A stretch of DNA of 40,716 nucleotides from a virus. This document shows, one piece after another, positions 1-40,716 of the stretch. How positions within the stretch are numbered: the first letter of the stretch is position 1; every line of letters starts with the position of its first letter. The DNA lies in UHGV virus genome UHGV-0322864. The stretch is one strand, 5' to 3'. Both the position numbers and the translations under genes were made by a program. A model generated the notes under the pieces. That model was not told where the DNA came from, did no database searches, and saw nothing but the letters and a program-made list of their open reading frames with translations.

Positions 1-247
1 CACCAATACCTTTAGCAAGGTTAGCAGAGATATTAGCACTGCCGGACTGAAGAGCATTTGACACACCTTGAGTAAACTCACCTATAGCACCACGTTCTTC
101 TTGTTGTGATTGTGCTACTGGCTGTTCCTCAGGAATAGAGCCACCTGCTGCCTTATATTGTTCTCTCATTCGAGCTTGTTGCTCCGGAGAGGCATTCAGA
201 TACGCAGGAGCTTTGGAAGCTTCTTCCCACGGTTTAATGTTAGCCAT
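1..247 (-). CDS. hypothetical virion protein, N-terminal part only (gene runs past window start)
   Basis: Minus-strand ATG near 245-247 preceded by AAAGGAG; frame open to position 1; begins MANIKPWEEASKAPAYLNASPEQQ; continues the structural operon. Confidence 0.45.
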   Translation of the reverse strand, partial: MANIKPWEEASKAPAYLNASPEQQARMREQYKAAGGSIPEEQPVAQSQQEERGAIGEFTQGVSNALQSGSANISANLAKGIG

Positions 248-260
248 AACGTCTCCTTTT

Positions 261-308
261 ATAAATAAAAATGTCCTACCCCCTATATACATTATAGAAG
301 GCAGGACT
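261..308 (-). terminator. terminator-like hairpin plus U-tract after the 549-aa gene
   Basis: Minus-strand stem GTCCTGCC/GGTAGGAC (one mismatch) followed by AUUUUUAUUUAU. Confidence 0.4.
285..293 (-). promoter_or_regulatory. TAATGTATA motif (candidate phage middle/late promoter element)
   Basis: Exact 9-mer on the minus strand ~38 nt upstream of the ATG at 247, inside the loop of a terminator-like hairpin. Confidence 0.4.
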
Positions 309-314
309 TAGGTC

Positions 315-1964
315 TTATTGAGTGAACCAGCTAGTGTCTTCGACAGCTGATAAAGCACCATTCAGTTTAGGATTGGTTGCTGCACCACCAACTGCTTCTT
401 CTGCTTGTTCAGAGAAAACACCTAGAGGGTCGTAGAAACCACCAGAAGGGATTGCACGGTTAACCAATGCAGTAGCTCTCTTCTTATCCATACCAGAACC
501 GATGTAAGCTTCAATCGTAGCTCTCTTAGCATCAGCAACACCTTTCATTGCAGAGGTGTGACCAACGTTAGCTTGCTTACGAGCATAAGCAAGAGCAGCA
601 TCAGTAGGACGCCATCCAGATTTCAGTGCAAACTTGTTGCCAACACGAACGAAGATTGATGGGTCTTCCGCAAAGTGCCCCAAGTCTTCTTCGGTAAGAG
701 AACGAGTAGCACCGATTTCAGCCCTTGCGGAGTTCATGATAGCCTGCATGTAAGCAGAACGAGCTGTCTGATAGTCTTTATCCTTAACAGCCTTATCAGC
801 CAAATCCAAGTCTTTGTTAGACTGGTTAAACAGGCCACCTTTCTCTGCCCACTGCTTAGCAACCGTACCTTCAGCTGTATTCTGAGCAAGACGAACTTCT
901 TTCGGGTTAAAGTTAAAACTCTGAGCAGCTTGTTCAGCACGTTCAGCCTTAACCTTATCACGATAGCCAATCAACTCTTTCTGACGTTCAAAGTTCATAT
1001 TAGCTCTTTCTTCAGCAGCACGACGAGTTTCATCAGCACGCTCACGCATAGTCTGCTCTTGAATCTGTTGACGTCTATCCCATTCAGCATTCTGTCGTTC
1101 TTCACGAGCAGCATACAGCGCTTCTTTCTGAGCAGGGTCTACAGCTCTCATCTTCAGTAGAGATGGGTCTCCGTTAGCAATAGCAGCTGCGATCGAGTCT
1201 TGAGAGAAGCCTTGTTCAATCAGAGCATCACGGTTAGCTTCCAGTTGCTTCTTAGTCTCATCTTGATTAGCCATTCCCTGACCAATCTGGAAAGCTTCAA
1301 TAGGAGACTTACCTGACATAATGGAAAGACCTACACCCATCAAACCTGTGTAGAAACTAGAGTTCTGATAGAATGGTTCTTTCTGTAGCTTGTTCCAAGC
1401 TTCCGAAGGGTCTTTAGCTTTCGCAACTTGCAAGATATCGTTGTTAACACGTTCCTGATCTTTAGCACGAGTAGCGGCAGTCATTCCATCACCAGCGTCT
1501 TGTCCTTGAGCAAGAGTATTAATCACACCTTGTGCCTGTTCCACCTGAGAAGGAGTAAACTCCATAGGACCAGCTTCTAACGGTTTAGTAGGAGGTGTTA
1601 CCGGAAGAGGTTCTGATTCTGGAGGAATAGAAGAAGGAGAAAGTCCAGCAGCTTGCATGGTTTCTTGATTCTCAAACTCAGGAAGAGTTACAGCCTGTTG
1701 TGCTTGAGGTTGTACATCATTTGGGATATCAGAAGGAAGACCATTACTCTGAACAGGATTCAACATATTCTGATAATCTACTGAAGTTTGACCTACAAGA
1801 GAGGAAAGCCCAGCAGGTATAGCAGGACGTTGATACATAGAAATATCTGCTGTCTGAGTTGGTCTAGCCATATAAGGAGAGGCCGAAGCCGCTCCCGGAT
1901 TAACACCATAGAAAGTATTTCTCGGGTCACGACTTCTGACCTGAGCGTAAGTTGTCTGTTGCAT
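315..1964 (-). CDS. hypothetical virion/internal protein (549 aa)
   Basis: Long ORF in the late operon; charged coiled-coil-like middle (ERQNAEWDRRQQIQEQTMRERADETRRAAEE); no recognisable catalytic motif. Confidence 0.6.
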   Translation of the reverse strand: MQQTTYAQVRSRDPRNTFYGVNPGAASASPYMARPTQTADISMYQRPAIPAGLSSLVGQTSVDYQNMLNPVQSNGLPSDIPNDVQPQAQQAVTLPEFENQETMQAAGLSPSSIPPESEPLPVTPPTKPLEAGPMEFTPSQVEQAQGVINTLAQGQDAGDGMTAATRAKDQERVNNDILQVAKAKDPSEAWNKLQKEPFYQNSSFYTGLMGVGLSIMSGKSPIEAFQIGQGMANQDETKKQLEANRDALIEQGFSQDSIAAAIANGDPSLLKMRAVDPAQKEALYAAREERQNAEWDRRQQIQEQTMRERADETRRAAEERANMNFERQKELIGYRDKVKAERAEQAAQSFNFNPKEVRLAQNTAEGTVAKQWAEKGGLFNQSNKDLDLADKAVKDKDYQTARSAYMQAIMNSARAEIGATRSLTEEDLGHFAEDPSIFVRVGNKFALKSGWRPTDAALAYARKQANVGHTSAMKGVADAKRATIEAYIGSGMDKKRATALVNRAIPSGGFYDPLGVFSEQAEEAVGGAATNPKLNGALSAVEDTSWFTQ

Positions 1965-1977
1965 ATTTGTCTCCTAA

Positions 1978-2946
1978 TTAAGTACTAGCCAACCCACCGA
2001 TTACACCCCCAGCTAATGCACCCCAAGGTCCAAAGGAAGAGCCTGCTGCTGCACCACTCATACCCCCTCCTAAGAAGCCACCCCTACCTCCAGATGTTTT
2101 AGTAGTTGTAGTTTGTCCGAGAGCACCGTTAAGTACACCTGCTGCACCGAGTTGGTTATTGATATCTTGCCATCCCCAATTAGCTGCGTTCTGAGCATTC
2201 TGGTAGGCATTATCATATTCATTCTGTTGTTGCTGTTGTTGCTGCAATCCTGCATTCCATTGATTCATTATTTGCTGTTGAGACAAATTAGCACCCTGCT
2301 GACCTAGGTTAGAAAGGTTAGAACCAATATTAGAAAGACCTGAGAGAGCAGCTGCTTGATTCTGTCTATTACCAGAGAGGATGCTTTCAGCTTGGCTAAT
2401 AGCCGAGTTATAGGCACTGTTGGTAATATCTGTTGCTTGGCCTTGCATCTGATTCAGAGCATCACCTTGGGCAAAAGATTTAGCCATACGAGCACCTGAA
2501 CCTTGCTGACCAGCAAACTGTTGAGCTAATTGAGGAAGAGCATTACGTGCCAAGTTCTGTTGAACCTGTTCATTATTAGCGGTAATGGCTGCTTGCACAG
2601 CATCATCGTCATACAGTTGACCAGCGAGAGCACCAATCTGTTCTCCAGTAATCCCACCTTGTCCAGAGAGGCTCTGGTAGCCTTTATAGGCATTATCCAG
2701 ATAACCCAACCCTTGACCTGCTGCATCCATATATTGCTGCGAGAGAGTCCCTAAAGCACCGGATTGAGCCAAATTATTAAGGGCTTCTGTCTGGTTGTTA
2801 TTAAATCCTACGTTGTCACGATAGACATAATCCCCTGAACTAGTATTACCAATCTGCTGGTTAAGCTGGTCAATATACTGTTGAATATATTCAGGGCGAA
2901 TCATTTGGGAAGTAGTTTTACTACCCCCTCCTCCGAAAAGTCCCAT
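1978..2946 (-). CDS. Q/N/G-rich low-complexity protein with glycine-zipper C-terminus (candidate ejection protein), paralog 1
   Basis: 322-aa ORF starting MGLFGGGGSKTT; Q/N/A/G-rich throughout; C-terminal GGFLGGGMSGAAAGSSFGPWGALAGGVIGGLAST. Confidence 0.6.
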   Translation of the reverse strand: MGLFGGGGSKTTSQMIRPEYIQQYIDQLNQQIGNTSSGDYVYRDNVGFNNNQTEALNNLAQSGALGTLSQQYMDAAGQGLGYLDNAYKGYQSLSGQGGITGEQIGALAGQLYDDDAVQAAITANNEQVQQNLARNALPQLAQQFAGQQGSGARMAKSFAQGDALNQMQGQATDITNSAYNSAISQAESILSGNRQNQAAALSGLSNIGSNLSNLGQQGANLSQQQIMNQWNAGLQQQQQQQNEYDNAYQNAQNAANWGWQDINNQLGAAGVLNGALGQTTTTKTSGGRGGFLGGGMSGAAAGSSFGPWGALAGGVIGGLAST

Positions 2947-2958
2947 ATCAAATCTCCT

Positions 2959-4011
2959 TTAGTTTGCTCCAAATGCCCCTAAGACACCACCTAAGATATT
3001 ACTACCTGCTGTGGATAACCAGTTAGACTGACCTCTCTGTTGAGAAAGATTAGAACCTCCAATCATAGGTCCAGCCATTCCAGATTGCCCACCTGAGTTG
3101 TTATAGGAACTCCAAGCATTCTGAGTCTGTTGGTTAGGAGAGAAAGCACCCATACGACCTGCAATACCTAAACCAGTGATACCAGCACCTAGGAGCTGTT
3201 GTCCAGTATTGACTCCCGGAGCAGCATTCTTAATCGTGTACCCAGCCATTGGACTTACACTGTTTAATACATTAAGCTGATTGTTAAGCTGATTCCACCC
3301 ATACTGCTGAGAGCCAATAGCGTTCTGCCAATTAATATCAGCTTGAGCTTGAGCTTGTTGCTGTTGAAGATTACCAGCCATCAGCTGATTCTGAATAGCT
3401 TGTTGAGTTGCCTGAACACCTTGAGCACCAAGATTGAGATTCTGTCCAGCCAATCCTGACTGAGCGCCAAGTAAGCCTCTCTGGAAGTTTTGATCTTGTT
3501 GAAGAGCGCTGATTCCCATATTCTTGCCACTGATAGTACGAGCTAAGTTTGTATTAGCACTGTTCAGAGCAGCACCTTGAGCAGCAGCTCTACGGAGAGA
3601 GCCTGAATCAGAACCATTTCCGAGAGATACATTGGAAGCTGCCTTACTAGTCGCTTGAGCAAGAGCTGAGTTATTCAAACCTTTACTAAAGTTATTAACC
3701 CCTTCAGCCGTTACTCCACCGCCATTAACAATATTCTGATACTGTTGAGCAAGGGAGTTGAGTTGGTCCAAACCTTGCTGTGTACGAGGTGTGTACATAT
3801 CAGCCAATTGCTTTTGAGTTGTAGAAGCTGCTAAGTTATTCAGAGCACCTTGTTGGTTGCCATTAAACCCAGCCAGCTGTTGGGAGATGAATCCCGGATC
3901 GTTGTTCTGCATATTCTGAGCATTAGCAACAATCTGCTTCAGCAGGGCATCAACCTGAGAGGAAGGGGCCACTGTGGTTTTGCTAGAAGCTGATTTTCCA
4001 AATAAAGACAT
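2959..4011 (-). CDS. Q/N/G-rich low-complexity protein with glycine-zipper C-terminus, paralog 2
   Basis: 350-aa ORF starting MSLFGKSASSKTT; same composition and C-terminal glycine-rich hydrophobic tail (ILGGVLGAFGAN) as the neighbouring ORF. Confidence 0.6.
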   Translation of the reverse strand: MSLFGKSASSKTTVAPSSQVDALLKQIVANAQNMQNNDPGFISQQLAGFNGNQQGALNNLAASTTQKQLADMYTPRTQQGLDQLNSLAQQYQNIVNGGGVTAEGVNNFSKGLNNSALAQATSKAASNVSLGNGSDSGSLRRAAAQGAALNSANTNLARTISGKNMGISALQQDQNFQRGLLGAQSGLAGQNLNLGAQGVQATQQAIQNQLMAGNLQQQQAQAQADINWQNAIGSQQYGWNQLNNQLNVLNSVSPMAGYTIKNAAPGVNTGQQLLGAGITGLGIAGRMGAFSPNQQTQNAWSSYNNSGGQSGMAGPMIGGSNLSQQRGQSNWLSTAGSNILGGVLGAFGAN

Positions 4012-4030
4012 AAGTCCTCCTTAAAGATTA

Positions 4031-4813
4031 TTACTTTACACCAATGCTAGCTAAACGTCTGAGCACTGCTTGTGTTTGTGGACTGTACTGAGAACCTGCT
4101 GCATGTGGTGCACTTGCCCTCTGAACTGTTTGAGAAGTAGGAGGTTTACCGGCAAGCATAGCAGCTACCCCTAATACTGCATTACCAAAGTTCTGTTGAG
4201 GCTTCTGGTTTTTACCTTCCTGCACTTCATCAGAGTAAAACTCTACTGGATTTCCGCCTAAAGCACCTGTCTTAGAAGCAGCAATCTCTGCCTGAGTTGG
4301 CGCTTGTGCGGCCTTCTCTCTATCTAACAAGTCAGGACTAAACTGATTGACTGGTTGAACAGCTTGCAAAGCTCCAACAGGGTTCGCAATCTGAGAAGCT
4401 GCATCACCATAGAAAGGAAGAAAGTGTTTATTGTTCATGGAGTCAAGAGCTTGTGGAGTAAACCCCTTTTTACCAGCGAACATTTGCTTAGCACCACCGA
4501 TACCCTCTGAGTAACCAACCATTGCTTTCTTGACATCACCATTAAAAGCCTTTAAGTTATCTCTAATATAACGAGCACCCATATCAATATTCTTTGCTGG
4601 GTCAAGTCTGTCTTCTAGTTTGTAACCGTAGTCTTTAGCCAATCCTTTACTGATCTGCATTAAACCTACAGGACCAGTTCCAGAAGCCGCTGTAGGACGA
4701 CCACTAGACTCTCTTTGGATTACAGCATGAATCAAAGCAGCAGGAATCCTATACTTCTTTGAAGCCTGTTGAACCATTGGGTCTAGTTCTTCAATACCCA
4801 TTTTAATTGCCAT
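4031..4813 (-). CDS. soluble lytic transglycosylase (SLT) domain protein, likely virion-associated
   Basis: N-terminal motif AALIHAVIQRESSGRPTAASGTGPVGLMQISKGLAKDYGY matches the SLT catalytic-Glu signature (ExxxQRESS...GLMQ); sits among structural genes. Confidence 0.8.
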   Translation of the reverse strand: MAIKMGIEELDPMVQQASKKYRIPAALIHAVIQRESSGRPTAASGTGPVGLMQISKGLAKDYGYKLEDRLDPAKNIDMGARYIRDNLKAFNGDVKKAMVGYSEGIGGAKQMFAGKKGFTPQALDSMNNKHFLPFYGDAASQIANPVGALQAVQPVNQFSPDLLDREKAAQAPTQAEIAASKTGALGGNPVEFYSDEVQEGKNQKPQQNFGNAVLGVAAMLAGKPPTSQTVQRASAPHAAGSQYSPQTQAVLRRLASIGVK

Positions 4814-4825
4814 AATATCTCCTTG

Positions 4826-5857
4826 TTATAGTCCAGCAAAAACTTTAGCTGCATTAATTACAGGCATAGATAAATTGACCACAGTATCAGATCCCAAGTC
4901 GTAATTCTGATCCCATTGGAAAAGATATCTCCCATAACCAGTCCCTACACTAGAACCAGCCATTGTGTGAGATCTCATCTGTTGATATCTCCAACCACTT
5001 CCTCGACCTTTTATAGCCCCTATACCAGAGGACAGAGGTATCATAGGGTAAGCCATTCCTGTGTTACCTCCACCCGAACCTATAAAGTTATCAATAGTAA
5101 AAGGTGTTCTATTTGTTGAGAATACACATTGTGTAGTTCCCGGTGAGTAGATATTCAAACCACCATTGTGCTCAGGAACTCCAGCACCATTGCAAAATAC
5201 TGCAACCCTAGCAAATACGGAACCACCTTCGTTGGTGTTTCCATTAACGTATGGACGGTTTTGATAAACCCGTATAACCCTGTCACCAGAAGTATAAGAT
5301 AACCCTAAACCTCCATCAGACCAGTTAGCAAAAACTACAGCATTGGGCATATAGAATCCACCTATATCTGGAATCTGTAGAGCATTATTTATTGTTCCTT
5401 GCCAAGCCCAAATACACTGACCAACAACCCCAGCATCTGATATAGAGAAATAATCAGCTGTATTAGAAAAAGTTATGCCGTAGTTCCTATCAGCTCTAGG
5501 CCAGATTTGATAAACATTAAAACCACAATCAAAAAGAGGATTACTTCCGGGGTTCTGATTTAGGTTGACACGGAAAGATGTGTTATTTTCTACATAAATA
5601 CTACTTACACAATAAACATCTGGAACGAGGTTTGGTGGAACCTCCCATTGCCAACAAAGAGATCCTGTTGGGACAATAACAATCTGACCAGAACCATCCC
5701 ACCCACTAATAGGGAAGGATCTTCCACCACCGTTGAAGTTGAAACTACCGCTTATGGTGTTCTTTATCTGAGGGAAGGTGCTCCCACTATCAATAAAAAG
5801 AGGAGCAGGGGAAGCTGGCCCCGGCCCTACTGGTTGTGCCCAAATTCCATATGCCAT
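4826..5857 (-). CDS. hypothetical structural protein (possible receptor-binding tip protein)
   Basis: 343-aa G/S/N-rich ORF, predicted beta-rich, translationally coupled to the upstream fibre-like gene. Confidence 0.5.
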   Translation of the reverse strand: MAYGIWAQPVGPGPASPAPLFIDSGSTFPQIKNTISGSFNFNGGGRSFPISGWDGSGQIVIVPTGSLCWQWEVPPNLVPDVYCVSSIYVENNTSFRVNLNQNPGSNPLFDCGFNVYQIWPRADRNYGITFSNTADYFSISDAGVVGQCIWAWQGTINNALQIPDIGGFYMPNAVVFANWSDGGLGLSYTSGDRVIRVYQNRPYVNGNTNEGGSVFARVAVFCNGAGVPEHNGGLNIYSPGTTQCVFSTNRTPFTIDNFIGSGGGNTGMAYPMIPLSSGIGAIKGRGSGWRYQQMRSHTMAGSSVGTGYGRYLFQWDQNYDLGSDTVVNLSMPVINAAKVFAGL

Positions 5858-5858
5858 A

Positions 5859-6830
5859 TTACCAACTCCCTATTCTGATTCTCAAAGCACCGCTTCCATC
5901 ATAGAAATCAATCCTGTTTCCATTCATCCAGAGTTGTGCCCCACCTGTACCGCCCATAACAAAGTCACCACCAACAGTGAGCCTCCAGTTAGAACCCCAC
6001 ATAGAACCAGCAGTGATTTTATCCGCTGACAAGTTCTGAATCTGGGCGTTGGAGATGGATACGTTATCAATCTGTGCCCATTGAATTCTAGCGTTAGCAA
6101 TCTGAGCTGTTGTGATATTGACGTTCTTTATATCAGCGAATTCCATCCTAGCTCGCCCACCTTCAAACACGAAGGGAGTGTTACCAGAGTTGCCATCACC
6201 AACAATAAATTTGTTAGCTGTTACTTGGAATTGACTGTTTGTTCCGTTGTTAGTTAATTTGACCCCAGCATATCTTCCGTTGACTGTTGAGTTGACTCCC
6301 CATGTAGCTTCATATTCAGAAAGCTTCATATACTGAGAGAGGCTTCCATTAATATTTTGAATCTCTGTCTGAACTAAAGCAATCTCTTGACCTTGGTCGT
6401 TAACAATCCCTTCTACCGTTTGAATCTTAGTTGTATTGCCTTCAATACTTGTTTTAAAGCCAGATACAGTACTTTCTAATTTTACAGGAGGTTGAACAGA
6501 ATTATCCCAAATATCTTCAGTGGAGAGATTCCCCATCTGTGTTTGGATATCGGCAATAGCTGTCTCTATCTCTGTAGTAATTCTATTCTCAAGCTCATCG
6601 AATTGTAAGTTCATCGCATGAAGAGCTTTGATACGAACATCAATCTCGTCGTGAATCTCGTCAATAGCTTGGAACATTTGGTTAGTAGCTGTACTGACTT
6701 TTTGTAATTCATCATACACGGCTACGTTATATGTTTCTGTGTCCTGTACATTATTGAGAAACCCAACGTTGTACGGGAGTGTGGTGTTGTTACGACCTGT
6801 ATTCTTTCTAAATCCTCCAGCACCCATTCC
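5859..6830 (-). CDS. tail fibre-like protein
   Basis: ORF track gives 5859..6875; the first Met preceded by an SD (AAGGAGG, 9 nt spacing) is MGAGGFRKNTGR near 6830; coiled-coil segment then repetitive NITTAQIANARIQWAQIDNVSISNAQIQNLSADKI typical of fibre shafts. Confidence 0.55.
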   Translation of the reverse strand, partial: GMGAGGFRKNTGRNNTTLPYNVGFLNNVQDTETYNVAVYDELQKVSTATNQMFQAIDEIHDEIDVRIKALHAMNLQFDELENRITTEIETAIADIQTQMGNLSTEDIWDNSVQPPVKLESTVSGFKTSIEGNTTKIQTVEGIVNDQGQEIALVQTEIQNINGSLSQYMKLSEYEATWGVNSTVNGRYAGVKLTNNGTNSQFQVTANKFIVGDGNSGNTPFVFEGGRARMEFADIKNVNITTAQIANARIQWAQIDNVSISNAQIQNLSADKITAGSMWGSNWRLTVGGDFVMGGTGGAQLWMNGNRIDFYDGSGALRIRIGSW

Positions 6831-6855
6831 ATAATCCCTCCTTGCTAGATAATCT

Positions 6856-6885
6856 AAAAACAATAAAAGGGGCACGAAGCCCCTT
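6856..6885 (-). terminator. intrinsic terminator after the 1005-aa gene
   Basis: Minus-strand GGGGC-UUCGU-GCCCC followed by UUUUAUUGUUUUU. Confidence 0.6.
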
Positions 6886-6889
6886 GTTA

Positions 6890-9800
6890 TTATCTTCGTC
6901 CGCCAACAGCAAACTCTATCGTTAACCCATTGATAGCAGCATTACTGTTAACATCATTATCTATAACATTATAGAAAAGGTATGGATGGTTCAGTCTCAC
7001 AGAGACATGCCTGTCAACACCGATCGTGTATGTCTTAGATGTGTGTGGGTGTCCATATTCATTTGAGAATTGACTACCACCAGCTTCAAATATGTAAGTA
7101 CCTGAACCAGTTGTCTGAGGTCTGAACCTGTTGATATGTTTCTGATTCCATTCGTTAGTGATGTTATCAAAATCCATACCAGTTCTTTCTAACCTCATCT
7201 CCAGTGGTTTTTCTATAACCTTATCATTAAGCCTATCATAGAAGTAATCCAAAGCACCAACATCCACTTGATAGAATCCCCTCAAGAATGAACCTACTAT
7301 CGTAACCCTCTGTCTAAAGTTTGTTGCATCCTTTCTCCAAACAAGTTCTTTGATAGATGGGTCATCCCAAGTGATCTCTTGGAAGTCAGACCAGATTGGA
7401 CCTCTCTCTAAAACAGGAGGGTCAACCAGACCGATACACTGAGCATAAGGGATAGTACGGAAAGACCAAGTATCAAACTCATAATTCCATACAGCAGCTT
7501 TAGTGCAAGCGAAGCTTTCTTTCGGCTCTCCCGGACCTACATAGAGAACCCAAACTTCTTTCTTATCCTGATGCAAGTGTACTCGAGTAGCTAGAGGGTT
7601 AACCAGACAAACCTCGTTAATCAGCATGTTCTTAACACGGTTAGATGCAATTGACTTCTTGGTTGCACCATTGTGTAAGATCACATCGTTCTGAGTAACT
7701 ACGAAATGACTACCTTCTACTTCAACCACACACTCAGGAGCAAGGATACCAGAGTCATTAAAGAGTTTCTTGAACATCAGAGGTTGGTATGTGTTATTAG
7801 TTGGAGAACCAATATACGTTTCAAACTCTGTATAAACGAACAAGTAGTCTTTAAGAGGCAGGATATCAATCAAGCTACCATTAGAATCGGCTAGGTCAAT
7901 GTAACCAGCATACCCATTCTCTAGAGCCTGAGTCTGCCCTACGATGTTAGAAGCTAAGTCCGAAGACACAACTCGATCATAGGCAAAGTCATCCCACAGT
8001 GTAGGAGCCTTGTTCTCATTGGCAAAGTTAGACCAACGAAGACGAAGCGGATAGTTAGTGGTAACACCAGAAGCATTAGCCTCTCTCATATTCAGAGCAA
8101 AAAGACGGTTGTTAAAAGATCTCACTCTCTCACATTTCCAGTTAAACTTCTTGACTGAAGGGTTTCCATCATTATCAACAACTGTTTGCTCACCCCACCC
8201 CGGGAGGTCTACAAAGTATTCTGATTCGAATTCTTTTACCTGAGGAGTTTCATAGTGAGTTGTAGCAACTGCACAGTTAGAGATAACAGCGTGATACCAA
8301 GGGTAGTCATCAAAAGCATCATAATCTTTCTGAGTCATCTGGCTGACAGTACATGTTACGTTAATCTCTCCTTTACGAAGAGCAACCAGTTTGATAGATT
8401 TACCAGTAACTGAAGTTGTAGAAACATAACCAGTTTTATCAACAGACCACTGATAAGAGTACTCACCTTCTGGAGAAGCTGTGGCTGTAATGACAATCTC
8501 TTCACCAACATCAAGGGAGGCGCTGACAATATCTAAGGTTACAGACGACAAAGGGGTTGCCAGTAAAGAAGCTCTTGCAAAACCTTCAATGTCATTCACG
8601 TTAGAGTAGTCGTAGAAGTTGTTACCTTCATACATCCCTGACGTATCAATACCGGATGTAGGCTCAGCAAAATAAACCGTCTCTTCACTTTCAGGAGGAG
8701 TTACTACTTCTTCCTCTTGAGTTTCTACTGACTCTGACACAGGAGCGGCAAATGCCATAGCACTTGTTCTCATTGTCCTTCCAGCTAAATCCACACGTAC
8801 AGTACAGACAGCAACTCTGTTACCTTCTTCAGTGGTAGCTGTAATCTCAGTAAAACCAGCAAGCAGAGCGTTGATCGTCCCTTGTGTGCTAGTCCCTGAT
8901 ACTGTTGCAATATTTGGGTTAGAAGAGGTCCAAGTAATATTTTGATTAGGGGCGTTAGCAGGAGAAAGGGTGGCAGTTAAAATATACTGAGAACCTCTAC
9001 TCACAGTAACATCTGACTGGCTTAAAGAGATACTATCAATCTGAGGGATAGAAACAATCTCACAAGAAGCAGTCTTAGTCCCGTTATCAGCAGTGATTGT
9101 TACATTACCTTCTCCATTCGCTGTAATGACAGCAGTTAAAGAGTTGGCGTTAGGGGTTACAGATACAATAGAAGCGTTATTGCTGGACCAAGTTACAGGG
9201 GTTTTGCCAGTAACAGCCGTGAGGGTAGTAGTCCCTCCTTTACGAATTGTAACAGTATCTTGACTCAAGAAGATGCCTGAATCACCATCGATGATATTAA
9301 CAGCAATCTGAGCCACTACGGATTCATTGGCAGTAGAGATAGTTACTACAAGATTACCCTCTTTCTCAAAAGATGTTAGAGTAGCAAGTTTAGAGTCACT
9401 AGGGTCTACCGTAATACTTCCATAGGATGAGTTACTAACCTCCCAAATAAGATCGGTATTGTTAGCATCAGCAGGGAGAAGAGAAACCTCTAGATTCTTG
9501 GTCTGATTGAAGTTCATTGAGATAGTTGATTCTTTAGGAACGATCTGAGAAACAACTGGATAAATCTTAATTGAGGCAGAAGCCTTCTTAGTGACTGTAG
9601 CAACCTTACGGCTAATATCAGTCAAGCTTTCATCTGTCAGTTTATATAACTTCTTATCAGTACCTACAACAAGAAAGCTATTACCTGCGCTATAATAATC
9701 GAAAGGCATAGAAACGAAAGACAGAGGGGTTAAATCCTTATCTTCATCTACATAAGAAAGAGGGGCATTGCCCCCCGTCTTAAATACTCTCTGCTCAACA

Positions 9801-9907
9801 AATCGAGCATTTATAGCATTAGTGAAAGCATTAGGAGCTAAGTCTGTCGGAGCCTGATCAGCGATAACGCCTACAGCACCTAGTGACTTTATTGGATACA
9901 GCGCCAT
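6890..9907 (-). CDS. large virion structural protein with tandem Ig-like (Big_2-type) domains
   Basis: 1005-aa ORF; three consecutive ~90-aa segments with Big_2-like pattern (e.g. VTVSRGSQYILTATLSPANAPNQNITWTSSNPNIATV...TATTEEGNRVAVCTVRV). Confidence 0.7.
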   Translation of the reverse strand: MALYPIKSLGAVGVIADQAPTDLAPNAFTNAINARFVEQRVFKTGGNAPLSYVDEDKDLTPLSFVSMPFDYYSAGNSFLVVGTDKKLYKLTDESLTDISRKVATVTKKASASIKIYPVVSQIVPKESTISMNFNQTKNLEVSLLPADANNTDLIWEVSNSSYGSITVDPSDSKLATLTSFEKEGNLVVTISTANESVVAQIAVNIIDGDSGIFLSQDTVTIRKGGTTTLTAVTGKTPVTWSSNNASIVSVTPNANSLTAVITANGEGNVTITADNGTKTASCEIVSIPQIDSISLSQSDVTVSRGSQYILTATLSPANAPNQNITWTSSNPNIATVSGTSTQGTINALLAGFTEITATTEEGNRVAVCTVRVDLAGRTMRTSAMAFAAPVSESVETQEEEVVTPPESEETVYFAEPTSGIDTSGMYEGNNFYDYSNVNDIEGFARASLLATPLSSVTLDIVSASLDVGEEIVITATASPEGEYSYQWSVDKTGYVSTTSVTGKSIKLVALRKGEINVTCTVSQMTQKDYDAFDDYPWYHAVISNCAVATTHYETPQVKEFESEYFVDLPGWGEQTVVDNDGNPSVKKFNWKCERVRSFNNRLFALNMREANASGVTTNYPLRLRWSNFANENKAPTLWDDFAYDRVVSSDLASNIVGQTQALENGYAGYIDLADSNGSLIDILPLKDYLFVYTEFETYIGSPTNNTYQPLMFKKLFNDSGILAPECVVEVEGSHFVVTQNDVILHNGATKKSIASNRVKNMLINEVCLVNPLATRVHLHQDKKEVWVLYVGPGEPKESFACTKAAVWNYEFDTWSFRTIPYAQCIGLVDPPVLERGPIWSDFQEITWDDPSIKELVWRKDATNFRQRVTIVGSFLRGFYQVDVGALDYFYDRLNDKVIEKPLEMRLERTGMDFDNITNEWNQKHINRFRPQTTGSGTYIFEAGGSQFSNEYGHPHTSKTYTIGVDRHVSVRLNHPYLFYNVIDNDVNSNAAINGLTIEFAVGGRR

Positions 9908-9916
9908 AATTCCTCC

Positions 9917-10720
9917 TTAGCTAATACGTCTCCAAATGTGAGCTGCTCTGAATGGTGGCAAAGTGTTAATAGGTTGACGAGAGATATCATCACGACCAAG
10001 ACTTACACTACCAGAGATTGTATGAGTATGTGTGTCATTATCAGTTCTCTGACTATAACCACCACCCGGACTATACCAGTTTGGCGAGCTGTTATGACCA
10101 CTAGCATCTCCACGACCAAATACCATATTGTGGCTGTGAGTATTACTGGATAGAGAGAAGCTGGAGCCATTAACTGTCATCAAAGGTACGTTCTCAGTTC
10201 GAATAGTATTGAAGACACGACCACCAGTACCACCTGCTTGGAACTCAACTCTCTGAGCATTAGGAACAGAGCCATCAGGGTTTACTACACCAGTACCCAT
10301 AATGACACCAGTCACTTTAGCCCAAGAACCAAACCCTAAGGAGATTGAATCACCGGGGTTAATGTCTTCTTCAGTGATGTAGTAAGAACCAATTCGATAG
10401 AGCTTATTCTCCATCCAGTTCTTCATGAACGCTTCCATCTGGCCTTTAGTAACAACATCCTTGTCACCAGTTCCCGGAGTAACGTTCTTAATCATTAGAC
10501 CGCCAACATCCATTGCATCACCAGTAAACTTAAGCTTCTCTGACATAATCTTAAAAGTGTCAGAATCAATATCAACTGGTTCTGTGACATTGGGGAATGT
10601 GTTCTGTAGTGTTTGTTTAATGAGGCGGATTTGAGCCGCCCCTTCGTAAATGTAATCCCTGTCTCTAGGATAGAGTGGGTTTAAGTCGGTAATAACTACC
10701 GCATTAGTTTCGATAGCCAA
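9917..10720 (-). CDS. tail fibre/receptor-binding-like protein
   Basis: 267-aa ORF; G/S/T/N-rich beta-type sequence; translationally coupled to the 1005-aa gene. Confidence 0.5.
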   Translation of the reverse strand: MAIETNAVVITDLNPLYPRDRDYIYEGAAQIRLIKQTLQNTFPNVTEPVDIDSDTFKIMSEKLKFTGDAMDVGGLMIKNVTPGTGDKDVVTKGQMEAFMKNWMENKLYRIGSYYITEEDINPGDSISLGFGSWAKVTGVIMGTGVVNPDGSVPNAQRVEFQAGGTGGRVFNTIRTENVPLMTVNGSSFSLSSNTHSHNMVFGRGDASGHNSSPNWYSPGGGYSQRTDNDTHTHTISGSVSLGRDDISRQPINTLPPFRAAHIWRRIS

Positions 10721-10732
10721 AAGGCACCTCCA

Positions 10733-11224
10733 TTAATATTTACCTTCGGTGTAAAGATTAGCTTCTGCAACTCTTCTATTATGAAGACCCTGACTTCTCT
10801 GCTTCTCTCCCTTGACCGTTATTTTATCCCAACGAAGAAATTCGGAATAAACATCCCCCTTAACATCTCCATTGATAACCTTCCTTAACTTAGATGTGCT
10901 CAAAGCACCACTGCCAACATTGAAGTTGAAAGAAGTGAGTGCATCAAACTCATGAACTAGTAAAGGAACCTTTATGTTCTTCTGAGTAGCACGAACAGAG
11001 TCTTGTGTGTCTCTATCTAGCAGAGCTAGACAATCCTCTATAGAATACGTTAATCCTTGTCTAACCGGATAACCATTCATATCGCGCGTAGCCCCTACAC
11101 ATATAGTCCATATACCTGCGGAATCTTTATAAGCCTTGGTTCTCATACCCTCATGCTTCATGATGAATTCCATTCCAGCTGGGCTTAAGTTTAATTGTAC
11201 AGGTGGCAATGCGACGTTATCCAT
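10733..11224 (-). CDS. GH24 (T4-type) lysozyme
   Basis: KHEGMRTKAYKDSAGIWTICVG carries the T4-lysozyme catalytic spacing E-(9)-D-(6)-T; 163 aa. Confidence 0.85.
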   Translation of the reverse strand: MDNVALPPVQLNLSPAGMEFIMKHEGMRTKAYKDSAGIWTICVGATRDMNGYPVRQGLTYSIEDCLALLDRDTQDSVRATQKNIKVPLLVHEFDALTSFNFNVGSGALSTSKLRKVINGDVKGDVYSEFLRWDKITVKGEKQRSQGLHNRRVAEANLYTEGKY

Positions 11225-11253
11225 TTCTAACCTCCTTTTGTAGTCCCTTTAAA

Positions 11254-11472
11254 TTAAGGTAGTATCTTTCTCAGAGCGTTAGATTCAGCATCAGGGCAAA
11301 TAACAACTAAGTTATTTTGAATTGTTCTCTGCTTACATTGAGAGCTGAGTTTCTCTACTGGAGCAGGATCAGTTACTAATGGATGAACTGCGCCTACAGG
11401 GACTGCGGTCGATACCACAACACCTGCACCTAAACAGATTAAACCATATGCAGCTTGTTTCATCATTTTCAT
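11254..11472 (-). CDS. small secreted/membrane protein next to the lysozyme (lysis-associated candidate)
   Basis: 72 aa; N-terminal hydrophobic segment MKMMKQAAYGLICLGAGVVVSTAVPVGA, two Cys in the remainder; SD AGGAGA before the ATG. Confidence 0.45.
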   Translation of the reverse strand: MKMMKQAAYGLICLGAGVVVSTAVPVGAVHPLVTDPAPVEKLSSQCKQRTIQNNLVVICPDAESNALRKILP

Positions 11473-11564
11473 TTGAGTGTCTCCTATATATTAACCTCTT
11501 GGGATATATTAGTTTCATTACTTACTAAGGGTACTTACTACTAAAGCCCCCGAAGGGGCTTATC

Positions 11565-13673
11565 TCACTTGTTAGATTTGAGTTCAGCAATCTCTGCTTT
11601 AAGGGTGTCGATTTGTTCCATCAAAGCCAGAATAGCTTCGTGGTGAAGACCAATCGCAATACCAGTAGAATCTGGAGATAGGACACCTTTGACAACTGTT
11701 CCATCAGGGAGGGTTCTGTCTGGGCCTGTATAGACCAACTCTGGATAGATATCCTGAACTTCTTGAGCAATGAACCCAATACCAAACTGGCCCCCGTCTA
11801 AGCGTCGCCAAGTGTACCCATGTAGTTTCTTCATCTTCTCAAGAGGTTCTTCTATCTTAGCAATATCCTTTTTAATTCGGATATCCGAATTACTCACCCA
11901 GTTAGCAGGAGCTATGGCACTACCAAACTGGTTAAACAGCCAGTCCACATTCACCCCTGCTCCTGAGAATCTAAGTATGCCAAAGCTATCAACACCCACG
12001 TTCTCCGCCATAGACATGGAGAAAACAGCACCCGGTGTTCCGGGATTACCCACTCTGCCTGTTAGCTCACAAATAAACGCCGGGGATGTTGTAGGCCACT
12101 GACCATCAGACCCTAACTTAGAAGCTGCAATGAAACCTGACCCCACACCTCTAGTGTATGTTGGGATTGTTAGCTCCCCACCAAGGTCGAATCGAATCTC
12201 GGAACTTTTACCTTGATAGTCTTCAATTCTCCATACACCACCTCCACGTTGACCATAATTACCATCAGCACGCATAGAAGATCTTATGTGCATAGAGTCT
12301 CCAATATTATAGTCAGAGCGAACCTCACCACCCTTTATAGCCGTCCCTGTTCCAGGAGCAGCGGAATCTCCATTAATAACAGACCAAGAAGTATTAGCTG
12401 CAATAAATGCTCCGTTGGCACGAACTACCCATACGCCAGATACTTTGTTTGGAACGATCTCTGCTGAGTTGTTGCGTCCGTAGACGGCGCTGGAACGGGA
12501 GGCATCGAAGGTGATTCGCCCGTATGCGTCCCCAGAAGCTGCCAACGCGGTGAGGTTCGTGGCTGGCGTAACAGTTCCCCCAGCAAACGCCCCGCTGGGA
12601 CTGAAGTATATCCCACGTGTTCCGGCGTATGTGTTGTCTAAAGAGGCTGTGATATTAGGAGCGCTATTCAACGCGACAGTCATATCAGAAGCAGAAGTTT
12701 TTCCACCTCGGAAAAACAAACCTTCTATAGAGCCATCCTGAACACCGTTCCAATCTGGTACACGGAAAGTAGTTGTACCATTACCTAAAGAATATTTGCC
12801 ACGCTGAGATGGGTCTGCTAACCAATCAGAATCGTCAATAGGGGTTAGCATTTGAGCAAACACCCATAGTTCTGGATATTTAGCTCGTTCTAATAGCTGC
12901 CCATCTAAAGTCACGTCATATGGGTGTATAAGTGCTCGGCTTGCAGCCATATGAGGAGTACCAATTCCGTAGTTCATAATACCGTTCATTGTGGCTCCAC
13001 CTGAACCGCCACTATTTCGGAGCTGTCTCAAAGTAACCGCATCATAATCACCTACAGCATCAGGTACAGTTACCGGTTGAGTAAAAGTAACTTTCTGTGT
13101 GAGCTGTTTGATATCAGAGTTAATCCCTGTACGAGTAACACCAATAGTCCGACCTTTGGAATCTTTAACATAAGAACCAATCGCAGCGAAAGGTAAATCC
13201 TCGATCTCAGGGCGGTATCGTTTAGAATAAACAGGGTACTTAGTTTCTACCCCAGAGTCATTCTGGTCAACAACCTGAAGACGACCAGCAGAGTGAATTT
13301 CTACACCTTGAACTGAGGAAGCATAACTACCAATCTTAATTGAGTTATCAGTGGTGACTTTCATCATATCCACAGACTCTACACCATTAGCCCCAGCAGA
13401 ACGGAAAGGGATGTTATTATCTACAAAAGGGTCTGCTTTGAACAAAGCACCTTCCATGATAGGTTGAATTGAATCTAATACATAATCTTTAGATGCACCT
13501 TCTGTTTTAGTTTGATAAATATCAGCTGCATCTGTTTTCTGTAGATATTTACCTGTTAAATCTACTGCACCAGCTACTCCGTCTACAGTAGAAACCCCAA
13601 CAACTGCTGCATCTCTATTGATTACAACATGTGGCATCATTATCCCAGATTTGGGCATTAATTCTCTAGCCAT
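11565..13673 (-). CDS. tail fibre with phage tail-collar-like module and C-terminal intramolecular chaperone (peptidase S74-like) domain
   Basis: Collar-like DGQLLERAKYPELW...GKYSLGNGTTTFRVPDWNGVQ; C-terminal SDIRIKKDIAKIEEPLEKMKKLHGYTWRRL...GLHHEAILALMEQIDTLKAEIAELK matches the auto-cleaving chaperone pattern. Confidence 0.8.
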   Translation of the reverse strand: MARELMPKSGIMMPHVVINRDAAVVGVSTVDGVAGAVDLTGKYLQKTDAADIYQTKTEGASKDYVLDSIQPIMEGALFKADPFVDNNIPFRSAGANGVESVDMMKVTTDNSIKIGSYASSVQGVEIHSAGRLQVVDQNDSGVETKYPVYSKRYRPEIEDLPFAAIGSYVKDSKGRTIGVTRTGINSDIKQLTQKVTFTQPVTVPDAVGDYDAVTLRQLRNSGGSGGATMNGIMNYGIGTPHMAASRALIHPYDVTLDGQLLERAKYPELWVFAQMLTPIDDSDWLADPSQRGKYSLGNGTTTFRVPDWNGVQDGSIEGLFFRGGKTSASDMTVALNSAPNITASLDNTYAGTRGIYFSPSGAFAGGTVTPATNLTALAASGDAYGRITFDASRSSAVYGRNNSAEIVPNKVSGVWVVRANGAFIAANTSWSVINGDSAAPGTGTAIKGGEVRSDYNIGDSMHIRSSMRADGNYGQRGGGVWRIEDYQGKSSEIRFDLGGELTIPTYTRGVGSGFIAASKLGSDGQWPTTSPAFICELTGRVGNPGTPGAVFSMSMAENVGVDSFGILRFSGAGVNVDWLFNQFGSAIAPANWVSNSDIRIKKDIAKIEEPLEKMKKLHGYTWRRLDGGQFGIGFIAQEVQDIYPELVYTGPDRTLPDGTVVKGVLSPDSTGIAIGLHHEAILALMEQIDTLKAEIAELKSNK

Positions 13674-13685
13674 TAAATCCTCCTA

Positions 13686-13708
13686 AAAAGCTCCCCGAAG
13701 GGAGCTGT
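13686..13708 (-). terminator. intrinsic terminator between the two tail-fibre genes
   Basis: Minus-strand AGCUCCC-UUCG-GGGAGCU followed by UUUUU, then the SD of the next gene. Confidence 0.6.
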
Positions 13709-13713
13709 GTTAA

Positions 13714-16700
13714 TTAACGAGCTTTCAGTACAGCTACTTCATTCTCCAGAGCTTCAATCTTGTCCAAGAGAACAAGAAGGGCTTCATGATGAAGAGCGGC
13801 TGCTACACCATAGGTGTCAACAGATTTAACATCCTTCACAATTGTTCCATCTTTCAACTCCGTGTCAGAGAATTTAGTAACTTTGACGGCATCCGGAAAA
13901 ACCTTCTCAACATCTTGAGCTAAGAAACCAATACCATTAGGTTTAGAGAGTTTATCCAACCGCTCCCATGTTACACCCTTAATAGCTTTAAGTTTCTCTA
14001 TAGGGTTTTCAATCCGTTTGATATTTGTCTTAAGTCTCTCATCGGAAGTGCTTGCCCAATTCCCTGCTTGTGCCGTTCCATCAGGAAAGAACTTGAAGTC
14101 AGCAGCTGTTCCAGTACCACCATTCACAGAAATCTGAGCGTGCATCAACTCTGTTCCACCACCACGAACACCACCAAAAGTGTAACTGCCATCATACCAG
14201 TCACCAGAGAAATAGGAAACATACCCCGGAGTACTTTGGTTGAAATTGATCATCCTGATAGCGTTCTTCTCACTTGGTGCTACACCAACAGAATTGTTAG
14301 CCCTGACCAGCACGTCAGTAGGTCTTAAGTATGCATCAATTGTTAGTGCCCCGTCAGCCCTCTCTGTTCCAATCTGGGTGATAGCATTGGGAAATACCAG
14401 AGTACCAGCATTATTGAATTTCCATTCCTGGTTTCCATTAAGAATCTTAGCACCAGACTTATTAGAAGCCCCATCTATCTCTCCATAAGCAGACATAGTT
14501 GCTGAGTAGGTTAAATCTGTTCCTATCTTATATTCTGAACGAACCAGACCACCAGATACAGTAAACCCAGCCGATGGTTTAACATCATCGCTATTAATAA
14601 CACTCCAAGAAGTATTAGCAGCAGTAAAGCCACCATTAGCACGAATCACCCAGACACCTATGAAGCTGTTGGTGCGGACTTCGGTCGTGTTGTCGCGACC
14701 ATAAGAGGCGTTTGATAGGCCCGCTCGAAAGCCGACGGAAAGCGCTGGTGTGGTTCCTGCGCCTAACGGAATATTAAGTGCTGGATCAGCCGCAAACATC
14801 GCCCCCGTAGGATCTCCATATACGCTCCATATGTTCGCACCAACGGAGCCTGTAATATCAGGCGCGGCGTTCTGCTGAACAGTACCGTCGTTGGCGCTGT
14901 TACCACCGTCACCGCGAGCATACAGACCAGAGATAGAACCGGTTTGAACGCCATTTCTATCAGGAACGCGGAAAGTAGTAGAACCATCACCTAAAGAGTA
15001 TTTACCTCTTTTCTGAGGATCAGCCAGCCAGTCAGCATCTGTGATAGGGCTTAAGGCTTGAGCATAAGCCCATAAATCTGGATATGAAGTACGAGACAAA
15101 AGTTGTCCATCAGAAGGTACATCATTAGAGTGAATTAAAGCACGACTATCAATTAAACGGAAATCACCTATGTTGAAGTTGGACACTCCGTTTAAGCTTG
15201 CACCACTTCCACCACCTCCTTGGTTGCGTAATTGACGAAGGGTAACTGCATCTGAATCACTAACCGCATCACCACCTAAACGAGTGGGACCAATCAATCC
15301 TTCCAGTTTCGTAATATCTGAGTTAACCCCAGAAGAGTTGATAGCAGCAGCACCAATAGCAGCAGGAGTAGGTTTGTTACCTTCAGTGTAAAACTTATTC
15401 TCACCGCTAGGACCAACATGCACAGGAACCGAAGCAGACAGCACTTTTGTGTTACTTGTATCGTTGCCAACCAAGACAGTACCGTCAGAACCAGAGGTGA
15501 TCAAATTAACAGCAACACCATTACTAGAAGTGCCTGTTAATACAATACCTGTTCCTAGATTTAAGTGTCCTGTCATTTTACCACCAGAAGTAGGAAGAGC
15601 ACCTAAATCAGAAGAGGTCAAAGCAACATTACCTGTTACCTCGTCAGGAACTTTTCCATTAACTGCAACAACATATGGAACTTGAGCAAGAGGCTTACCA
15701 TCATACTGAGCATCACTGGTAAGATTTGGAGATCGAATTGCTTCCCCTCCTGTCCAATCAGGCAGACGGATGTTGATGTAGTTTGTAGAATCCGCATCAG
15801 TGATACCGTCAGCAAGTTTACCCCAAGAATAGTATTGCTTTGAACCAGCCTGCCACTCTGTCTCAGAAACTACCGGAAGCTGACCGTTGACCAAAGAAGC
15901 TCCTAAATCTGATGCAGTGTCTTTGGAAACCAAACGACCATCAGCAGGCAAAATACCCGGGTAAGAAACAGGACGAGATGGGTCATATGGAAACATCAAC
16001 AATTCACCAAGATACAGAGATGGGTTCCCTGTCGGGATGGTGATATCAATATTACCAGTTGAGTCAGGAATACGAGAGTTTACTGTTATTACCCTATTCT
16101 CTGTCTTAACTGGGGTTAATGTTTTGTTCGAAGCTACAGTATAAAATTCATATTTGTAATCTTCCCAAACCAGAACGTTCTCACCAGTTTTTCTGTTAAC
16201 AGCATCGGCATCAGCCGCAGCTTTTGTTCTGTATGTTTTAACATAACCATCCACTTTCCCATCAACCTGAGATGTACTGTAAGATGCAACGTTTACGACA
16301 TTATTTAAACCAACTGAAGTTTTATCTAAGACTAGATTAACATCACCGGTAGCTGGAGATCCTCCGTTCACTGCAACTGAACGAACAGATGGGATTAAGT
16401 TAGCGATATCCTCTAAGGTTGTTTTATGTACGGTATTATCGTCCTTATCAACATAGAATCCTAAATCACCAAGCTCAGGAATACCTGTAGGTGCTGTATC
16501 CAAGTCTTTAACAGAACCATCTTTTCCGGGTTCGCCTTCTGGGATACCTAAAGAGATTACACCAGTGTTAGGGTTAAAAGAACCAGTAGCTTGACTCCCC
16601 GGAGGAAGGGTAGTTACATCAACAGACATTCCCAACAGGATATCAAGCTGTCTCTGAACTTCGATTAGTTTCTGGTTAATGAGAGCAACGGCATTATTAG

Positions 16701-17001
16701 CATCCGACACTGCTGCGTTAGTCTGAGCAATAAGTGTCATCAAACGAGCATCTTGATCTTTAAAGTCCTGTTTAAGATCTTCGATATCTTGCTTCATTAA
16801 AACACCTTGTTGATACAGACGTTCTACTTCAGTGATCAAGTCATCAATTGTACCAAACTTAGACTCCGCTAGCAGTGCCCAATATTTGGAGTCAGCTGCA
16901 TATTCTGCTGCTTGCTTGTAAGCTCCGATAGAGCCTTCCTTAGCACCAAACTGCCCAACATCATTCACTGCATCAGGTGCTTGGCTATTATAAACGATCA
17001 T
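13714..17001 (-). CDS. long tail fibre with collar-like module and C-terminal intramolecular chaperone domain
   Basis: 1095 aa; N-terminal coiled coil; shares a ~200-aa module with the 702-aa fibre (DAVTLRQLRN...GKYSLGDGSTTFRVPDRNGVQ...TSWSVIN); C-terminal SDERLKTNIKRIENPIEKLK...ALHHEALLVLLDKIEALENEVAVLK. Confidence 0.8.
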   Translation of the reverse strand: MIVYNSQAPDAVNDVGQFGAKEGSIGAYKQAAEYAADSKYWALLAESKFGTIDDLITEVERLYQQGVLMKQDIEDLKQDFKDQDARLMTLIAQTNAAVSDANNAVALINQKLIEVQRQLDILLGMSVDVTTLPPGSQATGSFNPNTGVISLGIPEGEPGKDGSVKDLDTAPTGIPELGDLGFYVDKDDNTVHKTTLEDIANLIPSVRSVAVNGGSPATGDVNLVLDKTSVGLNNVVNVASYSTSQVDGKVDGYVKTYRTKAAADADAVNRKTGENVLVWEDYKYEFYTVASNKTLTPVKTENRVITVNSRIPDSTGNIDITIPTGNPSLYLGELLMFPYDPSRPVSYPGILPADGRLVSKDTASDLGASLVNGQLPVVSETEWQAGSKQYYSWGKLADGITDADSTNYINIRLPDWTGGEAIRSPNLTSDAQYDGKPLAQVPYVVAVNGKVPDEVTGNVALTSSDLGALPTSGGKMTGHLNLGTGIVLTGTSSNGVAVNLITSGSDGTVLVGNDTSNTKVLSASVPVHVGPSGENKFYTEGNKPTPAAIGAAAINSSGVNSDITKLEGLIGPTRLGGDAVSDSDAVTLRQLRNQGGGGSGASLNGVSNFNIGDFRLIDSRALIHSNDVPSDGQLLSRTSYPDLWAYAQALSPITDADWLADPQKRGKYSLGDGSTTFRVPDRNGVQTGSISGLYARGDGGNSANDGTVQQNAAPDITGSVGANIWSVYGDPTGAMFAADPALNIPLGAGTTPALSVGFRAGLSNASYGRDNTTEVRTNSFIGVWVIRANGGFTAANTSWSVINSDDVKPSAGFTVSGGLVRSEYKIGTDLTYSATMSAYGEIDGASNKSGAKILNGNQEWKFNNAGTLVFPNAITQIGTERADGALTIDAYLRPTDVLVRANNSVGVAPSEKNAIRMINFNQSTPGYVSYFSGDWYDGSYTFGGVRGGGTELMHAQISVNGGTGTAADFKFFPDGTAQAGNWASTSDERLKTNIKRIENPIEKLKAIKGVTWERLDKLSKPNGIGFLAQDVEKVFPDAVKVTKFSDTELKDGTIVKDVKSVDTYGVAAALHHEALLVLLDKIEALENEVAVLKAR

Positions 17002-17010
17002 ATTATCTCC

Positions 17011-17763
17011 TTATACACGAGAAGTACGAATACCATAAATATCAGGCAAGCTGCTCTGAAGTCGAGTCATGTTATTCGGAATTGCGATAGGTGAACCTGA
17101 GTACTCTTGTTTCTTATGCTGCTCTACTATTTCATCAAGGATAGCTTTTCCTAATGCAGACCATTTCTGAACTCCATTATCATCTTGAACAAATAAGCAA
17201 GCGTGACGTAGAGTGAAATACAGAAGAAGCTCTGGTGCAATAGTGAGGATAGCACTGGTATCTGTATCTTCATGGAATTCCGGTGGGTCCGCATAATAGC
17301 TAAGAATCACTGAGTTTTCTGCTGGAATCAAAGGGCTTCCATCATCAGGATAAACAGGAGTATCTGCTTCAATACTAGGATAGAAAATGAAACGACTCCC
17401 GAAACGAGCAAAGTTAACAGGCTGGTTGTTCCAGTGGGATGGGTTAATTGTTCCATGCTGTCTACGATAGCTAATCTCTTCCGGAGATGTTACTTGGAAG
17501 ATTGTACCATCTTTGGCTCTCATCATCCATTGAGCTTCTAAGTAATCAGGAGGAATATAAGCTACTCCATCTTTAATATCTAAATAGACTTCTTTTTCCA
17601 GAGGAGGAATACGTAAGTTACGATAGATCTCTTTCTCTGCAAAGTTAATAAAGTTTGGAATTTGATTAACAAATTCATCATCGTCTCGATCGGCCCACAA
17701 GGCAACAGCTTTCTTAAGCCAGCCATACGTGTTAATCGGGTTTTGCACTTCAGGCATCGCCAT
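17011..17763 (-). CDS. virion structural protein (head-tail adaptor/connector candidate)
   Basis: 250-aa ORF between the capsid and tail-fibre genes; SD AAGGAGG; coupled to the downstream fibre gene. Confidence 0.5.
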   Translation of the reverse strand: MAMPEVQNPINTYGWLKKAVALWADRDDDEFVNQIPNFINFAEKEIYRNLRIPPLEKEVYLDIKDGVAYIPPDYLEAQWMMRAKDGTIFQVTSPEEISYRRQHGTINPSHWNNQPVNFARFGSRFIFYPSIEADTPVYPDDGSPLIPAENSVILSYYADPPEFHEDTDTSAILTIAPELLLYFTLRHACLFVQDDNGVQKWSALGKAILDEIVEQHKKQEYSGSPIAIPNNMTRLQSSLPDIYGIRTSRV

Positions 17764-17796
17764 AGGTTGTCCTCCTTGTTATATGTAGACAAAGAA

Positions 17797-17805
17797 TATA
17801 CATTA
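17797..17805 (-). promoter_or_regulatory. TAATGTATA motif (candidate phage middle/late promoter element)
   Basis: Exact 9-mer on the minus strand ~33 nt upstream of the ATG at 17763, just downstream of a terminator. Confidence 0.4.
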
Positions 17806-17826
17806 CACACTAGCTTGTATAGGTCT

Positions 17827-17856
17827 TAAAACAAGAAAAGCCACCCGAAGGCGGCT
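17827..17856 (-). terminator. intrinsic terminator after the capsid/Ig-like genes
   Basis: Minus-strand AGCCGCC-UUCG-GGUGGCU (one G.U pair) followed by UUUUCUUGUUUU. Confidence 0.65.
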
Positions 17857-17892
17857 TTATTCTTATGCAATCTCTTTACTAGTTACTGTACC

Positions 17893-18849
17893 TTATACTG
17901 CTTTAGGAGTAGCAGGAATAGAACAAGTAGCTGTAACTGTAGTTTGAGATTTATGTGTTGCCTTAGCTGTAACAGTTTCAACACCCGGATCATCTGCAAG
18001 AGTGAGATTACCAGAGCTATCTACTGTACCAGCAGCAGTTGGGGTTACTTCATAGTTGAAGTTAGTTGCAGCAGTATTACTCGTAAACATATCAGCAAAA
18101 GGTATTACATCGCCACCAACTTTAGCCTCTACAGTTTTAGCTGTGATGGCAGCTTTAGGAACCACACCACTGATAGTCCCTGTAGCAGTAACACTTGTCT
18201 GCGTCTTGTGGGTAGCAGTAATAGTGATATCGCCTGTAGCATTATTCGCTAAAGTAACAAGACCAGTATCAGGGTTGATAGAGGTAGTCATTCCAGAAGG
18301 AGTAGCTACTAGGTTATAATTGGTTGCTGAAGAGTTAGTTGCTGTGAATAAGTTAGCAAACGTAACAGTATCACCACCAATTTTACCAGTGACAGTTTTT
18401 CCAGTAATAGCTGCTTTAGCAACAACACCTGTAAAGGTTACAGTGGCTTCCACACCTGACTGAGTTTTATGGGTAGCTTTAACAGTGACTGTACCTGTTG
18501 CATTGTTGCTTAGAGTTAAAACTCCTGCTGCGCTAACAGTTCCTGTTGATGATGGAGCTACGACAAAAGTATAATCTTCTGCTGAAGAGTTGGTTGCTGT
18601 GAACATTGTAGTAAAGGCTGTAGTGCTTCCACCCACTTTACCAGTAATGTTAGCTTTGGCTTCGATAGTAGCAGGTTCAAAAACAGATTGAACCGTAGCA
18701 GTGCCTTTCTTACCACCTTTAGTAGCCGTAATAGTTGCTGAGGTTTCTTGCGACGCACTCGGTGCAGTATATAGCCCAGAAACAGAAACAGCCCCACCGC
18801 CCTCAACGGACCAACTAAATCCGGTTGTGCTTGTGGAGCCGTCGCTCAT
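17893..18849 (-). CDS. Ig-like (three Big_2-type repeats) capsid decoration module, probably made as a -1 frameshift extension of the major capsid protein
   Basis: Three ~95-aa repeats each ending ...TVTAKATHK(S/T)QT...; no SD before the annotated ATG; frame open upstream into the capsid gene (see findings). Confidence 0.7.
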   Translation of the reverse strand: MSDGSTSTTGFSWSVEGGGAVSVSGLYTAPSASQETSATITATKGGKKGTATVQSVFEPATIEAKANITGKVGGSTTAFTTMFTATNSSAEDYTFVVAPSSTGTVSAAGVLTLSNNATGTVTVKATHKTQSGVEATVTFTGVVAKAAITGKTVTGKIGGDTVTFANLFTATNSSATNYNLVATPSGMTTSINPDTGLVTLANNATGDITITATHKTQTSVTATGTISGVVPKAAITAKTVEAKVGGDVIPFADMFTSNTAATNFNYEVTPTAAGTVDSSGNLTLADDPGVETVTAKATHKSQTTVTATCSIPATPKAV

Positions 18850-18932
18850 TTCTGCTGTAGCTGTAAACTGCTGAGTAGCCCCCGTCGGAAGGCTTGCAAC
18901 CGACGAAGGACTAACAGTTACGGAATCTACTG

Positions 18933-19994
18933 TTACGCCGCCGCTACCTTTCCCGCAGCAGTGAACAGAACGCCGGAAGCATACGGGTTGCGGTGACGCA
19001 GACCAACTTCCATTTCAATCATCCACTTCTCGTAAGAACCGTCTTTAGCCAGTTCAGTACGTTTCGGAGCACGCAGAACCATCTGGGTCCAGTCAGCGCT
19101 ACGGAAGAAGTAAACTGCATCGGTAGGCATCCAACGGTTAACGATGATTTTGTAGCTCTGGCCCAGCGGGTCAGTGATGCTGTTAACTTCGTAGATGAAC
19201 TGCTTGGTGTTCTCAAAGATACGCTTACGTGAACCCTGAGTATTTTCTTGCAGACCAGCGAAGATCTTAGCATGAGCCGGGTTAATCATGATGATGTCTG
19301 CTTCAGAACCAGCGGTGTACAGTTGCAGGGTCATATCAAAGATATCAGCTTCATCAAAACCAATGTTAGTGGTCGGGTTAGAAGCATTCTGTGCAACTTT
19401 AACAGTTACTGCACCAGTATCCGGGTCAGCAGGACCATTCTTGGTCTTGTCAACAACGCCACCAGCCAGACCACCGTGAGCACACAGGAACTGGAATGCA
19501 CCAGTCTTACGAGCTGCATGGGTGTCATTCAGACCAGCAACAGCAGGATCAGCTGCGGAGTTAGTCAGATACTGGTCAGCCAGAACATCGGTACGAGCCT
19601 GACCGGACAGAAGGATTTTCTCGAGGTCACGCTTGATCTCTTTACCTTTCTTCTCCAGCTGATACATCAGTTCACGACCACGACCGTAGTTAGCGGTGGT
19701 GTTAGCAGTATCAGAAACACGAACAACCTTACGCAGAATCTGAGTAACGTTAGATTTGATAACAGTCGGTTTCATTTCACCGTCTTCAGCACGAGAGCCT
19801 TCGACGTGTGCGTTATTACCGTCAACGCTTGCCAGTGCATCGGTCTGCCAGCTAAAGATAGTCTGGTTGATAGACTCTTTACCGGTCATAGATACGAACG
19901 GGGTATCCTGAGGGGACAGAACAGAAATCCAGTTAGCAAAAGAAAGTTTTTTACCATTCTGGTCATACGATACAAATAAAGTTGGATTAGCCAT
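18933..19994 (-). CDS. major capsid protein
   Basis: 353-aa ORF directly after the scaffold gene; strong SD (TAGGAGC); ends FTAAGKVAAA with a G_GGA_AAG slippery heptamer. Confidence 0.75.
   Translation of the reverse strand: MANPTLFVSYDQNGKKLSFANWISVLSPQDTPFVSMTGKESINQTIFSWQTDALASVDGNNAHVEGSRAEDGEMKPTVIKSNVTQILRKVVRVSDTANTTANYGRGRELMYQLEKKGKEIKRDLEKILLSGQARTDVLADQYLTNSAADPAVAGLNDTHAARKTGAFQFLCAHGGLAGGVVDKTKNGPADPDTGAVTVKVAQNASNPTTNIGFDEADIFDMTLQLYTAGSEADIIMINPAHAKIFAGLQENTQGSRKRIFENTKQFIYEVNSITDPLGQSYKIIVNRWMPTDAVYFFRSADWTQMVLRAPKRTELAKDGSYEKWMIEMEVGLRHRNPYASGVLFTAAGKVAAA
18948..18954 (-). other. candidate -1 ribosomal slippery heptamer G_GGA_AAG near the capsid gene 3' end
   Basis: Capsid frame reads GCG GGA AAG GTA GCG GCG GCG TAA; X_XXY_YYZ pattern; the -1 frame is open from here into the Ig-like ORF; hairpin TAACAGT/ACTGTTA 12 nt downstream. 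Confidence 0.6.
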
Positions 19995-20034
19995 GTTATG
20001 TTAGCTCCTATACTATTAATAATTAATTTGTCGA

Positions 20035-21111
20035 TTAATCTACGAGGAATTTGAATGCGTCTTCGTGACTAACGCGACCCTCTGCGAATGCCTTGGCAAC
20101 CTTAGCGTTGTCGGGCTTATTGGAAGTACGAGACTTTGCAGCATCAGACTTCACAACCTTGCGTGGAGCACCGGGACGTTTAATCTTAGCCATCACCTGT
20201 TGCTTACCTTTATCAAATTGGTATGCTTTATGGAGAGCTAGGAAAATAGACGGACGGTTTTCCTTCAATACTTCTTCTTCAGTAGCACCTAAGTCAATTG
20301 CGTATTGCATTAAGTTTTGATATAAGTTTTCATCCCAATTTGGAATCTCACGTTTCAGAATATTAACACATTCAATGCTCTTGGCTTGGAAAGCTTCCTG
20401 CTCTTTAGCTGCTGCTTCCTGCTTAATACGGACCTGAGCCTGTTCAAGCTGTTGACGGCGAGCTGTGTACTTCTCTAGGAAACGTTTGTTTTCAACATAT
20501 GCTTGAGGATCTTCTACTGCAAGCTTGTCCCAATCAAAACCGTTATAATCTTCAATTACTCGGTCTGCTTCTAAAGACGCCAGTTCTAATACATCCTTCA
20601 AACCTACTACACGTTCCTCAAATGCTTCCATATGACGCTGAAGAGTAGTTTCTCGTTCTGTCATATCAGCACCAGTAAGATAGCCATTAGAAAGTTCTTC
20701 AATAGTCATCTCACGTCCATCAGGAAGGGTGATAACGGTTTCGTAGTCTACATCAAAGACCTCACCTTCACCGTCAACAGAATCATCTTCATATTCTGCA
20801 TCGCTTGAATCTTCTTCCTCTTGTTCTTCTGCTTCAGAGGATTCATCTTCATCTTCTTCGACTTCGCCTTCCTCTTCACGATCTTCCCAACCATCTTCAT
20901 CTTCGAACTTAAGCTCATCGCTTTCACCGAGAAGGTCGGTATCAAAGTCGAAATCGTCACCGTCTTTTTCCGGGAACTCATCGTCAATGTCCACTTCTGG
21001 TTCTTGTTCAGATTCTAATCGACCGAGTTCTTCTTTGAAAGAACCTTTCAGGTCATCCAGTTGGAGGAAAGATTTAAAATCGTTCGGGTCAATATAATTA
21101 TCTTGTGGCAT
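20035..21111 (-). CDS. scaffolding protein
   Basis: Between portal and capsid genes; extremely acidic D/E tract (EDEDGWEDREEEGEVEEDEDESSEAEEQEEEDSSDAEYEDD), helical C-terminal half. Confidence 0.6.
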   Translation of the reverse strand: MPQDNYIDPNDFKSFLQLDDLKGSFKEELGRLESEQEPEVDIDDEFPEKDGDDFDFDTDLLGESDELKFEDEDGWEDREEEGEVEEDEDESSEAEEQEEEDSSDAEYEDDSVDGEGEVFDVDYETVITLPDGREMTIEELSNGYLTGADMTERETTLQRHMEAFEERVVGLKDVLELASLEADRVIEDYNGFDWDKLAVEDPQAYVENKRFLEKYTARRQQLEQAQVRIKQEAAAKEQEAFQAKSIECVNILKREIPNWDENLYQNLMQYAIDLGATEEEVLKENRPSIFLALHKAYQFDKGKQQVMAKIKRPGAPRKVVKSDAAKSRTSNKPDNAKVAKAFAEGRVSHEDAFKFLVD

Positions 21112-21347
21112 TATGAAACATCTCCTGCACTATTGATAGCAGCTTTTATGACCTCTTTTAAGCTACCAACCATTTTATACTTTTGATAACAATCTTCGCG
21201 TTTCTTATTCTCATGAGGTTCTGTTTGAACTATCTCTGTCATGAGTCTTTCTTTCAATGCCTCTAATGCTGCGTCAAGACTGCCGTTAAGATTGAGAGCC
21301 GCCAAAGCGGCGGCGTGCTCTTTATTGAATTGATGCCTAATGTTCAT
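21111..21347 (-). CDS. hypothetical small protein
   Basis: 78-aa ORF in the portal-scaffold gap, overlapping stop/start with the scaffold gene. Confidence 0.4.
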   Translation of the reverse strand: MNIRHQFNKEHAAALAALNLNGSLDAALEALKERLMTEIVQTEPHENKKREDCYQKYKMVGSLKEVIKAAINSAGDVS

Positions 21348-21356
21348 TCGACGTCC

Positions 21357-23600
21357 TTACTTTTTACTTCCAAGACGTTTGCCTGGAATCCGTGAATCTT
21401 TGAGAGAAGCTTGTTGCTCTTTCTTAGTTACATTAGCTTCTTTCTTTTGGAGTTCCAAAGTTTTGTCCTGAACACGAGCTTGCTGAACAATCTTCTCTTG
21501 GTCTACCTGATGAGACATAACCATCTGCAATTCTTTCAGTACAGATTCATACTGACGGACCTGCTGTTGCATAAGAGCTAACTTGTGCTTAGCTTGTTCC
21601 AGAGTAGCATTGTTATCTTCTTTACGGTTTTCCAGAGTCATTGCATCTGCTGCATTTTCTTGCTTGAATTGCAACTCTTCCTGACGCAGACTTAATTCAT
21701 CCGCAGCTTTCTGCTGTTCGAATGTAGTACGTTCACGTTGGTCGAATGCATCAGCAATCATCTTCTGAGAAGAAGCCTGTACGTTCTCAACCTGAGCTTT
21801 AGTCATCTCGAGCTGAAGGATTTCCATCGGAGAAGGTTCTGGAGGCTGATACTGTTCCAGAGGCAGAAGGTATTTATGTGTATCTTTAATACCCATCAAC
21901 TCAAAGATCTGTGCAGTCATGTAACGGTCTTGCTCCAAACCAAAGAGAGGTGCTAACTGTGCATCTGCTGCAATCAGCTGTTTCAAGCTAATCAGTTTCT
22001 GTGCACGTTCTGCTTTCTCATTAGGAGAGATAGCTACAACAACTTGAAGATTGTGACGAGCTGGTAGTTGTTTTGGATTTACCTGAATCATACCACGAGG
22101 GGTTTGTACCTCGATAGGAACTTCACCATTTTCTCTGATAAGATTGTAAATACCACGCATCAATTCAACCATACCATTATGAGCAATGTTACGACATACC
22201 ATACGGAGACGGTTCTGTGCAGCATTCATCATCAAGCCTACGGTTGCATAAGCATTATCGTTCTTAAACACATCAGGGTTGATACCCATGCCTAGTTTAG
22301 TTACACCCGTACGTGTCTCTTTAAGCTCCTCAGACATGCCTAGGAGGCCATCAATACCTTGAGGTAGGTTATGGTATGGGAACAGGTCAATAGCGTCCTG
22401 ACGTTCCATTTCAACCACTCCACCGGGACGGTTATCAAGCAGAGAGCGACGATCGTATGCACCAACAAGAGCTTTGTATCGACCATAGTTAGCATTGTTG
22501 ACGTTATCAATGTAACCACGAACTAGCGCGGTACGTAAATCTTGAATATCTTTCGTAATGTCATAGACCGATTGACCATAGAAGGAACCCGGAATCGGAT
22601 ACGGGCAGAAGGTTACAAACGGAATGTGAGTTACTTCTTCAGTGTGAAGGATATGCTCACCAGCTTGAATAACCTGATAGAGTTTAGACTCTTTATTCTT
22701 ATCTAGAACACCAGTACGAATGTAGTGCTCATAAACCCAAACCATAGAAGCAATATCTTCGGTATCTGTACCAATGTCAGCATCAATATCCTGACGCCAG
22801 TCAGTACGAGACCAAGCAACTGTAGATTGAGTGGTATCCATCGTGTCTGTCCAGTCGTTGAATGCTTCAATCTCATCTTTAGGGAAGCCCATAGCAACCA
22901 GATCTTCTTTAGAACGACGTACACGATGACAGAAATATTGTGCATCTGCAAAAGAGGTAGCATGTTCATCAACAAAGATTTGCTCTGAAGGAACATATTC
23001 AACTTTCACACGTTTAACAGTTTGTTCGTAAGTAACTTTAACATCGACTGTACCGTCTTCATTTTCTTCAGTGAAGACTTCCAGATTCTTGAGTCCACCA
23101 GCTTCTAATCCCTGAACATATGCAGCCAATGCTTCCGGTGGTACACCTTCAGCTTCTTCAGTTTGAGTAGAAGTTTGTTCATCCCAATAATACTTGATAA
23201 AAGAGTTACGAGTAACCAGACATTCTTGTGCAGCAGAAGAGATAATATTGTATCCCGGATTATCACGCAGAAGAATTTGGTTGACTAATTTAGTTGCTAC
23301 ATCAGCAGCATCAGAATCCTGTTGGTTGTCAGCTACGAAAGTAACTGCTTCATCACCAGAACAGAATACGTTAATAATATCTTGCAATGTACCGTTAACA
23401 GATTCCCAAACAGTACGATCTACCCAACTAGAGCTGCCAGCAGTTACTGGTGCAGGTAAGTTACCATAGAAATATTCCCAAGCTTCACGAGCATAGCCCT
23501 TAACAGCCATGTCAACGTAACCTTGAGCGTAATTAAAACGACGTTGAAGGTCAACACGTAACTCGTCCAACACCTCTTCACTATATTTTTGCTTAGCCAT
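21357..23600 (-). CDS. portal protein with long C-terminal coiled-coil extension
   Basis: 747 aa immediately downstream of TerL; size and position typical of a portal; C-terminal ~200 aa strongly helical/charged. Confidence 0.75.
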   Translation of the reverse strand: MAKQKYSEEVLDELRVDLQRRFNYAQGYVDMAVKGYAREAWEYFYGNLPAPVTAGSSSWVDRTVWESVNGTLQDIINVFCSGDEAVTFVADNQQDSDAADVATKLVNQILLRDNPGYNIISSAAQECLVTRNSFIKYYWDEQTSTQTEEAEGVPPEALAAYVQGLEAGGLKNLEVFTEENEDGTVDVKVTYEQTVKRVKVEYVPSEQIFVDEHATSFADAQYFCHRVRRSKEDLVAMGFPKDEIEAFNDWTDTMDTTQSTVAWSRTDWRQDIDADIGTDTEDIASMVWVYEHYIRTGVLDKNKESKLYQVIQAGEHILHTEEVTHIPFVTFCPYPIPGSFYGQSVYDITKDIQDLRTALVRGYIDNVNNANYGRYKALVGAYDRRSLLDNRPGGVVEMERQDAIDLFPYHNLPQGIDGLLGMSEELKETRTGVTKLGMGINPDVFKNDNAYATVGLMMNAAQNRLRMVCRNIAHNGMVELMRGIYNLIRENGEVPIEVQTPRGMIQVNPKQLPARHNLQVVVAISPNEKAERAQKLISLKQLIAADAQLAPLFGLEQDRYMTAQIFELMGIKDTHKYLLPLEQYQPPEPSPMEILQLEMTKAQVENVQASSQKMIADAFDQRERTTFEQQKAADELSLRQEELQFKQENAADAMTLENRKEDNNATLEQAKHKLALMQQQVRQYESVLKELQMVMSHQVDQEKIVQQARVQDKTLELQKKEANVTKKEQQASLKDSRIPGKRLGSKK

Positions 23601-23626
23601 CTATTCTCTCCCTCGGTTGATAGCTT

Positions 23627-23655
23627 AAATAAAAGAAGGGAGGACAAACCTCCCC
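23627..23655 (-). terminator. terminator-like hairpin between TerL and portal
   Basis: Minus-strand GGGGAGG-UUUGU-CCUCCC followed by UUCUUUUAUUU. Confidence 0.45.
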
Positions 23656-23660
23656 TTACT

Positions 23661-25202
23661 TTAGTAGCTCTGATTCCATCTGCTTACGTTTGCCTCATAC
23701 AAAGAAGCGCTTCCGAAGCTAACATCATGCTTAGAGCGACCACGATGTGTAACAGAGCACGCTGAATAGCGCATTGCATCCATTAAGTCATCATGTTCTT
23801 TAATAATCTTACCAACCTTACGGTGATATCTAGCTTTCTCTTCGAATAGCTTAGCGTTAGCGGCTGTGTTAAAGACTTTAAAGCGTCCACTCATCATTCT
23901 TTCTCGGATATCTGTGATTCCCGGTTCTACAAAGAAGTTCTTTTTACCATCCATTCCAATTTTGTTGTAGAAGGTCTCACTCTGTACGTTAACTCCTGCA
24001 TTCTTATAGAATTGAGCAACAGATGAACCACTACCTTTCTCAATATTGTCCGCATCGTGCGGTAGGATGACAGGAATCCACTGACCACGACCATTAATAG
24101 CTGGAGCATGATACACTGGAGTAAAGCCACCTTCTTTATATGAGTCGTAAACATAGATAGTATCCGTGTTTGCGTCATAAGCTGTCCAAACAGCAGCAGT
24201 TGGGTGATCAATACCAATATCAATTGCACAGACACGTTTCCACGTATCAGGGATTTCGAATGGTTCACATTTAATTGTGTCATCCGATACATCATAAATC
24301 AAACCACTTCCTAACAATGGCATACCTTTCGAACGCATCTCTAACTGCCACGCTGGAATACCTTCAGTCATATCTTTTATATCTTGGTCAGTGATGTGTC
24401 CACCTAGGTCTGCATGAGCATCCCACCAAGAAGCATTCTGGAAATATAGAGAACCTGTGTTCTCATCTCCTTCACCTTTCATAAATTTATCTACCAGTTC
24501 AGTTAAACCGTTCTCTGGTGTAGCTGTAATTGTAACTAGACCTTTAGTTGTGAGTGTACGTGTGACGCACTGTGCGAATATAGCCATAGACTCATATGGA
24601 TCTTCTTCGTCTAACCAAATGTAGTCAACTGTTGCACCCATCAATGTGTGTTCACCCTGTTGGGTTGAACGAAATTCTAATGTACTTAAACCGTCAAACT
24701 CTCCTCTTTCATTTTGATGTTTGATTTGTACGATTTGAAGTTTGTTACCATCTCGTTCTATCGTATCAATGACGATAGCATCACGAGGAATGACACCTGT
24801 CCCTAATAAGTTTGTATCCTTTCCGATAGGTGTACCAAACAACTCCTTTTGCAATACCTTCCTTGTGGAATCCCCTGTAATACCAACTGCCCATGCTAAG
24901 ATAGGTCTTTTAAATTTATATCCTGTCCACCAAGTTGGGTAGCGACCTGTGACATGACAAGCAAACTCGTATGCCTCGCTATAAGATTTACCAACACGGT
25001 TCGCTGCACACAAGAACCTAAAGCGATGCTTCAATCCTGCTGCATAAAATTTCTTTTGGAAGTCATACGCCTTGAAAGACAAAATCCTATTATACTTCCT
25101 CCATTGGTCACGCTCTTTCAACATATTCAATAGTGCTTTCTTCTCGTCTACACTAAGGTTGTTACCAGTTAGAGCTTCATAAATTTGTTTATCTAATGAC
25201 AT
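23661..25202 (-). CDS. terminase large subunit
   Basis: Walker A LCAANRVGKS, Walker B VDYIWLDEE, RNase-H-like nuclease motifs CAIDIGIDHPTAAVW and DDLMDAMRY; 513 aa. Confidence 0.9.
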   Translation of the reverse strand: MSLDKQIYEALTGNNLSVDEKKALLNMLKERDQWRKYNRILSFKAYDFQKKFYAAGLKHRFRFLCAANRVGKSYSEAYEFACHVTGRYPTWWTGYKFKRPILAWAVGITGDSTRKVLQKELFGTPIGKDTNLLGTGVIPRDAIVIDTIERDGNKLQIVQIKHQNERGEFDGLSTLEFRSTQQGEHTLMGATVDYIWLDEEDPYESMAIFAQCVTRTLTTKGLVTITATPENGLTELVDKFMKGEGDENTGSLYFQNASWWDAHADLGGHITDQDIKDMTEGIPAWQLEMRSKGMPLLGSGLIYDVSDDTIKCEPFEIPDTWKRVCAIDIGIDHPTAAVWTAYDANTDTIYVYDSYKEGGFTPVYHAPAINGRGQWIPVILPHDADNIEKGSGSSVAQFYKNAGVNVQSETFYNKIGMDGKKNFFVEPGITDIRERMMSGRFKVFNTAANAKLFEEKARYHRKVGKIIKEHDDLMDAMRYSACSVTHRGRSKHDVSFGSASLYEANVSRWNQSY

Positions 25203-25271
25203 ACTTCCTCCAGTTTAAAAATAGAAAAGGGAAAGTCCCTTCGTCAAAGAACCTCCCCTTCTTTCCTTTAC

Positions 25272-25745
25272 TTAACTCTCGTCCGCTTCCTCCCCCTTTT
25301 CAGCGTCCTCAGAGTTGTCTTCTTCTGGAGGCATAACATCGATACCAAGTGCTCCAGTCAAGAAGTCCTTGATTTGTGCATTCAATGATTCTTCGTTGAT
25401 TACATTCTCTTCCTCAATCTTAACTTCAACAGAGGCCGCCTTAGGATATACCAGATCTGCAACTTTTGATGCAGCCTTGAATCTAAGATCAGGTGGAATA
25501 TTAGGATCTTCGTAAATTTGAATTAACACTTCATCAGGAGACAAATGACTTGCAGCAACACGGTCCAACATTAATTGTGTCAGTTTACCTCTACTACCTC
25601 TGGGTCGTCCGAATTTATTTCCCTTTTGAAACTTCCCATTGCTTGGGTTCATACCACGGCCTTCAAGTTCTTCCGTTACTCCGGGTAATCTTCCTGTAAT
25701 CTCAGCTACCTGTGCAGGCGTGAGTTCTCCGTTTTCTCCAAACAT
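25272..25745 (-). CDS. putative terminase small subunit
   Basis: 157-aa ORF immediately upstream of TerL; basic N-terminal motif KGNKFGRPRGSRGK and acidic C-terminus. Confidence 0.5.
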   Translation of the reverse strand: MFGENGELTPAQVAEITGRLPGVTEELEGRGMNPSNGKFQKGNKFGRPRGSRGKLTQLMLDRVAASHLSPDEVLIQIYEDPNIPPDLRFKAASKVADLVYPKAASVEVKIEEENVINEESLNAQIKDFLTGALGIDVMPPEEDNSEDAEKGEEADES

Positions 25746-25774
25746 TTTATACTCCTTCTACATTATCAACAACA

Positions 25775-25795
25775 CAAAAAGCCTCCCAAGGGAGG
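25775..25795 (-). terminator. terminator-like hairpin upstream of the TerS gene
   Basis: Minus-strand GCCUCCC-UUG-GGAGGC followed by UUUUUGUGUUGUUG. Confidence 0.5.
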
Positions 25796-25801
25796 CAAAT
25801 A

Positions 25802-26437
25802 TTACTTACAATCACCAACGGACAGGTTAAACATCTTACCTAGAGCAATCGTCTCACCTTCCCACGGAAGTTCTGCACCCTTCTCTTCCTCTAAAAGAAT
25901 AGAGCCGTCGACCAAAAATTTTTCGTAGTCTCGCAGTGCGTCGTCTACTAGCTCACTCTTGTGAATCCACGTAATTGTTTCTGTACCATCCTCTTCGATT
26001 CGAACATCACGATGCCATTCATCTTTGGAGGTAATGTAATCATGGAGCATTTCATATTCAGCTTCTTCAATCATCTCAATCATTACACGAGCATAGTCAG
26101 GGAGGTGATCATGTTTGGTAGATTCATATTCAACTACTTCCAGAGTAGATGGTTGTGTTTTAGTTTTAGAATCAGGGCGAGTAGTATGAATCAAATCTAA
26201 CATGTTTTTGTTCTCCGTAATAGTTGGTTTAAGAATACTTCCACTATATAAATCTTGTACAGCTAGTCCTGAAATATTTCCCATAGTTTCTAAATGTTGC
26301 AAGCTACAACCAGAACGGCATAGCTGTGAATTATAATCGTTAAGGTCCATTGCTTTAATGTGGAAAGGAGAACCAGAAGGGAAACTACCTCCATCTCCAT
26401 AAACACCTTCCATGTTACGTGCGATTAAACTATTCAT
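25802..26437 (-). CDS. hypothetical protein (211 aa)
   Basis: ORF at the head of the late operon; no recognisable motif. Confidence 0.5.
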   Translation of the reverse strand: MNSLIARNMEGVYGDGGSFPSGSPFHIKAMDLNDYNSQLCRSGCSLQHLETMGNISGLAVQDLYSGSILKPTITENKNMLDLIHTTRPDSKTKTQPSTLEVVEYESTKHDHLPDYARVMIEMIEEAEYEMLHDYITSKDEWHRDVRIEEDGTETITWIHKSELVDDALRDYEKFLVDGSILLEEEKGAELPWEGETIALGKMFNLSVGDCK

Positions 26438-26684
26438 CTGTCTCTCCCTTACTGTAATCTTTATACGTTTCTACTTTGTAAGTGCGGAATGCTCTGAAGA
26501 AGAGCCAACCTAAGCTACTCACATCAATTGTAATATCGAAATCTGTTTCATCATCTAAATCAACAAGACGACCTAAGCATGTAGCTTCCATCCCTTCTTC
26601 AGAGTCACTATTGATTACGAAAGCGTATGTCTCTGTTCTAAACCGAGGCACCATCTCTGATAAAAAGTCTAATACTAAATTCAT
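26430..26684 (-). CDS. hypothetical protein (84 aa), first gene of the minus-strand operon
   Basis: ORF overlapping the next gene by 8 nt; SD GAGGAG upstream of ATG. Confidence 0.45.
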   Translation of the reverse strand: MNLVLDFLSEMVPRFRTETYAFVINSDSEEGMEATCLGRLVDLDDETDFDITIDVSSLGWLFFRAFRTYKVETYKDYSKGETDE

Positions 26685-27149
26685 AATTCTTCTCCTCTGA
26701 ATAAGAGTATAAAGGGCACATCATAAGACCTACCCGTAAAGGCCACCTCATACCAACAACCCGTGTACGCTGATAAAGGGAAGAGGTTTAAAGGGGACTT
26801 CATGTTAAGGCACCTTCATAAAGACCATGTCACGTTAAGGCCTATCCATCCATGTGCTGTGTTTAAGCTTACCACATTTACTACATCTCCAAGTGGACTT
26901 ATAAAGGGTGTGAACTCTTTCATCCCCGTAAGCTTTGCGTATCCGATAGTACTCATGATCACATTTGAATTGCTTAATGATTAACTTAATTTTCCACATA
27001 AGTTCTCTTTCAACCTTATATATAAGAGTTTAAAATTCTGATTTGACCGAGTGTGCCTAGCCGCTTCCCGCGCGTTTCCTAAAAAGGGGGAGTCCTCATT
27101 TAAAAAAGGGTTATTGGCAATGCCTTTACACCTCTCCCCAACGTTCCAA

Positions 27150-27650
27150 CCTTCCCCGTGCCTACTCCCCGTTATTCTTTCCCCGTGTATACTACCCAAT
27201 ACATTACCTACCCGTTTATTTAGTTCCCCTTTAAAGAGTGAGAGAAAGGCTAGACTCTGATAAGGCGTAGTCATAGTGACAATAAGAGAGCTAATAATAC
27301 CCATAAGTAATAGCCCACATCCCCCATAGTTTGATTGTAAATAGTTTCAATAGTAATGATTATGAGTGCAATAATGATGTATGTATTAATTAAGTGGAAA
27401 GATTATGTTTGATGTTTATTATTCTTTTAAGAATGATTGTTTTTATTTCTTTTAATACTTTCTTTTTCAGCGTACATGAGCGTAGCGAATGGTCTTTGAT
27501 GTTTGAGTTATACAATTATTTAAGTGGTATATTACTACCGCACTATCTGGCAGTGTTTCCCCGTGGTCTGTCCTGCGGTTGTGTGTTCCCCGTTTGTCCT
27601 GGTCTGTTGGTCTGCTACCCGTAGCGCCAGCGTAACACCCGTAGCGATAG
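27150..27650. repeat. clusters of short direct repeats in the divergent intergenic region
   Basis: Three TCCCCGT copies at 27152-27186; TTCCCCGT(G/T)...GTCCTG twice at 27557-27606; ACCCGTAGCG twice at 27617-27647. Confidence 0.5.
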
Positions 27651-27700
27651 TGTTATAAAGTAACAATAGCTAGTAAGCTGATTCTCTGAGTATGGAAAGT

Positions 27701-27722
27701 TTAACAAATTAAATTCCTTTAG
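27701..27722 (+). repeat. copy 1 of 22-nt motif TTAACAAATTAAATTCCTTTAG
   Basis: About 40 nt upstream of the early promoter at 27760. Confidence 0.5.
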
Positions 27723-27759
27723 TTTTCAGTGAGTTATAGGAAAGTTAGAAAATAAATGT

Positions 27760-27788
27760 TTGACAGTCTTTTCCTTTATTATATAGTT
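27760..27788 (+). promoter_or_regulatory. sigma70-type promoter for the first early operon
   Basis: TTGACA - 16 nt - TATAGT; a second TTGACA lies 30 nt downstream (27790-27795) without a good -10. Confidence 0.6.
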
Positions 27789-27825
27789 GTTGACAGTTAA
27801 TTGAATCTATCTAAGGAATAACGAA

Positions 27826-28317
27826 ATGGCTAAAGCAATGCAGGTAGTTAATCTGGCAAGTTATGCACTGGTTGCAGCTATCGGGGTTAGTGCACTGGTA
27901 ACTACTCTTTCTGATAAGGCTGTTGCTAGTCCTGCTCCTGCAACTGATGCCGCTAGTGTTTTCGTTAGTTCCATCAATAAGGGTTGGATGATTTGCAACG
28001 GTGCGGATAGTGACGGCAATACCATTGTCTTAAAAATGAAGTTTAGCAACGTAACAAATGAAGGCGTTCTCTTTCAGTCTAAAACGCTAGACAATCAGCC
28101 TAACAATGATCTAGTTCTCAAGCGTACCGATAATGATGCGGATATGGTGACATATGGCACTGTACAACGTTATGAAGACGTTAAGGCTGTAACCAATCTA
28201 GTGAGTTATGGTCCGGTTAATGAATCGATGATCGCCACTACCGTTTATAATAACGCTGATAATGCTGTTTATACTGTTCACGTTAATTTAGCCAACTGCA
28301 TTAAGGCTAGTAAGTAA
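27826..28317 (+). CDS. early secreted or membrane-anchored protein
   Basis: 163 aa; N-terminal hydrophobic segment LASYALVAAIGVSALVTTLS; SD AAGGAA; consensus sigma70 promoter ~60 nt upstream. Confidence 0.6.
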   Translation: MAKAMQVVNLASYALVAAIGVSALVTTLSDKAVASPAPATDAASVFVSSINKGWMICNGADSDGNTIVLKMKFSNVTNEGVLFQSKTLDNQPNNDLVLKRTDNDADMVTYGTVQRYEDVKAVTNLVSYGPVNESMIATTVYNNADNAVYTVHVNLANCIKASK

Positions 28318-28342
28318 ATAACCTATTTTCAGGAGTGTAAAA

Positions 28343-28594
28343 ATGGCTATCAAAGAAGTTAAGTTGTCTAATGGCTTTTCTTGTTTTGTTGGTGGGCAAT
28401 CTATCGAGTTTAATATGCGCGATGGTCAGATTATAGTTCCCGTTGTTGCTTTTTGTTCCATGAGCTTTAATGAGGCCAAAAAATGGCTTCAATTGGTGCG
28501 TATTGATATCAACCGCGATGATTTTCGATCAATCTATATTGACGGTGATTTGTCGCTTTCTGGCTTGCTTGAGATTGATTTACCTAAATGGTGA
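28343..28594 (+). CDS. hypothetical early protein (83 aa)
   Basis: ORF with SD AGGAG 8 nt before the ATG. Confidence 0.5.
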   Translation: MAIKEVKLSNGFSCFVGGQSIEFNMRDGQIIVPVVAFCSMSFNEAKKWLQLVRIDINRDDFRSIYIDGDLSLSGLLEIDLPKW

Positions 28595-28613
28595 TAAGAG
28601 GATTGGAAACGTT

Positions 28614-28877
28614 ATGGGGAATGAAACTATTGCGTTAATTGATACGCACAATTACGGTGGCGTTACTTTATCCTTTGATGAATCAATCGACGTTGGCTAT
28701 TTGTCCTTTCTTTCCAAAGGTGAGATACAAAATATCCGCTTTCCCGTTGTTTGTCTGGTGCAGGATTATATAACAGTTGGGAAGTATTTGGCGCAACGTG
28801 GGATTCTTCTGTCGCTGGAAGAAGTGGAACAGATCAGCGTAGCATTTTTTGGCGAGGGTATCAATGAAGAAGAATGA
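28614..28877 (+). CDS. hypothetical early protein (87 aa)
   Basis: Track ORF 28470..28877; the internal ATG at 28614 has SD AAGAGGA and follows the upstream stop, so start is placed there. Confidence 0.5.
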   Translation: MGNETIALIDTHNYGGVTLSFDESIDVGYLSFLSKGEIQNIRFPVVCLVQDYITVGKYLAQRGILLSLEEVEQISVAFFGEGINEEE

Positions 28878-28953
28878 TTATTTTTGGCGTTGCTTGTTCG
28901 TTGTTACAGTGGCGTTATTCGTCGCTGATATACTTTATTCTTACATTCTCTAA
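28864..28953 (+). CDS. possible 29-aa hydrophobic peptide
   Basis: ATG overlapping the upstream stop; MKKNDYFWRCLFVVTVALFVADILYSYIL; below the track size cutoff. Confidence 0.25.
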   Translation: MKKNDYFWRCLFVVTVALFVADILYSYIL

Positions 28954-28969
28954 CTAAAGGTTTATTGCT

Positions 28970-29335
28970 ATGTGGTTTATTAAATTCATCGTTAAAATGG
29001 TTGTAGGCTTCTTTCTGGTCGTTCTTCTGTTAGGTGTCCTGTTATCGGCTATGGGTAGCGTTAAGGCTGCAACGTTTTCCCCTGCTACGGTTGACGGGTT
29101 GCAATGTACCTATCTCGTAGAGAATTACGAAACTGGTAAAAAGTCACCTAAAGTTATTATTTTGCATGTAAATGATTTCGATCATGTACAATCATACGAT
29201 AAAACTATTCAACTGGTAAACGAATCCAATGGTAAACAAATCACGGTCGATCACTTGATGCGCTCATCGTTGACGCTCTTTGATGAGTCCATGAATGAAA
29301 TGGCATCCGGTAACGGTCAATGTGTAAATCCATAG
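28970..29335 (+). CDS. membrane or secreted protein (121 aa)
   Basis: N-terminal TM/signal MWFIKFIVKMVVGFFLVVLLLGVLLSAMG; followed by an intrinsic terminator. Confidence 0.5.
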   Translation: MWFIKFIVKMVVGFFLVVLLLGVLLSAMGSVKAATFSPATVDGLQCTYLVENYETGKKSPKVIILHVNDFDHVQSYDKTIQLVNESNGKQITVDHLMRSSLTLFDESMNEMASGNGQCVNP

Positions 29336-29411
29336 GACTAATCTTTCTCCTGTATTGTGCCGTGGTCATGCCTATGGTCATAATCTATCTGATGCTTTAA
29401 ATCCTTCCTGT

Positions 29412-29439
29412 AAGCCTCCTAGTGAGGCTTTTCTATTTT
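29412..29439 (+). terminator. intrinsic terminator closing the first early operon
   Basis: AAGCCTC-CTAGT-GAGGCTT followed by TTCTATTTT. Confidence 0.6.
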
Positions 29440-29596
29440 CTAAGGTGATTGTATCCCTTACTCCCTTTTAGCTCGTTATAGTGCGTTCTAGGCCGCTAAA
29501 TATCGCTTTACAAGCCATTTTCTATGATGTATCACGCGCTCCCGCTCTTTTATCTTCCCTATAGTGAAAAAGTTTAAAATAATTTGCTTTACCCTA

Positions 29597-29624
29597 TTGC
29601 ATAGCCATAAAACTGGCGTATACT
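29597..29624 (+). promoter_or_regulatory. weaker sigma70-like promoter (P0) of the tandem cluster
   Basis: TTGCAT - 16 nt - TATACT. Confidence 0.35.
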
Positions 29625-29722
29625 GATTTCTATCGGGTACGATGTAAAACATACAAGGCAAGGAAACTTGCCCCGCTCTTTAAAAATCAGGCTAGAAAGT
29701 GAAAATATTCTTAAAAAGAGTA

Positions 29723-29751
29723 TTGACACCAGAAAAAGCCTGATATATAGT
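29723..29751 (+). promoter_or_regulatory. consensus sigma70 promoter P1
   Basis: A-rich UP-like TTAAAAAGAG, then TTGACA - 17 nt - TATAGT. Confidence 0.7.
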
Positions 29752-29867
29752 GAGCATAAGTCAGCGATGACGTGAAATATCCCGCTCTTTAAAAACTTAT
29801 CATCTTGCCCTTTCGCATAGATTCAAGCGAGATAAGGGAACGGAATAAAAGAAGATGATAAAAAGAG

Positions 29868-29895
29868 TTGACAAGCTAACACGGTGTGTTAAGCT
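29868..29895 (+). promoter_or_regulatory. sigma70 promoter P2
   Basis: ATAAAAAGAG then TTGACA - 16 nt - TAAGCT. Confidence 0.5.
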
Positions 29896-30024
29896 ACAAA
29901 TGCAGTAACCGCTCTTTAAAAATATGAATCATAAGTTAAGCCTCACCGCTTAATCTTCAATCAAATATAGCTGATTGATATATCCTCCCAATAAGGGGAG
30001 CGACGAAAAAGATTAAAAAAGTGG

Positions 30025-30053
30025 TTGACAGCTAAAACAGCATGATTCATAAT
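30025..30053 (+). promoter_or_regulatory. sigma70 promoter P3
   Basis: ATTAAAAAAGTGG then TTGACA - 17 nt - CATAAT. Confidence 0.65.
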
Positions 30054-30975
30054 GAGCACTCACTAAGCAAATCATCGCGAAGTGAACAGCGTAACAACGG
30101 CTAACAGTTGCATAGTGTGAGAAAGCACACTGATAGATTTACCGCTCTTTAATAATTTAAACATTCTCCTATATCGGTTGAATATGCTTGATGATAATAA
30201 CCATCGGAAAGCATACCAGATAAAACGGTGTAAGATTCTCTAAACTATCAGAGAAAACAATCTTACAATCCCTTGCTGGAAACGTCACCACTGATAAACG
30301 GATTCATTGAGTGTACGCAAAGACTTAAGCTAATCGCCCACGGTTAAGGGTAGCGGCGGTCATCGCTAACAAGGCGCTACAGTGAAAGAAGTTAATCAGG
30401 GTAGGCAAGCCCGAAGAATTAACGCTCAATTGAGAGCGGCGGGGAGTGGTTAAAAAGTGGCAAATTGCTATTTAACAATAAGGTTTAGTGTGAACGTTTA
30501 CGATGTGAACGGCTTGAGATTCATCACAAGATGAAAGTACATAGTCGGTTTATGTAGTAAACTTGCCGAAAGATATAAAACGTCAGAACATTAGACGGTC
30601 AATGACTCTTTCACAATAGCATCCCGTTGTGGGCGATGGCTAGTGATTGAGAGTTGATACAAAAGGATAGGCGAGAGCGAAAGCAAAGTAGACGATATTG
30701 CCGACGGTTACAATAAACGTAACTAATTAGAGTCGGACGCACTGCCTTATTGTGATGATTGATCATCGCTATCAGGTCGGCTTCGTTTATAGCGACTAAT
30801 TAAAGATACCAGATGAAACATCACGGATAAGGGGGCGGCAAGGTTAACTCCTGATAAGACCGCCCCGCTTACCTATAACTACTTAACAACGAGTGGTTAT
30901 AGTTAAGTTAATAGTGACTTAAACAAGCTCATAGAGAGCGGGGCATAGTGCCCTAACAATTGAAAGGTGAATATC

Positions 30976-31875
30976 ATGGCTAAAGTTTTTAATCTGGTAA
31001 AAGAATCTGGTTTTAACGCACTGGCTAACAACATTCGTAGCAATAACGCGGCGATTAAGCAAGATGTTTCTAACTTCCTGTTAGGCCATTTGCAGCACTT
31101 TCGTAGCAACGGCAAGAAGTTAGATGTATTGCAGTCGGCGGTTGATTTTCTGTTAACCGAACGTTTTCGTGATATGGATGTGATCGCCACTGCAATTACT
31201 TTCTTAACTCCTATCAAGTTTAACACCGATGCGGCAAATGGTCGTAAAAAGTGGATTAATCTGGAAGGTGAGGCGAAAGCGAAAGAAGATGCGAAAGAAG
31301 CGCAAATTAAGGCCAAAATGGAACAAAACCGCGCTCGCTGGTCAAACGCTTTCGAAAACTTTGCTTTAGGTCGTGAAATTGAAGTCGATAACCCTAACTT
31401 TTACAAGGGTTGTAATGACAACGTGGCGGCACACCTGCAAATACCGGCGAAAAACAAGGAAGATTTTAATCAGGATATTTACGCTTTAGTTGAACGCTTG
31501 AATGCAATCCGTATTGAAGCCAAATTACTGGCTGATGAGCGCAACGGCGCAACTAGCGATAACACTATCGCCCTGAGTGAAGAAGTTGGGAAGGTTAAAA
31601 AGTCCTTTGATTCACTCATCAAGAAAGTCACGGCCTCAATGGTAGCGATCTCGGATGATTATCTGATGAACGCATCAAGCAAGGAATTAGAATCACTCGA
31701 TTCATACGCTGATGAAATGGAAAAGACTGTTGCAGCTATGCAGGAGAAGTTAGAAAGTCTGCGCGGTCGTATCTCTTCAACGGTTGCTACCCGTACCGAA
31801 CAAGCGGCGAAAGCAGAAGAGGAAGAAGTGTTGCGTAAAGCGGCTGAAATTATGGCGGCACGTCAAGCGGCATAA
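30976..31875 (+). CDS. hypothetical helical protein (299 aa), first gene after the promoter cluster
   Basis: Track begins at GTG 30967; ATG 30976 with SD AAAGGTGA is preferred; coiled-coil-like C-terminal half; followed by a strong terminator. Confidence 0.6.
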   Translation: MAKVFNLVKESGFNALANNIRSNNAAIKQDVSNFLLGHLQHFRSNGKKLDVLQSAVDFLLTERFRDMDVIATAITFLTPIKFNTDAANGRKKWINLEGEAKAKEDAKEAQIKAKMEQNRARWSNAFENFALGREIEVDNPNFYKGCNDNVAAHLQIPAKNKEDFNQDIYALVERLNAIRIEAKLLADERNGATSDNTIALSEEVGKVKKSFDSLIKKVTASMVAISDDYLMNASSKELESLDSYADEMEKTVAAMQEKLESLRGRISSTVATRTEQAAKAEEEEVLRKAAEIMAARQAA

Positions 31876-31897
31876 GTAAGACAATTTAAATAAACAT

Positions 31898-31932
31898 AAG
31901 GCGCTATCTTAACGGGTAGCGCCTTTTCTTTT
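31898..31932 (+). terminator. intrinsic terminator after the 299-aa gene
   Basis: AAGGCGCTA-TCTTAACGG-TAGCGCCTT followed by TTCTTTT. Confidence 0.7.
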
Positions 31933-31986
31933 ATCAGTGCATTGATTCAGTGCATTAATCAAAGAATCTAATCAAAGGTGACGATC

Positions 31987-32205
31987 ATGTTAATTACACA
32001 TACCACGATCTATAGGAATCTTGTCAACGGTCAACATTACCGCCTATCTAAAAAGTATGGCGTTGAATGTAAATGTGTTATTACCGGTGAATGGTATCCG
32101 TCACCAATGAAGATTGAAACGTTGGAACGTGAAGCGATCAGCTATATTATCACGCAAGAAACAACGTTAGGCCGTATCTTAAGAAAGTTGGGATTAAGAA
32201 AATGA
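31987..32205 (+). CDS. hypothetical small protein (72 aa)
   Basis: ATG 31987 with the same AAAGGTGA-N5-ATG initiation region as the 30976 gene. Confidence 0.45.
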   Translation: MLITHTTIYRNLVNGQHYRLSKKYGVECKCVITGEWYPSPMKIETLEREAISYIITQETTLGRILRKLGLRK

Positions 32206-32426
32206 TATTCAGTAGCAATTTTGGCAAGTGTCCTATTTGTGAGAAACATCGCAGCACGGGAAACCATCGCAAATGTAGTAAGATATTACAGCGCCAACGT
32301 GATAACAATCATTGGGATACTGTACACACTAACCAGCGTAAAGAAGAAGTTAGGAAAATGGCTGTTAAAGCGTCATTTGCTCAATCCACCCGTATTGAAC
32401 ATATTCAAAGGTATCAAGCATTATGA
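32202..32426 (+). CDS. small basic Zn-finger-like protein
   Basis: ATGA overlap with the upstream stop; CPICEKHRSTGNHRKC motif; 74 aa. Confidence 0.45.
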   Translation: MIFSSNFGKCPICEKHRSTGNHRKCSKILQRQRDNNHWDTVHTNQRKEEVRKMAVKASFAQSTRIEHIQRYQAL

Positions 32427-32632
32427 TCACTAACATTTCAGAATTTAAGAAAGCACCTTCCCGCTTGTTAGGCCGTCGTGTTGTATATCTTTATAGCAAT
32501 AAAGGTAAATGTACAACCGGACGAATTACAACGGTGAGTAGTGCTAACAAGAAGCTGTTAAAGTTATGCGTGGCTATGGATGATGGTACAATCCTGCTAC
32601 GCAGTTGGAAGTCATTTAGTTTACTCGATTAA
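32423..32632 (+). CDS. hypothetical small protein (69 aa)
   Basis: ATGA overlap with the upstream gene. Confidence 0.45.
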   Translation: MITNISEFKKAPSRLLGRRVVYLYSNKGKCTTGRITTVSSANKKLLKLCVAMDDGTILLRSWKSFSLLD

Positions 32633-32649
32633 GTTATTTGTTCAAGCCT

Positions 32650-32678
32650 GTCGCCTTGATGGGCTTGCCCGATATAAT
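32650..32678 (+). promoter_or_regulatory. possible promoter with perfect -10 TATAAT
   Basis: TATAAT at 32673-32678, 24 nt upstream of the GTG start at 32702; weak -35. Confidence 0.3.
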
Positions 32679-32701
32679 TTATCACTGAAAGGAATAAGAT
32701 T

Positions 32702-33145
32702 GTGGCTAAATCTAAAATCAGCATGAAGGGCGGGCGTTGTTTTGCTATCTCTGAACTAGAGAAAGAGAAATCGAAGGCAACTAATCACGTTAGTAAGCGT
32801 AGTTTAAAACGTCGTGCTGCAAAGGCTGAGGCTGAATCCCATGTTCCTTCCAGTGTGGCAAAACGTGTAGGCCATCGTGTCCATCGTGCTGATGCGTTAT
32901 TATTAGCCGATCATAAACGTTCTTTATTAAAGAGCGGGGGAGCTAAAACAGAAGAAGAGAAGAAGTTAGAAATCTTCTGTAATGGTCGCACCCGTGGTAA
33001 ACAGAAGTTTAAAGGTAGCACGAAAGACCCGCAGGCTTTCCCTAAGACAAGTCAGTGTGCGCCTGATGTTTTCTACGCAGACAGTAAACACAAGTGGGGA
33101 GTTGAAAAATACATTGACCCCATCAAAGAGGCAAGGGTTAAGTAG
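32702..33145 (+). CDS. highly basic K/R-rich protein (nucleic-acid-binding candidate)
   Basis: GTG start with SD GAAAGGAA; 147 aa, about 25 percent K+R. Confidence 0.5.
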   Translation: MAKSKISMKGGRCFAISELEKEKSKATNHVSKRSLKRRAAKAEAESHVPSSVAKRVGHRVHRADALLLADHKRSLLKSGGAKTEEEKKLEIFCNGRTRGKQKFKGSTKDPQAFPKTSQCAPDVFYADSKHKWGVEKYIDPIKEARVK

Positions 33146-33162
33146 TAGGAATATAACCCCCT

Positions 33163-33182
33163 CTTTTAGTACTATGACGCTC
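33163..33182 (+). repeat. copy 1 of 20-nt motif CTCTTTTAGTACTATGACGC
   Basis: Lies 18 nt after the stop of the basic-protein gene; 19/20 identical to the copy at the window end. Confidence 0.6.
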
Positions 33183-33310
33183 TTTCTGTCGCGTCGTGCC
33201 CTCTCCCCATTTGAAGCTTCCGCATAGCCGCCTTTGAGCGGCTTTTGTCGTTGCCGTAAGCGCATTTACGAGTGTTTTTACTGCAATAGTCATGTATTGC
33301 TTTCAGGTTT

Positions 33311-33340
33311 GCCCCGGCTACGGCTGGGGCTTTTTTATGC
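33311..33340 (+). terminator. strong intrinsic terminator
   Basis: GCCCCGGC-TACG-GCTGGGGC followed by TTTTTTAT. Confidence 0.75.
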
Positions 33341-33385
33341 CCGTAAAACAGGAGGTATCAAGTTCTGATAACAACGGCACAGCTA

Positions 33386-33775
33386 ATGTTGACATTGACT
33401 ATTTATTATGAGGCAGGGAATCAGCCAACCGCATGTAAGGCGTTAGTTGCGGATACCGTGATAAATAGAATGGCCCAACGAAAACTGACCGCTGAACAGG
33501 TGATAAGACAAAAGAACCAGTTTGAGTGGATTCCGGTACTATTAAAACAGGAGAAACCTTATAAACGTTATGTAAAGCTGATTCGTGATAAAAATCCGAT
33601 GACTAAGCAAGCCATTGGAGAAAGCGAGCGGCTGGCTAAACGTGCCCTTAAGAAGAATTATGTTCCGCTGTATAGTGGGACTTACTTTCAGAGTAAGAGC
33701 GAAGGGGTGCCAAAATGGTATGCCAATCCTATGTATTGTGGTGATTTAGTGTTCGATAATAGCTCTAGGGAATAA
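33386..33775 (+). CDS. SleB/CwlJ-like cell-wall hydrolase (Hydrolase_2-like) domain protein
   Basis: N-terminal YYEAGNQPTACKALVADTVINRMA resembles the conserved (Y)AEARGE...VA.VI.NR signature; 129 aa; preceded by a strong terminator. Confidence 0.55.
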   Translation: MLTLTIYYEAGNQPTACKALVADTVINRMAQRKLTAEQVIRQKNQFEWIPVLLKQEKPYKRYVKLIRDKNPMTKQAIGESERLAKRALKKNYVPLYSGTYFQSKSEGVPKWYANPMYCGDLVFDNSSRE

Positions 33776-33789
33776 TCACTAGTGCCAGA

Positions 33790-33812
33790 TTTGACAAACT
33801 AAATTCCTTTAT
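33790..33812 (+). repeat. copy 2 of the 22-nt motif (TTGACAAACTAAATTCCTTTAT)
   Basis: Immediately after the SleB-like gene stop, at the 5' edge of the next intergenic region; 19/22 identical to copy 1. Confidence 0.5.
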
Positions 33813-33974
33813 AAACCAACCACTTAGTAAATTTATTGAAAAAGATGGTAGTATTCTGGGACTATAGGTAATGCTCTGTATATAGACCCTTTGAAAATTT
33901 CTTAGAAAATAAGTTTACTAAATATAACTTACTTAAATAATATTACTTTTAATCTCTGATAAAGGGTAAATAAT

Positions 33975-34271
33975 ATGACTTTAGAAGTATATAAATTCCT
34001 TTTTGTAAGCTGTTTAACTATCAGCGTTCTAGGATTTATTGTTCTCAGAAACAAAGCAGCAGGCTGGGAGAGAATGTATAAATCCCTAGTCCGAGTGGAT
34101 AAGATGTATAATGAGAAAGTTAAAGTAACACTCAACGATCTTATTATGCAAGTTGAAGACAGAAACAAACGTCTTCAGAATCTCAATCATGAAGTGTTGC
34201 GCCTTGCTCGTGCTAATGAAGACTTGCGAGTGGCTATTGCTAAGCAGCAGGGGATTAATAGTGAAAGTTAA
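33975..34271 (+). CDS. N-terminal TM plus coiled-coil protein (i-spanin-like or membrane effector)
   Basis: TM FLFVSCLTISVLGFIVL then helical heptad-like NEKVKVTLNDLIMQVEDRNKRLQNLNHEVLRLARANEDLRVAIAK. Confidence 0.5.
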   Translation: MTLEVYKFLFVSCLTISVLGFIVLRNKAAGWERMYKSLVRVDKMYNEKVKVTLNDLIMQVEDRNKRLQNLNHEVLRLARANEDLRVAIAKQQGINSES

Positions 34272-34494
34272 TATTAAGCCTGATCATACTACACTCCGTT
34301 TAAATAACATGAGGCCGGGCGCTCTCTTTCATTTTAAAGGTTCTCTCTATATCAGAACCGGATTAACAACTGACTATCACGTCAATTGTGTTAACGTGGT
34401 TTCTGGAGAGCTTATTGTTATCAGCAAAAACGAAGTCTGCCAAGTGCGCAATGATCTCCACATAACTAACATAGAGGATAAAGATGAAGATTGA
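34261..34494 (+). CDS. small early protein, paralog family member a
   Basis: Track ORF 34153..34494 overlaps the upstream gene; GTG 34261 with SD AGGGGA is in frame and gives a 77-aa product with the family motifs (PGALF...LYIR...CVNVVSGEL). Confidence 0.45.
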   Translation: MKVNIKPDHTTLRLNNMRPGALFHFKGSLYIRTGLTTDYHVNCVNVVSGELIVISKNEVCQVRNDLHITNIEDKDED

Positions 34495-34741
34495 TCTTAA
34501 GGTAAATGAACCGTCATTGTGTGTCGGCGATCTTGTTCTCGGGGATGTATTCCAAATCAGAGAAACACGATCAGATTTCTACATGGTTGTTCAGTTGTTT
34601 TCGTCACAAATCAAGGAAGTTAAACCCTCTGATGGTGGGTGTGTTGTCCTAAGTCTGGCAAATAAAAAAGTCATTAAGCTCAACTCAAAAAGTAAAGTTA
34701 TCCTCGTCCCTGATGTAGTAATTACTAATAAAGGCAAGTAA
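34484..34741 (+). CDS. small early protein, paralog family member b
   Basis: SD AGAGGA; motifs LGDVF, FYMVV. Confidence 0.55.
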   Translation: MKIDLKVNEPSLCVGDLVLGDVFQIRETRSDFYMVVQLFSSQIKEVKPSDGGCVVLSLANKKVIKLNSKSKVILVPDVVITNKGK

Positions 34742-34960
34742 ATGGAAATTAAAGTAGTTGATTATCCTAAATATGCGAATGCAGAAGATGTTAAAGGTGG
34801 TGATGTTTTCTCTTACGATAAACGTTTCTGGCTGATGCTAGAAGATAAAACCCCTGATGGTTTGTGTAAGGCTGCTAACTTGAGCAGTGGTTATGTTGAA
34901 GTCTTCGGCCTATCAACCACTGTTATGCCACGTCCTGATCTTCATGTAACTCAAAAGTAA
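34742..34960 (+). CDS. small early protein, paralog family member c
   Basis: Motifs GGDVF, RFWLML, AANLSSGYV; 72 aa. Confidence 0.55.
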   Translation: MEIKVVDYPKYANAEDVKGGDVFSYDKRFWLMLEDKTPDGLCKAANLSSGYVEVFGLSTTVMPRPDLHVTQK

Positions 34961-34971
34961 GGTAAGTGATT

Positions 34972-35277
34972 ATGTCTGTTTCTTCTTTTGTGATATGTAA
35001 ACCTACTGTAACGATTCGTGCTCAAATGAAACACTGTTCTGGTGTCACTTATCTGGAGTTTAATCACAGTGAGAGCCGATACAACCCCGGATTTACAGTA
35101 GAGATTAAATCTCCGTGGTTTAATATGACATTGTTGCCGGAAGAAGTAGAGTCAGCATGTCGTGGCATTAAGACGGGGAGTTTGAGTCTTCTATCTTCTA
35201 GTTTGGGTGATGAGTTCCTGCCTTTGATTCAGAAAGGTGTGGCTAACGTTCGTAAAATGATGGAATCAGTTAAGTAA
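34972..35277 (+). CDS. hypothetical protein (101 aa)
   Basis: Track starts at GTG 34966; ATG 34972 has better SD spacing (AAGG N9). Confidence 0.5.
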   Translation: MSVSSFVICKPTVTIRAQMKHCSGVTYLEFNHSESRYNPGFTVEIKSPWFNMTLLPEEVESACRGIKTGSLSLLSSSLGDEFLPLIQKGVANVRKMMESVK

Positions 35278-35635
35278 CATCGACTTATAGCCCTTGTGTT
35301 TATCAGAGGGCTATGTGAGGGTGTTCCTCATTAACTTATTAATTCAGGCATATGCCACACCGCTAGGGAGAGCTTGCTCGAACATCCGGTGTTAGACTAA
35401 AACCTGTTAATTTTCGAAAGACTTTCCGATATGTAGGGGTACGTATTGGTTTGGGATTCAGGAGACTTCCTAGGGGTAGGGAGTCTTCACCAGTTGGAAT
35501 AAGAGATAGCTCTAGAACCTGAACTCTTAGGCAGAGAGGGTCGTCAATGAGTACGCGGTCAGAATCAGTCTACTGACTAGGGCTATCCCTTATATCAACT
35601 GGCAATAATGCCTCCACTAACAAAGAGAGATAGGT

Positions 35636-35776
35636 ATGAAAGTATCAACCAAACGTATGAACCGCCCTGAACGTATGGATGCAGTAGCAAATGGTGCTCT
35701 GAAACTGGAAGGCTTCTGGGTTCATGCAATGTCAGCAATCCGTAACAAGCAAGGTAATTGGACCTATGCCGGTTAA
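35636..35776 (+). CDS. possible small protein (46 aa)
   Basis: ATG with SD-like GAGAGATAGG; overlaps the next start; below the track cutoff. Confidence 0.3.
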   Translation: MKVSTKRMNRPERMDAVANGALKLEGFWVHAMSAIRNKQGNWTYAG

Positions 35777-35975
35777 GACAACCCATGTGATAGGTATGCG
35801 AGAGATCATTCGCATTGCCTTGATGGAACACACTGATCGCAACATGCAACTAACTCAAATCTCTAAGTGTCTTAATTGCTCAAGAGATACGGCTAAGGAG
35901 TTAATGTTCGCATTCCTTTATAATGCAGAAGATGAGTTTTTACAAAACCGTCTGCTTGGTTTAAAACAGAAATGA
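35766..35975 (+). CDS. small helix-turn-helix-like protein
   Basis: Internal Met of track ORF 35724..35975; REIIRIALMEHTDRNMQLTQISKCLNCSRDTAKELMF resembles an HTH. Confidence 0.4.
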   Translation: MPVKTTHVIGMREIIRIALMEHTDRNMQLTQISKCLNCSRDTAKELMFAFLYNAEDEFLQNRLLGLKQK

Positions 35976-36055
35976 ATAAAAGGCTGCCCAATCGGGTGGC
36001 CTTTGTTGTTTTAATTAAGGGACAGCTCTTACTTAAACTAACAAGAGGTGCTTAT

Positions 36056-36400
36056 ATGAGACGCATGGTTAAAGATTGGGTAACTAAATCAGGTCTTCGT
36101 GCTGTGATTATGCACATGAACGACTCCCATTTTTGTGGATATGTAGAGCTACCAGACAGCTTAAAACATAAAAACTTCACCGGATATAACGGGAAGGAAG
36201 AAGTTTGTTATGTAAGTGTTCATGGTGGTGTCACATGGCAAGACACCCTTGAAGAGATGGGTGGTTTAAATACAATCGGATTTGATTGTGCCCATGCATG
36301 TGATAAGACACGGTTCAACCCTAACGGGATACCAAGAACAGAAGAGTTCTGCATCAACGAATGCGAACAAATGGCTGAACAACTGAGAGATCTTGAATAA
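36056..36400 (+). CDS. hypothetical protein with His/Cys motifs (114 aa)
   Basis: ATG 36056 with SD AAGAGGTG (track began upstream at 35972); motifs HMNDSHFCGY, VHGGVTW, GFDCAHACD; function not recognised. Confidence 0.5.
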   Translation: MRRMVKDWVTKSGLRAVIMHMNDSHFCGYVELPDSLKHKNFTGYNGKEEVCYVSVHGGVTWQDTLEEMGGLNTIGFDCAHACDKTRFNPNGIPRTEEFCINECEQMAEQLRDLE

Positions 36401-36401
36401 A

Positions 36402-36578
36402 ATGTCTAAGCAAACAATCAAGAATACGCAAGCTGGTTACTCTTATGTCAACTCTCCTTGCTGTGGTGCTCGTGTCAATCTGGTTAAGGAAGAGGTTCGT
36501 ATCGTTCAGCGTGGCGCTACTGTTGTTCGTTCATGCTGTGTCTGTGGTAATGATATTTTTATCAAAGGTAAAGTATGA
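36402..36578 (+). CDS. small Zn-ribbon protein
   Basis: SPCCGARVN ... RSCCVCGNDIF gives a four-Cys ribbon-like arrangement; 58 aa from ATG 36402. Confidence 0.45.
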   Translation: MSKQTIKNTQAGYSYVNSPCCGARVNLVKEEVRIVQRGATVVRSCCVCGNDIFIKGKV

Positions 36579-36826
36579 AAAACTTTCAAGCTGCACCAAT
36601 AACTAAAGTGATTGAAGTTGATGGTGTGATGATGACTGTTCCTCTGAACACTCGTTACATTGCAATTGACAAGATGGGTTATGTATGGGCTTGGAAGATT
36701 AAGCCTAGCTATAACGCACTGTTCGACGAGTTTGTTTGTACTGGTACGTATAGCCCTACATTCTTGGGTTTGTTTGGAGAGTTTGAAGGTAAGTATAAAA
36801 TCATCACTCTCCCTGCTTGTGCTTGA
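36575..36826 (+). CDS. hypothetical small protein (83 aa)
   Basis: ATGA overlap with the upstream gene. Confidence 0.5.
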   Translation: MKNFQAAPITKVIEVDGVMMTVPLNTRYIAIDKMGYVWAWKIKPSYNALFDEFVCTGTYSPTFLGLFGEFEGKYKIITLPACA

Positions 36827-36850
36827 GGTTAATGTGATTTAAACCAGCTT

Positions 36851-36958
36851 TAACGAGAACTCTTAATGAGGATGTATCTTCCCCGCCTTCTAAGCGGTCG
36901 TTAAAGAAGTAATTGGAGTATGCAGGTTCGAGGCCTGTCATCCTCGCTAAGAGTTCTT
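36851..36958 (+). repeat. long imperfect inverted repeat upstream of the HNH gene
   Basis: AACTCTTAATGAGGATG pairs with CATCCTCGCTAAGAGTT (15/17), about 60 nt apart. Confidence 0.5.
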
Positions 36959-36966
36959 GAGGTATT

Positions 36967-37506
36967 ATGAAGCTAGATTTAAGTAAAGCAGTTGTTGATA
37001 AAGGTGTTGGCTATTTGTATGTGTACCAACCAACACACCCTATGGCTAATAAAGCTGGAAAGGTGTATGTTCATAGGTATGTTGCTCAAAATTTCTATGG
37101 TGTCGAACTGAACTCTGACCTAGTGGTTCATCACAAGGATGAGAATAAGTTAAACAATGAGCCATCTAATTTAGAGATCATGACTTATGAGGAGCATAGC
37201 AGGCATCATCATGGGGCTGTTATGGAAGAAAGGTTATGTTCTTTTTGTGGAGAGATTTACCTTGTTTCAGAGAATAGCAACCAAAGGCTTTGCTCACAGG
37301 TTTGCGCCCAATTGGATAGTAGGAGATTTGAGATAACAAAAGAATCTCTTCAATCACTGATAGATACATACCCTGTATATGTAGTAGGACGTCTGTTAGG
37401 TGTTAGTGATGTAGCCATTCACAAAAGATGCAGAAGGCTTGGAGTTGTTAAAAAGCCCCAAGGATTCTGGTTAACCGGAGAAAGACTGAATGAAAAAATT
37501 AAGTGA
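36967..37506 (+). CDS. HNH homing-type endonuclease
   Basis: HNH signature VVHHKDENKLNNEPSNLEIMTYEEHSRHHH, then Cys pairs CSFCGE...CSQVC; 179 aa. Confidence 0.85.
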   Translation: MKLDLSKAVVDKGVGYLYVYQPTHPMANKAGKVYVHRYVAQNFYGVELNSDLVVHHKDENKLNNEPSNLEIMTYEEHSRHHHGAVMEERLCSFCGEIYLVSENSNQRLCSQVCAQLDSRRFEITKESLQSLIDTYPVYVVGRLLGVSDVAIHKRCRRLGVVKKPQGFWLTGERLNEKIK

Positions 37507-37816
37507 TGATGCCATTCAGATGTTAAATGATAGGGCAGAGGAAAGAAAAGATCTTGCTAAGGCTGTTCCGTATTTAGCACCTATTTTATTATTTGTATCC
37601 AGCTTTTACTTTCCAGTTCTTTGGTTTATCACTGGACCTTTGATACTATTTGCTGTGGTTTGGTGTACGTGCAAGTTCACCAAATTTTTATACACAAAAA
37701 GTGTAAAGGTCTATGCAAACGCTAAGAGAGATGGGGAGTTAGATACTCTTGTAGCTGTGATTCTGCTTCTTTCTTTTGTGGCATATCTACTACTAAGCAA
37801 GTGGGGTGTGTTATGA
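37490..37816 (+). CDS. two-TM membrane protein
   Basis: Hydrophobic segments LAPILLFVSSFYFPVLWFITGPLILFAVVWC and LVAVILLLSFVAYLLL; overlaps the upstream stop. Confidence 0.5.
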   Translation: MKKLSDDAIQMLNDRAEERKDLAKAVPYLAPILLFVSSFYFPVLWFITGPLILFAVVWCTCKFTKFLYTKSVKVYANAKRDGELDTLVAVILLLSFVAYLLLSKWGVL

Positions 37817-38109
37817 GTTGGGGTGGTGTAATATCCTTAATCTGTATCTTCATCGTCTGTGTGGCCCTTACAGGCTGCGTACAGAGCCGTCCTGATGGGT
37901 GGTGTGCAGTAGCAGTAAATGGTGCATGTCTATCTACCATTAAAAATGGTAAACCTGTAGCCTCTGGTGATGTTGATATGAGATATGCAGGTATTAAATG
38001 TGTGACTGGATGGAACAGTAAAGAGTGTTCTGGTTCAGTTGAAACTACGGTCAGAGAGTGGGATTATCCTTCAGAGGATAACTCTTCATCTAACGTGAGT
38101 ATTTACTGA
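37813..38109 (+). CDS. Cys-rich lipoprotein (superinfection-exclusion candidate)
   Basis: Signal peptide with lipobox ALTGC (MSWGGVISLICIFIVCVALTGC); five further Cys in the mature part; track start was GTG 37801. Confidence 0.55.
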   Translation: MSWGGVISLICIFIVCVALTGCVQSRPDGWCAVAVNGACLSTIKNGKPVASGDVDMRYAGIKCVTGWNSKECSGSVETTVREWDYPSEDNSSSNVSIY

Positions 38110-38118
38110 GGCGGTAGT

Positions 38119-38361
38119 ATGACAACTCACTACTGGAACACCAAGAAACTTCTGGAAGAAATGAACAGCCAGAGCCATAATCAAATGGTTTCTATGCTTC
38201 GAATGGATGCCAGAGCCTTGCGCTTTCGTATCAAGTGTAAGAAGTTTGACACTGGCGAGTATTACATTCTGAAAGAACGTGTACAGAAAACATTCTTCCT
38301 CCTTTATGGTAGGAAGTTAGGCGTTAATTACGAACATTGGAACACGGATTATGATTATTGA
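38119..38361 (+). CDS. hypothetical small protein (80 aa)
   Basis: SD GAGG upstream of ATG. Confidence 0.5.
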   Translation: MTTHYWNTKKLLEEMNSQSHNQMVSMLRMDARALRFRIKCKKFDTGEYYILKERVQKTFFLLYGRKLGVNYEHWNTDYDY

Positions 38362-38572
38362 TGCAAAAAATGGTGACACTACAGTTGAGATGTCCACCCT
38401 CAAAGATGGGTCTGTATTCAAATGGAACAACGGGTTTTGGGTAAAGACTTCCACTATCTCTTCTGGCTTTCACAAAGCAGTAAACCTACATAACGGTGAG
38501 ATGGATGGGTTTGGACCAACATCCCAAGTGGTCCATATGCCCGAAGCTACACTGACTGGTGTTAATTATTAA
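38351..38572 (+). CDS. small early protein, paralog family member d
   Basis: Motifs DGSVF, GFWVK, AVNLHNGEM; closest to member c. Confidence 0.55.
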   Translation: MIIDAKNGDTTVEMSTLKDGSVFKWNNGFWVKTSTISSGFHKAVNLHNGEMDGFGPTSQVVHMPEATLTGVNY

Positions 38573-38584
38573 TCAGAGGTTGTT

Positions 38585-38719
38585 ATGAAAGTCAAACGTA
38601 TGCTCTTTAGACAGGGGATGTACACCCTCAATGAATACCCAAAAGGTGACACAACCAAGTGGAGTGTTGGGGATTGGATTTCATACATAGACGAGCATGG
38701 TGTCTGGCTTGTGAGTTAA
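38585..38719 (+). CDS. possible small protein (44 aa)
   Basis: ATG with SD GAGG; tightly packed between neighbours; below the track cutoff. Confidence 0.3.
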   Translation: MKVKRMLFRQGMYTLNEYPKGDTTKWSVGDWISYIDEHGVWLVS

Positions 38720-38731
38720 CAAGGAGTTCAT

Positions 38732-38905
38732 ATGAGCTGTTATGGTGGTGGAGAAGTGTATGATGACGATGACATGGAATCCAATGGTACATGTCCTGAT
38801 TGTGGGTGTGAAACTTTTGATGGTGTGTCAGTATACCCTGCCTGTAGTTACTCACCAGTGATCTGTAAAACATGTGGTGATCAGCCATGTGACCAGTCTT
38901 GCTAA
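38732..38905 (+). CDS. possible Cys-rich metal-binding small protein (57 aa)
   Basis: SD AAGGAG; eleven Cys including CPDCGC and CKTCGDQPCDQSC. Confidence 0.35.
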   Translation: MSCYGGGEVYDDDDMESNGTCPDCGCETFDGVSVYPACSYSPVICKTCGDQPCDQSC

Positions 38906-38914
38906 GAGAATATT

Positions 38915-39046
38915 ATGACTGAAGAATTTTTAAAGTGGTTTGGTGATACCTTCAAAGAGTATCTATTCTCTCCAGAAGACCTTGAAGAACTGAAAACCTA
39001 CACTTGGTTGGCTTGGAGAGATAGCCGACGAGAGATGAATAAGTAA
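38915..39046 (+). CDS. possible small protein (43 aa)
   Basis: ATG 10 nt after the upstream stop. Confidence 0.3.
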   Translation: MTEEFLKWFGDTFKEYLFSPEDLEELKTYTWLAWRDSRREMNK

Positions 39047-39057
39047 GAGACGATTAA

Positions 39058-39315
39058 ATGGATTTACTTGATATTTTTATCTCAGTTTACTTTATTGGAG
39101 TATTCCTTTCTGTTTTAGTGCTGAAACTGCTATACAAGAAGGGTTTATTAAAAGGGGTCATTACAACAGGGTCTACCAGCTCTGAACCTGATGAGATGAT
39201 GGTTGTGCTCTTAATTGTGTTGTGGCCTATCTCAATACTGGCAGGAGTTTTTTATCCAATAGGTTGGCTTCTGTTTAAAGCATATGATGCAGTTATGCAT
39301 TTTATCTTTAAGTAA
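39058..39315 (+). CDS. two-TM small membrane protein
   Basis: LDIFISVYFIGVFLSVLVLKLL and MMVVLLIVLWPISILAGVFYPIGWLLF. Confidence 0.5.
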   Translation: MDLLDIFISVYFIGVFLSVLVLKLLYKKGLLKGVITTGSTSSEPDEMMVVLLIVLWPISILAGVFYPIGWLLFKAYDAVMHFIFK

Positions 39316-39733
39316 TATCGTGAAGGATTCTTACGAGAGTCCTTTGAGATAGGACTTCAGATCTCCTATCAAACTAACATTCATGTAACTAGCCCATAAG
39401 GGCGTTACCCTTTAATAACCCAGCCCACTAAGGGGGCGGGAGTTTAGTGCTGGATTAGCATAACGCTTATTCCTACAAAGGCAACCGATTGTTAGATCTT
39501 ACATGCAATATTAATTAATAGGATATGGGAGGGTTCGTCCCCTCCCCCTATTTATAAATTACAGGTATAGCTTATGAGGCTAATTAATGCAGAGCCTACG
39601 GTAAAGCAGTCGCCCGTGGTCGAATGACCGTATGCCCATTGGATGCATTCCTTTGGTGATGGCTAGGGAGTCCGAGCGTAGGTCCGAACCCTACACCTGT
39701 AACCAAATCGAATAACATCTAATTGGAGGATGT

Positions 39734-40045
39734 ATGAAAGCTCGAAGAACTATATGGACTCCGATACAGATTGAAAATCTTCGGAGATTAATCAAAGAGT
39801 ACTCTGTTCAAGAGGTTGCTAAGATTATGAATGTAACGGAGAATGCAGTTAATACAGCTTGCACTAAGTTCGGTATCTCTAGAGCTGTAATCCGAGTTAA
39901 GTGGTCTAAAGAAGAAGACCAGTTCCTTATCCGTAATGCTGGGTTCATGTCTATTCAGAGAATGGCTGACATGCTCGGTAGAAGTTATGCTGCTGTGCAG
40001 AATAGGGCATGTATGCACCTTAACATTAGCCTAAAACTTAAATAG
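39734..40045 (+). CDS. tandem HTH (Myb/SANT-like) DNA-binding protein, putative regulator
   Basis: Two ~45-aa repeats each starting with Trp and carrying an HTH-like core (WTPIQIENLRRLIKEYSVQEVAKIMNVTENAV; WSKEEDQFLIRNAGFMSIQRMADMLGRSYAAVQNR); SD GGAGGA. Confidence 0.55.
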   Translation: MKARRTIWTPIQIENLRRLIKEYSVQEVAKIMNVTENAVNTACTKFGISRAVIRVKWSKEEDQFLIRNAGFMSIQRMADMLGRSYAAVQNRACMHLNISLKLK

Positions 40046-40053
40046 GAATCAAT

Positions 40054-40299
40054 ATGAAGATCATCCCAAAGATTAAAGATAACACTGTTTCACTGGCTAC
40101 AATTATTCCCGGAAACCCTTTCGTAGTTCAGAGAGGAACAGCATCTCCTCAGTATTACATCCGTGTCAGTAACGTGTCCAACAAAATCTCTGTAGAAGAG
40201 GGTTGGATTACGACAGTAAATCTACTGACTGGTGTACTGGGTGTTATGAAAAGTGATGCCCCAGTTGAAGTGATTCGTATGTCTGTGGTTCAGGAGTAA
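40054..40299 (+). CDS. small early protein, paralog family member e
   Basis: Motifs PGNPF, QYYIRV, TVNLLTGVL. Confidence 0.5.
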   Translation: MKIIPKIKDNTVSLATIIPGNPFVVQRGTASPQYYIRVSNVSNKISVEEGWITTVNLLTGVLGVMKSDAPVEVIRMSVVQE

Positions 40300-40306
40300 C
40301 AAGTAG

Positions 40307-40555
40307 ATGAGCACCATTAATATTAAAGTTAAGCATAAGAAAGAGAACATCCTCAGGGTTATGGATTTATTCAGAGCCGACGTCTTTACTTTAAAACAGT
40401 GTCCAACTTCCCATACCTACATGCTAACGAACCCGAGCAATGGTCTTAAGCCCGCTGGGGCGGTTAATCTGGGAACTGGAGAACTTCGGACAATTGCTGG
40501 TGATATGGTTGTTGATGAGAAGTTTAGTAAAGTCGAAATGATCTTAACTCCTTAG
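40307..40555 (+). CDS. small early protein, paralog family member f
   Basis: Motifs ADVFTL, TYML, AVNLGTGEL. Confidence 0.5.
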   Translation: MSTINIKVKHKKENILRVMDLFRADVFTLKQCPTSHTYMLTNPSNGLKPAGAVNLGTGELRTIAGDMVVDEKFSKVEMILTP

Positions 40556-40563
40556 GAAAACAA

Positions 40564-40680
40564 ATGAGACTTAAAGCATATTCTTATGACGATATGATTA
40601 ACCAAAAAGGCTTCGGTCAACGACAGCCTGACGGTTCAATTATCTGGTTCGTAAACGGACAGAAAAAGGTAGCTAAATAA
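40564..40680 (+). CDS. possible small protein (38 aa)
   Basis: ATG 8 nt after the upstream stop; below the track cutoff. Confidence 0.25.
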   Translation: MRLKAYSYDDMINQKGFGQRQPDGSIIWFVNGQKKVAK

Positions 40681-40696
40681 GCCCTCTTCTCTCCTC

Positions 40697-40716
40697 CTTT
40701 TAGTACTATGACGCCT
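40697..40716 (+). repeat. copy 2 of 20-nt motif (TCCTTTTAGTACTATGACGC)
   Basis: Lies ~17 nt after the stop at 40680; preceded by a pyrimidine tract like copy 1. Confidence 0.6.

What the first reader, a model, noticed from the sequence alone, without database searches (positions are those of the whole stretch)
27701..33812. 22-nt conserved motif TT(A/G)ACAAA(T/C)TAAATTCCTTTA at the upstream edge of two early intergenic regions
Seen in sequence: TTAACAAATTAAATTCCTTTAG (~27701) and TTGACAAACTAAATTCCTTTAT (~33790) are 19/22 identical. Both sit at the 5' edge of an intergenic region upstream of an early operon. Inference: a shared regulatory site such as an operator or activator site.
Basis: partly seen in the sequence, partly recalled or inferred. 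Interest (0 to 1): 0.45.

Follow-up and report, generated by a model that had tools for sequence, protein, structure and literature searches.

The report
Far-upstream element of phage early promoters
The repeated 22-base motif is real: it is the best-conserved piece of a duplicated promoter cassette in a phiEco32-like coliphage, sits about 75-95 bases upstream of predicted transcription starts, and looks most like a binding site for the host DNA-bending protein IHF, a familiar kind of phage promoter accessory, though no binding has been tested.

Summary
The window is a phiEco32-like (Kuravirus) coliphage. Both motif copies exist (27701-27722, 33791-33812; 19/22 identical; 0.01 expected by chance). 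Across 14 related genomes the conserved core is AAAnTAAATTyCyTT. phiEco32 has exactly three perfect copies of the 16-base core, all intergenic on the early strand. The window has a degenerate third copy at 29569-29591.

The core ends 38 nt (49 in two phages) upstream of the -35 TTGACA of predicted sigma-70 early promoters. At site 2 it ends 34 nt upstream of a TGGTAG-N18-AATG element resembling the phage gp36-sigma promoter P68. That places the motif at about -94 to -73 in every case.

Paralogous cores are 15/16 identical, against 50-64% for the spacer. Just 3' of the motif, all 21 distinct copies carry an IHF-like core (WATCARNNNNTTR, 1-2 mismatches) in one register. The AAATT tract and an invariant TT step lie where lambda attP H' has its A-tract and kink. 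The best match in lambda's right arm is the region upstream of pL.

Verdict: a DNA-level far-upstream promoter element, probably an IHF-type architectural site. This is a new member of a known kind, with no binding data. More interesting by-products are rrn-type boxA repeats after each spacer promoter.

The parts
27701..27722 (+). Motif copy 1 as reported (TTAACAAATTAAATTCCTTTAG). The family-wide core AAATTAAATTCCTTTA is 27706-27721.
   Evidence: The core is conserved in 10 genomes. The 5' TTAACA is unique to this window.
27706..27736 (+). Extended element 1: the core plus the IHF-like core TTTCAGTGAGTTA (27724-27736, 1 mismatch to WATCARNNNNTTR). The predicted position is about -89 to -59.
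   Evidence: The geometry was compared with lambda attP H'.
27760..27787 (+). Predicted sigma-70 early promoter upstream of the first early gene (phiEco32 gene 128 equivalent): TTGACA-16-TATAGT, 11/12 match. The core of copy 1 ends 38 nt upstream of its -35.
   Evidence: The same promoter is listed for phage SU10 (PMC4281155 Table S2).
33791..33812 (+). Motif copy 2 as reported (TTGACAAACTAAATTCCTTTAT). The core AAACTAAATTCCTTTA is 33796-33811. It starts 16 nt after the stop codon of the cell-wall-hydrolase-like gene.
   Evidence: It is present in all 17 related genomes/contigs examined that cover this region (18 counting the window).
33796..33826 (+). Extended element 2: the core plus the IHF-like core AACCAACCACTTA (33814-33826, 1 mismatch), in the same register as in copy 1.
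33846..33888 (+). gp36-sigma-type promoter-like element TGGTAGTA-N16-AATGCTCTGTATATAGACC. It has the same -35 word and the same TGGTAG-to-AATG spacing as phiEco32 P68, but the -10 consensus TAATGTATATAGA is split by CTCTG. The core of copy 2 ends 34 nt upstream of TGGTAG.
   Evidence: gp36 contacts at -37G and -34A and the AATG at -14 to -11 are from PMC12276001.
29569..29591 (+). Degenerate third copy (AAAGTTTAAAATAATTTGCTTTA), ending 5 nt before a predicted TTGCAT-16-TATACT promoter (29597-29624), which is the canonical UP-element position. phiEco32 and three relatives instead have a perfect or near-perfect copy 38 nt upstream of a TTGACA promoter here.

Best explanation
The motif is the upstream, A/T-rich half of a roughly 31-35 bp DNA element that belongs to a duplicated early-promoter cassette of phiEco32-like phages.

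The element always has the same orientation as transcription. It sits at about -94 to -60 relative to the predicted start of (a) the sigma-70 promoter of the first early operon, (b) in relatives, the first promoter of the non-coding spacer, and (c) a gp36-sigma-like promoter in front of the gene at 33975.

The most likely mechanism is binding of the host DNA-bending protein IHF. In that model the AAATT tract (positions 6-10) would fit the narrow-groove clamp, the invariant T14-T15 and A23-R24 steps would be the two kinks, and WATCAR-N4-TTR (positions 19-31) would be the specific core. The sharp bend, centred near -71, would bring upstream DNA back onto RNA polymerase and raise or tune early promoter activity, as reported for lambda pL.

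What is shown: the sequence, its conservation, copy number, spacing and resemblance to IHF sites. What is inferred: IHF binding, the bend, and any effect on transcription.
For: 1. Non-random and family-wide. The window has two exact matches against 0.01 expected. The core AAAnTAAATTyCyTT is invariant in 21 distinct copies from 14 genomes of three genera.

2. Copy number. The whole 77.5-kb phiEco32 genome holds exactly three perfect copies of the 16-base core. All are intergenic and on the early strand. Every other hit has at least 2 mismatches and, where checked against the annotation, lies in coding sequence.

3. Fixed promoter distance. The core ends 38 nt upstream of TTGACA in 7/10 copies of site 1 and 4/4 of site 3, 37 nt in one phage, and 49 nt (+11, one helical turn) in two related phages. 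At site 2 it ends 34 nt upstream of TGGWAG in 10/10. Using the usual -35 positions of the two sigma types, the core ends at about -74 and -73.

4. Selection. Paralogous cores are 15/16 identical, against 50-64% for the adjoining spacer.

5. IHF-like core. All 21 copies match WATCARNNNNTTR with 1-2 mismatches at position 19, and no other register scores better (best elsewhere 2-5 mismatches; two site-3 copies tie at 2). Downstream of the core, C22, A23 and T30 are invariant and positions 19 and 31 always fit W and R, all consensus-specified, while N positions 25, 26 and 28 vary (N27 is nearly invariant A). The background rate of matches with at most 1 mismatch is 0.0014-0.0021 per position per strand.

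6. Geometry equals lambda attP H'. There the A-tract starts 14 nt, and the TT step 5 nt, 5' of W. The site elements are described in PMC1874591 and bioRxiv 10.1101/382655.

7. Lambda pL. In lambda's right 18.5 kb the best ungapped match to sites 3 and 2 (24/32 and 22/32; 1/200 and 4/200 shuffled queries reach this) is at -99 to -68 of pL. It has the same orientation and lies 10 nt further from the -35. That region is reported to carry IHF/UP stimulation of pL (Giladi 1998, cited in PMC1784095 and PMC3708714).
Against: - No binding, footprint or transcript data were available. The primary phiEco32 transcription papers are not in the library.
- The strongest conservation is in the 5' arm (AAAnTAAATTCC), which IHF contacts without base specificity. 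The specific core never matches perfectly and misses consensus positions: A20 in site 1, T21 or R24 in site 2, T21 and T29 in site 3.
- C11-C12 conservation is not explained by the IHF template.
- Two 68-kb relatives have lost the whole element at site 1 and keep a TTGACA-17-TATATT promoter, so it is dispensable there.
- The window's third copy sits 5 nt from its -35, in the UP-element position. That fits alpha-CTD contact better than IHF.
- The lambda pL segment in the same register has 3 mismatches to the IHF core (my count on the sequence), and I could not verify at nucleotide level where the published IHF and UP sites lie.
- The paralogs are related by descent, so their agreement is not independent evidence.
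- The transcription starts used for the positions are predicted, not mapped.
Confidence: 0.42

Rival explanations
1. The motif is a factor-independent upstream promoter element. It would be a distal UP-like, narrow-groove or curved A/T segment contacted by the RNA polymerase alpha C-terminal domains, or by upstream DNA wrapping. No separate protein would be involved.
For: - The core is A/T-rich with an AAATT tract.
- The window's degenerate third copy lies directly upstream of a -35 (5 nt away), in the canonical UP position.
- All cassettes also carry A-tracts at -40 to -50.
- The lambda pL upstream region that matches best is described as carrying a distal UP element.
- The 11-bp insertion in SU7 and PAS59 keeps the helical phase.
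Against: - The position of sites 1-3 (-94 to -73) is beyond the -38 to -59 range of UP elements (PMC2613000).
- The match to the UP consensus AAAWWTWTTTTNNNAAA is only about 9 of 14 specified positions by my count.
- It does not explain the invariant C22, A23 and T30 downstream of the motif, or why CC at positions 11-12 is conserved.
Confidence: 0.2
2. The motif is the recognition site of a phage-encoded early DNA-binding protein, for example the 103-aa protein with two helix-turn-helix-like segments at 39734-40045 (the likely phiEco32 gp99 counterpart). This protein would activate or shut down the cassettes during infection.
For: - The 5' arm has strong base-specific conservation and is found only in this phage group. 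There were no exact core hits in 600 kb of unrelated metagenomic phage loci.
- An IMG/VR scan for the 18-mer found three kuravirus contigs plus four contigs with no visible relation to them.
- The window encodes an early HTH protein (Sigma70_r4_2, E = 3.8e-7, plus a weaker second HTH-like stretch at residues 63-90).
- The site is non-palindromic, as expected for a monomer with two reading heads.
Against: - There is no evidence linking that protein to this site.
- Known control of phiEco32 transcription is through gp36 and gp79, which act on RNA polymerase (PMC12276001).
- Site 1 serves the very first promoter used on entry, before any phage protein exists, so an activator role there is unlikely, although a repressor role is possible.
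- The resemblance to IHF sites and to lambda pL would be coincidental.
Confidence: 0.15
3. The motif acts in RNA. It would be a diverged boxA-like Nus-factor site, or an anti-Shine-Dalgarno-like pyrimidine stretch (UUCCUUUA) that pairs with downstream ribosome-binding sites.
For: - The upstream module of spacer promoter P_b aligns CGCTCTTTAAAAATCA with the motif's TCCTTTATAAAACA, so the motif and the boxA-like repeats are paralogous.
- CCUUUAU is complementary to AUAAAGG in the ribosome-binding site at 33958-33970.
- Site 2 lies inside the long early transcription unit.
Against: - Only 5/9 positions match GCTCTTTAA.
- Site 1 is upstream of the first early promoter, with no predicted promoter reading into it.
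- The distance is fixed to promoter elements, not to ribosome-binding sites.
- Substitutions in the pyrimidine part (TTCCTTTA, TTTCCTTA, TTCCCTTA) are not matched by compensating changes in the ribosome-binding sites.
- The site-2 intergenic RNA folds no better than shuffles (z = +0.79) and leaves the motif unpaired.
- There is no Rfam match.
Confidence: 0.08
4. The similarity is only a remnant of cassette duplication or gene conversion, with no function of its own.
For: - The three sites are clearly paralogous over about 100 bp.
- This window's site 1 carries a private TTAACA patch that makes it look more like site 2, which hints at sequence exchange.
- Two relatives lost site 1 entirely.
Against: - The core stays at 15/16 while the rest of the cassette has drifted to 50-64%.
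- It is invariant across three genera whose flanks differ by many substitutions and indels.
- The downstream invariant positions coincide with a known protein-binding consensus.
Confidence: 0.12

Closest known systems
Upstream region of the lambda pL promoter (IHF site L1 and distal UP element; Giladi et al. 1998, Mol Microbiol 30:443)
   Same: - It is an A/T-rich element far upstream of a strong sigma-70 early phage promoter, in the same orientation.
- The 11-mer AAAATAAATTC is shared, with 24/32 ungapped identity to phiEco32 site 3 and 22/32 to the window's site 2.
- It is the best match in lambda's right arm.
- Stimulation there is attributed to IHF bending plus alpha-CTD contact.
   Different: - In lambda it lies 10 nt further from the -35 (53 against 43 nt from the 11-mer).
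- The lambda segment fits the IHF core less well in this register (3 mismatches).
- Lambda has one copy next to operators, whereas here there are three copies in a virulent phage with no operators.
- The nucleotide-level map of the lambda sites could not be checked here.
Canonical IHF site, lambda attP H'
   Same: - All four described elements are present in the same register: an A-type narrow-groove tract starting 14 nt 5' of W, a TT step 5 nt 5' of W, the WATCAR core, and TTR four bases on.
   Different: - The core has 1-2 mismatches in every copy.
- The tract is TAAATT rather than A6.
- The function would be transcriptional rather than recombinational.
- Binding is untested.
UP element of rrnB P1 and other strong promoters
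   Same: - It is an A/T-rich, orientation-specific upstream sequence.
- The window's degenerate third copy lies in the UP position.
   Different: - Sites 1-3 lie at -94 to -73, outside the -59 to -38 range.
- The consensus match is weak.
Known phiEco32 and SU10 early sigma-70 promoters and gp36 promoters (Pavlova et al. 2012; PMC4281155; PMC12276001)
   Same: - The motif accompanies promoters already listed for SU10: one upstream of the first early gene and the spacer promoters.
- At site 2 it accompanies a sequence built like the gp36 promoter P68.
   Different: - None of the papers I could read mentions a conserved element upstream of -60.
- No promoter is listed upstream of the gene 116 equivalent.

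Membership tests
IHF binding site | 13-bp core WATCARNNNNTTR | tested here: met
   The window has 27724 TTTCAGTGAGTTA and 33814 AACCAACCACTTA, one mismatch each. All 21 family copies have 1-2 mismatches in the same register. The background rate for at most 1 mismatch is 0.0014-0.0021 per position per strand. None is a perfect match.
IHF binding site | A/T-rich (A-tract) element in the 5' half, about 8 bp from the core | tested here: met
   TAAATT occupies positions 5-10 and W is at position 19. This is the same offset as A6 to TATCAA in lambda attP H'. The element is described.
IHF binding site | Two AA/TT steps 9 bp apart at the kink positions | tested here: met
   T14-T15 is invariant and A23 is invariant, followed by a purine at position 24 in 17 of 21 copies. 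The feature is described in PMC1874591.
IHF binding site | Nanomolar binding and a bend of about 160 degrees by IHF | not testable with these tools
   This needs EMSA, footprinting or circular permutation.
UP element (alpha-CTD site) | Location between -59 and -38 | tested here: not met
   Sites 1 and 2 lie at about -94 to -73. Only the degenerate copy at 29569-29591 is in the UP position.
UP element (alpha-CTD site) | Match to the consensus AAAWWTWTTTTNNNAAA | tested here: inconclusive
   About 9 of 14 specified positions match, by manual comparison. The consensus is quoted from memory (Estrem 1998).
Repressor operator | Overlap with the core promoter and, usually, dyad symmetry | tested here: not met
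   The motif ends 38 nt upstream of the -35. It has no dyad beyond TAAA/TTTA and only one orientation.
sigma-70 promoter (TTGACA of site 2) | A -10 hexamer 16-18 nt downstream of the -35 | tested here: not met
   The only -10-like hexamer (TATAAA) is 13 nt after TTGACA. The promoter scan does not call it. Sites 1 and 3 lack the TTGACA.
boxA (NusB/NusE) antitermination site | GCTCTT(T)A core on the transcript downstream of a promoter | tested here: not met
   Only 5/9 positions match GCTCTTTAA. Site 1 is upstream of the first early promoter. True boxA-like repeats are separate elements at 29675-30152.

The most novel reading that the evidence does not exclude
The motif is the operator of a so far unrecognised phage-encoded regulator, for instance the tandem-HTH early protein at 39734-40045. 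That regulator would coordinate two sigma-70 early promoters with a gp36-type promoter, adding a DNA-site-specific layer to a phage thought to be timed only by the gp36 sigma factor and the polymerase-binding protein gp79.
Probability: 0.15. Interest if true: 0.6.

Novelty: new member of a known kind. Interest (0 to 1): 0.33.

Why it matters
phiEco32 is a model for phage takeover of bacterial RNA polymerase. Its relatives (ES17, SU10, the BASEL Bas87-94 phages) are used in therapy and engineering work.

A conserved far-upstream element would mean that the strength or growth-phase dependence of the very first phage promoters is set partly by host architecture (IHF levels rise in slow growth) and not only by the -35 and -10 hexamers. 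That matters for predicting early expression and for placing payloads.

The finding also points to a candidate extra promoter in front of the gene at 33975. Together with the boxA repeats, it points to a testable model in which the short first operon is terminated while the spacer promoters launch antiterminated transcripts.

In itself, an IHF-like site upstream of a phage early promoter is an ordinary kind of feature.

Tried and rejected
- **Site 2 as a sigma-70 promoter.** The -10-like TATAAA is only 13 nt from TTGACA, and sites 1 and 3 lack the -35.
- **Other sigma or factor consensus sequences, checked by eye from memory.** I compared sigma-54, sigma-E, Fis, CRP, ArcA and the H-NS nucleation site. 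None gave a consistent match across the three sites.
- **RNA element.** Rfam gave nothing at E <= 1. No tRNA or tmRNA was found. The site-2 intergenic RNA folds no better than shuffles. There are no compensatory changes with the ribosome-binding sites.
- **boxA membership.** Only 5/9 positions match, and site 1 has the wrong position.
- **Wider distribution.** The IMG/VR pattern scan gave three kuravirus contigs and four contigs with no visible relation to them. The protein-anchored IMG/VR scan gave four kuravirus loci. The metagenome scan added eight close relatives, and 72 distant hydrolase loci had no core motif. Salmonella phage 7-11's right end has nothing similar.
- **Literature.** The primary phiEco32 papers (Savalia 2008, Pavlova 2012) are not held. 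Searches for phiEco32 with antitermination or boxA, and for Kuravirus or phiEco32 with IHF terms, turned up nothing relevant among the papers listed. The nucleotide map of the lambda pL IHF and UP sites could not be retrieved.
- **Not attempted.** I did not model DNA curvature or score with a curated IHF weight matrix, because none was available offline.

Full report
**What the window is**

Megablast of 27300-34300 finds about 100 Escherichia and Shigella phages of the phiEco32 group (Kuravirus and allied genera, Gordonclarkvirinae) at 90-95% identity. The window is the reverse complement of the phiEco32 record. Structural genes run on the - strand up to 27304. The early genes run on the + strand from 27826.

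phiEco32 uses host sigma-70 RNA polymerase for early genes. It uses its own sigma factor gp36, helped by gp79, for middle and late genes (PMC12276001). For the close relative SU10, the published list of early promoters has one upstream of the first early gene and three in a long non-coding spacer (PMC4281155 text and Table S2). In the window these are TTGACA at 27760, 29723, 29868 and 30025.

**The observation**

Both 22-mers are present at 27701-27722 and 33791-33812 and are 19/22 identical. The degenerate pattern has two matches in the window against 0.01 expected from shuffles.

Site 2 begins 16 nt after a stop codon. Site 1 lies well inside a 521-nt divergent intergenic region, 125 nt before the ATG.

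**What is conserved**

I collected the homologous regions from phiEco32, NJ01, 4E8, SU7, ECBP2, EP335, PAS59, NC-B and several IMG/VR and metagenome contigs.

- Site 2 is present in every one of them.
- Site 1 is present in ten genomes, but it reads TTAGTA where this window has TTAACA.
- phiEco32, an IMG/VR contig, EP335 and a metagenome contig have a third copy (site 3) in the spacer.
- The shared core is AAAnTAAATTyCyTT, invariant at 11 of its 15 positions in 21 distinct sequences.
- In the complete phiEco32 genome the 16-mer AAAnTAAATTCCTTTA occurs exactly three times without mismatch. All three are on the early strand in intergenic DNA. The remaining hits have at least 2 mismatches and, where checked against the annotation, lie in coding sequence.
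- The window lacks the perfect site 3 but has a degenerate relative at 29569-29591, shared with 4E8, ECBP2 and a further contig (MAUZ).
- Two 68-kb relatives have a deletion that removes the whole element at site 1 and still have a good promoter.

**Relation to promoters**

The three sites are the 5' ends of paralogous cassettes of about 100 bp.

- The core ends 38 nt before the -35 TTGACA at site 1 (7 of 10 genomes) and at site 3 (4 of 4).
- It ends 37 nt before in ECBP2 and 49 nt before in SU7 and PAS59. The latter two share an 11-bp insertion, which is one helical turn.
- At site 2 the corresponding place holds no sigma-70 promoter. It holds TGGTAG (TGGAAG in the divergent clade) 34 nt after the core in 10 of 10 genomes, followed 18 nt later by AATG.
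- That is the -35 word and the spacing of the phiEco32 gp36 promoter P68. It fits the gp36 contacts at -37G and -34A and the AATG at -14 to -11 seen by cryo-EM.
- The usual -10 TAATGTATATAGA is interrupted, however: TAATG-CTCTG-TATATAGA.

With the standard geometry of the two promoter types, the core ends at about -74 (site 1, start predicted near 27795) and -73 (site 2, start predicted near 33884). The starts are predictions, since I could not read the primer-extension paper.

**Evidence of constraint**

Between paralogs the core is 15/16 identical. The sequence between core and -35 is 50-64% identical even after optimal gapping. Between genera the flanks upstream of about -125 are riddled with indels, while the block from the motif to the promoter is kept.

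In the site 2 spacer the motif block is one of three strongly conserved blocks. The others are TGGWAG and GGTAATG..CTGTATATAGACC.

**What it resembles**

I numbered positions from the first A of the core. All three paralog families then share A19, C22, A23 and T30, with R at 31. This is the pattern of the IHF core WATCARNNNNTTR placed at positions 19-31.

- The window copies have one mismatch each (27724 TTTCAGTGAGTTA, 33814 AACCAACCACTTA).
- All 21 copies have 1-2 mismatches, and no other register within 8 nt scores better (best elsewhere 2-5 mismatches; two site-3 copies tie at 2).
- Matches of that quality occur at 0.14-0.21% of positions per strand.
- The unspecified positions 25, 26 and 28 differ between families (TGAG, CCAC and others), although position 27 is nearly always A. 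That is what selection on the specified positions would give.

A canonical IHF site also has an A-tract in its 5' half and two AA/TT steps nine bp apart where the prolines intercalate (PMC1874591; bioRxiv 10.1101/382655). In lambda attP H', read from the lambda record, the A-tract starts 14 nt and the TT step 5 nt 5' of the W. In the motif, TAAATT occupies positions 5-10 and the invariant TT positions 14-15, which are exactly those offsets.

I then looked at the classical case of IHF acting far upstream of a phage early promoter, lambda pL. Its upstream region contains AAAATAAATTC at -99 to -89 and matches phiEco32 site 3 at 24 of 32 ungapped positions.

- In the right 18.5 kb of lambda, on both strands, this is the best match for site 3 and for the window's site 2 (22/32). 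Only 1/200 and 4/200 shuffled queries do as well.
- For site 1 it is not distinguished: 19/32, below the best hit elsewhere of 20/32.
- The lambda element lies 10 nt further from the -35.
[quoted passage not shown] I could not check which nucleotides were mapped.

**Weaknesses of the IHF reading**

- The part of the site that IHF reads specifically is the less conserved part.
- No copy matches the core perfectly.
- The CC at positions 11-12 is unexplained.
- The element is dispensable in two relatives.
- The degenerate third copy in the window sits in the UP-element position, not at -80.

Hence I give the DNA-level far-upstream element reading good odds, and IHF as the factor about 0.4. The main rivals are a factor-independent UP-like or curved segment and a phage-encoded binding protein. 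The window does encode an early 103-aa protein with an HTH segment matching sigma-70 region 4 and a weaker second HTH-like stretch (39734-40045).

**RNA-level readings are disfavoured**

- Site 1 is upstream of the first early promoter.
- The distance is kept to promoter elements, not to ribosome-binding sites.
- Changes in the pyrimidine stretch are not compensated.
- The site 2 RNA is not structured (z = +0.79).
- Rfam finds nothing.

**Comparison with what is known, and novelty**

The promoters themselves are known. In the papers I could read, no element upstream of -60 and no promoter before the gene 116 equivalent is described.

As a kind of thing, an IHF/UP-type upstream element of a phage early promoter is well known. 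I therefore rate it as a new member of a known kind, of modest interest.

**By-products**

The ORF-free spacer (29336-30966) holds four predicted promoters. Each is followed within roughly 10-85 nt by GCTCTTTAA, which is the core of the rrn and lambda boxA antiterminator.

- The copy at 30144 is 15/16 identical to the rrnB leader boxA GCTCTTTAACAATTTA.
- Two to four copies are present on the early strand in all 13 genomes examined.
- The first early operon has no such element and ends at a terminator (29412). The long early unit crosses several predicted terminators at 31898, 33226, 33311, 35979 and 39527.

This suggests rrn-type, Nus-factor-dependent antitermination of early transcription. 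I found no mention of it in searches for phiEco32 with boxA or antitermination.

Noticed in passing
window 29544-30152 (+), exact copies at 29675, 29784, 29911, 30144; variant at 29544: There are four exact copies of GCTCTTTAA, the core of the rrn and lambda boxA antiterminator. Each lies roughly 10-85 nt downstream of one of the four predicted sigma-70 promoters of the ORF-free spacer. The 30144 copy is 15/16 identical to the E. coli rrnB leader boxA (GCTCTTTAACAATTTA). Two to four copies occur on the early strand in all 13 related genomes checked. The first early operon lacks one and ends at a terminator, while the long early unit crosses at least five predicted terminators. This suggests Nus-dependent antitermination of early transcripts. 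No paper in the library combines phiEco32 with boxA.
   Followed up: partly
window 33846-33888 (+): This is a gp36-sigma-type promoter-like sequence upstream of the gene at 33975. It has the same TGGTAGTA word and the same TGGTAG-to-AATG spacing as phiEco32 P68. Its -10 consensus is split by a 5-nt insert (4 nt in the SU7/4E8 clade). Both halves are invariant across genera. No promoter is listed here for SU10.
   Followed up: partly
window 29336-30966: This 1.6-kb stretch has no ORF of 50 aa or more on the + strand, yet carries four promoters. Its 3' 800 nt (about 30150-30966) is nearly identical in phiEco32. It has no Rfam or tRNA hit. It could encode non-coding RNA or serve in DNA entry.
   Followed up: no
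window 27701-27706: Site 1 reads TTAACA only in this window. All nine other genomes with site 1 read TTAGTA. The two changes make it resemble site 2 (TTGACA) and create TTTAACAA, as in rrn boxA. This could be a short gene-conversion patch or chance.
   Followed up: no
window about 27059-27251 (-) and ORF 26981-27304: The phiEco32 terminal repeat begins at about window 27251 on the - strand...CTCACTCTTTAAAGGGG matches phiEco32 positions 1-21 and 77362 onward. The window therefore spans the genome ends with the 193-bp repeat collapsed, and a 107-aa ORF overlaps it.
   Followed up: no
window 27540-27660 (+): This is a repeat-rich, G+C-richer segment between the terminal repeat and site 1 (CCCGTAGCG twice, GTCTG/GGTCTG several times). 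It is highly variable with indels among relatives. It may be related to packaging or replication.
   Followed up: no
window 33988-34003 (+): TATATAAATTCCTTTT, a near copy of the core, lies inside the first codons of the gene at 33975 (M T L E V Y K F L F). It varies synonymously in the divergent clade, so it is probably coincidental.
   Followed up: partly
whole window: ARAGORN finds no tRNA. phiEco32, SU7, 4E8 and EP335 all carry a tRNA-Arg in the homologous early region. This phage may lack it.
   Followed up: no
L023 1680-2270 and L024 (metagenome contigs of about 68 kb): These relatives have a rearranged right end. The first early promoter is TTGACA-17-TATATT, and the motif plus the IHF-like core are deleted as one unit. 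They are natural deletion mutants, useful for testing function.
   Followed up: partly

What the first reader, a model, noticed from the sequence alone, without database searches (positions are those of the whole stretch)
29538..30160. Tandem array of near-consensus sigma70 promoters interleaved with a conserved CCGCTCTTTAAAAA motif
Seen in sequence: inside a 620-nt ORF-free stretch lie at least three strong plus-strand promoters (TTGACA-17-TATAGT at ~29723, TTGACA-16-TAAGCT at ~29868, TTGACA-17-CATAAT at ~30025), each with an A-rich UP-like tract, plus a weaker TTGCAT-16-TATACT at ~29597. Between them are five same-orientation copies of (C)CCGCTCTTTA(A/T)AAA (~29541, 29672, 29781, 29908, 30141). 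Reverse-orientation partial copies occur at ~30930 (just upstream of the 30976 gene) and ~32925 (inside a coding region). Established knowledge: T7 and T5 carry clusters of strong host-RNAP promoters at the genome end that enters first. Inference: this is the early promoter cluster, and the motif is a binding site for a phage or host regulator or a conserved 5' leader element. It has no hairpin, so it is not an intrinsic terminator.
Basis: partly seen in the sequence, partly recalled or inferred. Interest (0 to 1): 0.7.

Follow-up and report, generated by a model that had tools for sequence, protein, structure and literature searches.

The report
Phage promoter array with BoxA signals
The repeated motif is BoxA, the RNA signal E. 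coli uses on its ribosomal RNA operons to make RNA polymerase resistant to termination; this virulent coliphage puts one copy behind each strong early promoter, just ahead of a ~0.8-kb highly structured non-coding RNA that I could not find in Rfam or the searchable literature.

Summary
The window is a phiEco32-like (Kuravirus) podophage. Near-consensus sigma70 promoters sit at 29723 and 30025, with weaker conserved ones at 29597 and 29868. Four same-strand copies of the motif lie between them. The conserved core is GCTCTTTAANAA, not CCGCTCTTTA. It matches the published gamma-proteobacterial BoxA consensus GYTCTTTAANA and the E. coli rrn leader. BoxA is the NusB/NusE-binding RNA element of processive antitermination. 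In 13 close and 9 distant relatives, down to 23% identity in the adjacent protein, 2-6 copies recur. All are on the transcribed strand, nearly all behind a promoter, and most follow a hairpin. The last copy always has a covarying A-rich-loop hairpin 8-13 nt upstream, which is the rrn boxB-boxA order. The ORF-free stretch is 1.5 kb, not 620 nt. Its last ~800 nt (30156-30954) form a large structured RNA: 260 pairs, 77 with compensatory changes, fold z = -10.8, no Rfam match. Strong intrinsic terminators follow, with no strong promoter after them, so read-through is probably needed. Best reading: an rRNA-operon-like early cassette in which Nus-modified polymerase transcribes a long untranslated structured RNA and the early genes. 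Nothing here was tested experimentally. I found no prior description, but the two primary phiEco32 papers were not readable.

The parts
27760..27787 (+). Genome-end early promoter TTGACA-16-TATAGT. It drives the small genes 27826-29335 and has no BoxA in its short leader (context and contrast).
   Evidence: phiEco32's right genome end aligns to window ~27059.
29412..29430 (+). Intrinsic terminator closing the upstream early operon (AAGCCTC-CTAGT-GAGGCTT followed by a T-rich tail).
   Evidence: Annotated as a terminator in the SU10, 4E8 and SU7 records.
29544..29554 (+). Degenerate BoxA-like copy (GCTCTTTTATC; position 8 is A->T). No promoter was found in front of it. Status uncertain.
   Evidence: Conserved only in O18-011 and MN05.
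29597..29624 (+). Module 1 promoter TTGCAT-16-TATACT (8/12). Weak, but its position is conserved.
29657..29672 (+). Module 1 hairpin GGCAAG-GAAA-CUUGCC, directly abutting BoxA.
   Evidence: The variant GGCAA-GAAA-UUGCC occurs in relatives.
29675..29686 (+). BoxA copy 1, GCTCTTTAAAAA, about +44 from the predicted start.
29723..29751 (+). Module 2 promoter TTGACA-17-TATAGT (11/12) with an A-rich tract upstream of the -35.
29760..29771 (+). Module 2 hairpin GUCA-GCGA-UGAC (GNRA loop). It covaries to UUCA-GCGA-UGAA and GGUCA..UGACC in relatives.
29784..29795 (+). BoxA copy 2, GCTCTTTAAAAA, about +26 from the predicted start.
29868..29895 (+). Module 3 promoter TTGACA-16-TAAGCT (9/12). Relatives have TAGAAT or TATACT as the -10 at this position.
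29911..29922 (+). BoxA copy 3, GCTCTTTAAAAA, about +9 from the predicted start.
30025..30053 (+). Module 4 promoter TTGACA-17-CATAAT (11/12) with an A-rich tract upstream of the -35.
30113..30132 (+). boxB-like hairpin UAGUGUG-AGAAAG-CACACUG, ending 11 nt 5' of the last BoxA.
   Evidence: Present in all 21 genomes examined, with 12 different stem sequences. Compensatory pairs (helix 4).
30144..30155 (+). BoxA copy 4 (the last), GCTCTTTAATAA. It contains the longest invariant block of the region across 20 diverged sequences.
30156..30954 (+). Large structured non-coding RNA, or giant structured leader, of ~0.8 kb. Domain I is 30156-30454, closed by helix 30156-30169 x 30441-30454, which starts right after BoxA. 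Domain II is 30475-30753. A 3' series of hairpins spans 30754-30954.
   Evidence: No Rfam family matches. No + strand ORF of 30 aa or more.
30976..31875 (+). First gene after the RNA: the gp124 homolog, 299 aa, unknown function. It always co-occurs with the RNA and the BoxA array.
31898..31925 (+). Strong intrinsic terminator (12-bp stem plus T tail) directly after the gp124 homolog. A second lies at 33311-33330. No strong promoter follows either one.
   Evidence: Annotated as a terminator in 4E8 and SU7.

Best explanation
The region is an rRNA-operon-like early expression cassette. Four tandem sigma70 promoters, two near-consensus and all with A-rich upstream tracts, are each followed in the transcript by a BoxA element (GCUCUUUAANAA), usually preceded by a small hairpin. 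This is the boxB-then-BoxA order of E. coli rrn leaders.

Inferred mechanism: as each nascent RNA emerges, host NusB/NusE(S10) binds BoxA. Together with NusA, NusG and probably SuhB/S4, it converts the polymerase into a fast, termination-resistant complex. This lets host polymerase cross about 0.8 kb of untranslated RNA, and probably continue through the downstream early genes despite terminators. The tethered BoxA may also help the large RNA fold. The 5' strand of its first long-range helix starts right after BoxA, where boxC sits in the rrn leader-trailer model.

Shown by computation: the motif's identity with the BoxA consensus, its strand and position, its deep conservation, the covarying hairpin, the structured RNA, and the layout of terminators and promoters.

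Inferred only: transcription starts, Nus factor binding, antitermination, and any role of the RNA.
For: 1. Match to the consensus. There are four perfect matches to the published consensus GYTCTTTAANA (PMC5725501) within 480 nt on one strand; 0.40 are expected in the whole window on both strands. The rrn consensus is UGCUCUUUA (PMC6614797). The E. coli rrnH leader read here is ..CAACTGCTCTTTAACAATTTATCAG... The SU7/PAS59 copies share 18 nt with it and the L020 copy shares 19 nt.

2. Variation pattern. The only variable core position is the consensus N (A, C or T). Position 12 is always A, as in rrn, although it was not part of the search pattern.

3. Close relatives. In 13 genomes there are 54 copies, nearly all 8-170 nt downstream of a predicted start. 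Whole modules are swapped between phages, yet each keeps a promoter, usually a hairpin, and BoxA.

4. Distant relatives. In 8 metagenomic relatives (49-70% protein identity in the adjacent gene) there are 23 strict copies on the + strand upstream of the gene and none on the - strand, in about 72 kb. The last copy always lies 870-936 nt before the start codon. A contig found only by a BoxA DNA pattern (L081) has three copies ahead of a gene whose product is 23% identical to the gp124 homolog.

5. Conservation. In a 20-sequence alignment with 58% mean identity, GCTCTTTAA.AAT is the longest invariant block.

6. boxB-like hairpin. A hairpin with an A-rich loop lies 8-13 nt upstream of the last BoxA in all 21 genomes, with 12 distinct stems.

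7. Need for such a signal. The transcript is ~0.8 kb of untranslated RNA, and long untranslated RNAs are Rho targets. Intergenic intrinsic terminators sit at 31898 and 33311. Over 31-40.7 kb the + strand has no sigma70 match of 10/12 or better and no exact gp36-type TAATGTATA.

8. Contrast. The genome-end promoter at 27760 has a short translated leader and no BoxA.

9. Position of the first long-range helix. Helix 30156-30169 x 30441-30454 starts immediately 3' of BoxA. It is 93% kept in distant homologs, with 13 compensatory cells. This parallels the rrnTAC tethering model (PMC10250234).
Against: - No transcription start, Nus binding or read-through was measured; everything rests on sequence.
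- There is no GU-rich boxC after BoxA, although boxC and boxB are reported as dispensable for rrn antitermination.
- The papers read here credit the rrn-type complex with suppressing Rho-dependent termination and the lambda N complex with resistance to both terminator types. The downstream obstacles seen here are intrinsic terminators, so an unidentified phage factor may be needed. No N-like arginine-rich protein was seen.
- The RNA is G-rich rather than C-rich and heavily structured, so it may be a poor Rho substrate anyway. Baniulyte et al. note that rRNA is intrinsically Rho-resistant.
- Two promoters are weak in this window (8/12 and 9/12).
- A few BoxA copies in distant relatives lack a recognisable promoter within 200 nt.
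- Salmonella phage 7-11 has a similar long leader but no BoxA.
Confidence: 0.72

Rival explanations
1. The BoxA copies do bind Nus factors, but their main purpose is to help the ~0.8-kb RNA fold co-transcriptionally (the RNA-chaperone role proposed for rRNA) rather than to prevent termination. Downstream genes would then be served by other, weaker promoters.
For: [quoted passage not shown]
- The first long-range helix begins right after BoxA.
- The RNA is G-rich and structured, so it is a poor Rho target.
- The distance from the last BoxA to the gene is tightly conserved at 832-936 nt.
Against: - Upstream modules place BoxA 230-470 nt away from the RNA's first helix, which does not fit a tethering role for those copies.
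- The layout of terminators without following promoters argues for read-through.
- The two roles are not exclusive.
Confidence: 0.3
2. The array is a decoy. Abundant early transcripts carrying one to four BoxA copies titrate NusB/NusE/SuhB away from host rrn operons and so contribute to host shut-off.
For: - Several BoxA copies per transcript sit behind near-consensus promoters.
- rrn-type BoxA binds NusB:NusE with nanomolar affinity.
- Host transcription shut-off in phiEco32 infection is stated here from memory of the abstract of Pavlova et al. 2012, a paper that could not be read.
Against: - Nothing specific points to it.
- phiEco32 already has gp79 to inhibit sigma70 transcription.
- A decoy does not explain the conserved hairpin, the conserved distance to the gene, or the downstream terminators.
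Confidence: 0.1
3. The motif is a double-stranded DNA site for a phage or host transcription regulator, or for a replication initiator (iterons).
For: - There are repeated same-orientation copies in a promoter-rich, AT-rich non-coding region.
- Origins and operators often look like this.
Against: - All 77 strict copies in the upstream regions examined are on the transcribed strand, with 0 on the other strand in the distant loci.
- The position relative to the -35/-10 varies from +9 to about +170, and the spacing between copies is irregular (109-233 nt).
- There is no dyad symmetry.
- The sequence is an exact match to an RNA element of the host.
- The adjacent conserved feature is an RNA hairpin with compensatory changes and G.U pairs.
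Confidence: 0.04
4. The copies are passive remnants of duplicated promoter modules and have no function of their own.
For: The modules resemble each other. Direct repeats D3 and D4 link the promoters at 29711/30013 and 29849/30006.
Against: - The flanks have diverged or been replaced wholesale, while the 12-mer stays invariant across phages whose neighbouring protein is only 23-70% identical.
- The variable position coincides with the consensus N.
Confidence: 0.03

Closest known systems
E. coli rrn operon leader: tandem promoters P1/P2 with UP elements, then boxB hairpin, boxA, boxC, assembling the rrnTAC (NusA/B/E/G, SuhB, S4)
   Same: - Tandem strong sigma70 promoters with A-rich upstream tracts.
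- The order is hairpin then BoxA.
- The BoxA core is identical to rrn's (GCUCUUUAACAA; up to 19 nt identity with the rrnH leader).
- A long, highly structured untranslated RNA follows.
- A long-range helix strand sits right after BoxA.
   Different: - One BoxA per promoter (2-6 modules), rather than one shared leader.
- No boxC.
- The product is a phage RNA of ~0.8 kb followed by protein genes and intrinsic terminators.
- No second (spacer) BoxA.
- No Nus dependence has been demonstrated.
Lambdoid nut sites (boxA-spacer-boxB) with N protein
   Same: - The logic is the same: early promoter, a BoxA-containing RNA site, a first gene, then a terminator.
- There are several downstream terminators and no downstream promoters.
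- The hairpin loops are A-rich or GNRA-like.
   Different: - The element order is reversed (hairpin 5' of BoxA).
- BoxA is the full rrn-type, not lambda's weaker CGCUCUUA.
- No N-like arginine-rich protein was found.
- The phage is virulent.
- The elements are repeated in an array.
BoxA upstream of CRISPR arrays and in the suhB 5' UTR (Stringer 2020; Baniulyte 2017)
   Same: These are uses of the same consensus outside rRNA, to carry polymerase through long untranslated RNA.
   Different: - Those are single host elements.
- In suhB, BoxA lies within 50 nt of the start codon and represses expression.
- Here the last BoxA is 832-936 nt from the gene, and the copies form an array in a phage.
T7 A1/A2/A3 and T5 early promoter clusters
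   Same: Several strong host-polymerase promoters in tandem drive early genes of a virulent phage.
   Different: - This cluster lies 2.5-3.1 kb inside the genome end, behind a first small operon and its terminator.
- It is interleaved with BoxA.
- It feeds a long structured RNA.
Large ornate bacterial and phage non-coding RNAs (GOLLD, ROOL, HEARO, OLE)
   Same: - The size is hundreds of nucleotides.
- There are many covarying helices.
- It is phage-borne.
- The function is unknown.
   Different: - There is no sequence or structure match to any Rfam family.
- It is found in virulent coliphages.
- It is fused upstream of a conserved protein gene and preceded by BoxA modules.

Membership tests
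BoxA / rrn-type processive antitermination leader | RNA sequence matching the BoxA consensus (GYUCUUUAANA; rrn UGCUCUUUA) | tested here: met
   - Four perfect matches at 29675, 29784, 29911 and 30144.
- 54 copies in 13 genomes.
- 23 copies in 8 distant loci.
- Direct comparison with the rrnH leader.
BoxA / rrn-type processive antitermination leader | Located in the nascent transcript, on the sense strand, downstream of a promoter | tested here: met
   - All copies are on the + strand, 9-170 nt after predicted starts of sigma70-type promoters.
- The starts are predicted, not mapped.
BoxA / rrn-type processive antitermination leader | boxB hairpin 5' of BoxA (rrn order; reported as dispensable) | tested here: met
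   - A hairpin lies 8-13 nt upstream of the last BoxA in 21 of 21 genomes, with 12 distinct stems.
- Hairpins also precede most other copies.
BoxA / rrn-type processive antitermination leader | GU-rich boxC 3' of BoxA (reported as dispensable) | tested here: not met
   The sequence after BoxA is AAUUUAAACAUUCUCC and similar, with no UGUGUGGG-like element. That position is instead occupied by the 5' strand of a long-range helix.
BoxA / rrn-type processive antitermination leader | NusB/NusE binding and SuhB recruitment; suppression of termination | not testable with these tools
   This needs binding assays, ChIP and reporter or infection experiments.
Lambda-type nut site (N-dependent) | boxA 5' of boxB | tested here: not met
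   The order is hairpin then BoxA in every module.
Lambda-type nut site (N-dependent) | Phage-encoded N-like arginine-rich RNA-binding antiterminator | tested here: inconclusive
   - None is evident among the upstream small ORFs.
- The gp124 homolog is helical, with no fold match in the PDB.
- Absence is not proven.
Lambda-type nut site (N-dependent) | Downstream terminators that must be read through, without intervening promoters | tested here: met
   - Terminators lie at 31898-31925 and 33311-33330.
- The + strand over 31-40.7 kb has no sigma70 match of 10/12 or better and no exact TAATGTATA.
Early sigma70 promoter cluster of virulent phages (T7/T5 type) | Several near-consensus -35/-10 promoters in tandem at the leading genome end | tested here: inconclusive
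   - Two promoters score 11/12, plus two weaker conserved ones.
- The cluster is 2.5-3.1 kb from the end, behind another promoter and a terminator.
- Promoter activity was not tested here.
Known structured RNA families (Rfam 15) | Covariance-model match at or near the gathering score | tested here: not met
   There were no hits at gathering thresholds over the whole window. The best E-value over 29400-31050 was 1.7, far below threshold.
DNA operator / iteron array | Fixed position relative to promoter elements, or regular spacing; dyad symmetry or strand independence | tested here: not met
   - The spacing between copies is 109-233 nt.
- The offset from predicted starts is variable.
- The copies are strictly on one strand.

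The most novel reading that the evidence does not exclude
phiEco32-like phages carry a miniature 'rRNA operon mimic'. It consists of tandem rrn-like promoters, boxB/BoxA leaders, and a large (0.8-0.9 kb) multi-domain RNA that appears to be undescribed. The RNA would be made at very high levels in the first minutes of infection, with its folding and synthesis depending on the host Nus/SuhB machinery. It would act in its own right, for example as an RNP with the always-adjacent gp124-family protein, as a sponge for host factors, or as an anti-defence RNA, rather than being only a 5' UTR.
Probability: 0.4. Interest if true: 0.9.

Novelty: new variant of a known kind. Interest (0 to 1): 0.78.

Why it matters
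BoxA-dependent modification of RNA polymerase is known from rRNA operons, lambdoid prophages, suhB and CRISPR arrays. Finding full rrn-type BoxA elements arrayed behind the early promoters of a virulent coliphage would add a new way for a phage to take over host polymerase, apparently without an N protein.

It offers a concrete answer to how sigma70 polymerase gets from a few promoters near the right genome end through tens of early genes and several terminators. The authors of the 7-11 study said that, for that related phage, an antitermination strategy 'remains to be defined'.

It also exposes a large, strongly covarying RNA with no Rfam family. The RNA occurs in phages that now have members infecting E. 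coli K-12 (BASEL Bas86-94), so Nus mutants, bicyclomycin, ChIP and phage engineering can test it directly.

Practically, the many tiny 'hypothetical proteins' annotated across this region in GenBank records are probably spurious.

Tried and rejected
- **Long-range pairing of BoxA with the reverse 'anti-BoxA' at 30932.** Rejected. That sequence forms a local hairpin supported by one compensatory change (helix 39).
- **Pairing of the BoxA flank with the Shine-Dalgarno region of the gp124 homolog** (RNAalifold helix 5; also seen in the single-sequence fold). It is invariant in close relatives, and only 61% of pairs are kept in distant ones. Not supported.
- **The internal BoxA-like UUGCUAUUUAACAAU (30465-30480) as a second BoxA.** It differs at core position 4 and is base-paired in helices 20/21. 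Probably not a BoxA, although it is invariant.
- **Rfam searches** at gathering thresholds and at E up to 10. Nothing credible.
- **tRNA/tmRNA scan.** None found.
- **Host origin of the RNA.** No match in 5,426 complete E. coli genomes.
- **Function of the gp124 homolog.** No Pfam hit above threshold; the PHROG family has unknown function. The AlphaFold model is helical (pLDDT 77), and Foldseek against the PDB found nothing (best E = 0.85).
- **N-like protein among the upstream ORFs.** None obvious.
- **Homology of the RNA to the 7-11 leader.** None by nhmmer.
- **IMG/VR scan with a conserved RNA 19-mer.** Only 3 contigs.
- **Primary phiEco32 papers** (Savalia 2008; Pavlova 2012). Not held in the library, so I cannot exclude that they mention these elements. 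One literature search was too generic to be useful.
- **Covariance model of the RNA.** Not attempted, because the self-contained domains (213-286 alignment columns) looked too long for the calibration time limit. I used an nhmmer projection of the structure onto distant homologs instead.
Full report
**What the window is.** The region matches 98 phage records at 76-94% identity. All are phiEco32-like podophages of E. coli or Shigella (Gordonclarkvirinae: Kuravirus, Suseptimavirus). The window's + strand corresponds to the leftward 'functional' gene cluster of phiEco32. phiEco32's right genome end aligns to window ~27059. The window therefore runs across the terminal repeat, and the finding lies 2.5-3.1 kb inside the right end. 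In phiEco32 the same place is the 1.9-kb gap between genes 125 and 124.

**Checking the observation.**
- Only three sigma70 matches of 11/12 or better exist on either strand of the 40.7-kb window. All are on the + strand, at 27760, 29723 and 30025.
- The sites at 29868 (9/12) and 29597 (8/12) are weak here, but their positions are conserved, and some relatives have better -10 hexamers there.
- The generic 9/12 scan is not enriched over shuffles. The claim rests on the near-consensus sites and on conservation.
- CCGCTCTTTA occurs four times on the + strand within 480 nt, against 0.07 expected. A fifth, degenerate copy is at 29542.
- The ORF-free stretch is about 1.5 kb (29472-30966), not 620 nt.

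**What the motif is.** The conserved unit is GCTCTTTAANAA.
- This is the BoxA consensus. Baniulyte et al. derived GYTCTTTAANA for gamma-proteobacteria (PMC5725501), and the rrn consensus is UGCUCUUUA (PMC6614797). The window has four perfect matches in the array, against 0.40 expected for the whole window.
- I fetched the E. coli K-12 rrnH leader. It reads P2 (TTGACT-16-TAATAT) ... hairpin ... CAACTGCTCTTTAACAATTTATCAGACAATCTGTGTGGG. One copy in SU7 and PAS59 shares 18 consecutive bases with it. One copy in a metagenomic relative shares 19.
- BoxA is the RNA element bound by NusB/NusE. It is described as necessary and sufficient to assemble the rrn antitermination complex (PMC10250234). rrn-type BoxA binds NusB:NusE at 5-8 nM, against about 80-90 nM for lambda nut BoxA (PMC2800207).

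**Anatomy and conservation of the modules.**
- In 13 genomes, every BoxA lies downstream of a sigma70-type promoter carrying an A-rich tract just upstream of the -35, at 8-170 nt from the predicted start. There are 3-6 modules per genome.
- Modules are exchanged between phages, but each keeps a promoter, usually a hairpin, and BoxA.
- Examples of hairpin covariation: GUCA-GCGA-UGAC / UUCA-GCGA-UGAA / GGUCA..UGACC; and GGCAAG-GAAA-CUUGCC / GGCAA-GAAA-UUGCC / GGCAC-UUA-GUGCC.
- The genome-end promoter at 27760 has a short translated leader and no BoxA.

**A deeper test with distant relatives.** I searched for homologs of the adjacent protein, the gp124 homolog, and fetched eight metagenomic contigs encoding proteins 49-70% identical to it.
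- All have 1.4-3.4 kb without called genes upstream of that gene.
- Together they hold 23 strict BoxA matches on the gene's strand upstream of it, and none on the opposite strand, in about 72 kb.
- The last BoxA is always 870-936 nt before the start codon (832 nt in the window). Most copies follow a 9-11/12 promoter.
- In a 20-sequence alignment with 58% mean identity, GCTCTTTAA.AAT is the longest invariant block.
- In all 21 genomes a 5-7-bp hairpin with an A-rich loop (AGAAAG, GUAGAAA, AUAAAA, UUAAG) ends 8-13 nt upstream of the last BoxA, with 12 different stem sequences. This is the rrn order, boxB then BoxA.
- A blind scan of IMG/VR for a BoxA 14-mer, filtered for clusters, recovered a 90-kb contig (L081). 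It has three promoter-BoxA modules, about 1.2 kb of ORF-poor leader, and a 299-aa gene 23% identical to the gp124 homolog (E = 2e-9).

**What lies downstream: a large structured RNA.** An alignment of 30055-30990 with 12 relatives shows pervasive compensatory change.
- RNAalifold gives 260 pairs in 40 helices.
- 98.7% of cells are paired, against 92.8% in shuffles and 33-46% when partners are slid.
- 77 pairs have changes on both sides, against 33.6 +/- 3.5 in shuffles (0 of 500 reach 77) and 5-10 when slid.
- G.U cells outnumber A.C cells 326 to 17, so the folded strand is the + strand RNA.
- The single sequence folds at -258 kcal/mol, against -201 +/- 5 for shuffles (z = -10.8).
- I projected this structure onto the eight distant homologs using a sequence-only nhmmer alignment. 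64-84% of pairs stay canonical (35-41% when slid), with 250 compensatory cells.
- No Rfam family matches. No complete E. coli genome contains it. The + strand has no ORF of 30 aa or more.
- The RNA has two domains closed by long-range helices (30156-30454 and 30475-30753) and a 3' run of hairpins ending at 30954, just before the ribosome-binding site of the gp124 homolog.
- The 5' strand of the first long-range helix starts immediately after BoxA.

**Transcription layout downstream.** A 12-bp-stem intrinsic terminator follows the gp124 homolog at 31898-31925, and another lies at 33311-33330. Both are intergenic, and the first is annotated as a terminator in the 4E8 and SU7 records. From 31 to 40.7 kb the + strand has about 25 small genes. 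It has no sigma70 match of 10/12 or better and no exact gp36-type TAATGTATA. Published work places the phage-sigma promoters further down this cluster and assigns its upstream part to host sigma70 promoters. The layout therefore resembles lambda's: promoter, nut-like site, first gene, terminator.

**Mechanism proposed.** Host sigma70 holoenzyme starts at the four promoters. BoxA in each nascent RNA recruits NusB/NusE and the remaining Nus/SuhB/S4 factors. The modified polymerase transcribes the long untranslated RNA without Rho-dependent loss, and probably faster. It may also continue through the terminators into the early genes.

Because BoxA stays bound near the RNA exit channel in the rrnTAC model, the adjacent helix strand may be held until its partner, about 285 nt downstream, emerges. 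That would aid folding, as proposed for the 16S leader-trailer helix.

The identity, placement and conservation of the elements are shown by computation. Binding, antitermination and folding assistance are inferences.

**Weak points.**
- There is no boxC.
- The papers read here describe the rrn-type complex as suppressing Rho-dependent termination and the lambda N complex as resisting both terminator types. A phage factor may therefore be required, and none was identified.
- The RNA is G-rich and structured, so the threat from Rho may be small.
- Phage 7-11 has a comparable structured leader (z = -4.9) without BoxA.

**Novelty.** No paper in the searchable library contains both 'boxA' and 'phiEco32', or 'boxA', 'NusB' and 'lytic phage' together. 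A further search found nothing relevant. [quoted passage not shown] The sigma70 early promoters of phiEco32 were, from my memory of the abstract, mapped by Pavlova et al. 2012, so the promoter cluster itself is probably known. That paper and Savalia 2008 were not readable here. I therefore rate the BoxA array as a new variant of a known mechanism. The RNA is a likely new structured RNA class whose function is open.

Noticed in passing
window 30156-30954 (+): A large structured RNA of ~0.8 kb lies between the last BoxA and the gp124 homolog. It has 260 predicted pairs, 77 with compensatory changes, fold z = -10.8, no Rfam family and no + strand ORF. It is conserved in distant metagenomic relatives.
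   Followed up: yes
window 30465-30486 (+); L081 2459-2481: The block GCUAUUUAACAAUAAGGUUUAG is invariant. It resembles BoxA but has A at core position 4, and it is base-paired in the model. A similar CCUGUUUAACAAUAUGGUUUAG sits about 300 nt after the last BoxA in the very distant contig L081. Its role is unknown.
   Followed up: partly
window ~27059-27800: phiEco32's right genome end aligns to window ~27059. The window therefore spans the terminal repeat and the junction between the late genes (- strand) and the early genes (+ strand). A separate near-consensus promoter at 27760 drives the first small operon.
   Followed up: partly
window 31898-31925 and 33311-33330 (+): Strong intergenic intrinsic terminators lie inside the early gene cluster. 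The + strand has no strong sigma70 or gp36-type promoter after them up to 40.7 kb, which implies read-through transcription.
   Followed up: partly
window 30976-31875 (+): The gp124 homolog (299 aa, phrog_13018, unknown function) always accompanies the BoxA array and the RNA, even at 23% identity. The AlphaFold model is mostly helical with a long C-terminal helix and has no PDB fold match. It occupies the position that N holds in lambda: first gene after the nut-like site, followed by a terminator.
   Followed up: partly
L017/L018 (Salmonella phage 7-11, genome-end junction): About 1.15 kb of ORF-free leader lies between the annotated early promoters and gene 151. It folds with z = -4.9, has no BoxA consensus, and shows no sequence similarity to the Kuravirus RNA. 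It may be an analogous structured leader.
   Followed up: partly
L081 1441-4252; L050 ~7325-7494 (- strand); L115: Other IMG/VR viral contigs carry clusters of strict BoxA matches. L081 has three promoter-BoxA modules, a structured leader (z = -4.1) and a remote gp124 homolog. L050 and L115 were not examined further.
   Followed up: partly
L005 1013-1366, L011 1513-1866, L012 ~1252-1360: SU7, PAS59 and TH34 have an extra upstream module. Its BoxA (TTGCTCTTTAA.AA) abuts a hairpin. In SU7 and PAS59 it lies about 55 nt before an annotated 66-aa ORF (SU7_114 in SU7), a distance reminiscent of the suhB-type arrangement.
   Followed up: no
L001 2647-4237 (CHD5UKE1 record): The GenBank record annotates 11 tiny 'hypothetical proteins' on both strands across the region shown here to be promoters, BoxA elements and structured RNA. 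These are probably spurious gene calls.
   Followed up: no
window 23795-23805 (+) and 32925-32935 (-): Two further matches to the BoxA consensus lie antisense to the local genes. The second is not conserved in relatives (GCTCTGTA). They are most likely chance matches.
   Followed up: partly

What the first reader, a model, noticed from the sequence alone, without database searches (positions are those of the whole stretch)
33163..40716. Near-identical 20-nt motif (C/T)CTTTTAGTACTATGACGC downstream of two early-gene stop codons
Seen in sequence: CTCTTTTAGTACTATGACGC at ~33163-33182 and TCCTTTTAGTACTATGACGC at ~40697-40716 are 19/20 identical. Each lies about 17 nt after a plus-strand stop codon and follows a pyrimidine-rich tract; the core TAGTACTA is palindromic. 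A 20-mer recurring by chance in 40 kb is very unlikely. Inference: a promoter for a phage-specific or phage-modified RNA polymerase, a regulator operator, or a homing endonuclease target (an HNH gene is present in the window).
Basis: partly seen in the sequence, partly recalled or inferred. Interest (0 to 1): 0.6.

Follow-up and report, generated by a model that had tools for sequence, protein, structure and literature searches.

The report
Conserved two-copy early-operon signal cassette
The repeated 18-base motif is real: it is the core of a short non-coding cassette (pyrimidine tract, invariant 12-base box, hairpin) kept in exactly two places in the early operon of every phiEco32-like coliphage examined, so it is almost certainly a regulatory signal, but which kind cannot be settled from sequence alone.

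Summary
The window is about half of a Kuravirus (phiEco32-like) podophage genome. The repeat is real: an exact 18-mer at 33163-33180 and 40697-40714, with 0.01 matches expected by chance.

It is the core of a roughly 45-nt cassette: the stop codon of a conserved early gene (a gp120 or gp94 homologue), a pyrimidine tract, the invariant box A(G/C)TACTRTGACG, and a hairpin that starts inside the box.

Both copies are present, co-oriented with early transcription, in all ~17 genomes read from three related groups. Full-genome profile scans add only one weak, probably coding, match inside late gene gp26.

- The TAGTACTA palindrome is not conserved.
- The box is not a gp36-sigma promoter (no AATG).
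- It has no sigma-70 -35 or TG element and does not resemble the phage's own early promoters.
- It is not linked to HNH genes.
- Mosaic breakpoints sit at the cassette edges.
- Copy 1 always precedes two intrinsic terminators that bracket a variable cargo slot.
- The early promoters are each followed by consensus boxA, which implies Nus-dependent antitermination.

Best guess, at low-to-moderate confidence: an RNA-level signal on the early transcript, acting in nut-like read-through or in processing. Rivals are a factor-dependent promoter, a DNA operator, and a recombination linker. The cassette appears undescribed, and transcript-end mapping would decide.

The parts
32702..33148 (+). Homologue of the conserved early gene gp120 (147 aa, pI 10.1, 36 Lys+Arg, ARM-like KRSLKRRAAKAEAE), ending in TAG TAG. 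Copy 1 always follows this gene.
   Evidence: The protein is 80-97% identical across the three groups. PHROG 11641, function unknown. No PDB relative.
33157..33167 (+). Copy 1 (s1): pyrimidine tract CCCCCTCTTTT
   Evidence: Comparable tracts precede most copies.
33168..33179 (+). s1: invariant box AGTACTATGACG (consensus A(G/C)TACTRTGACG)
   Evidence: Alignment A1 of 18 s1/s2 copies: TACT.TGACG is invariant and the preceding A is at least 90% conserved.
33174..33197 (+). s1 hairpin: ATGACGC / loop TCTTTCTGTC / GCGTCGT (7 bp, one G-U pair). The 5' arm is the 3' half of the box.
   Evidence: MFE.: -8.3 kcal/mol, and only 0.9% of tail shuffles give a stem this long. The inner pairs co-vary in relatives.
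33198..33225 (+). C-rich linker GCCCTCTCCCCATTTGAAGCTTCCGCAT, conserved in Kuravirus and KBNP1711 but absent in Bas86
33226..33247 (+). Intrinsic terminator T1 (AGCCGCCTTTGAGCGGCT + TTTT), always found after s1
   Evidence: Annotated as a terminator in WFI101126. Present in Bas86 and KBNP1711.
33248..33310 (+). T1-T2 interval. Here it holds two small hairpins. In other genomes it is a cargo slot carrying inserted genes.
   Evidence: z = -2.9. Compensatory change GCAAUA/UAUUGC versus GCAACG/UGUUGC. Inserts: phiEco32 gp119/118, a small KBNP ORF, and the Bas92 gp128-125 module.
33311..33336 (+). Strong intrinsic terminator T2 (GCCCCGGCTACGGCTGGGGC + TTTTTT) before the gp117 homologue (33386-33775, cell-wall hydrolase)
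40564..40680 (+). Homologue of the conserved early gene gp94 (38 aa). Copy 2 always follows this gene.
40682..40701 (+). Copy 2 (s2): pyrimidine tract CCCTCTTCTCTCCTCCTTTT
   Evidence: conserved in relatives
40702..40713 (+). s2: invariant box AGTACTATGACG
40708..40716 (+). Start of the s2 hairpin 5' arm, cut off by the end of the window. In the 99.5%-identical VTCCBPA_211 it continues GACGCCtctctgtgGGCGGC, then a second hairpin GCGTAGGGAATTCCCTCTACGC, then the RBS and gp93.
29542..30153 (+). Context: five consensus boxA copies, CCGCTCTTT(A/T)A, at 29542, 29673, 29782, 29909 and 30142, each downstream of an early sigma-70 promoter in the non-coding spacer
   Evidence: Three to five copies lie in the same place and orientation in phiEco32, KBNP1711, Paul, Bas92 and Bas86, and nowhere else on the early strand of the two full genomes.

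Best explanation
The 18-mer is the core of a roughly 45-nt cis-acting cassette that was duplicated long ago and is kept by selection at two fixed junctions of the early operon. One copy follows the gp120 homologue and the other follows the gp94 homologue.

I think it works on the RNA. On the long early transcript, the single-stranded box A(G/C)UACURUGACG sits next to a hairpin built partly from the box itself, just downstream of a pyrimidine tract that becomes ribosome-free after the stop codon. Together these form a recognition site for a trans-acting factor. Because the box does not change across diverged phages or between paralogues, that factor is probably a host component.

Early transcription starts at sigma-70 promoters that each carry a consensus boxA, so the elongation complex is already Nus-modified. 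The most likely job of the cassette is to act on that complex, or on its transcript, at module junctions. In the nut-like version, it lets RNA polymerase read through the intrinsic terminators that follow. These are T1 and T2 right after copy 1, and a terminator about 1.2 kb after copy 2. The closely related alternative is endonucleolytic processing or stabilisation of the polycistronic RNA.

Shown here: the cassette anatomy, its conservation, its copy number and orientation, the hairpin with co-varying inner pairs, the terminators, the boxA cluster, and the absence of internal consensus promoters.

Inferred: that it acts as RNA, that a factor binds it, and that the outcome is read-through.
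For: - Exactly two intergenic copies, co-oriented with early genes, in every genome read from Kuravirus, Nieuwekanaalvirus and the Bas86 group.
- The 10-mer TACTRTGACG is invariant while flanks, loops and neighbouring genes differ.
- The hairpin starts inside the box. It has 4-8 bp in all lineages but one, with different loop lengths (5-10 nt).
- The inner pairs change together: GACGC|T..A|GCGTC, GACGC|TC..GA|GCGTC, GACGC|CT..GG|GCGTC. A G-U pair fits only the transcribed strand.
- Both copies lie in untranslated gaps 0-26 nt after a stop codon.
- Copy 1 is always followed by T1 and T2.
- Downstream of T2 there are about 23 kb of early genes, including replication genes. No intergenic sigma-70 promoter of at least 10/12 was found there, and promoter-like hits do not exceed shuffle expectation.
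- Consensus boxA follows each early promoter in all three groups. boxA is the NusB/S10 site of rrn and lambda antitermination (PMC2724277; PMC2800207). rrn-type boxA alone is reported to act on Rho-dependent terminators, whereas read-through of intrinsic ones in lambda needs N and boxB.
- Promoter features were tested and not met.
Against: - There are no transcript data, and the key phiEco32 transcription paper (Pavlova 2012) is not held.
- The hairpin is lost in copy 1 of KBNP1711 and Bas89, so it may not be essential.
- The loop, which is the recognition element of lambda boxB, is not conserved.
- The pyrimidine tract lacks the G that NusB/S10 need. It resembles the defective boxA5 mutant.
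- The boxA-like CGCUCUUUC in the copy 1 loop is not shared by copy 2.
- The first terminator of the operon (31898-31925) lies upstream of both copies.
- Copy 2 is not directly followed by a terminator.
- No N-like protein is identified. gp120 is basic and adjacent, but its model is uninformative (pLDDT 54).
- The -10-like TAnnnT inside the box is invariant, as a promoter would require.
- A 12-nt asymmetric invariant box also fits a DNA-binding protein.
Confidence: 0.33

Rival explanations
1. RNA processing or stability site. A host or phage endoribonuclease cuts the early polycistronic RNA in the single-stranded box just 5' of the hairpin. This separates the gp124-gp120, gp117-gp94 and gp93-gp69 segments, much as the RNase III sites do in T7 early RNA. 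The hairpin would then cap the new 5' end, and the cut would remove the anti-SD-like pyrimidine tract.
For: - Intergenic position at block boundaries, directly after stop codons.
- A single-stranded A/U-rich box followed by a hairpin.
- The MFE fold of copy 2 pairs the CCUCCUUUU tract with the gp93 Shine-Dalgarno AAGGA, so a cut could unmask translation.
Against: - Stems of 4-8 bp are far too short for RNase III.
- The box has no good RN|WUU RNase E site (my own reading of the sequence).
- Known RNases do not need a 12-nt invariant sequence.
- No phage ribonuclease was recognised among the early proteins scanned.
Confidence: 0.15
2. Factor-dependent promoter. TACTRT would be a -10 hexamer (T-12, A-11, T-7 invariant) used by host RNA polymerase together with an unknown phage early protein, giving delayed-early transcripts for the gp117 and gp93 blocks.
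For: - TAnnnT is invariant in all copies.
- Both copies stand upstream of gene blocks.
- In Bas86 and ECBP2, copy 2 lies only about 45 nt before an RBS and ATG.
- No other promoter is evident downstream of T2.
Against: - There is no -35 and no TG extension, and the sequence upstream of about -22 is mosaic.
- It is unlike the phage's own early promoters.
- It lacks the AATG required by gp36.
- Copy 1 would transcribe straight into T1 and T2, 45-150 nt away.
- The 5' arm of the conserved hairpin (GACGC) would lie at -6 to -2 and would not be transcribed, leaving the co-varying hairpin unexplained.
- These sites are not among the promoters listed for SU10 or phiEco32.
Confidence: 0.15
3. DNA operator. 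The asymmetric 12-bp box is bound by a sequence-specific DNA-binding protein, phage or host, that blocks or modulates transcription at two points of the early operon. A weaker site may lie in gp26.
For: - A contiguous invariant 12-mer is typical of a protein site.
- A profile built from s1 and s2 finds a third match in gp26: 16.3 bits, E = 0.0014, with 0 of 600 shuffled genomes reaching that score.
- A small double-HTH protein is encoded 650 nt upstream of copy 2.
Against: - The palindrome is not conserved.
- The double-HTH protein is absent from Bas86, which keeps both copies.
- A DNA site explains neither the hairpin with its G-U pair nor the strict co-orientation with transcription.
- The gp26 match carries a synonymous change at an invariant box position in Bas86 (ACG to ACA).
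Confidence: 0.12
4. Recombination linker. The cassette persists mainly as a short homology patch at which gene modules are exchanged between co-infecting phages, like the PeSL cassettes of T4-type phages. It would have little or no regulatory role of its own.
For: - In 21 of the 60 records listed (79 matched), similarity to the window starts exactly at the first T of the 18-mer (query position 19), with different genes upstream.
- Similarity ends right after T1 in phiEco32.
- The T1-T2 interval carries different cargo in different phages.
- Bas89 combines a KBNP-type copy 1 with a Kuravirus-type copy 2.
- The 5' flanks of the two copies look homogenised within genomes: TTTTAG in both Kuravirus copies, T(G/T)CAAC in both KBNP copies.
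Against: - 10-18 nt of identity is very short for homologous exchange.
- Only two copies exist, at fixed positions, whereas PeSLs are many.
- Strict invariance of a 10-mer with free variation around it, plus a maintained hairpin, points to a sequence-specific function. Mosaicism may be a consequence of that rather than the reason for it.
Confidence: 0.1
5. Target site of the HNH homing endonuclease encoded in the window.
For: An HNH gene is present at 36967-37506.
Against: - The sites lie 3.2-3.8 kb from that gene.
- They are present in genomes with no HNH gene annotated in the early region read (WFI101126, LAMP, KBNP1711) and in genomes with HNH genes elsewhere.
- Homing sites are normally disrupted or absent in endonuclease-carrying genomes.
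Confidence: 0.02

Closest known systems
Lambda-type nut sites (boxA, spacer, boxB hairpin) and rrn antiterminator leaders
   Same: - Two sites per genome, transcribed and co-oriented with the operon.
- Placed in an untranslated gap just after a stop codon and ahead of terminators.
- A short single-stranded conserved element followed by a 5-bp-class hairpin.
- The same phages carry consensus boxA after their early promoters.
   Different: - The invariant box is unrelated to boxA.
- The pyrimidine tract lacks the essential G.
- The hairpin loop is variable.
- The sites are 3 and 10 kb from the promoters.
- No N-like protein is identified.
- The phage is virulent and not lambdoid.
PeSL promoter/stem-loop cassettes of T4-type phages (PMC2839356, PMC4122927)
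   Same: A small conserved non-coding cassette with a stem-loop, lying at the borders of variable gene cargo in the early region. Recombination breakpoints fall at its edges.
   Different: PeSLs contain a bona fide sigma-70 early promoter and occur in many copies. Here there is no -35 and only two copies at fixed places.
RNase III processing sites between the early genes of T7
   Same: Paralogous intergenic elements in a host-polymerase-made polycistronic early RNA, with conserved sequence around a hairpin (from general knowledge).
   Different: T7 sites are roughly 20-bp double-stranded structures with an internal loop. These stems have 4-8 bp.
gp36-dependent middle and late promoters of phiEco32 (tAATGTAtA)
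   Same: A single short conserved element without an obvious -35, in the same phage group.
   Different: The sequence is different: the AATG contacted by gp36 is missing. The location is inside the early region. These sites are not among the six mapped promoters or the SU10 list.
ops / RfaH-type non-template-strand signals
   Same: A roughly 12-nt invariant, orientation-dependent element inside long operons, in very few copies per genome (from general knowledge).
   Different: There is no similarity to GGCGGTAGCGTG, no NusG or RfaH paralogue was recognised, and the G-10 of the pause consensus is not conserved in the KBNP and Bas86 variants.

Membership tests
gp36 (phiEco32 sigma) promoter | AATGTA centred near -11.5, with A-14, A-13, T-12 and G-11 contacted by gp36 | tested here: not met
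   The box AGTACTRTGACG and its flanks contain no AATG. Definition from PMC12276001 and PMC4281155.
Sigma-70 promoter | -10 hexamer with T-12, A-11 and T-7 | tested here: met
   TACTAT or TACTGT is invariant in all copies.
Sigma-70 promoter | -35 hexamer 16-18 bp upstream, or a TG extension | tested here: not met
   The consensus scan reports nothing at either site. By eye the best -35 candidates match at most 2/6, -15/-14 is TA (Kuravirus) or AA (KBNP), and the upstream DNA is mosaic.
Sigma-70 promoter | Resemblance to the phage's own early promoters (A-tract, TTGACA, N17, TATAGTgagca, then boxA) | tested here: not met
Lambda-type nut site | boxA CGCUCUU(U)A with the essential G | tested here: not met
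   The upstream tract is CCCUCUUUUA or CUCCUUUUA, without the G, like the defective boxA5 mutant (G35U). The copy 1 loop has CGCUCUUUC (7 of 8 core positions), but copy 2 and KBNP copy 1 do not.
Lambda-type nut site | boxB hairpin with a conserved loop bound by an ARM-type N protein | tested here: inconclusive
   A hairpin is present in most copies, but the loops differ. The adjacent gp120 is basic with an ARM-like stretch, yet it has no detectable homology, and its model has pLDDT 54.
Lambda-type nut site | Confers terminator read-through in cis | not testable with these tools
   Needs reporter or in vitro transcription assays.
PeSL-type mobile regulatory cassette | Composite early promoter plus stem-loop | tested here: not met
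   The stem-loop is present, but the promoter part is not met.
PeSL-type mobile regulatory cassette | Copies flank variable ORFs, and recombination breakpoints fall within them | tested here: met
   Breakpoints lie at the left edge of the box and after T1. Cargo in the T1-T2 slot is variable. Bas89 is a hybrid.
Intrinsic terminator | GC-rich hairpin immediately followed by a U tract | tested here: not met
   The cassette hairpin is followed by GUGCCC or CCCAAU, and the scan does not call it. T1 and T2 downstream of copy 1 do meet the definition.
Homing endonuclease target | A site next to the endonuclease gene's insertion point, intact only in genomes lacking that gene | tested here: not met
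Any Rfam RNA family | Covariance-model match | tested here: not met
   No credible match in 27000-40716 at E up to 10.
RNase III site | About two helical turns of double-stranded RNA | tested here: not met
   Stems have 4-8 bp.

The most novel reading that the evidence does not exclude
The box-plus-hairpin would be a new kind of elongation-control signal used by virulent phiEco32-like podophages. It would be a host-factor-recognised RNA (or non-template-strand) element that co-operates with rrn-type boxA leaders to carry host RNA polymerase through intrinsic terminators over a 25-kb early operon, without a lambda N/boxB system. The two copies would define the immediate-early to delayed-early boundaries.
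Probability: 0.15. Interest if true: 0.75.

Novelty: new variant of a known kind. Interest (0 to 1): 0.45.

Why it matters
phiEco32 is a model for phage control of host RNA polymerase through gp36 and gp79, and its relatives are used in phage therapy. How its 25-kb early operon is transcribed through several terminators has not been explained in the papers I could reach.

A strictly conserved two-copy signal at the operon's internal junctions, together with consensus boxA after every early promoter, gives a concrete and testable model for early-gene timing. If the box binds a host factor, it would be a new handle on elongation control.

The cassette and the T1-T2 slot also mark where these phages swap accessory genes. 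That is useful for engineering them.

Tried and rejected
- **Chance repeat:** rejected by shuffles and by conservation.
- **More copies:** relaxed pattern scans and an nhmmer profile over the full phiEco32 and Bas86 genomes found only the gp26 match. I treat that match as doubtful because Bas86 has a synonymous ACG-to-ACA change there and the stretch codes for a conserved TVTE peptide.
- **IMG/VR exact-pattern scan:** it returned eight unrelated contigs, but there the 16-mer lies inside a roughly 1-kb ORF on the opposite strand, so this is a coding coincidence.
- **Rfam:** nothing.
- **Small-RNA idea** (motif as promoter, T1 as terminator, C-rich seed): the linker is missing in Bas86, and no antisense target longer than 11 nt exists in the phage.
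- **Mini-ORF starting at the RTG inside the box:** there is no Shine-Dalgarno, and both frame and length vary (5, 12, 17, 20 or 28 codons), so I rejected it (read).
- **Frameshift or bypass at UUU UAG:** this applies only to genomes with an extra ORF upstream of copy 1, and not to copy 2.
- **Other sigma factors:** sigma-54, sigma-32, sigma-E, LexA and CRP half-site resemblances all fail on spacing or on conservation across variants.
- **Match to E. coli genomes:** none.
- **gp99 double-HTH protein as partner:** absent from Bas86.
- **gp26:** no Pfam or PDB relative, so there is no hint of a virion RNA polymerase.
- **RNAalifold on a MAFFT alignment:** it gave no structure because the 3' arms are out of register. 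I used a direct stem search with shuffles instead.
- **Metagenome scan with gp120:** it added eight loci but no new cassette type.
- **Literature:** Pavlova 2012 and Savalia 2008 are not held.

Full report
**What the window is.** Megablast of 32000-40716 matches 112 phage records, almost all Escherichia and Shigella phages of the phiEco32 group: 76-78-kb podoviruses of the genus Kuravirus, subfamily Gordonclarkvirinae. The closest match is VTCCBPA_211, at 99.5% over the last 417 bases. The window is about half a genome. Late structural genes lie on the minus strand (1-27300). The early genes lie on the plus strand from about 27400 to the window end.

In phiEco32, early genes 69-128 are transcribed by host sigma-70 polymerase. 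Middle and late genes use the phage sigma factor gp36, whose promoters carry tAATGTAtA (PMC4281155; PMC12276001).

**The observation.** The exact shared run is 18 nt, CTTTTAGTACTATGACGC, at 33163-33180 and 40697-40714. Shuffles give 0.01 expected matches, and none gives two. Each copy follows a stop codon by 16-17 nt and a pyrimidine tract.

**Copy number and distribution.** The complete phiEco32 genome has exactly two copies, orthologous to those in the window. One lies between gp120 and gp119 and has one change, TACTGT. The other lies between gp94 and gp93.

A 70-nt query around copy 1 finds 79 phage records, never with more than two places per record. Apart from one borderline partial match to a Bacillus phage (E = 0.5), all are in this phage group.

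I read both sites in genomes from three groups:
- Kuravirus: WFI101126, Paul, LAMP, ev_rybdy3, VTCCBPA_211, NJ01-like, Bas92, ECBP2, plus IMG/VR and metagenome contigs.
- Nieuwekanaalvirus KBNP1711, and the hybrid Bas89.
- The more distant Bas86 group.

This covers. Every genome has both copies, on the early strand. Copy 1 (s1) follows the gp120 homologue, in some genomes with one small extra ORF in between. Copy 2 (s2) follows the gp94 homologue.

gp120 occurs only in these roughly 98 records. The pattern also hit eight unrelated IMG/VR contigs, but there it sits inside a 1-kb ORF on the other strand, so that is coincidence.

**Anatomy.** Alignment of 18 copies shows TACT-R-TGACG invariant, with a conserved A two or three bases upstream. 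The consensus is A(G/C)TACTRTGACG.

The palindrome TAGTACTA is specific to Kuravirus. KBNP1711 has CAACTACTG and Bas86 has CAACTACTA or AGCTACTA. Upstream there is usually a pyrimidine tract, GCCCTCTTCTCTCCTCC-like.

Downstream there is a hairpin whose 5' arm is the 3' half of the box (RTGACGC):
- 7-8 bp in Kuravirus s1, KBNP s2 and Bas86 s1.
- 5-7 bp in Kuravirus s2.
- 4 bp in Bas86 s2.
- None in KBNP/Bas89 s1.

Loops of 5-10 nt differ in sequence. The inner pairs change together (T-A, TC-GA, CT-GG/AG). One pair is G-U on the transcribed strand. So the hairpin is maintained in single-stranded nucleic acid of the sense strand, while the box itself is constrained beyond pairing.

Beyond the hairpin the two copies diverge. 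After s1 comes a C-rich linker (absent in Bas86), then intrinsic terminator T1 (33226-33247), a variable interval, and the strong terminator T2 (33311-33336) before the gp117 homologue. After s2, in Kuravirus and KBNP, comes a second hairpin and then the gp93 RBS. In Bas86 and ECBP2 an RBS and a different gene follow directly.

**Mosaicism.** In 21 of the 60 records listed, similarity to the window begins exactly at the first T of the 18-mer, with different sequence or an extra ORF upstream. In phiEco32, similarity ends right after T1, where gp119/gp118 are inserted.

The T1-T2 interval holds two small hairpins here. One of them shows a compensatory change relative to WFI101126. In KBNP1711 the interval holds a small hydrophobic ORF, in Bas86 small ORFs, and in Bas92 the whole gp128-125 module.

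Bas89 has a KBNP-type s1 and a Kuravirus-type s2. So the cassette sits at recombination junctions, and s1 with T1 and T2 brackets a cargo slot.

**What it is not.**
- It is not a gp36 promoter. gp36 reads A-14 A-13 T-12 G-11, and no AATG is present. The sites are absent from the SU10 promoter and terminator table.
- It is a poor sigma-70 promoter. It has only a TAnnnT hexamer, with no -35 and no TG, variable DNA upstream, and no likeness to the phage's own early promoters. If TACTRT were the -10 element, the conserved 5' arm of the hairpin would not be transcribed.
- It is not an intrinsic terminator, an RNase III site or any Rfam family.
- It is not tied to HNH genes.
- The double-HTH protein encoded at 39734-40045 is missing from Bas86, so it cannot be an obligatory partner.
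- No antisense partner exists in the phage, and no match exists in E. coli genomes.
- The RTG in the box does not start a conserved ORF.

**Context found on the way.** The 1.6-kb non-coding spacer that holds the early promoters contains five copies of CCGCTCTTT(A/T)A (29542-30153). This is consensus boxA: rrn UGCUCUUUA and lambda CGCUCUUA. Each copy lies downstream of a TTGACA...TATAGT-type promoter.

Three to five copies lie in the same place and orientation in phiEco32, KBNP1711, Paul, Bas92 and Bas86. On the early strand of the two complete genomes there are none elsewhere. No paper in the library links these phages with boxA.

The early strand carries at least five intrinsic-terminator-like sites, and no intergenic consensus promoter downstream of T2. 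So the 25 kb of early genes appear to depend on read-through by a Nus-modified polymerase.

According to the literature read here, rrn-type boxA suppresses Rho-dependent terminators. Read-through of intrinsic ones in lambda needs N and boxB as well. That leaves room for a second signal.

**A possible third copy.** A profile of s1/s2 finds one more match in phiEco32, at 27930-27950 inside late gene gp26: GCCTTCTTCTAGTACTGTGACGG, co-oriented with that gene, 16.3 bits, E = 0.0014. None of 600 shuffled genomes reaches that score.

The core is kept in gp26 of KBNP1711, Bas88 and Bas87. But it encodes a conserved TVTE peptide, and Bas86 has a synonymous ACG-to-ACA change at an otherwise invariant box position. 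I regard it as probably coding similarity, but I cannot exclude a function. It lies outside the window.

**Mechanism.** The facts to explain are these:
- an invariant asymmetric 12-mer;
- a maintained sense-strand hairpin that overlaps it;
- a position in untranslated gaps just after stop codons;
- strict co-orientation with transcription;
- exactly two fixed sites in a long terminator-studded operon whose promoters carry boxA.

I think an RNA-level recognition signal on the early transcript explains these best. The invariance across diverged phages and paralogues suggests a host partner. The most likely outcome is nut-like read-through of downstream terminators, with processing of the polycistronic RNA as the close alternative.

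Weak points are the missing hairpin in one lineage, the variable loop, the lack of a true boxA in the cassette, and the absence of an identified N-like protein. gp120 is basic, conserved and adjacent, but its model is uninformative.

A factor-dependent promoter, a DNA operator and a pure recombination linker remain possible. I give the RNA-signal read-through model about one chance in three. Counting the processing variant, I give RNA-level action in general about one in two.

**Comparison and novelty.** The cassette works most like a nut site in placement and architecture, and like a PeSL cassette in its evolutionary behaviour. It fails defining tests of both: no functional boxA or conserved loop, and no promoter (see the membership table).

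I found no description of it in the papers available. The two primary phiEco32 papers could not be read, so prior mapping cannot be excluded. I rate it as a new variant of a known kind (a phage early-operon cis-regulatory cassette), with moderate interest. The boxA cluster may be the more immediately useful finding.

Noticed in passing
window 29542-30153 (+), copies at 29542, 29673, 29782, 29909 and 30142: There are five copies of consensus boxA, CCGCTCTTT(A/T)A, each 10-90 nt downstream of an early sigma-70 promoter in the non-coding spacer. Three to five copies lie in the same place and orientation in phiEco32, KBNP1711, Paul, Bas92 and Bas86, and none elsewhere on the early strand of the two full genomes. 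This implies Nus-factor (NusB/S10) antitermination of early transcription in a virulent, non-lambdoid phage. No paper in the library links these phages with boxA.
   Followed up: partly
phiEco32 locus L004 27930-27950 (+), inside late gene gp26 (outside the window); Bas86 26965-26984: A third, partial match to the cassette (pyrimidine tract plus TAGTACTGTGACG, then a hairpin GGAAGA/TCTTCC), co-oriented with its gene. It scores 16.3 bits, E = 0.0014, and none of 600 shuffled genomes reaches that. The core is conserved in gp26 of three other groups, but it codes for TVTE, and Bas86 has a synonymous change in the box.
   Followed up: partly
window 33248-33310, between terminators T1 and T2: This interval is a cargo slot. 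Here it holds two small hairpins, with a compensatory change relative to WFI101126 (GCAAUA/UAUUGC versus GCAACG/UGUUGC). The fold of 33200-33345 has z = -2.9. In phiEco32 the interval holds gp119/gp118, in KBNP1711 a small hydrophobic ORF, and in Bas92 the relocated gp128-125 module.
   Followed up: partly
window 33349-33388: A perfect Shine-Dalgarno AGGAGG at 33349-33354 has no ATG, GTG or TTG at normal spacing. The ATG annotated in relatives for the gp117 homologue (33386) lies 31 nt further on, without an SD. An in-frame CTG lies 9 nt after the SD. The true start of this cell-wall hydrolase gene may be misannotated.
   Followed up: no
window 36827-36967: ARAGORN finds no tRNA anywhere in the window, although relatives carry a tRNA-Arg at the corresponding place, just before an HNH gene in Paul. 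Here the 141-nt gap before the HNH gene (36967-37506) contains a T-arm-like CAGGTTCGAGGCCTG but does not align with the phiEco32 or Paul tRNA. It may be a replaced or degraded tRNA gene.
   Followed up: partly
window 39734-40045 (+): A 103-aa protein with two helix-turn-helix units (sigma-70 region 4-like, PF08281; PHROG 323 'D5-like regulator'). It is present in Kuravirus and KBNP1711 but absent from the Bas86 sequence read (1-74150 of 76140 bp).
   Followed up: partly
window 35278-35724 and 39316-39734 (+): Further long non-coding gaps (about 420-450 nt) lie inside the early operon. The second contains a GC-rich hairpin GGGAGGGTTCGTCCCCTCCC (39527-39546) that is also seen in phiEco32. Their function was not examined.
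   Followed up: no
window 32982-33227 (+): An 81-codon alternative-frame ORF overlaps the end of the gp120 homologue and runs through copy 1 up to T1. It is not conserved: phiEco32, LAMP and others have a stop five codons after the box RTG. It is probably spurious.
   Followed up: yes
loci L033 (Bas89) 16822-17424 and L036 (Bas86) 15434-16742: In these relatives the COOH-NH2 ligase gene is annotated as two joined pieces with an HNH endonuclease gene inside, which looks like an intron or intein-like insertion. Bas86 shows the same arrangement for a spanin gene.
   Followed up: no

What the first reader, a model, noticed from the sequence alone, without database searches (positions are those of the whole stretch)
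33386..34271. SleB-like cell-wall hydrolase and a TM/coiled-coil protein in the early region, separate from the late lysozyme
Seen in sequence: the 33386-33775 product starts YYEAGNQPTACKALVADTVINRMA, resembling the conserved N-terminal signature of SleB/CwlJ-type hydrolases. The next gene encodes an N-terminal TM plus coiled coil, an i-spanin-like architecture. A GH24 lysozyme and an SLT domain protein are already present in the late operon, so the window would hold three distinct peptidoglycan-active enzymes. Inference: either this is the true endolysin-spanin cassette and the GH24 enzyme is virion-associated, or the early hydrolase has another role such as wall remodelling or exclusion.
Basis: partly seen in the sequence, partly recalled or inferred. 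Interest (0 to 1): 0.5.

Follow-up and report, generated by a model that had tools for sequence, protein, structure and literature searches.

The report
Second SleB-type wall hydrolase in Kuravirus
This phiEco32/SU10-like E. coli phage carries, besides its late holin-lysozyme pair and a virion transglycosylase, a small conserved SleB-type cell-wall hydrolase whose relatives are the only predicted endolysin in sister phages; the membrane protein next to it is not a spanin.

Summary
The ORF at 33386-33775 is a real, strongly conserved SleB/CwlJ-type (Pfam Hydrolase_2) domain with the catalytic glutamate intact. The next gene encodes an N-terminal TM helix plus a coiled coil. The window also holds a GH24 lysozyme and an SLT protein.

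The window is a Kuravirus. The two genes are the homologues of phiEco32 gp117 and gp116.

The "endolysin-spanin cassette" reading fails:
- Kuravirus spanins were already mapped elsewhere, outside this window.
- No lipoprotein partner lies near the gp116 homologue.
- A conserved 200-bp spacer that looks like a promoter region separates the two genes.
- The GH24 enzyme sits next to a holin and was not found in the SU10 virion proteome, whereas the SLT protein was.

There is a kernel of truth. Homologues with 32-36% identity are the only annotated endolysin in the sister phages 7-11, GAP52 and Privateer, which lack the holin-GH24 pair. The likeliest reading is therefore an ancestral endolysin kept as a cytoplasmic, probably weakly expressed accessory muralytic enzyme.

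New details:
- The true start is probably a conserved CTG at 33365, giving 136 aa.
- Two terminators lie just upstream of the gene.
- Several residues conserved across the family are replaced in this clade.

The finding is ordinary to modestly interesting.

The parts
33365..33775 (+). SleB/CwlJ-type (Hydrolase_2) cell-wall hydrolase, homologue of phiEco32 gp117 / SU10_0116. It is 136 aa if started at CTG 33365 and 129 aa from the listed ATG 33386. The catalytic Glu codon is 33410-33412.
33350..33355 (+). Shine-Dalgarno AGGAGG, 9 nt upstream of CTG 33365 and 30 nt upstream of ATG 33386
   Evidence: Read from the sequence. Conserved as AGGAGG or AGGGGG in ten related genomes.
33226..33253 (+). 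Intrinsic terminator-like hairpin 1 with its T tract
   Evidence: Terminator scan. The WFI101126 record annotates terminators at the equivalent positions.
33311..33340 (+). Intrinsic terminator-like hairpin 2: 8-bp stem with 7 G-C pairs, followed by TTTTTTAT. It ends about 25 nt before the SD of the hydrolase gene.
   Evidence: It is conserved in SU10, WFI101126 and ECBP2 but absent in phiEco32, where genes 119 and 118 lie upstream.
33776..33974 (+). A 199-bp AT-rich non-coding spacer between the two genes. It holds a conserved 22-nt motif at 33790-33811 and a sigma70-like site at 33914-33941. It is probably the promoter or regulatory region of the next transcription unit.
   Evidence: Spacer alignment across Kuravirus-like phages and L005. 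The motif is repeated at 27700-27721, upstream of the first early promoter. Promoter scan. The SU7 record annotates a promoter here.
33975..34271 (+). A 98-aa bitopic membrane protein with a TM helix at about residues 5-23 and a coiled-coil tail. Homologue of phiEco32 gp116 / SU10_0115. Function unknown. It is not an i-spanin, and the 'DNA helicase' label is unsupported.
   Evidence: dN/dS 0.11-0.41. No o-spanin partner nearby. Unrelated to the known Kuravirus i-spanin.
11254..11472 (-). Late holin, homologue of phiEco32 gp16; part of the canonical lysis pair
   Evidence: phrog_11161 holin, E=4e-49. One TM helix. phiEco32 annotation.
10733..11224 (-). Late GH24 endolysin, homologue of phiEco32 gp17, immediately downstream of the holin
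   Evidence: Pfam Phage_lysozyme 111.8 bits. phrog_7 endolysin. Not detected in the SU10 particle proteome.
4031..4813 (-). SLT-domain transglycosylase, homologue of phiEco32 gp22; the virion-internal (ejection) muralytic protein
   Evidence: Pfam SLT 84.8 bits. PHROG transglycosylase / internal virion protein. SU10 CDS20 was detected by mass spectrometry as an internal virion protein.

Best explanation
The gene at 33365/33386-33775 encodes a stand-alone catalytic domain of the SleB/CwlJ (Hydrolase_2) family. This is a lysozyme-like fold that, in SleB, cleaves the MurNAc-GlcNAc bond as a lytic transglycosylase, using a single glutamate at the end of helix 1.

It is the Kuravirus copy of the endolysin type that the sister prolate podophages 7-11, GAP52 and Privateer use as their only predicted endolysin. 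The Kuravirus-like lineage additionally carries a holin-GH24 lysozyme pair among its tail genes, and the SleB-type enzyme has been kept under strong purifying selection.

The protein has no signal peptide or membrane segment, so it must sit in the cytoplasm. It can reach the wall only when the membrane is permeabilised by the late holin. I therefore take it to be an accessory (second) endolysin. It is probably made in small amounts: it sits behind tandem terminators, has no promoter of its own that I could find, and appears to use a near-cognate CUG start.

The downstream 98-aa TM/coiled-coil protein belongs to a separate unit, is of unknown function, and is not a spanin.

Shown: family membership, fold, retention of the catalytic Glu, selection, absence of export signals, the gene layout, and homology to the sister-phage endolysins. 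Inferred: enzymatic activity, low expression, the timing of action, and the direction of the evolutionary scenario.
For: Family and fold:
- Pfam Hydrolase_2 scores above its gathering threshold.
- The family profile hits SleB 4F55/4FET at E about 1e-17.
- Many phage 'SleB cell wall hydrolase / endolysin' structures match it.

Catalytic residue: E9 aligns with the Glu of SleB 'YGES' and is invariant in 94 relatives. That glutamate is essential in SleB and in a SleB-fold T6SS toxin that kills E. coli from the periplasm (PMC12331253; PMC11148199).

Selection and spread: dN/dS is 0.05-0.09 at dS of about 1. The gene is present in about 99 Kuravirus-like genomes.

Sister phages: the homologues in 7-11 (31.9% identity), GAP52 (35.8%) and Privateer (34.5%) are annotated as endolysin. 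7-11 gp111 hits both phrog_938 (endolysin) and phrog_12974, the family of this protein. Those phages lack the holin-lysozyme pair (PMC4281155; PMC7881722).

Location and expression:
- There is no hydrophobic segment: KD19 is at most 0.61 even with the extended N-terminus.
- Terminators lie just upstream.
- The CTG start is supported.
- No gp36-type promoter is nearby.

Precedent: a late lysozyme or peptidase endolysin plus a distant SleB-type hydrolase has been reported in rV5/PVP-SE1-like and T5-like phages. Hydrolase_2 is a recognised lysin domain of phages of Gram-negative hosts.
Against: - No activity data exist for this protein or any close relative.
- Four positions that are at least 99% conserved in the wider family set are replaced throughout the clade: R11 to G, C37 to E, H121 to L, Y124 to D/N. 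H100, H102 and S47 also differ. Substrate binding or activity may therefore be altered or lost.
- The gene lies in the early-direction cluster, not with the holin, so a role unrelated to lysis is possible.
- It is not syntenic with the 7-11-type endolysin gene, so orthology is not proven and the direction of gain or loss is inferred.
- It was not detected in the SU10 proteome of PEG-precipitated lysate, which did pick up six early proteins. That fits low abundance, but it also fits no expression.
- The primary phiEco32 expression data (Pavlova 2012) could not be read.
Confidence: 0.5

Rival explanations
1. Repurposed domain. After the lineage acquired the holin-GH24 pair, the SleB-type protein took on a non-lytic early role. 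Examples would be a regulatory or moonlighting function, as T7 lysozyme gp3.5 has on T7 RNA polymerase, or binding or processing of cytoplasmic peptidoglycan fragments. It would keep the fold but have an altered active-site surround.
For: - The gene sits in the early-direction cluster, far from the holin.
- Clade-wide replacement of the otherwise near-invariant R11, H121, Y124 and C37.
- Very strong purifying selection despite apparent redundancy with GH24.
- Predicted cytoplasmic location.
Against: - The catalytic Glu is invariant.
- Each of the unusual substitutions also occurs singly in other family members that keep the remaining motifs. For example, EAGNQ occurs together with GDHxFY, and CGDLxF occurs together with E(A/S)R(G/S)EP. 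None of them is therefore clearly disabling.
- The closest annotated relatives are endolysins.
- No partner or alternative substrate is suggested by any result.
Confidence: 0.2
2. The hydrolase and the 98-aa membrane protein form a two-gene lysis unit of their own: an endolysin with a holin-like or membrane-tethering partner, and not a spanin. This unit would be ancestral to the clade and independent of the late holin.
For: - The adjacency of the two genes, including the roughly 200-bp spacer, is conserved in all Kuravirus-like genomes and in the divergent relative L005.
- The 98-aa protein has generic holin-like features: small size, one TM helix and a charged C-terminal tail.
- In Certrevirus, a SleB-like gene is followed by a candidate class II holin (PMC7344957).
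Against: - The two genes are separated by a conserved promoter-like spacer rather than being coupled.
- The genes downstream of the 7-11-type endolysin encode no TM proteins.
- The membrane protein evolves much faster than the hydrolase: 43% against 86% identity to ECBP2.
- A bona fide holin already lies next to GH24.
- Nothing beyond coiled-coil matches was found for it.
Confidence: 0.12
3. One reading: 33386-34271 is the true endolysin plus i-spanin cassette, and the GH24 lysozyme is a virion protein.
For: The TM plus coiled-coil architecture superficially resembles an i-spanin. Homologues of the hydrolase are the endolysin in sister phages.
Against: - The Kuravirus i- and o-spanin pair has been identified elsewhere in the genome. 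It is absent from this window and unrelated to the 98-aa protein.
- No lipobox ORF is embedded in, overlapping or adjacent to the gene.
- GH24 follows a holin and is absent from the SU10 virion proteome, while the SLT protein is present.
Confidence: 0.03
4. A decaying relic: the ORF is no longer expressed. It has lost its canonical start codon, sits behind terminators, and is redundant with GH24.
For: - There is no canonical start with a usable SD. Suseptimavirus genomes lack the ATG altogether.
- Tandem terminators lie upstream.
- The protein was not detected by mass spectrometry in SU10.
Against: - dN/dS is 0.05-0.09 with saturating synonymous divergence.
- The frame is intact in about 99 genomes.
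- The SD and the CTG are conserved, and the codons between the CTG and the ATG vary only synonymously.
Confidence: 0.03

Closest known systems
SleB / CwlJ spore-cortex lytic enzymes (Pfam Hydrolase_2, PF07486; structures 4F55, 4FET)
   Different: About 15% identity. It has no signal peptide and no N-terminal PG-binding domain, both of which SleB has. The host has no muramic-lactam cortex. R11, H121 and Y124 of the family consensus are replaced. It is phage-encoded.
Hydrolase_2-type endolysins of the sister prolate podophages 7-11 gp111, GAP52_091 and Privateer gp098 (Grimontviridae), and of phiEcoM-GJ1
   Same: Identity is 32-36% over about 85% of the length. They share the PHROG families and the 'YxEAG' variant of the catalytic motif. 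They have a similar size (141 against 136 aa), lack an export signal, and lie in the leftward (non-structural) gene cluster. In 7-11 a terminator lies immediately upstream, as it does here.
   Different: In those phages it is the only predicted endolysin and it keeps the GxHxF motif. Here it coexists with a holin-GH24 pair and has Leu at that position. The genes are not at syntenic positions.
'Second endolysin' SleB-like hydrolases of rV5/PVP-SE1-like (Vequintavirinae, Certrevirus, BME3), Phapecoctavirus and T5-like phages
   Same: The same genome logic: a classical endolysin in the late or structural module plus a Hydrolase_2 protein in the regulatory or replication module, far from the holin.
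   Different: The Certrevirus protein is reported to have a signal peptide and an overlapping candidate holin. The Kuravirus protein has neither. Sequence similarity is only at family level.
Two-component spanins (lambda Rz/Rz1 type), for the 98-aa neighbour
   Same: An N-terminal TM helix followed by a coiled-coil-prone region, and a small size.
   Different: It has no o-spanin partner and no similarity to the Kuravirus i-spanin, which belongs to the JH2 family. It lies in the early cluster behind a separate promoter-like spacer. The positive charges cluster C-terminal to the TM helix, so the coiled coil may be cytoplasmic.

Membership tests
SleB/CwlJ cell-wall hydrolase family (Pfam Hydrolase_2, PF07486) | Profile match above the curated threshold | tested here: met
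   32.2 bits against a gathering score of 27. A profile of the protein's own family hits SleB catalytic domains at E=6e-18.
SleB/CwlJ cell-wall hydrolase family (Pfam Hydrolase_2, PF07486) | SleB catalytic-domain fold | tested here: met
SleB/CwlJ cell-wall hydrolase family (Pfam Hydrolase_2, PF07486) | Catalytic glutamate in the Y-x-E-(A/S) motif | tested here: met
   E9 (33410-33412) aligns with the Glu of 'YGES' in 4F55/4FET and is invariant in all aligned relatives.
SleB/CwlJ cell-wall hydrolase family (Pfam Hydrolase_2, PF07486) | Other near-invariant residues: R after E-A, the T-H-Y-H segment, and the G-x-H-x-F-Y C-terminal strand | tested here: not met
   R11 to G, H100 to Y, H102 to Q, H121 to L and Y124 to D/N throughout the Kuravirus clade. 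The functional role of these residues could not be checked because the structure papers are not held. They are not part of the formal family definition.
SleB/CwlJ cell-wall hydrolase family (Pfam Hydrolase_2, PF07486) | Muralytic (lytic transglycosylase) activity | not testable with these tools
   Needs a zymogram or turbidity assay and muropeptide analysis for 1,6-anhydroMurNAc products.
Phage endolysin (functional class) | Muralytic enzyme required for, or contributing to, lysis from within, and released or activated by a holin | not testable with these tools
   Only indirect evidence: homologues are the sole predicted endolysin in 7-11, GAP52 and Privateer. The protein has no export signal and is not adjacent to a holin.
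Two-component spanin, i-spanin subunit (for 33975-34271) | Cognate o-spanin lipoprotein gene embedded in, overlapping or adjacent to it | tested here: not met
   A lipobox scan of all frames finds no candidate near 33975-34500. The only credible lipoprotein is at 37813-38109.
Two-component spanin, i-spanin subunit (for 33975-34271) | Similarity to a known i-spanin family, or being the only candidate in the genome | tested here: not met
   The Kuravirus i/o-spanin pair is already catalogued at phiEco32 35272-35768. There is no similarity to it, and there are no spanin Pfam or PHROG hits.
Two-component spanin, i-spanin subunit (for 33975-34271) | N-terminal TM helix with a periplasmic coiled-coil domain | tested here: inconclusive
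   The TM helix and coiled coil are present. Topology is untested. The flanking charges (MTLEVYK on one side, LRNKAAGWERMYK on the other) favour a cytoplasmic C-terminus by the positive-inside rule, which is an inference.
DNA helicase (database label of phrog_12154 and RefSeq phi32_116) | Helicase or NTPase domain | tested here: not met
   A 98-aa protein with no helicase hit in Pfam, NCBIfam or PDB, alone or as a family. Only coiled-coil matches were found.

The most novel reading that the evidence does not exclude
The SleB-type protein is the ancestral endolysin of the prolate (C3) podophages. In the Kuravirus lineage it was displaced from the lysis job by an acquired holin-GH24 pair and then kept for a different task. 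It would be tightly throttled by tandem terminators and a conserved CUG start, and it has a remodelled substrate groove (R11G, H121L, Y124D/N). It may work together with the adjacent membrane-anchored coiled-coil protein. Possible tasks are local wall remodelling, control of lysis timing, or a regulatory moonlighting role like that of T7 lysozyme.
Probability: 0.15. Interest if true: 0.55.

Novelty: new member of a known kind. Interest (0 to 1): 0.3.

Why it matters
Kuraviruses (SU10, ES17 and related phages) are being developed for phage therapy, and their lysis system is described in the literature as holin plus GH24 endolysin plus spanins. A third, universally conserved muralytic gene is missing from that picture. 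In public records it is labelled 'hypothetical', truncated, or given inconsistent starts.

If the protein is active, it is a very small (about 15 kDa), basic (pI 9.7) candidate enzybiotic for Gram-negative bacteria. The clade would also give a natural comparison between phages that rely on a SleB-type endolysin alone and phages that carry it alongside GH24.

The conserved non-AUG start and the 'DNA helicase' mislabel of the neighbouring gene are practical annotation corrections.

None of this changes current understanding of phage lysis. Second SleB-type hydrolases placed away from the lysis cassette are already reported in several phage groups.

Tried and rejected
- A single-sequence search of PDB sequences found nothing. 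The shallow 11-sequence AlphaFold run was unusable, with pLDDT 51. Both problems were solved by building a deeper family alignment.
- I looked for gp36 (phage sigma) promoters, consensus tAATGTAtA, near the genes. Exact copies occur only at the expected late positions, 286-294 and 17797-17805 on the minus strand. The one-mismatch site inside 33975-34271 is at chance level.
- I tested whether the N-terminus, including the extended form, could be a signal-anchor-release segment. The hydropathy is far too low.
- I looked for an o-spanin in all frames and found none.
- I considered FtsB/FtsL-like mimicry for the 98-aa protein. There is no DivIC/FtsB profile hit, so I dropped it as unsupported.
- I checked the contexts of more distant small Hydrolase_2 proteins. 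One lies in the structural region of a phiKZ-like phage and one in a nucleotide-metabolism module. These show variable placement but do not help with function.
- Rfam and tRNA scans of the window found nothing.
- The primary phiEco32 genome and expression papers and both SleB structure papers are not in the held library. The temporal class therefore rests on secondary descriptions. The numbering of the SleB catalytic Glu (E157 in B. cereus, E151 in B. anthracis) rests on my memory plus position arithmetic.
Full report
**Identity of the window.** The region 32500-35500 matches 100 phage records at 80-99% nucleotide identity. All are Kuravirus-like E. coli or Shigella podophages of the Gordonclarkvirinae, such as phiEco32, SU10, ES17 and WFI101126. 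From the annotations of those records, ORF 33386-33775 is the homologue of phiEco32 gp117 / SU10_0116, and ORF 33975-34271 is the homologue of gp116 / SU10_0115. The minus-strand half of the window is the late morphogenesis cluster. The plus-strand half is the cluster described as early in phiEco32, SU10 and YF01.

**Checking the observation.** The 129-aa ORF exists.
- It scores 32.2 bits against Pfam Hydrolase_2, where the gathering score is 27.
- It belongs to phrog_12974 (unknown function) and matches phrog_938 (endolysin) weakly.
- The subfamily is small. An exhaustive HMM search of 1.84 billion representatives gave only 75 proteins at E<=1e-3. An alignment seeded with those proteins then reached 1,292 Hydrolase_2 proteins.
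- A profile of 94 of these, with the window protein first, hits the two solved SleB catalytic domains at E=6e-18 and 3e-17 over the whole domain.
- In the viral structure library the model matches dozens of phage proteins named 'cell wall hydrolase SleB' or 'endolysin'. The SU10 orthologue is already named 'Cell wall hydrolase SleB domain-containing protein' in UniProt.

The Glu of 'IYYEAG' (E9, codon 33410-33412) aligns with the Glu of SleB 'VYGES' and is invariant in every relative examined. That glutamate is reported as essential for SleB activity (PMC12331253). The equivalent glutamate is needed for the toxicity to E. coli of a SleB-fold T6SS effector (PMC11148199).

The 98-aa neighbour has one hydrophobic helix at residues 5-23 and a heptad-patterned tail. 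Its family of 31 clusters is confined to Kuravirus-like phages and gives only generic coiled-coil matches such as GCN4, BST2, DUF7365 and DUF4446. The 'DNA helicase' label it carries in PHROGs and RefSeq has no support.

The GH24 and SLT domains are confirmed at 10733-11224 and 4031-4813 on the minus strand.

**The gene is real and constrained.** Against ECBP2, where dS is about 1.0, the hydrolase has dN/dS of 0.08. Against the divergent metagenomic relative L005, synonymous sites are saturated, yet the proteins are still 74% identical. tblastn finds the gene in about 99 Kuravirus-like genomes, 63 of them at 99% amino-acid identity or more. The 98-aa protein evolves much faster: 43-46% identity to the ECBP2 type, with dN/dS 0.11-0.41.

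**The start codon.** The listed ATG at 33386 has no Shine-Dalgarno sequence. The only SD, AGGAGG at 33350-33355, lies 30 nt upstream. Three observations point to CTG 33365 as the start.
- In L005 the orthologue starts at a TTG preceded by AAGGAGG and encodes 136 aa. That TTG aligns exactly with CTG 33365 in the window.
- Across ten Kuravirus, Suseptimavirus and Nieuwekanaalvirus genomes, the eight codons from GTT-CTG to the ATG position read VLITTAQL. They vary only at three synonymous third positions. In-frame stop codons lie immediately upstream.
- The Suseptimavirus genomes have CTT instead of the ATG.

The annotations disagree with each other. Records give 101 aa from an internal Met (which would lack the catalytic Glu), 128 aa from TTG, 129 aa from ATG, or 136 aa in Bas89.

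The most economical reading is initiation at the conserved CUG, 9 nt after the SD, giving a 136-aa protein with a complete first helix. A near-cognate start implies weak translation. That implication rests on general knowledge of E. coli initiation and was not tested here.

**Transcriptional setting.**
- Two intrinsic-terminator hairpins (33226-33243 and 33311-33330, each followed by a T tract) lie directly upstream. They are annotated as terminators in WFI101126.
- Another terminator-like hairpin follows the 302-aa early gene at 31898-31925.
- I found no promoter between the terminators and the gene.
- The phage-sigma (gp36) promoter consensus tAATGTAtA (PMC8948821) occurs exactly only at the expected late positions.
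- Downstream, a 199-bp AT-rich spacer separates the hydrolase gene from the 98-aa gene. It is conserved in blocks even in L005. It contains a 22-nt motif that recurs upstream of the first early promoter at 27700-27721. It has a sigma70-like site at 33914-33941, and the SU7 record annotates a promoter there.

The two genes are therefore probably not one cassette. The hydrolase sits at the tail of a heavily terminated unit, and the 98-aa gene opens the next unit.

**Testing the 'endolysin-spanin cassette' idea.**
- Kongari et al. (2018) catalogued the phiEco32, NJ01, KBNP1711 and ECBP2 spanins as an overlapped pair. In phiEco32 the i-spanin is at 35417-35768 and the o-spanin at 35272-35533. This is in the middle-gene part of the genome.
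- Those proteins have no significant match in this window. The best tblastn E-values are 0.009 to 3.4, over stretches of 21-23 residues. They are also unrelated to the 98-aa protein.
- A lipobox scan of every start codon in all six frames finds one credible lipoprotein, at 37813-38109. This is the phi32_106 'putative phage lipoprotein', 3.5 kb away. A second formal match, a 34-36-aa ORF at 26290-26400 on the minus strand with its Cys near the C-terminus, is not a credible lipoprotein. Nothing turns up in or beside 33975-34271.
- The GH24 gene directly follows a holin gene (phrog_11161, E=4e-49; phiEco32 gp16/gp17).
- In the SU10 proteome the SLT protein (CDS20, 27.5 kDa) was detected as an internal virion protein. 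The holin, the GH24 enzyme, CDS116 and CDS115 were not detected.

The GH24 enzyme is therefore the classical holin-dependent endolysin, the SLT protein is the virion-borne enzyme, and the 98-aa protein is not the spanin.

**What the hydrolase probably is.** The most informative result is tblastn against annotated phages. Outside the Kuravirus-like group, the best hits are the proteins annotated as endolysin in the other prolate podophages: 7-11 gp111, GAP52_091, Privateer gp098, CsaP_009 and P59. These have 32-36% identity over 79-88% of the query. 7-11 gp111 matches both phrog_938 (endolysin) and phrog_12974, and it shares the 'YxEAG' variant of the catalytic motif.

Those phages have no holin-lysozyme pair among their structural genes, whereas the Kuraviruses do (PMC4281155; PMC7881722). 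In 7-11 the gene is also immediately preceded by an annotated terminator.

I therefore read the Kuravirus protein as the lineage's copy of the SleB-type endolysin, kept alongside a holin-GH24 pair. Whether the pair was gained in Kuraviruses or lost in the others is inferred, not shown, and the genes are not at syntenic positions.

The protein has no hydrophobic segment, even in the 136-aa form (KD19 0.61 or less). It must therefore wait in the cytoplasm for membrane permeabilisation. This is how a canonical soluble endolysin behaves.

The same layout, with a classical endolysin in the late module plus a SleB-type hydrolase elsewhere, has been noted for BME3/PVP-SE1-like, Certrevirus and T5-like phages. 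Hydrolase_2 is a recognised lysin domain in phages of Gram-negative hosts.

**Caveats.**
- No activity has been measured.
- The whole clade, L005 included, replaces residues that are at least 99% conserved in the 86 more distant relatives of alignment A3: R11 to G, C37 to E, H121 to L, Y124 to D/N. It also replaces H100, H102 and S47. That comparison set may over-represent one subfamily with a Cys pair. Each substitution also occurs singly in other members that keep the remaining motifs, so none is clearly disabling. An altered substrate groove or a changed role still cannot be excluded.
- The expression class is inferred from position and secondary sources, because the primary phiEco32 papers were not available.

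**Verdict.** The spanin and virion-GH24 interpretation is rejected. The 'true endolysin' idea survives only in a weaker form: an ancestral-type endolysin retained as a second, probably weakly expressed, muralytic enzyme.

This is a new member of a known kind. The domain assignment is already in UniProt and in some GenBank records, and the two-hydrolase layout is known in other phages.

The points of modest interest are:
- the link to the sole endolysin of the sister phages;
- the conserved CUG start behind tandem terminators;
- the clade-specific changes around the active site;
- two annotation errors, namely the inconsistent starts of the hydrolase gene and the 'DNA helicase' label on its neighbour.

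Noticed in passing
window 37813-38109 (+), with 37490-37816 (+) just upstream: This is the only credible lipoprotein gene in the window. Its signal ends in the lipobox ALTG|C, and the mature part is Cys-rich and about 76 aa long. It is the homologue of the phi32_106 'putative phage lipoprotein' (phrog_4281, unknown function). A 108-aa multi-TM protein with no PHROG hit overlaps its start by a few bases. An early lipoprotein could be a superinfection-exclusion factor of the Llp/Cor type, but it is not placed like an o-spanin.
   Followed up: partly
window 36967-37506 (+) and the whole window: ARAGORN finds no tRNA in the window. In phiEco32 and WFI101126 a tRNA-Arg lies immediately upstream of the lipoprotein gene. 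Here that neighbourhood holds an HNH endonuclease ORF (179 aa, phrog_15471, E=5e-32). This suggests that a homing-endonuclease insertion replaced or displaced the tRNA gene.
   Followed up: partly
window 33163-33180 and 40697-40714 (+): An exact 18-nt direct repeat, CTTTTAGTACTATGACGC. The first copy lies just after the stop codon of the 147-aa ORF and upstream of the tandem terminators. The second copy lies at the very end of the window. L005 has a similar 'tgtgacgctctc' stretch at the equivalent place. Rfam finds nothing here. Its function is unknown.
   Followed up: no
window 29672-30161 (+): Three copies of a roughly 21-nt element (ACCGCTCTTTAAAAAT...) spaced 233-236 bp apart. Near-consensus sigma70 promoters lie among them: TTGACA-17-TATAGT at 29723 and TTGACA-17-CATAAT at 30025. 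This is presumably the triple early-promoter region that the SU10 paper describes between CDS120 and CDS121.
   Followed up: partly
L005 9580-10000 (metagenomic relative, Logan SRR25999232 contig): In this divergent relative, about 420 nt of apparently non-coding sequence lies between the tandem terminators and the hydrolase gene. The window has only about 35 nt there. I did not examine it for structured RNA or small ORFs.
   Followed up: no
window 11254-11472 (-): The protein annotated as holin (72 aa) has a single predicted TM helix and a 40-residue C-terminal part with two Cys residues. This is an unusual architecture for a holin that must release a soluble GH24 enzyme. Its holin role rests on annotation (phrog_11161) and on its position.
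   Followed up: partly

What the first reader, a model, noticed from the sequence alone, without database searches (positions are those of the whole stretch)
34261..40555. Six-member paralogous family of ~75-aa early proteins
Seen in sequence: six small plus-strand ORFs (34261-34494, 34484-34741, 34742-34960, 38351-38572, 40054-40299, 40307-40555) share collinear motifs: N-terminal M-(K/E/I)-I-x-x-K, a G-(D/S/N/A)-(V/P/L)-F box near residue 20, an aromatic triplet (FYM, FWL, FWV, YYI, LYI, TYM) near residue 30 and (A/V/C)-(V/A)-N-(L/V)-x-(S/T)-G-(E/Y/V)-(L/M/V) near residue 50. They sit as a tandem triplet, a singleton and a tandem pair. Inference: a diversifying family of host-interacting or anti-defence early proteins, expanded by duplication. 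I do not recognise the fold.
Basis: seen in the sequence. Interest (0 to 1): 0.75.

Follow-up and report, generated by a model that had tools for sequence, protein, structure and literature searches.

The report
Six small beta-barrel early phage paralogues
Six small genes in the early operon of this phiEco32-like (Kuravirus) coliphage are real but ancient relatives of one another; they belong to a large, unnamed and functionally uncharacterised family of about 75-residue SH3-like beta-barrel phage proteins, which includes N4 gp21 and LUZ24 gp7.

Summary
All six ORFs exist at the stated coordinates and are homologous. A profile of any five finds the sixth ahead of every other ORF in the window (z 7-17 against shuffles). 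A profile built only from unrelated phage and metagenome members scores all six at E 1e-12 to 1e-21. AlphaFold models of the most typical copy (m4) and the most divergent copy (m6) give the same six-strand SH3-like barrel (pLDDT 83-84). The window is a Kuravirus, and the genes lie in the early, sigma-70-driven cluster. N4 gp21 and LUZ24 gp7 are members, and the domain also occurs as fused doublets and as repeats in giant phage proteins. Related phages carry 3 to 11 copies drawn from at least 15 old orthogroups. Copies within one genome are at most 38% identical, so there has been no recent duplication. Orthologues are under purifying selection (dN/dS 0.14-0.28), not gene-wide positive selection. 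LUZ24 gp7 is not toxic to its host, and phage LAMP lacks the triplet. My best reading, which is inferred, is that these are dispensable, non-enzymatic binding modules for host-specific accessory or counter-defence roles. Their function is still untested.

The parts
34261..34494 (+). m1, 77 aa, GTG start. First gene of the tandem triplet. Orthologue of phiEco32 phi32_115 and MN05 gp115; phrog_16423.
   Evidence: E 1e-15 against a profile that excludes the window copies and their close relatives.
34484..34741 (+). m2, 85 aa. Second gene of the triplet, with about 9 extra residues in the variable beta3-beta4 loop. phi32_114 type; phrog_9955.
34742..34960 (+). m3, 72 aa. Third gene of the triplet. 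phi32_113 type; phrog_6570. Found in 67 phage records.
38351..38572 (+). m4, 73 aa. The singleton, downstream of the phage lipoprotein gene. It is a rare allele: at least 60% identity in only 4 phage records (Nieuwekanaalvirus EP335 and Bas89). Most Kuraviruses carry a 41-45% identical allele (phi32_104 type) at this locus.
   Evidence: AlphaFold model with pLDDT 83 and pTM 0.70.
40054..40299 (+). m5, 81 aa. First gene of the pair, directly after the two-HTH regulator gene. phi32_96 type; phrog_7431. Present in all seven related early regions examined and in 76 phage records.
40307..40555 (+). m6, 82 aa. Second gene of the pair and the most divergent copy. phi32_95 type; phrog_12612.
   Evidence: AlphaFold model with pLDDT 84 and the same strand order as m4. 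Its BFVD structural neighbours are the same set as for m4.
29723..30053 (+). Context, not part of the family. Two near-consensus sigma-70 promoters (29723-29751 and 30025-30053) lie in the long non-coding spacer, with a third at 27760-27787. These are the presumed early promoters of the long operon that contains the six genes.
   Evidence: 11 of 12 consensus matches. The layout matches the SU10 description of early promoters. That these promoters transcribe the six genes is inferred, not shown.

Best explanation
Shown:
- The six ORFs are ancient paralogues, each encoding one stand-alone domain of about 75 residues with a six-strand SH3-like beta-barrel.
- They lie in the early, sigma-70-transcribed gene cluster of a Kuravirus (phiEco32/SU10-like) coliphage.
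- They belong to a very large, very divergent and so far unnamed phage superfamily. Members include N4 gp21, LUZ24 gp7, and phiEco32 gp95-98, gp104 and gp113-115.
- Only the hydrophobic core and the turn glycines are conserved (MKI..., G-[DE]-V-F, Y-M, V-N-L-x-T-G, V). The beta3-beta4 loop and the surface positions vary freely.

Inferred mechanism: the proteins are non-enzymatic binding modules. Each orthogroup uses its variable loop and surface to bind a different host macromolecule, or possibly a phage one, stoichiometrically soon after infection. They act as dispensable accessory factors that tune takeover or neutralise strain-specific host barriers. That would explain why related phages carry different subsets (3-11 copies) of at least 15 old orthogroups, exchanged as cassettes at three fixed hot spots, while each orthogroup is itself kept under purifying selection.

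The structural and evolutionary part is about 0.9 certain. The binding-module and accessory-role part is about 0.4 certain. No target is known.
For: Homology:
- Leave-one-out profiles, shuffle control, an external profile and PHROG cross-hits.

Fold:
- AlphaFold models of m4 and m6 have pLDDT 83-84 and the same strand order.
- In BFVD, independently predicted models of orthologues of the other paralogues, and of N4 gp21, match at TM 0.6-0.87.
- The nearest PDB folds are the EF-P/eIF5A N-domain, Tudor and PWWP.

No enzyme signature:
- The conserved columns are hydrophobic residues or glycines.
- There is no Pfam, NCBIfam or PDB sequence match.

Not a general nucleic-acid binder:
- The median pI of 128 stand-alone relatives is 5.3, and only 10% are above pI 8. 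The window copies carry net charges of -2.4 to +3.5.

Early expression, by synteny:
-.

Not found in the SU10 virion/lysate proteome:
-.

Dispensable and modular:
- Phage LAMP lacks the whole triplet. Copy number runs from 3 to 11.
- There are at least 15 orthogroups and no recent duplicates.
- The m4 allele is rare.

Selection:
- dN/dS is 0.14-0.28. Amino-acid identity is 65-89%, against 93-100% for neighbouring genes.

Not toxic:
- LUZ24 gp7 is a member (E 2e-10). It was one of 13 early proteins expressed in P. aeruginosa, of which only gp4, gp6, gp9 and gp11 inhibited growth (PMC4635203).

The domain behaves as a reusable module:
- There are 13 fused doublets among the best 150 representatives.
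- One protein is a SprT-like protease followed by 5 repeats.
- Phage proteins of 1,600-3,200 aa carry several copies.
Against: - No binding partner, phenotype or expression measurement exists for any of the six genes. The functional statement rests on exclusion and analogy.
- Three of the six (m2, m5, m6) have pI around 9.2, so nucleic-acid binding is not excluded for them.
- Purifying selection with a conserved core fits many other roles equally well.
- One orthogroup (the m5 type) is present in every related genome examined, so it may have a core function rather than an accessory one.
- The AlphaFold models share much of their input alignment, so the two are not fully independent.
- Non-toxicity was shown for one distant member, in a different host.
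Confidence: 0.45

Rival explanations
1. They are small nucleic-acid-binding proteins, working like KOW, Sm, Tudor or PWWP barrels. They would bind phage or host RNA or DNA and regulate early transcription or translation, for example the early-to-middle switch.
For: - The closest solved folds are the RNA/ribosome-binding EF-P/eIF5A N-domains and the ssDNA-binding PWWP.
- m2, m5 and m6 have pI around 9.2.
- The m5/m6 pair sits directly after a two-HTH regulator gene.
Against: - Most of the superfamily is acidic: median pI 5.3, with 61% below pI 6.
- The net charge of the basic copies is only +1.5 to +3.5.
- No basic position is conserved.
- The fold matches are weak (E at least 7.5e-3, TM at most 0.59).
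- There is no profile-level link to the EF-P N-domain.
Confidence: 0.2
2. They are host shut-off factors: growth-inhibitory early proteins that block an essential host machine, in the way phiEco32 gp79, T7 Gp2 or N4 gp8 do.
For: They lie in the early 'host takeover' cluster, and they are small like many known inhibitors.
Against: - LUZ24 gp7, a member, did not inhibit growth when expressed.
- Phage LAMP lacks the triplet, and related phages carry very different subsets.
- There is no similarity to gp79.
Confidence: 0.07
3. They are substrates or carriers for the phage's amidoligase / RimK-like ATP-grasp / glutamine amidotransferase / gamma-glutamyl cyclotransferase gene cluster. For example, they could be C-terminally or loop-modified small proteins.
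For: - Kuraviruses and LUZ24-like phages both carry this enzyme cluster as well as family members.
- m1 and its orthologues end in an acidic K-D-E-D tail.
- The nearest fold, EF-P domain I, is a classic substrate for loop modification.
Against: - N4 has a member, but no such enzyme cluster is annotated in the 22 kb examined.
- Neither the tail nor the loop tip is conserved across the family.
- The family occurs in many unrelated phages.
- The idea rests on co-occurrence in two phage groups only.
Confidence: 0.05
4. The resemblance is chance, or the ORFs are not real genes.
For: Pairwise identities are only 16-27%, and several pairwise phmmer E-values are weak.
Against: - Profile, shuffle and external-profile tests are all decisive.
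- Orthologues are conserved with dN/dS well below 1.
- The genes are annotated in RefSeq relatives.
- The structure models are confident and concordant.
Confidence: 0.01

Closest known systems
Uncharacterised phage proteins: N4 gp21, LUZ24 gp7 (and probably PaP3 ORF65), phiEco32 gp95-98/104/113-115; PHROGs 6570, 7832, 7431, 8365, 16423, 9955 and 12612
   Same: - They belong to the same sequence superfamily. N4 gp21 scores E 9e-18 and LUZ24 gp7 E 2e-10 against the family profile, and both are still found with a Kuravirus-only profile.
- They have the same length and the same predicted fold.
- They are likewise encoded among the non-structural genes, upstream of the replication genes; LUZ24 gp7 was selected and tested as an early protein.
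   Different: N4 and LUZ24 each showed one clear copy in the stretch scanned, whereas Kuraviruses carry 3-11. None has a known function. The databases list them as separate families of unknown function rather than as one superfamily.
EF-P / eIF5A N-terminal KOW-like domain (Pfam EFP_N, PF08207), within the translation-protein SH3-like fold
   Same: It is the best structural match in the PDB: about 60 aligned residues, 16-21% identity, TM 0.5-0.6. The strand order is similar, and both have a long beta3-beta4 hairpin loop.
   Different: - There is no Pfam hit.
- hhalign against an EF-P N-domain alignment gives probability 0.5%.
- The functional KPGKG loop tip of EF-P has no counterpart; that loop is the most variable part of the family.
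- The phage proteins have an extra N-terminal strand (MKI...) and are stand-alone.
Tudor / PWWP / Agenet 'royal family' barrels
   Same: They share the small five- to six-strand SH3-like barrel and appear among the Foldseek hits. The family also has conserved aromatic residues (F23, Y30).
   Different: The matches are weak (E about 0.2). The conserved aromatics look like core residues. No aromatic cage could be tested here.
phiEco32 gp79, an 82-aa early RNA-polymerase-binding factor of the same phage group
   Same: It has the same size class, comes from the same phage group, and lies on the same strand downstream in the early-to-middle region.
   Different: It is unrelated in sequence, and the family profile does not hit it in phiEco32 or in the PDB.

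Membership tests
N4 gp21 / LUZ24 gp7-like small beta-barrel superfamily (unnamed; PHROGs 6570/7832/7431/8365/16423/9955/12612) | Significant match to a family profile built without the tested protein or its close relatives | tested here: met
   All six score E 1e-12 to 1e-21, while the next window ORF is at E about 1. Leave-one-out and shuffle controls agree.
N4 gp21 / LUZ24 gp7-like small beta-barrel superfamily | Stand-alone single domain of about 66-90 aa, starting M-K/E-I and carrying the core motifs G-[DE]-V-F, aromatic-M/I, V-N-L-x-T/S/N-G and a late V | tested here: met
   m6 has A instead of the first G, and m2 lacks the N and G of the second motif. The other four carry all the motifs.
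N4 gp21 / LUZ24 gp7-like small beta-barrel superfamily | Six-strand SH3-like barrel | tested here: met
   AlphaFold models of m4 and m6 only. BFVD models of orthologues of m1, m3 and m5 match at TM 0.67-0.85. These are predictions, not experimental structures.
EF-P/eIF5A N-terminal KOW-like domain (PF08207) | Pfam model hit at or above the gathering score | tested here: not met
   No hit for the six at E up to 1, nor for 134 members at E up to 0.01.
EF-P/eIF5A N-terminal KOW-like domain (PF08207) | Profile-profile similarity | tested here: inconclusive
   hhalign probability is 0.5%. The EF-P alignment that could be built was shallow (Neff 2), so remote homology is not excluded.
EF-P/eIF5A N-terminal KOW-like domain (PF08207) | Conserved basic loop tip (K/R in KPGKG) between beta3 and beta4 | tested here: not met
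   The corresponding positions 34-41 are the most variable in the family and differ in length between copies.
phiEco32 gp79-type RNA polymerase-binding factor | Sequence similarity to gp79 | tested here: not met
   The family profiles do not hit gp79 in the phiEco32 locus or any PDB chain. The gp79 sequence was read.
Growth-inhibitory host shut-off early proteins | Expression of the protein alone inhibits host growth | not testable with these tools
   The literature covers one member only. LUZ24 gp7 was among 13 proteins tested and was not among the four inhibitory ones. The six window proteins are untested.
Known anti-defence proteins (Acr, Ocr/Ard, Tad, Gad and others) | Sequence or structural match to a characterised anti-defence family, or a measured counter-defence activity | not tested
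   No anti-defence library was available. Nothing of this kind appeared in the Pfam, NCBIfam, PHROG or PDB searches.

The most novel reading that the evidence does not exclude
The six genes are the local tip of a previously unnamed pan-phage domain superfamily of more than 1,000 clusters at 50% identity. The domain would serve as a general, swappable target-recognition module in phage-host conflict. It is used solo in early operons, in arrays of up to 11 per genome, as fused doublets, as 5 repeats behind a SprT-like protease, and as 6 or more repeats inside 2,000-3,200-aa phage proteins. On this reading each Kuravirus orthogroup neutralises a different host factor or defence system, so the cassette repertoire would help set strain-level host range.
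Probability: 0.25. Interest if true: 0.65.

Novelty: new member of a known kind. Interest (0 to 1): 0.4.

Why it matters
Small early genes of unknown function make up most phage 'dark matter'. This work joins seven PHROG families of unknown function, and genes from model phages (N4 gp21, LUZ24 gp7, eight or nine phiEco32 genes), into one fold-defined superfamily that Pfam lacks.

The work also shows that Kuraviruses hold a variable repertoire of 3-11 copies at three fixed hot spots. That gives a concrete experiment: delete or swap the cassettes and measure plating efficiency on strain and defence-system panels.

If the copies do turn out to bind distinct host factors, the family would be a useful source of new inhibitors and of host-range determinants for therapeutic coliphages. 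If they do not, it remains an ordinary lineage-specific expansion of a common fold.

Tried and rejected
- Pfam, NCBIfam and PDB sequence searches with single proteins and with profiles found nothing.
- Foldseek against the PDB gave only generic SH3-like barrels at E of at least 7.5e-3.
- Homology to the EF-P N-domain, suggested by eye and by the fold hits, was not supported by hhalign with a single sequence or with a 12-sequence alignment.
- A relationship to phiEco32 gp79 was rejected.
- A possible seventh member at 32423-32632 scored E 0.04-0.9 in leave-one-out runs but was not recovered by the larger profiles, so I do not count it.
- T7 has no member in its first 20 kb.
- The search for related loci with the broad alignment failed because it had no conserved stretch.
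- The word-indexed search with the broad alignment added almost nothing.
- tblastn with single distant members finds only close relatives.
- The context of one metagenomic member was uninformative.
- Literature searches for N4 gp21, Kuravirus paralogues and CRISPRi-ART data gave nothing on these genes.
- Gene-wide positive selection was tested and rejected.
- Recent duplication was tested and rejected.
- No phage-sigma (gp36-type) promoter beyond chance lies upstream of the genes.


Full report
**What the window is.** The region 34000-40716 matches 111 phage records, almost all of them Escherichia or Shigella phages of the genus Kuravirus (phiEco32/SU10-like, Gordonclarkvirinae). Identity is about 90-93%, but only 55-60% of the length is covered, so this part of the genome is mosaic. 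Plus-strand genes run from about 27.8 kb to the end of the window. Perfect matches to the phiEco32 gp36-sigma promoter element TAATGTATA lie on the minus strand at 286 and 17797. Three near-consensus sigma-70 promoters lie on the plus strand at 27760, 29723 and 30025. This is the arrangement described for SU10 and phiEco32. [quoted passage not shown] Early expression of the six genes is therefore inferred from synteny and promoters. It was not measured.

**The observation.** All six ORFs exist as described. m1 uses a GTG start and has the same length as its RefSeq orthologue in MN05. The genes are tightly packed or overlapping, as expected for one operon. Pairwise identities are only 16-27% and some pairwise E-values are weak, so I tested homology in four ways.
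- Profiles built from any five copies rank the sixth first among all other stop-to-stop ORFs of the window, at E 4e-4 to 3.5e-9.
- Against 1000 shuffles of the left-out protein, z is 6.9-16.7 and no shuffle reaches the real score.
- PHROG profiles cross-hit between copies. Of 134 superfamily members, 75-123 each match five of those PHROGs.
- A profile of about 125 members from other phages and metagenomes, with the window copies and anything more than 35% identical to the tested copy removed, scores all six at E 1e-12 to 1e-21. The next ORF in the window is at E about 1.

No seventh member is detectable in the window.

**Fold.** AlphaFold2 models of m4 (pLDDT 83, pTM 0.70) and of m6, the most divergent copy (pLDDT 84, pTM 0.67), have the same order of elements: a short strand, a one-turn helix and then five strands. 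The two runs share much of their alignment, so they are not fully independent. BFVD models were made independently, however. For orthologues of m1, m3, m4 and m5, and for N4 gp21, they match the m4 model at TM 0.67-0.87, and the m6 model finds the same set. Against the PDB, the best matches are the N-terminal KOW/SH3-like domain of EF-P and eIF5A, followed by Tudor, Agenet and PWWP barrels. None is better than E 7.5e-3 or TM 0.59. The fold is therefore an SH3-like small beta-barrel with no specific solved relative. I tested a possible deep link to the EF-P N-domain with hhalign and found no support (probability 0.5%). The EF-P alignment available was shallow, so the test is weak.

**Size of the family.**
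- The word-indexed search found only orthologues of the six, on Kuravirus-sized contigs.
- The exhaustive profile search found 1,072 clusters at 50% identity with E up to 1e-3, but only 8 below 1e-10. The family is large and very divergent.
- Most members are stand-alone proteins of 66-90 aa with the consensus MKI..K....v.l.dLkpGDVF...efYMkT......aVNLxTGe....ed..V.pv.
- Among the best 150 there are 13 two-domain fusions, one SprT-like protease followed by five repeats (a Tenacibaculum MAG), and four proteins of 1,600-3,200 aa with several copies.
- One of these large proteins lies on a phage-like contig.
- No member matches Pfam, NCBIfam or a PDB sequence.
- Two genes of well-studied phages are members: N4 gp21 (E 9e-18, and 7e-8 with a Kuravirus-only profile) and LUZ24 gp7 (E 2e-10 and 3e-5).
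- T7 has none in its first 20 kb.

**Evolution within the phage group.** I scanned the early regions of six relatives with the family profile. The counts are 3 copies in LAMP (the whole triplet is missing), 6 in this window, 8 in MN05 and EcoN5, 9 in SU10 and phiEco32, and 11 in EP335. The copies always sit at the same three hot spots, and EP335 has one extra site. The 54 copies from these seven genomes fall into at least 15 orthogroups at 45% identity. No two copies in one genome are more than 38% identical, and the window copies share no DNA similarity. The duplications are therefore ancient, and present-day variation is gain, loss and replacement of cassettes. m4 is a rare allele: at least 60% identity in only 4 records, all Nieuwekanaalvirus-like, while 68 records carry a 41-45% identical allele at that locus. 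The m5 type is present in all seven relatives and in 76 records, and m3 is in 67 records. Between the window and its relatives, the family genes have dN/dS of 0.14-0.28 and 65-89% amino-acid identity. Conserved neighbours have 0.05-0.15 and 93-100%. They evolve faster but remain under purifying selection, so 'diversifying' in the sense of gene-wide positive selection is not supported.

**Function.** Five lines of evidence bear on it, and all of them are indirect.
- The conserved columns are hydrophobic core positions and turn glycines. The beta3-beta4 loop and most surface positions are free to vary, and no catalytic-looking set of residues is conserved.
- The family is mostly acidic. The median pI is 5.3, and the window copies carry net charges of -2.4 to +3.5.
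- None of the SU10 members was among the 34 proteins detected in the virion/lysate proteome.
- LUZ24 gp7 was one of 13 early proteins expressed in P. aeruginosa, and it was not among the four that inhibited growth.
- LAMP does without the triplet.

Together these argue against an enzyme, a virion component, a general nucleic-acid binder and a host shut-off toxin. What remains most likely is a set of dispensable, stoichiometric binding modules with orthogroup-specific targets, acting early in infection. This is the profile expected of host-specific accessory or counter-defence factors. It is an inference with roughly 0.4 confidence. The main rival is RNA or DNA binding by the three basic copies, at about 0.2. 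A link to the amidoligase / RimK-like / GGCT enzyme cluster, which Kuraviruses share with LUZ24-like phages, is a low-probability idea worth one mass-spectrometry experiment.

**Novelty and verdict.** The genes themselves are annotated as hypothetical proteins in many genomes and sit in PHROGs of unknown function, so they are not new. I found no description of three things: their union into one SH3-like superfamily that includes N4 gp21 and LUZ24 gp7, the repertoire of 3-11 copies from at least 15 orthogroups in Gordonclarkvirinae, and the reuse of the domain in fused and giant phage proteins. Lineage-specific families of small early phage proteins on a common fold are a familiar kind of thing, and there is still no function. 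I rate the finding as a new member of a known kind, with interest 0.4.

Noticed in passing
window 36826-37816: Relatives (MN05, phiEco32, EcoN5, EP335, LAMP) carry a tRNA-Arg between the phi32_108-type gene and the lipoprotein gene. This window has no tRNA at all by ARAGORN or Rfam. At that place it carries an HNH_3 homing-type endonuclease ORF (36967-37506, Pfam E 2e-12) and then a 108-aa putative membrane protein.
   Followed up: partly
window 29300-31000: This is a non-coding spacer of about 1.6 kb between two early transcription units. It holds two near-consensus sigma-70 promoters and four copies of a 23-nt direct repeat with the core CCGCTCTTTAAAAA (29668, 29777, 29904, 30137). The repeats could be a regulator-binding site.
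   Followed up: partly
L012 6481-16152 (Logan contig SRR29078269_4801): A 3,223-aa protein on a phage-like contig contains at least six degenerate copies of the same small barrel domain and almost nothing else recognisable. Similar proteins of 1,600-2,400 aa exist (P0126, P0149, P0198). Their role is unknown; they could be injected or polyvalent proteins.
   Followed up: partly
P0158 (MFV0249145.1, Tenacibaculum MAG): This protein has a SprT-like zinc protease domain followed by five tandem copies of the family domain. It suggests the domain can act as a targeting module for an enzyme.
   Followed up: no
L005 (EcoN5) 7607-8100 and 12251-12481; L002/L003 gp115/gp116-type gene; window 33975-34271: Several family members are annotated in EcoN5 as 'DNA helicase', 'endolysin' or 'endonuclease' on the basis of HHpred. 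The 98-aa protein upstream of the triplet is called 'DNA helicase' in SU10 and phiEco32. These names look like over-annotation of 75-100-aa proteins.
   Followed up: no
L007 (phage LAMP, 68.5 kb): LAMP is a natural deletion variant. It lacks the triplet array and several other early genes found in 76-78-kb Kuraviruses, which shows that these genes are dispensable on its host.
   Followed up: partly
L013 (LUZ24) 7377-13075 versus L002/L003: LUZ24-like Pseudomonas phages share with Kuraviruses the block of COOH-NH2 ligase, amidoligase, glutamine amidotransferase, RimK-like ATP-grasp and gamma-glutamyl cyclotransferase genes, followed by primase/helicase. The two groups also share a member of the small barrel family. 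This points to an old common early/middle module.
   Followed up: no
window 34966-35277 and 33386-33775: The ORF directly after the triplet is a DUF7247 protein (E 4e-10). The gene two upstream of the triplet is a SleB-like cell-wall hydrolase (Hydrolase_2, E 2e-7) that is 100% conserved in four relatives.
   Followed up: no

What the first reader, a model, noticed from the sequence alone, without database searches (positions are those of the whole stretch)
37490..38109. Early membrane protein plus Cys-rich lipoprotein pair, a superinfection-exclusion candidate
Seen in sequence: a two-TM protein (37490-37816) overlaps the start of an ORF with a textbook lipoprotein signal (lipobox ALTGC) followed by a ~75-aa mature domain with five Cys. 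Established knowledge: phage T5 Llp and similar early lipoproteins block the phage receptor to prevent superinfection and protect progeny. Inference: an analogous function here; a membrane-targeted effector is the alternative.
Basis: partly seen in the sequence, partly recalled or inferred. Interest (0 to 1): 0.55.

Follow-up and report, generated by a model that had tools for sequence, protein, structure and literature searches.

The report
Phage receptor-blocking lipoprotein with rare membrane partner
The lipoprotein gene belongs to a known phage family whose solved member (Rtp45) clamps the bacterial LPS exporter LptDE from inside to stop further phage attachment. This phage also carries a homologue of the matching LptD-binding tail protein, which suggests a testable candidate for the unknown final receptor of phiEco32-like phages.

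Summary
Both ORFs are real. The window is a Kuravirus (phiEco32-like podophage).

**ORF2 (ATG 37813..38109, 98 aa)**
- It has a lipobox (LTG-C22) and a 77-aa mature part with five Cys.
- It is a full-length member of Pfam PF24052 (98.8 bits).
- It matches PDB 9RPS chain D, Rtp45, the superinfection-exclusion lipoprotein solved on the periplasmic face of LptDE (E 2e-12; profile 1.3e-23).
- It shows no similarity to T5 Llp or Cor.
- The superinfection-exclusion reading is therefore supported by homology, with LptDE as the predicted target.

**The matching receptor-binding protein**
- The window encodes, 32 kb away beside the tail-needle gene (4826..5857, minus strand), a homologue of the LptD-binding receptor protein of siphophage Oekolampad (PDB 9RPT, E 4.9e-12; Pfam DUF6453).
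- This suggests LptD as the unknown terminal receptor of Kuraviruses.
- However, SU10 gp19 was not detected in virions.

**ORF1 (37490..37816, 108 aa, 2–3 membrane helices)**
- It is an orphan: only two relatives exist among 1.84 billion representative proteins.
- It is absent from deposited Kuravirus genomes.
- It is under purifying selection (dN/dS about 0.1).
- In all three occurrences its stop overlaps the lipoprotein ATG.
- Its role is unknown, and it is not a general partner of the lipoprotein.

Overall this is a new member of a known kind.

The parts
37813..38109 (+). Lipoprotein gene (98 aa), Rtp45 / PF24052 family. The signal peptide is encoded at 37813-37875 and the lipobox Cys22 codon at 37876-37878. 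The mature domain is 77 aa, with a conserved Cys31-Cys39 pair, a Kuravirus-specific Cys63/Cys72 pair, an REW motif (res. 81-83) and an allele-specific 15-aa acidic/Ser tail.
   Evidence: PF24052 98.8 bits. phrog_4281 E 3e-28. PDB 9RPS_D E 2e-12, profile E 1.3e-23. Alignment A2. Lipobox and Cys check.
37490..37816 (+). ORF1, a 108-aa small membrane protein. Hydrophobic blocks lie at res. 26-61 (nt 37565-37672) and res. 86-104 (nt 37745-37801). Its stop overlaps the lipoprotein ATG (ATGA). It is an orphan family of three known members.
   Evidence: Only P0001 (94%) and P0013 (44%) were found in 1.84e9 representatives. dN/dS about 0.1. The same ATGA junction occurs in L006 and L011.
36967..37506 (+). 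HNH homing-type endonuclease gene (179 aa). In this phage and in L006 it is inserted between the tRNA-derived remnant and ORF1.
   Evidence: PF13392 HNH_3 and phrog_15471. Absent at this position in Bas93, L011, phiEco32, SGF2, Bas89 and EK5.
36866..36946 (+). Degenerate tRNA-Arg(UCU)-derived element. It occupies the place of the tRNA-Arg gene that precedes the lipoprotein gene in most Kuraviruses.
   Evidence: The alignment shows shared anticodon and T arms, a roughly 18-nt insertion and no D arm. ARAGORN and Rfam find no tRNA. The fold is not a cloverleaf.
4826..5857 (-). 343-aa protein, orthologue of SU10 gp19. It is a homologue of the LptD-binding receptor-binding protein of Oekolampad/Rtp (DUF6453). 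It is proposed to be the cognate receptor-binding half of the module.
   Evidence: phmmer against the Oekolampad RBP E 4e-13. PDB 9RPT_C E 4.9e-12, the only hit. PF20051 85.1 bits and phrog_1265, the same families as RBP_Oeko. Distribution given.
5859..6875 (-). Tail needle gene (SU10 gp18), immediately upstream of the DUF6453 gene with 1 nt between them.
   Evidence: PDB 7Z4B_EA E 4e-209. SU10 tables.

Best explanation
ORF2 encodes an outer-membrane-sorted lipoprotein of the Rtp45 family (Pfam PF24052), expressed from the early-gene block of a phiEco32-like podophage.

Proposed mechanism, inferred from homology. After Sec export, lipidation at Cys22 and Lol sorting (Val at +2), the small disulfide-bonded domain docks on the periplasmic side of the LPS translocon LptDE. 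It pushes a beta-hairpin up the LptD lumen and displaces extracellular loop 4. Phage receptor-binding proteins that need LptD can then no longer bind. The result would be superinfection exclusion, and protection of progeny from adsorbing to infected cells and debris.

The same genome carries a homologue of the LptD-binding receptor protein (DUF6453, next to the tail-needle gene). The simplest reading is that this phage itself uses LptD at a late step of adsorption and that the lipoprotein is the cognate exclusion factor. The two genes are uncoupled in position and timing.

ORF1 is a genuine but very rare small inner-membrane protein, inserted between the lipoprotein gene's ribosome-binding site and its ATG and translationally coupled to it. 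It is not needed for the family's function. Its role (accessory to exclusion, or unrelated) is unknown.

What is shown: gene reality, family membership, conserved motifs, gene arrangement and rarity of ORF1. What is inferred: lipidation, LptDE binding, the exclusion phenotype, early timing, and use of LptD by the phage.
For: Family membership:
- PF24052 scores 98.8 bits over profile positions 1-80 of 80.
- PDB 9RPS_D (Rtp45) matches at E 2e-12 with the single sequence and 1.3e-23 with the profile.
- The end-to-end alignment has invariant G21 C22 G29 C31 G37 C39 G46 G52 D55 G60 G74 and a C-terminal [KR]EW.
- Cys31/Cys39 align with the Rtp45 Cys30-Cys38 disulfide.
- Res. 31-36 align with the Rtp45 strand that pairs with LptD 318-323.

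Rtp45 mechanism: taken from PMC12685063.

The same two families travel together:
- In E. coli siphophages the lipoprotein gene directly precedes the 321-aa RBP gene.
- The window protein 4826..5857(-) belongs to the same DUF6453/phrog_1265 family as RBP_Oeko.
- Both families show matching host distributions. The lipoprotein is in 382 records and the RBP homologue in 284, in Escherichia, Klebsiella, Shigella and Cronobacter phages.

Early block: the orthologue phi32_106 lies among genes above 68, in the leftward early cluster.

Precedent: an O-antigen-dependent podophage uses LptD as its secondary receptor (DEV, PMC12892993).

ORF1: reality is supported, and rarity.
Against: - No experiment on this protein or on any Kuravirus orthologue was found.
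- SU10 gp19, the DUF6453 orthologue, is listed 'no/no' in the SU10 structural-protein table, like terminase, holin and lysin. It was therefore not detected in virions.
- Published Kuravirus resistance maps to O-antigen loss, and no LptD dependence has been reported.
- Identity to Rtp45 is only about 40-50% over about 60 residues.
- Kuravirus members carry an extra Cys pair with a variable insert, and this allele has a 15-aa tail after the normally C-terminal KEW. The target or binding mode could therefore differ.
- The signal peptide lacks a basic n-region.
- The AF2 model was too poor for any structural check.
Confidence: 0.65

Rival explanations
1. ORF1 and ORF2 form a dedicated two-component exclusion system. 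The outer-membrane lipoprotein would block the receptor, and the inner-membrane ORF1 would block a later step such as DNA or ejection-protein passage, in the way T4 Imm is thought to act. Alternatively ORF1 could help the lipoprotein's export.
For: In all three known occurrences the ORF1 stop overlaps the lipoprotein ATG (ATGA). This holds although the two ORF1 forms are only 44% identical, and although in L011 no HNH gene lies between the remnant and ORF1. ORF1 is under purifying selection. It has a small membrane-protein architecture.
Against: More than 100 Kuravirus genomes, and all siphophage members of the family, have the lipoprotein without ORF1. ORF1 matches no Imm, Sp, Sie or other family. 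The site next to the tRNA remnant is an insertion hot spot, with HNH genes on either side, so the linkage may be positional only.
Confidence: 0.15
2. The lipoprotein binds an outer-membrane protein other than LptD, or it binds LptDE for a purpose other than self-exclusion. Possible purposes are excluding competing LptD-dependent siphophages only, or throttling export of new O-antigen-bearing LPS.
For: The middle and C-terminal parts are hypervariable among Kuraviruses, with an extra disulfide loop of 8 to about 40 residues (in the comparison with L006, sequence divergence is saturated beyond codon 35). gp19 was not found in SU10 virions. Known Kuravirus receptors are O-antigen glycans. Rtp45 holds LptD closed and blocks EL4 movement, which could affect LPS insertion.
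Against: The segments that contact LptD in Rtp45 (strand 30-35, the disulfide and the hairpin with G46, G52, D55, R57) are the conserved ones. A DUF6453 homologue is conserved in all Kuraviruses examined, which is hard to explain if LptD is irrelevant to them.
Confidence: 0.15
3. The pair is a lysis cassette, either holin plus o-spanin or i-spanin plus o-spanin.
For: A small membrane protein overlapping a small lipoprotein gene resembles the overlapped Rz/Rz1 arrangement. phiEco32-type phages are listed as having two-component spanins.
Against: ORF2 is homologous to Rtp45, not to spanins. ORF1 has no periplasmic coiled-coil domain and has two or more hydrophobic segments. It has no holin or spanin family hit. 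The phage has its own holin (11254..11472, minus strand) and endolysin (10733..11224, minus strand) in the late block. ORF1 is absent from nearly all relatives.
Confidence: 0.02

Closest known systems
Rtp45 of coliphage Rtp (Pfam PF24052; PDB 9RPS chain D) and its Oekolampad homologue bas18_0026
   Same: Same family over the whole mature domain. Shared features are the lipobox Cys, the RPDGWC...C disulfide pair, the hairpin motif G..VP.G[DE]VD.RY.G and the C-terminal [KR]EW. A DUF6453 RBP homologue is present in the same genome.
   Different: The host phage is a podophage, not a small siphophage. The gene lies in the early block after a tRNA-Arg remnant, 32 kb from the DUF6453 gene, instead of directly upstream of it. 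It has an extra Cys63/Cys72 pair and a 15-aa C-terminal tail, and the signal peptide has no basic residue. It is preceded by ORF1.
phi32_106 'putative phage lipoprotein' of phiEco32 and its Kuravirus orthologues
   Same: It is the orthologue, at the same position. The first 35 codons are nearly identical, and 92-95% identical at the DNA level across more than 70 phages.
   Different: Identity is only 58-69% overall. This allele has a 2-residue rather than 15-40-residue insert between the extra cysteines, plus a tail. Its only close match is P0002, at 93%. The orthologues lack ORF1 and the HNH gene.
T5 Llp and Cor (phi80/T1/N15), the FhuA-blocking lipoproteins
   Same: The same general logic applies: a small lipoprotein acting from the periplasmic side to make a receptor unusable (PMC9586334).
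   Different: There is no detectable sequence relationship. The predicted target is LptDE, not FhuA. Rtp45 acts by steric loop displacement rather than long-range allostery.
Pseudomonas podophage DEV (gp54 and LptD)
   Same: It is an O-antigen-dependent podophage with LptD as its secondary receptor. This parallels what is proposed here for Kuraviruses.
   Different: It has a different receptor-binding protein system (the gp54-56 fibre). No similarity was tested or claimed, and no exclusion lipoprotein is described for it.

Membership tests
PF24052 / Rtp45-type exclusion lipoproteins | Match to the family HMM above the curated cut-off, over the full length | tested here: met
   98.8 bits against a cut-off of 27, profile positions 1-80 of 80. 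phrog_4281 E 3e-28. Rtp45-like AKS96, SE_Oeko and the Webervirus proteins hit the same models.
PF24052 / Rtp45-type exclusion lipoproteins | Lipoprotein signal with a lipobox Cys | tested here: met
   IFIVCVALTG-C22 fits the PROSITE-type pattern. The Cys is invariant in the alignment. Caveat: there is no Lys/Arg in the n-region.
PF24052 / Rtp45-type exclusion lipoproteins | Conserved disulfide pair (Rtp45 Cys30-Cys38) and LptD-pairing strand | tested here: met
   Cys31 and Cys39 align with them and are invariant in 17 sequences.
PF24052 / Rtp45-type exclusion lipoproteins | Gene adjacent to a DUF6453 RBP gene downstream of the J-like tail-tip gene | tested here: not met
   The DUF6453 gene is at 4826..5857(-), 32 kb away. 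This is a feature of the siphophage locus, not of the protein family. Klebsiella Weberviruses also have the two genes unlinked.
PF24052 / Rtp45-type exclusion lipoproteins | Binds the periplasmic face of LptDE and blocks RBP binding (exclusion phenotype) | not testable with these tools
   Known only for Rtp45. The AF2 model here is unusable (pLDDT 45), and the authors report that AF3 complex models are wrong.
T5 Llp / Cor FhuA-blocking lipoproteins | Sequence or profile similarity to Llp or Cor | tested here: not met
   The profile search of the whole PDB at E<=10 returns only 9RPS_D plus noise. The PDB copy should contain Llp, but this was not checked directly. There is no Cor PHROG hit and no Pfam hit other than PF24052.
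Two-component spanin (Rz/Rz1 type) | i-spanin with one N-terminal TM plus a periplasmic coiled coil, an o-spanin lipoprotein, and location in the lysis cassette | tested here: not met
   ORF1 has two or more hydrophobic blocks and no soluble domain. The holin and endolysin lie elsewhere. ORF2 belongs to another family.
Holins / T4 Imm-like membrane immunity proteins (for ORF1) | Match to any holin, Imm, Sp or Sie family | tested here: not met
   There are no Pfam, PHROG, NCBIfam or PDB hits. An analogous function cannot be excluded.
DUF6453 / LptD-binding RBPs (for 4826..5857, minus strand) | Family HMM match and similarity to the solved RBP_Oeko | tested here: met
   PF20051 85.1 bits (cut-off 25), profile positions 29-289 of 291. 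9RPT_C E 4.9e-12, aligned over res. 77-316. phrog_1265 E 2e-105.
DUF6453 / LptD-binding RBPs (for 4826..5857, minus strand) | Virion component at the tail tip that binds LptD | tested here: inconclusive
   SU10 gp19 (343 aa) is listed as not detected in virions by gel-band mass spectrometry. A single-copy protein could have been missed. No binding data exist.

The most novel reading that the evidence does not exclude
Kuraviruses (phiEco32, SU10 and relatives), whose terminal receptor is unknown, may finish adsorption on the essential LPS translocon LptDE. They would do so through gp19, a DUF6453 protein encoded next to the tail needle that has been overlooked in virion studies. The early lipoprotein would be its unlinked exclusion factor. 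In a few phages the exclusion gene would have acquired a translationally coupled inner-membrane partner (ORF1), adding a second layer of exclusion.
Probability: 0.35. Interest if true: 0.7.

Novelty: new member of a known kind. Interest (0 to 1): 0.5.

Why it matters
Kuraviruses are common E. coli phages that are considered for therapy and are notably resistant to restriction, yet their terminal receptor is unknown. This genome carries both halves of the LptD recognition and exclusion module known from small siphophages. That gives a concrete, cheap test: lptD loop mutants, lipoprotein expression and gp19 knock-out.

LptD is essential and highly conserved, so phages and phage proteins that engage it are of interest for phage steering and as leads for LptDE inhibitors. 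The case also shows that receptor-binding and exclusion genes can be separated in genome position and expression time. It further shows that PHROG-derived labels ('membrane protein', 'moron') hide a receptor-binding protein family.

ORF1 is a rare orphan whose strict coupling to the exclusion gene may point to an accessory function.

Tried and rejected
- **AF2 of ORF2.** With a 12-sequence alignment the model had pLDDT 45, so no fold search was run.
- **AF2 of ORF1.** pLDDT was 58.6, and the model was used only as a helix count.
- **Searches for ORF1.** tblastn against 50,697 phage records found no match even at E<=1. IMG/VR and JGI metagenome scans found no relatives. Pfam, PHROG, NCBIfam and PDB gave nothing.
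- **An early idea that was dropped.** I first thought ORF1 was cargo of the HNH insertion. I rejected this after contig L011 showed an ORF1 relative fused to the lipoprotein gene with no HNH gene between the remnant and ORF1.
- **tRNA upstream.** ARAGORN and Rfam find no tRNA; only a degenerate remnant is present.
- **Promoter and terminator scan of 35500-40000.** The counts were no more than expected in shuffles, so the scan was uninformative.
- **Lysis reading.** Spanin and holin interpretations were rejected.
- **Literature gaps.** The original Rtp paper (PMC1367250) is not held. Rtp45's exclusion role is therefore cited through PMC12685063.
- **SU10 table.** The column headings of SU10 Supplementary Table 1 were not retrieved. 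'No/no' is read by analogy with terminase, holin and lysin.
- **Rtp45-LptD contact table.** Fig. S16 is an image, so residue-by-residue contact conservation could not be scored.

Full report
**What the window is.** The region around the finding matches phiEco32-like podophages (Gordonclarkvirinae, genus Kuravirus). Examples are Bas89, SGF2, phiEco32 and EK5, at up to about 95% identity over 20 kb. Late and structural genes lie on the minus strand (315..27304). The finding lies in the plus-strand block of small genes. In phiEco32 this block is the early class, transcribed opposite to the late genes.

ORF1 (37490..37816, 108 aa) and ORF2 are both present.
- All homologues of ORF2 begin MSWGGV. 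Its start is therefore ATG 37813, not GTG 37801, and it overlaps the ORF1 stop as ATGA.
- ORF2 has a lipobox that fits the PROSITE-type pattern (IFIVCVALTG-C22). Residue +2 is Val, which by the established E. coli Lol rule predicts outer-membrane sorting. The mature domain is 77 aa with Cys at 22, 31, 39, 63 and 72.
- The only blemish on 'textbook' is that the n-region has no basic residue.
- ORF1 has a charged N-terminus, a 36-residue hydrophobic block (26-61), a Lys-rich loop and a C-terminal hydrophobic helix (86-104). A low-confidence AF2 model gives three helices.

**What ORF2 is.**
- It is a full-length member of Pfam PF24052 'Phage lipoprotein family' (98.8 bits, cut-off 27) and of phrog_4281.
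- Searched against all PDB sequences, its only hit is 9RPS chain D (E 2e-12). A profile of 17 family members scores E 1.3e-23 against that chain and matches nothing else.
- 9RPS is Shigella LptDE-LptM bound to Rtp45, the superinfection-exclusion lipoprotein of coliphage Rtp.
- In that structure Rtp45 sits on the periplasmic side of LptD, between LptE and LptM. Its residues 30-35 form a beta-sheet with LptD 318-323, and it has a Cys30-Cys38 disulfide. It sends a hairpin up the lumen that displaces extracellular loop 4 by up to 20 A, so the phage receptor-binding protein cannot bind.
- In my alignment the lipid Cys, the disulfide pair (Cys31/Cys39 here), and G29, G37, G46, G52, D55, G60 and G74 are invariant from Kuraviruses to Rtp-like, Dhillonvirus and Klebsiella Webervirus members. 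R57 and the C-terminal E82/W83 of the [KR]EW motif are conserved in at least 90% of them.
- Homology therefore extends over the whole mature domain and includes the elements that contact LptD in Rtp45.
- There is no detectable similarity to T5 Llp or Cor.

**What is special about this allele.**
- Kuravirus members have an additional Cys pair (63/72) flanking an insert of very variable length.
- In this window the insert is 2 residues, and a 15-residue acidic/Ser-rich tail follows the motif that is normally the C-terminus.
- Only one database cluster is close (P0002, 93%). All others are at most 69% identical.
- At the DNA level codons 1-41 are 92-95% identical to more than 70 phages, and similarity then collapses (saturated divergence beyond codon 35 against L006).

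**The matching receptor-binding protein.**
- In E. coli small siphophages the lipoprotein gene directly precedes a roughly 321-aa gene facing the J-like tail-tip gene. This is the LptD-type RBP locus of Maffei et al. 2021. The Oekolampad RBP has been solved inserted into an open state of LptDE (9RPT).
- I compared that RBP with all ORFs of the window and found one strong hit, the 343-aa protein at 4826..5857 on the minus strand (E 4e-13).
- In the reverse direction this protein's only PDB hit is 9RPT chain C (E 4.9e-12, residues 77-316 against 72-297).
- Both proteins belong to Pfam DUF6453 and phrog_1265. That PHROG is labelled 'membrane protein / moron', which explains the uninformative GenBank annotations.
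- The gene lies 1 nt downstream of the tail-needle gene (SU10 gp18, 7Z4B, E 4e-209) and upstream of the transglycosylase ejection protein. It is therefore the orthologue of SU10 gp19.
- It is conserved in Kuraviruses at 45-97% identity, and its wider distribution mirrors that of the lipoprotein.
- Klebsiella Weberviruses also carry both genes unlinked.

**Consequence and caveat.**
- The terminal receptor of Kuraviruses is not known. Published work points to O-antigen for the long fibres and to an undefined surface receptor for the short fibres and needle.
- No paper in the library connects Kuraviruses with LptD.
- Carrying both halves of the LptD module suggests LptD as a late receptor. This parallels Pseudomonas podophage DEV, which uses O-antigen first and then LptD.
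- Against this, SU10 gp19 is listed as not found in virions, alongside terminase, holin and lysin. That analysis used major gel bands, so a single-copy tip protein could have been missed. The point remains open.

**What ORF1 is.**
- It has no match in phage GenBank records, Pfam, PHROGs, NCBIfam or PDB, IMG/VR or JGI metagenomes.
- An exhaustive HMMER scan of 1.84 billion representatives finds only two relatives: P0001 (94%) and P0013 (44%, E 6e-5).
- P0001 lies on a 1.1-kb contig with the same order, HNH then ORF1 then lipoprotein. Between the two, ORF1 shows dN/dS about 0.1, so it is a real gene.
- P0013 lies on a 726-bp contig. There it follows the tRNA-derived remnant and the lipoprotein gene's own Shine-Dalgarno sequence directly, with no HNH gene between the remnant and ORF1, and it again ends ATGA on the lipoprotein start.
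- ORF1 is therefore linked to the lipoprotein gene, not to the HNH gene.
- In most Kuraviruses the lipoprotein gene follows a tRNA-Arg gene directly. In this phage, Bas93 and L011 that tRNA is replaced by a degenerate remnant.
- ORF1's function cannot be assigned. Coupling to the exclusion gene makes an accessory role possible, but the site is also an insertion hot spot.

**Rejected readings.** A lysis cassette is ruled out by three observations. The late block contains a dedicated holin and endolysin. ORF1 lacks i-spanin architecture. ORF2 belongs to a different family.

**Verdict.**
- The exclusion interpretation is supported for the lipoprotein by strong homology to a structurally characterised exclusion factor. 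The predicted target is LptDE rather than FhuA.
- The 'pair' is a rare, lineage-specific arrangement.
- The lipoprotein is a new member of a known kind.
- The most interesting by-product is a testable prediction that Kuraviruses engage LptD through gp19.

Noticed in passing
window 36866-36946 (+): The tRNA-Arg(UCU) gene that precedes the lipoprotein gene in phiEco32, SGF2, Bas89 and EK5 is replaced here by a degenerate derivative, as it is in Bas93 and contig L011. The derivative keeps the anticodon and T arms, lacks a D arm and has a roughly 18-nt insertion. ARAGORN and Rfam do not call it a tRNA.
   Followed up: partly
window 36967-37506 (+); L003 2508-2957; L011 48-191: HNH endonuclease genes sit on different sides of the tRNA remnant in different phages: downstream here and in L006, upstream in Bas93 and L011. 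This marks the site as an insertion hot spot.
   Followed up: partly
window 4826-5857 (-): The DUF6453 homologue of the LptD-binding RBP is annotated in GenBank relatives as 'membrane protein', 'exonuclease' or hypothetical. The labels come from the PHROG 1265 description 'membrane protein / moron', which looks like a systematic misannotation.
   Followed up: yes
window 37813-38109; break near 37935: The lipoprotein gene is mosaic. The first roughly 41 codons are 92-95% identical at the DNA level to more than 70 Kuraviruses, and the rest is highly divergent. The hypervariable insert lies between the Kuravirus-specific Cys pair.
   Followed up: partly
L008 (Klebsiella phage Trimon) 3995-4222; TAH8 hits H45 and H115: Klebsiella Weberviruses carry the PF24052 lipoprotein next to a Dam methylase gene, about 10 kb from their DUF6453 gene. 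Unlinking of the exclusion and RBP genes is therefore not unique to Kuraviruses.
   Followed up: partly
window 29336-30966: This is an ORF-poor stretch of about 1.6 kb in the early block. It contains four spaced copies of the motif CCGCTCTTTAA(A/T)AA, at 29668, 29777, 29904 and 30137. It may be regulatory or origin-like.
   Followed up: no
window 39316-39733: A 418-bp intergenic gap lies upstream of the D5-like transcription regulator gene. It contains a strong terminator-like hairpin at 39527-39546.
   Followed up: no
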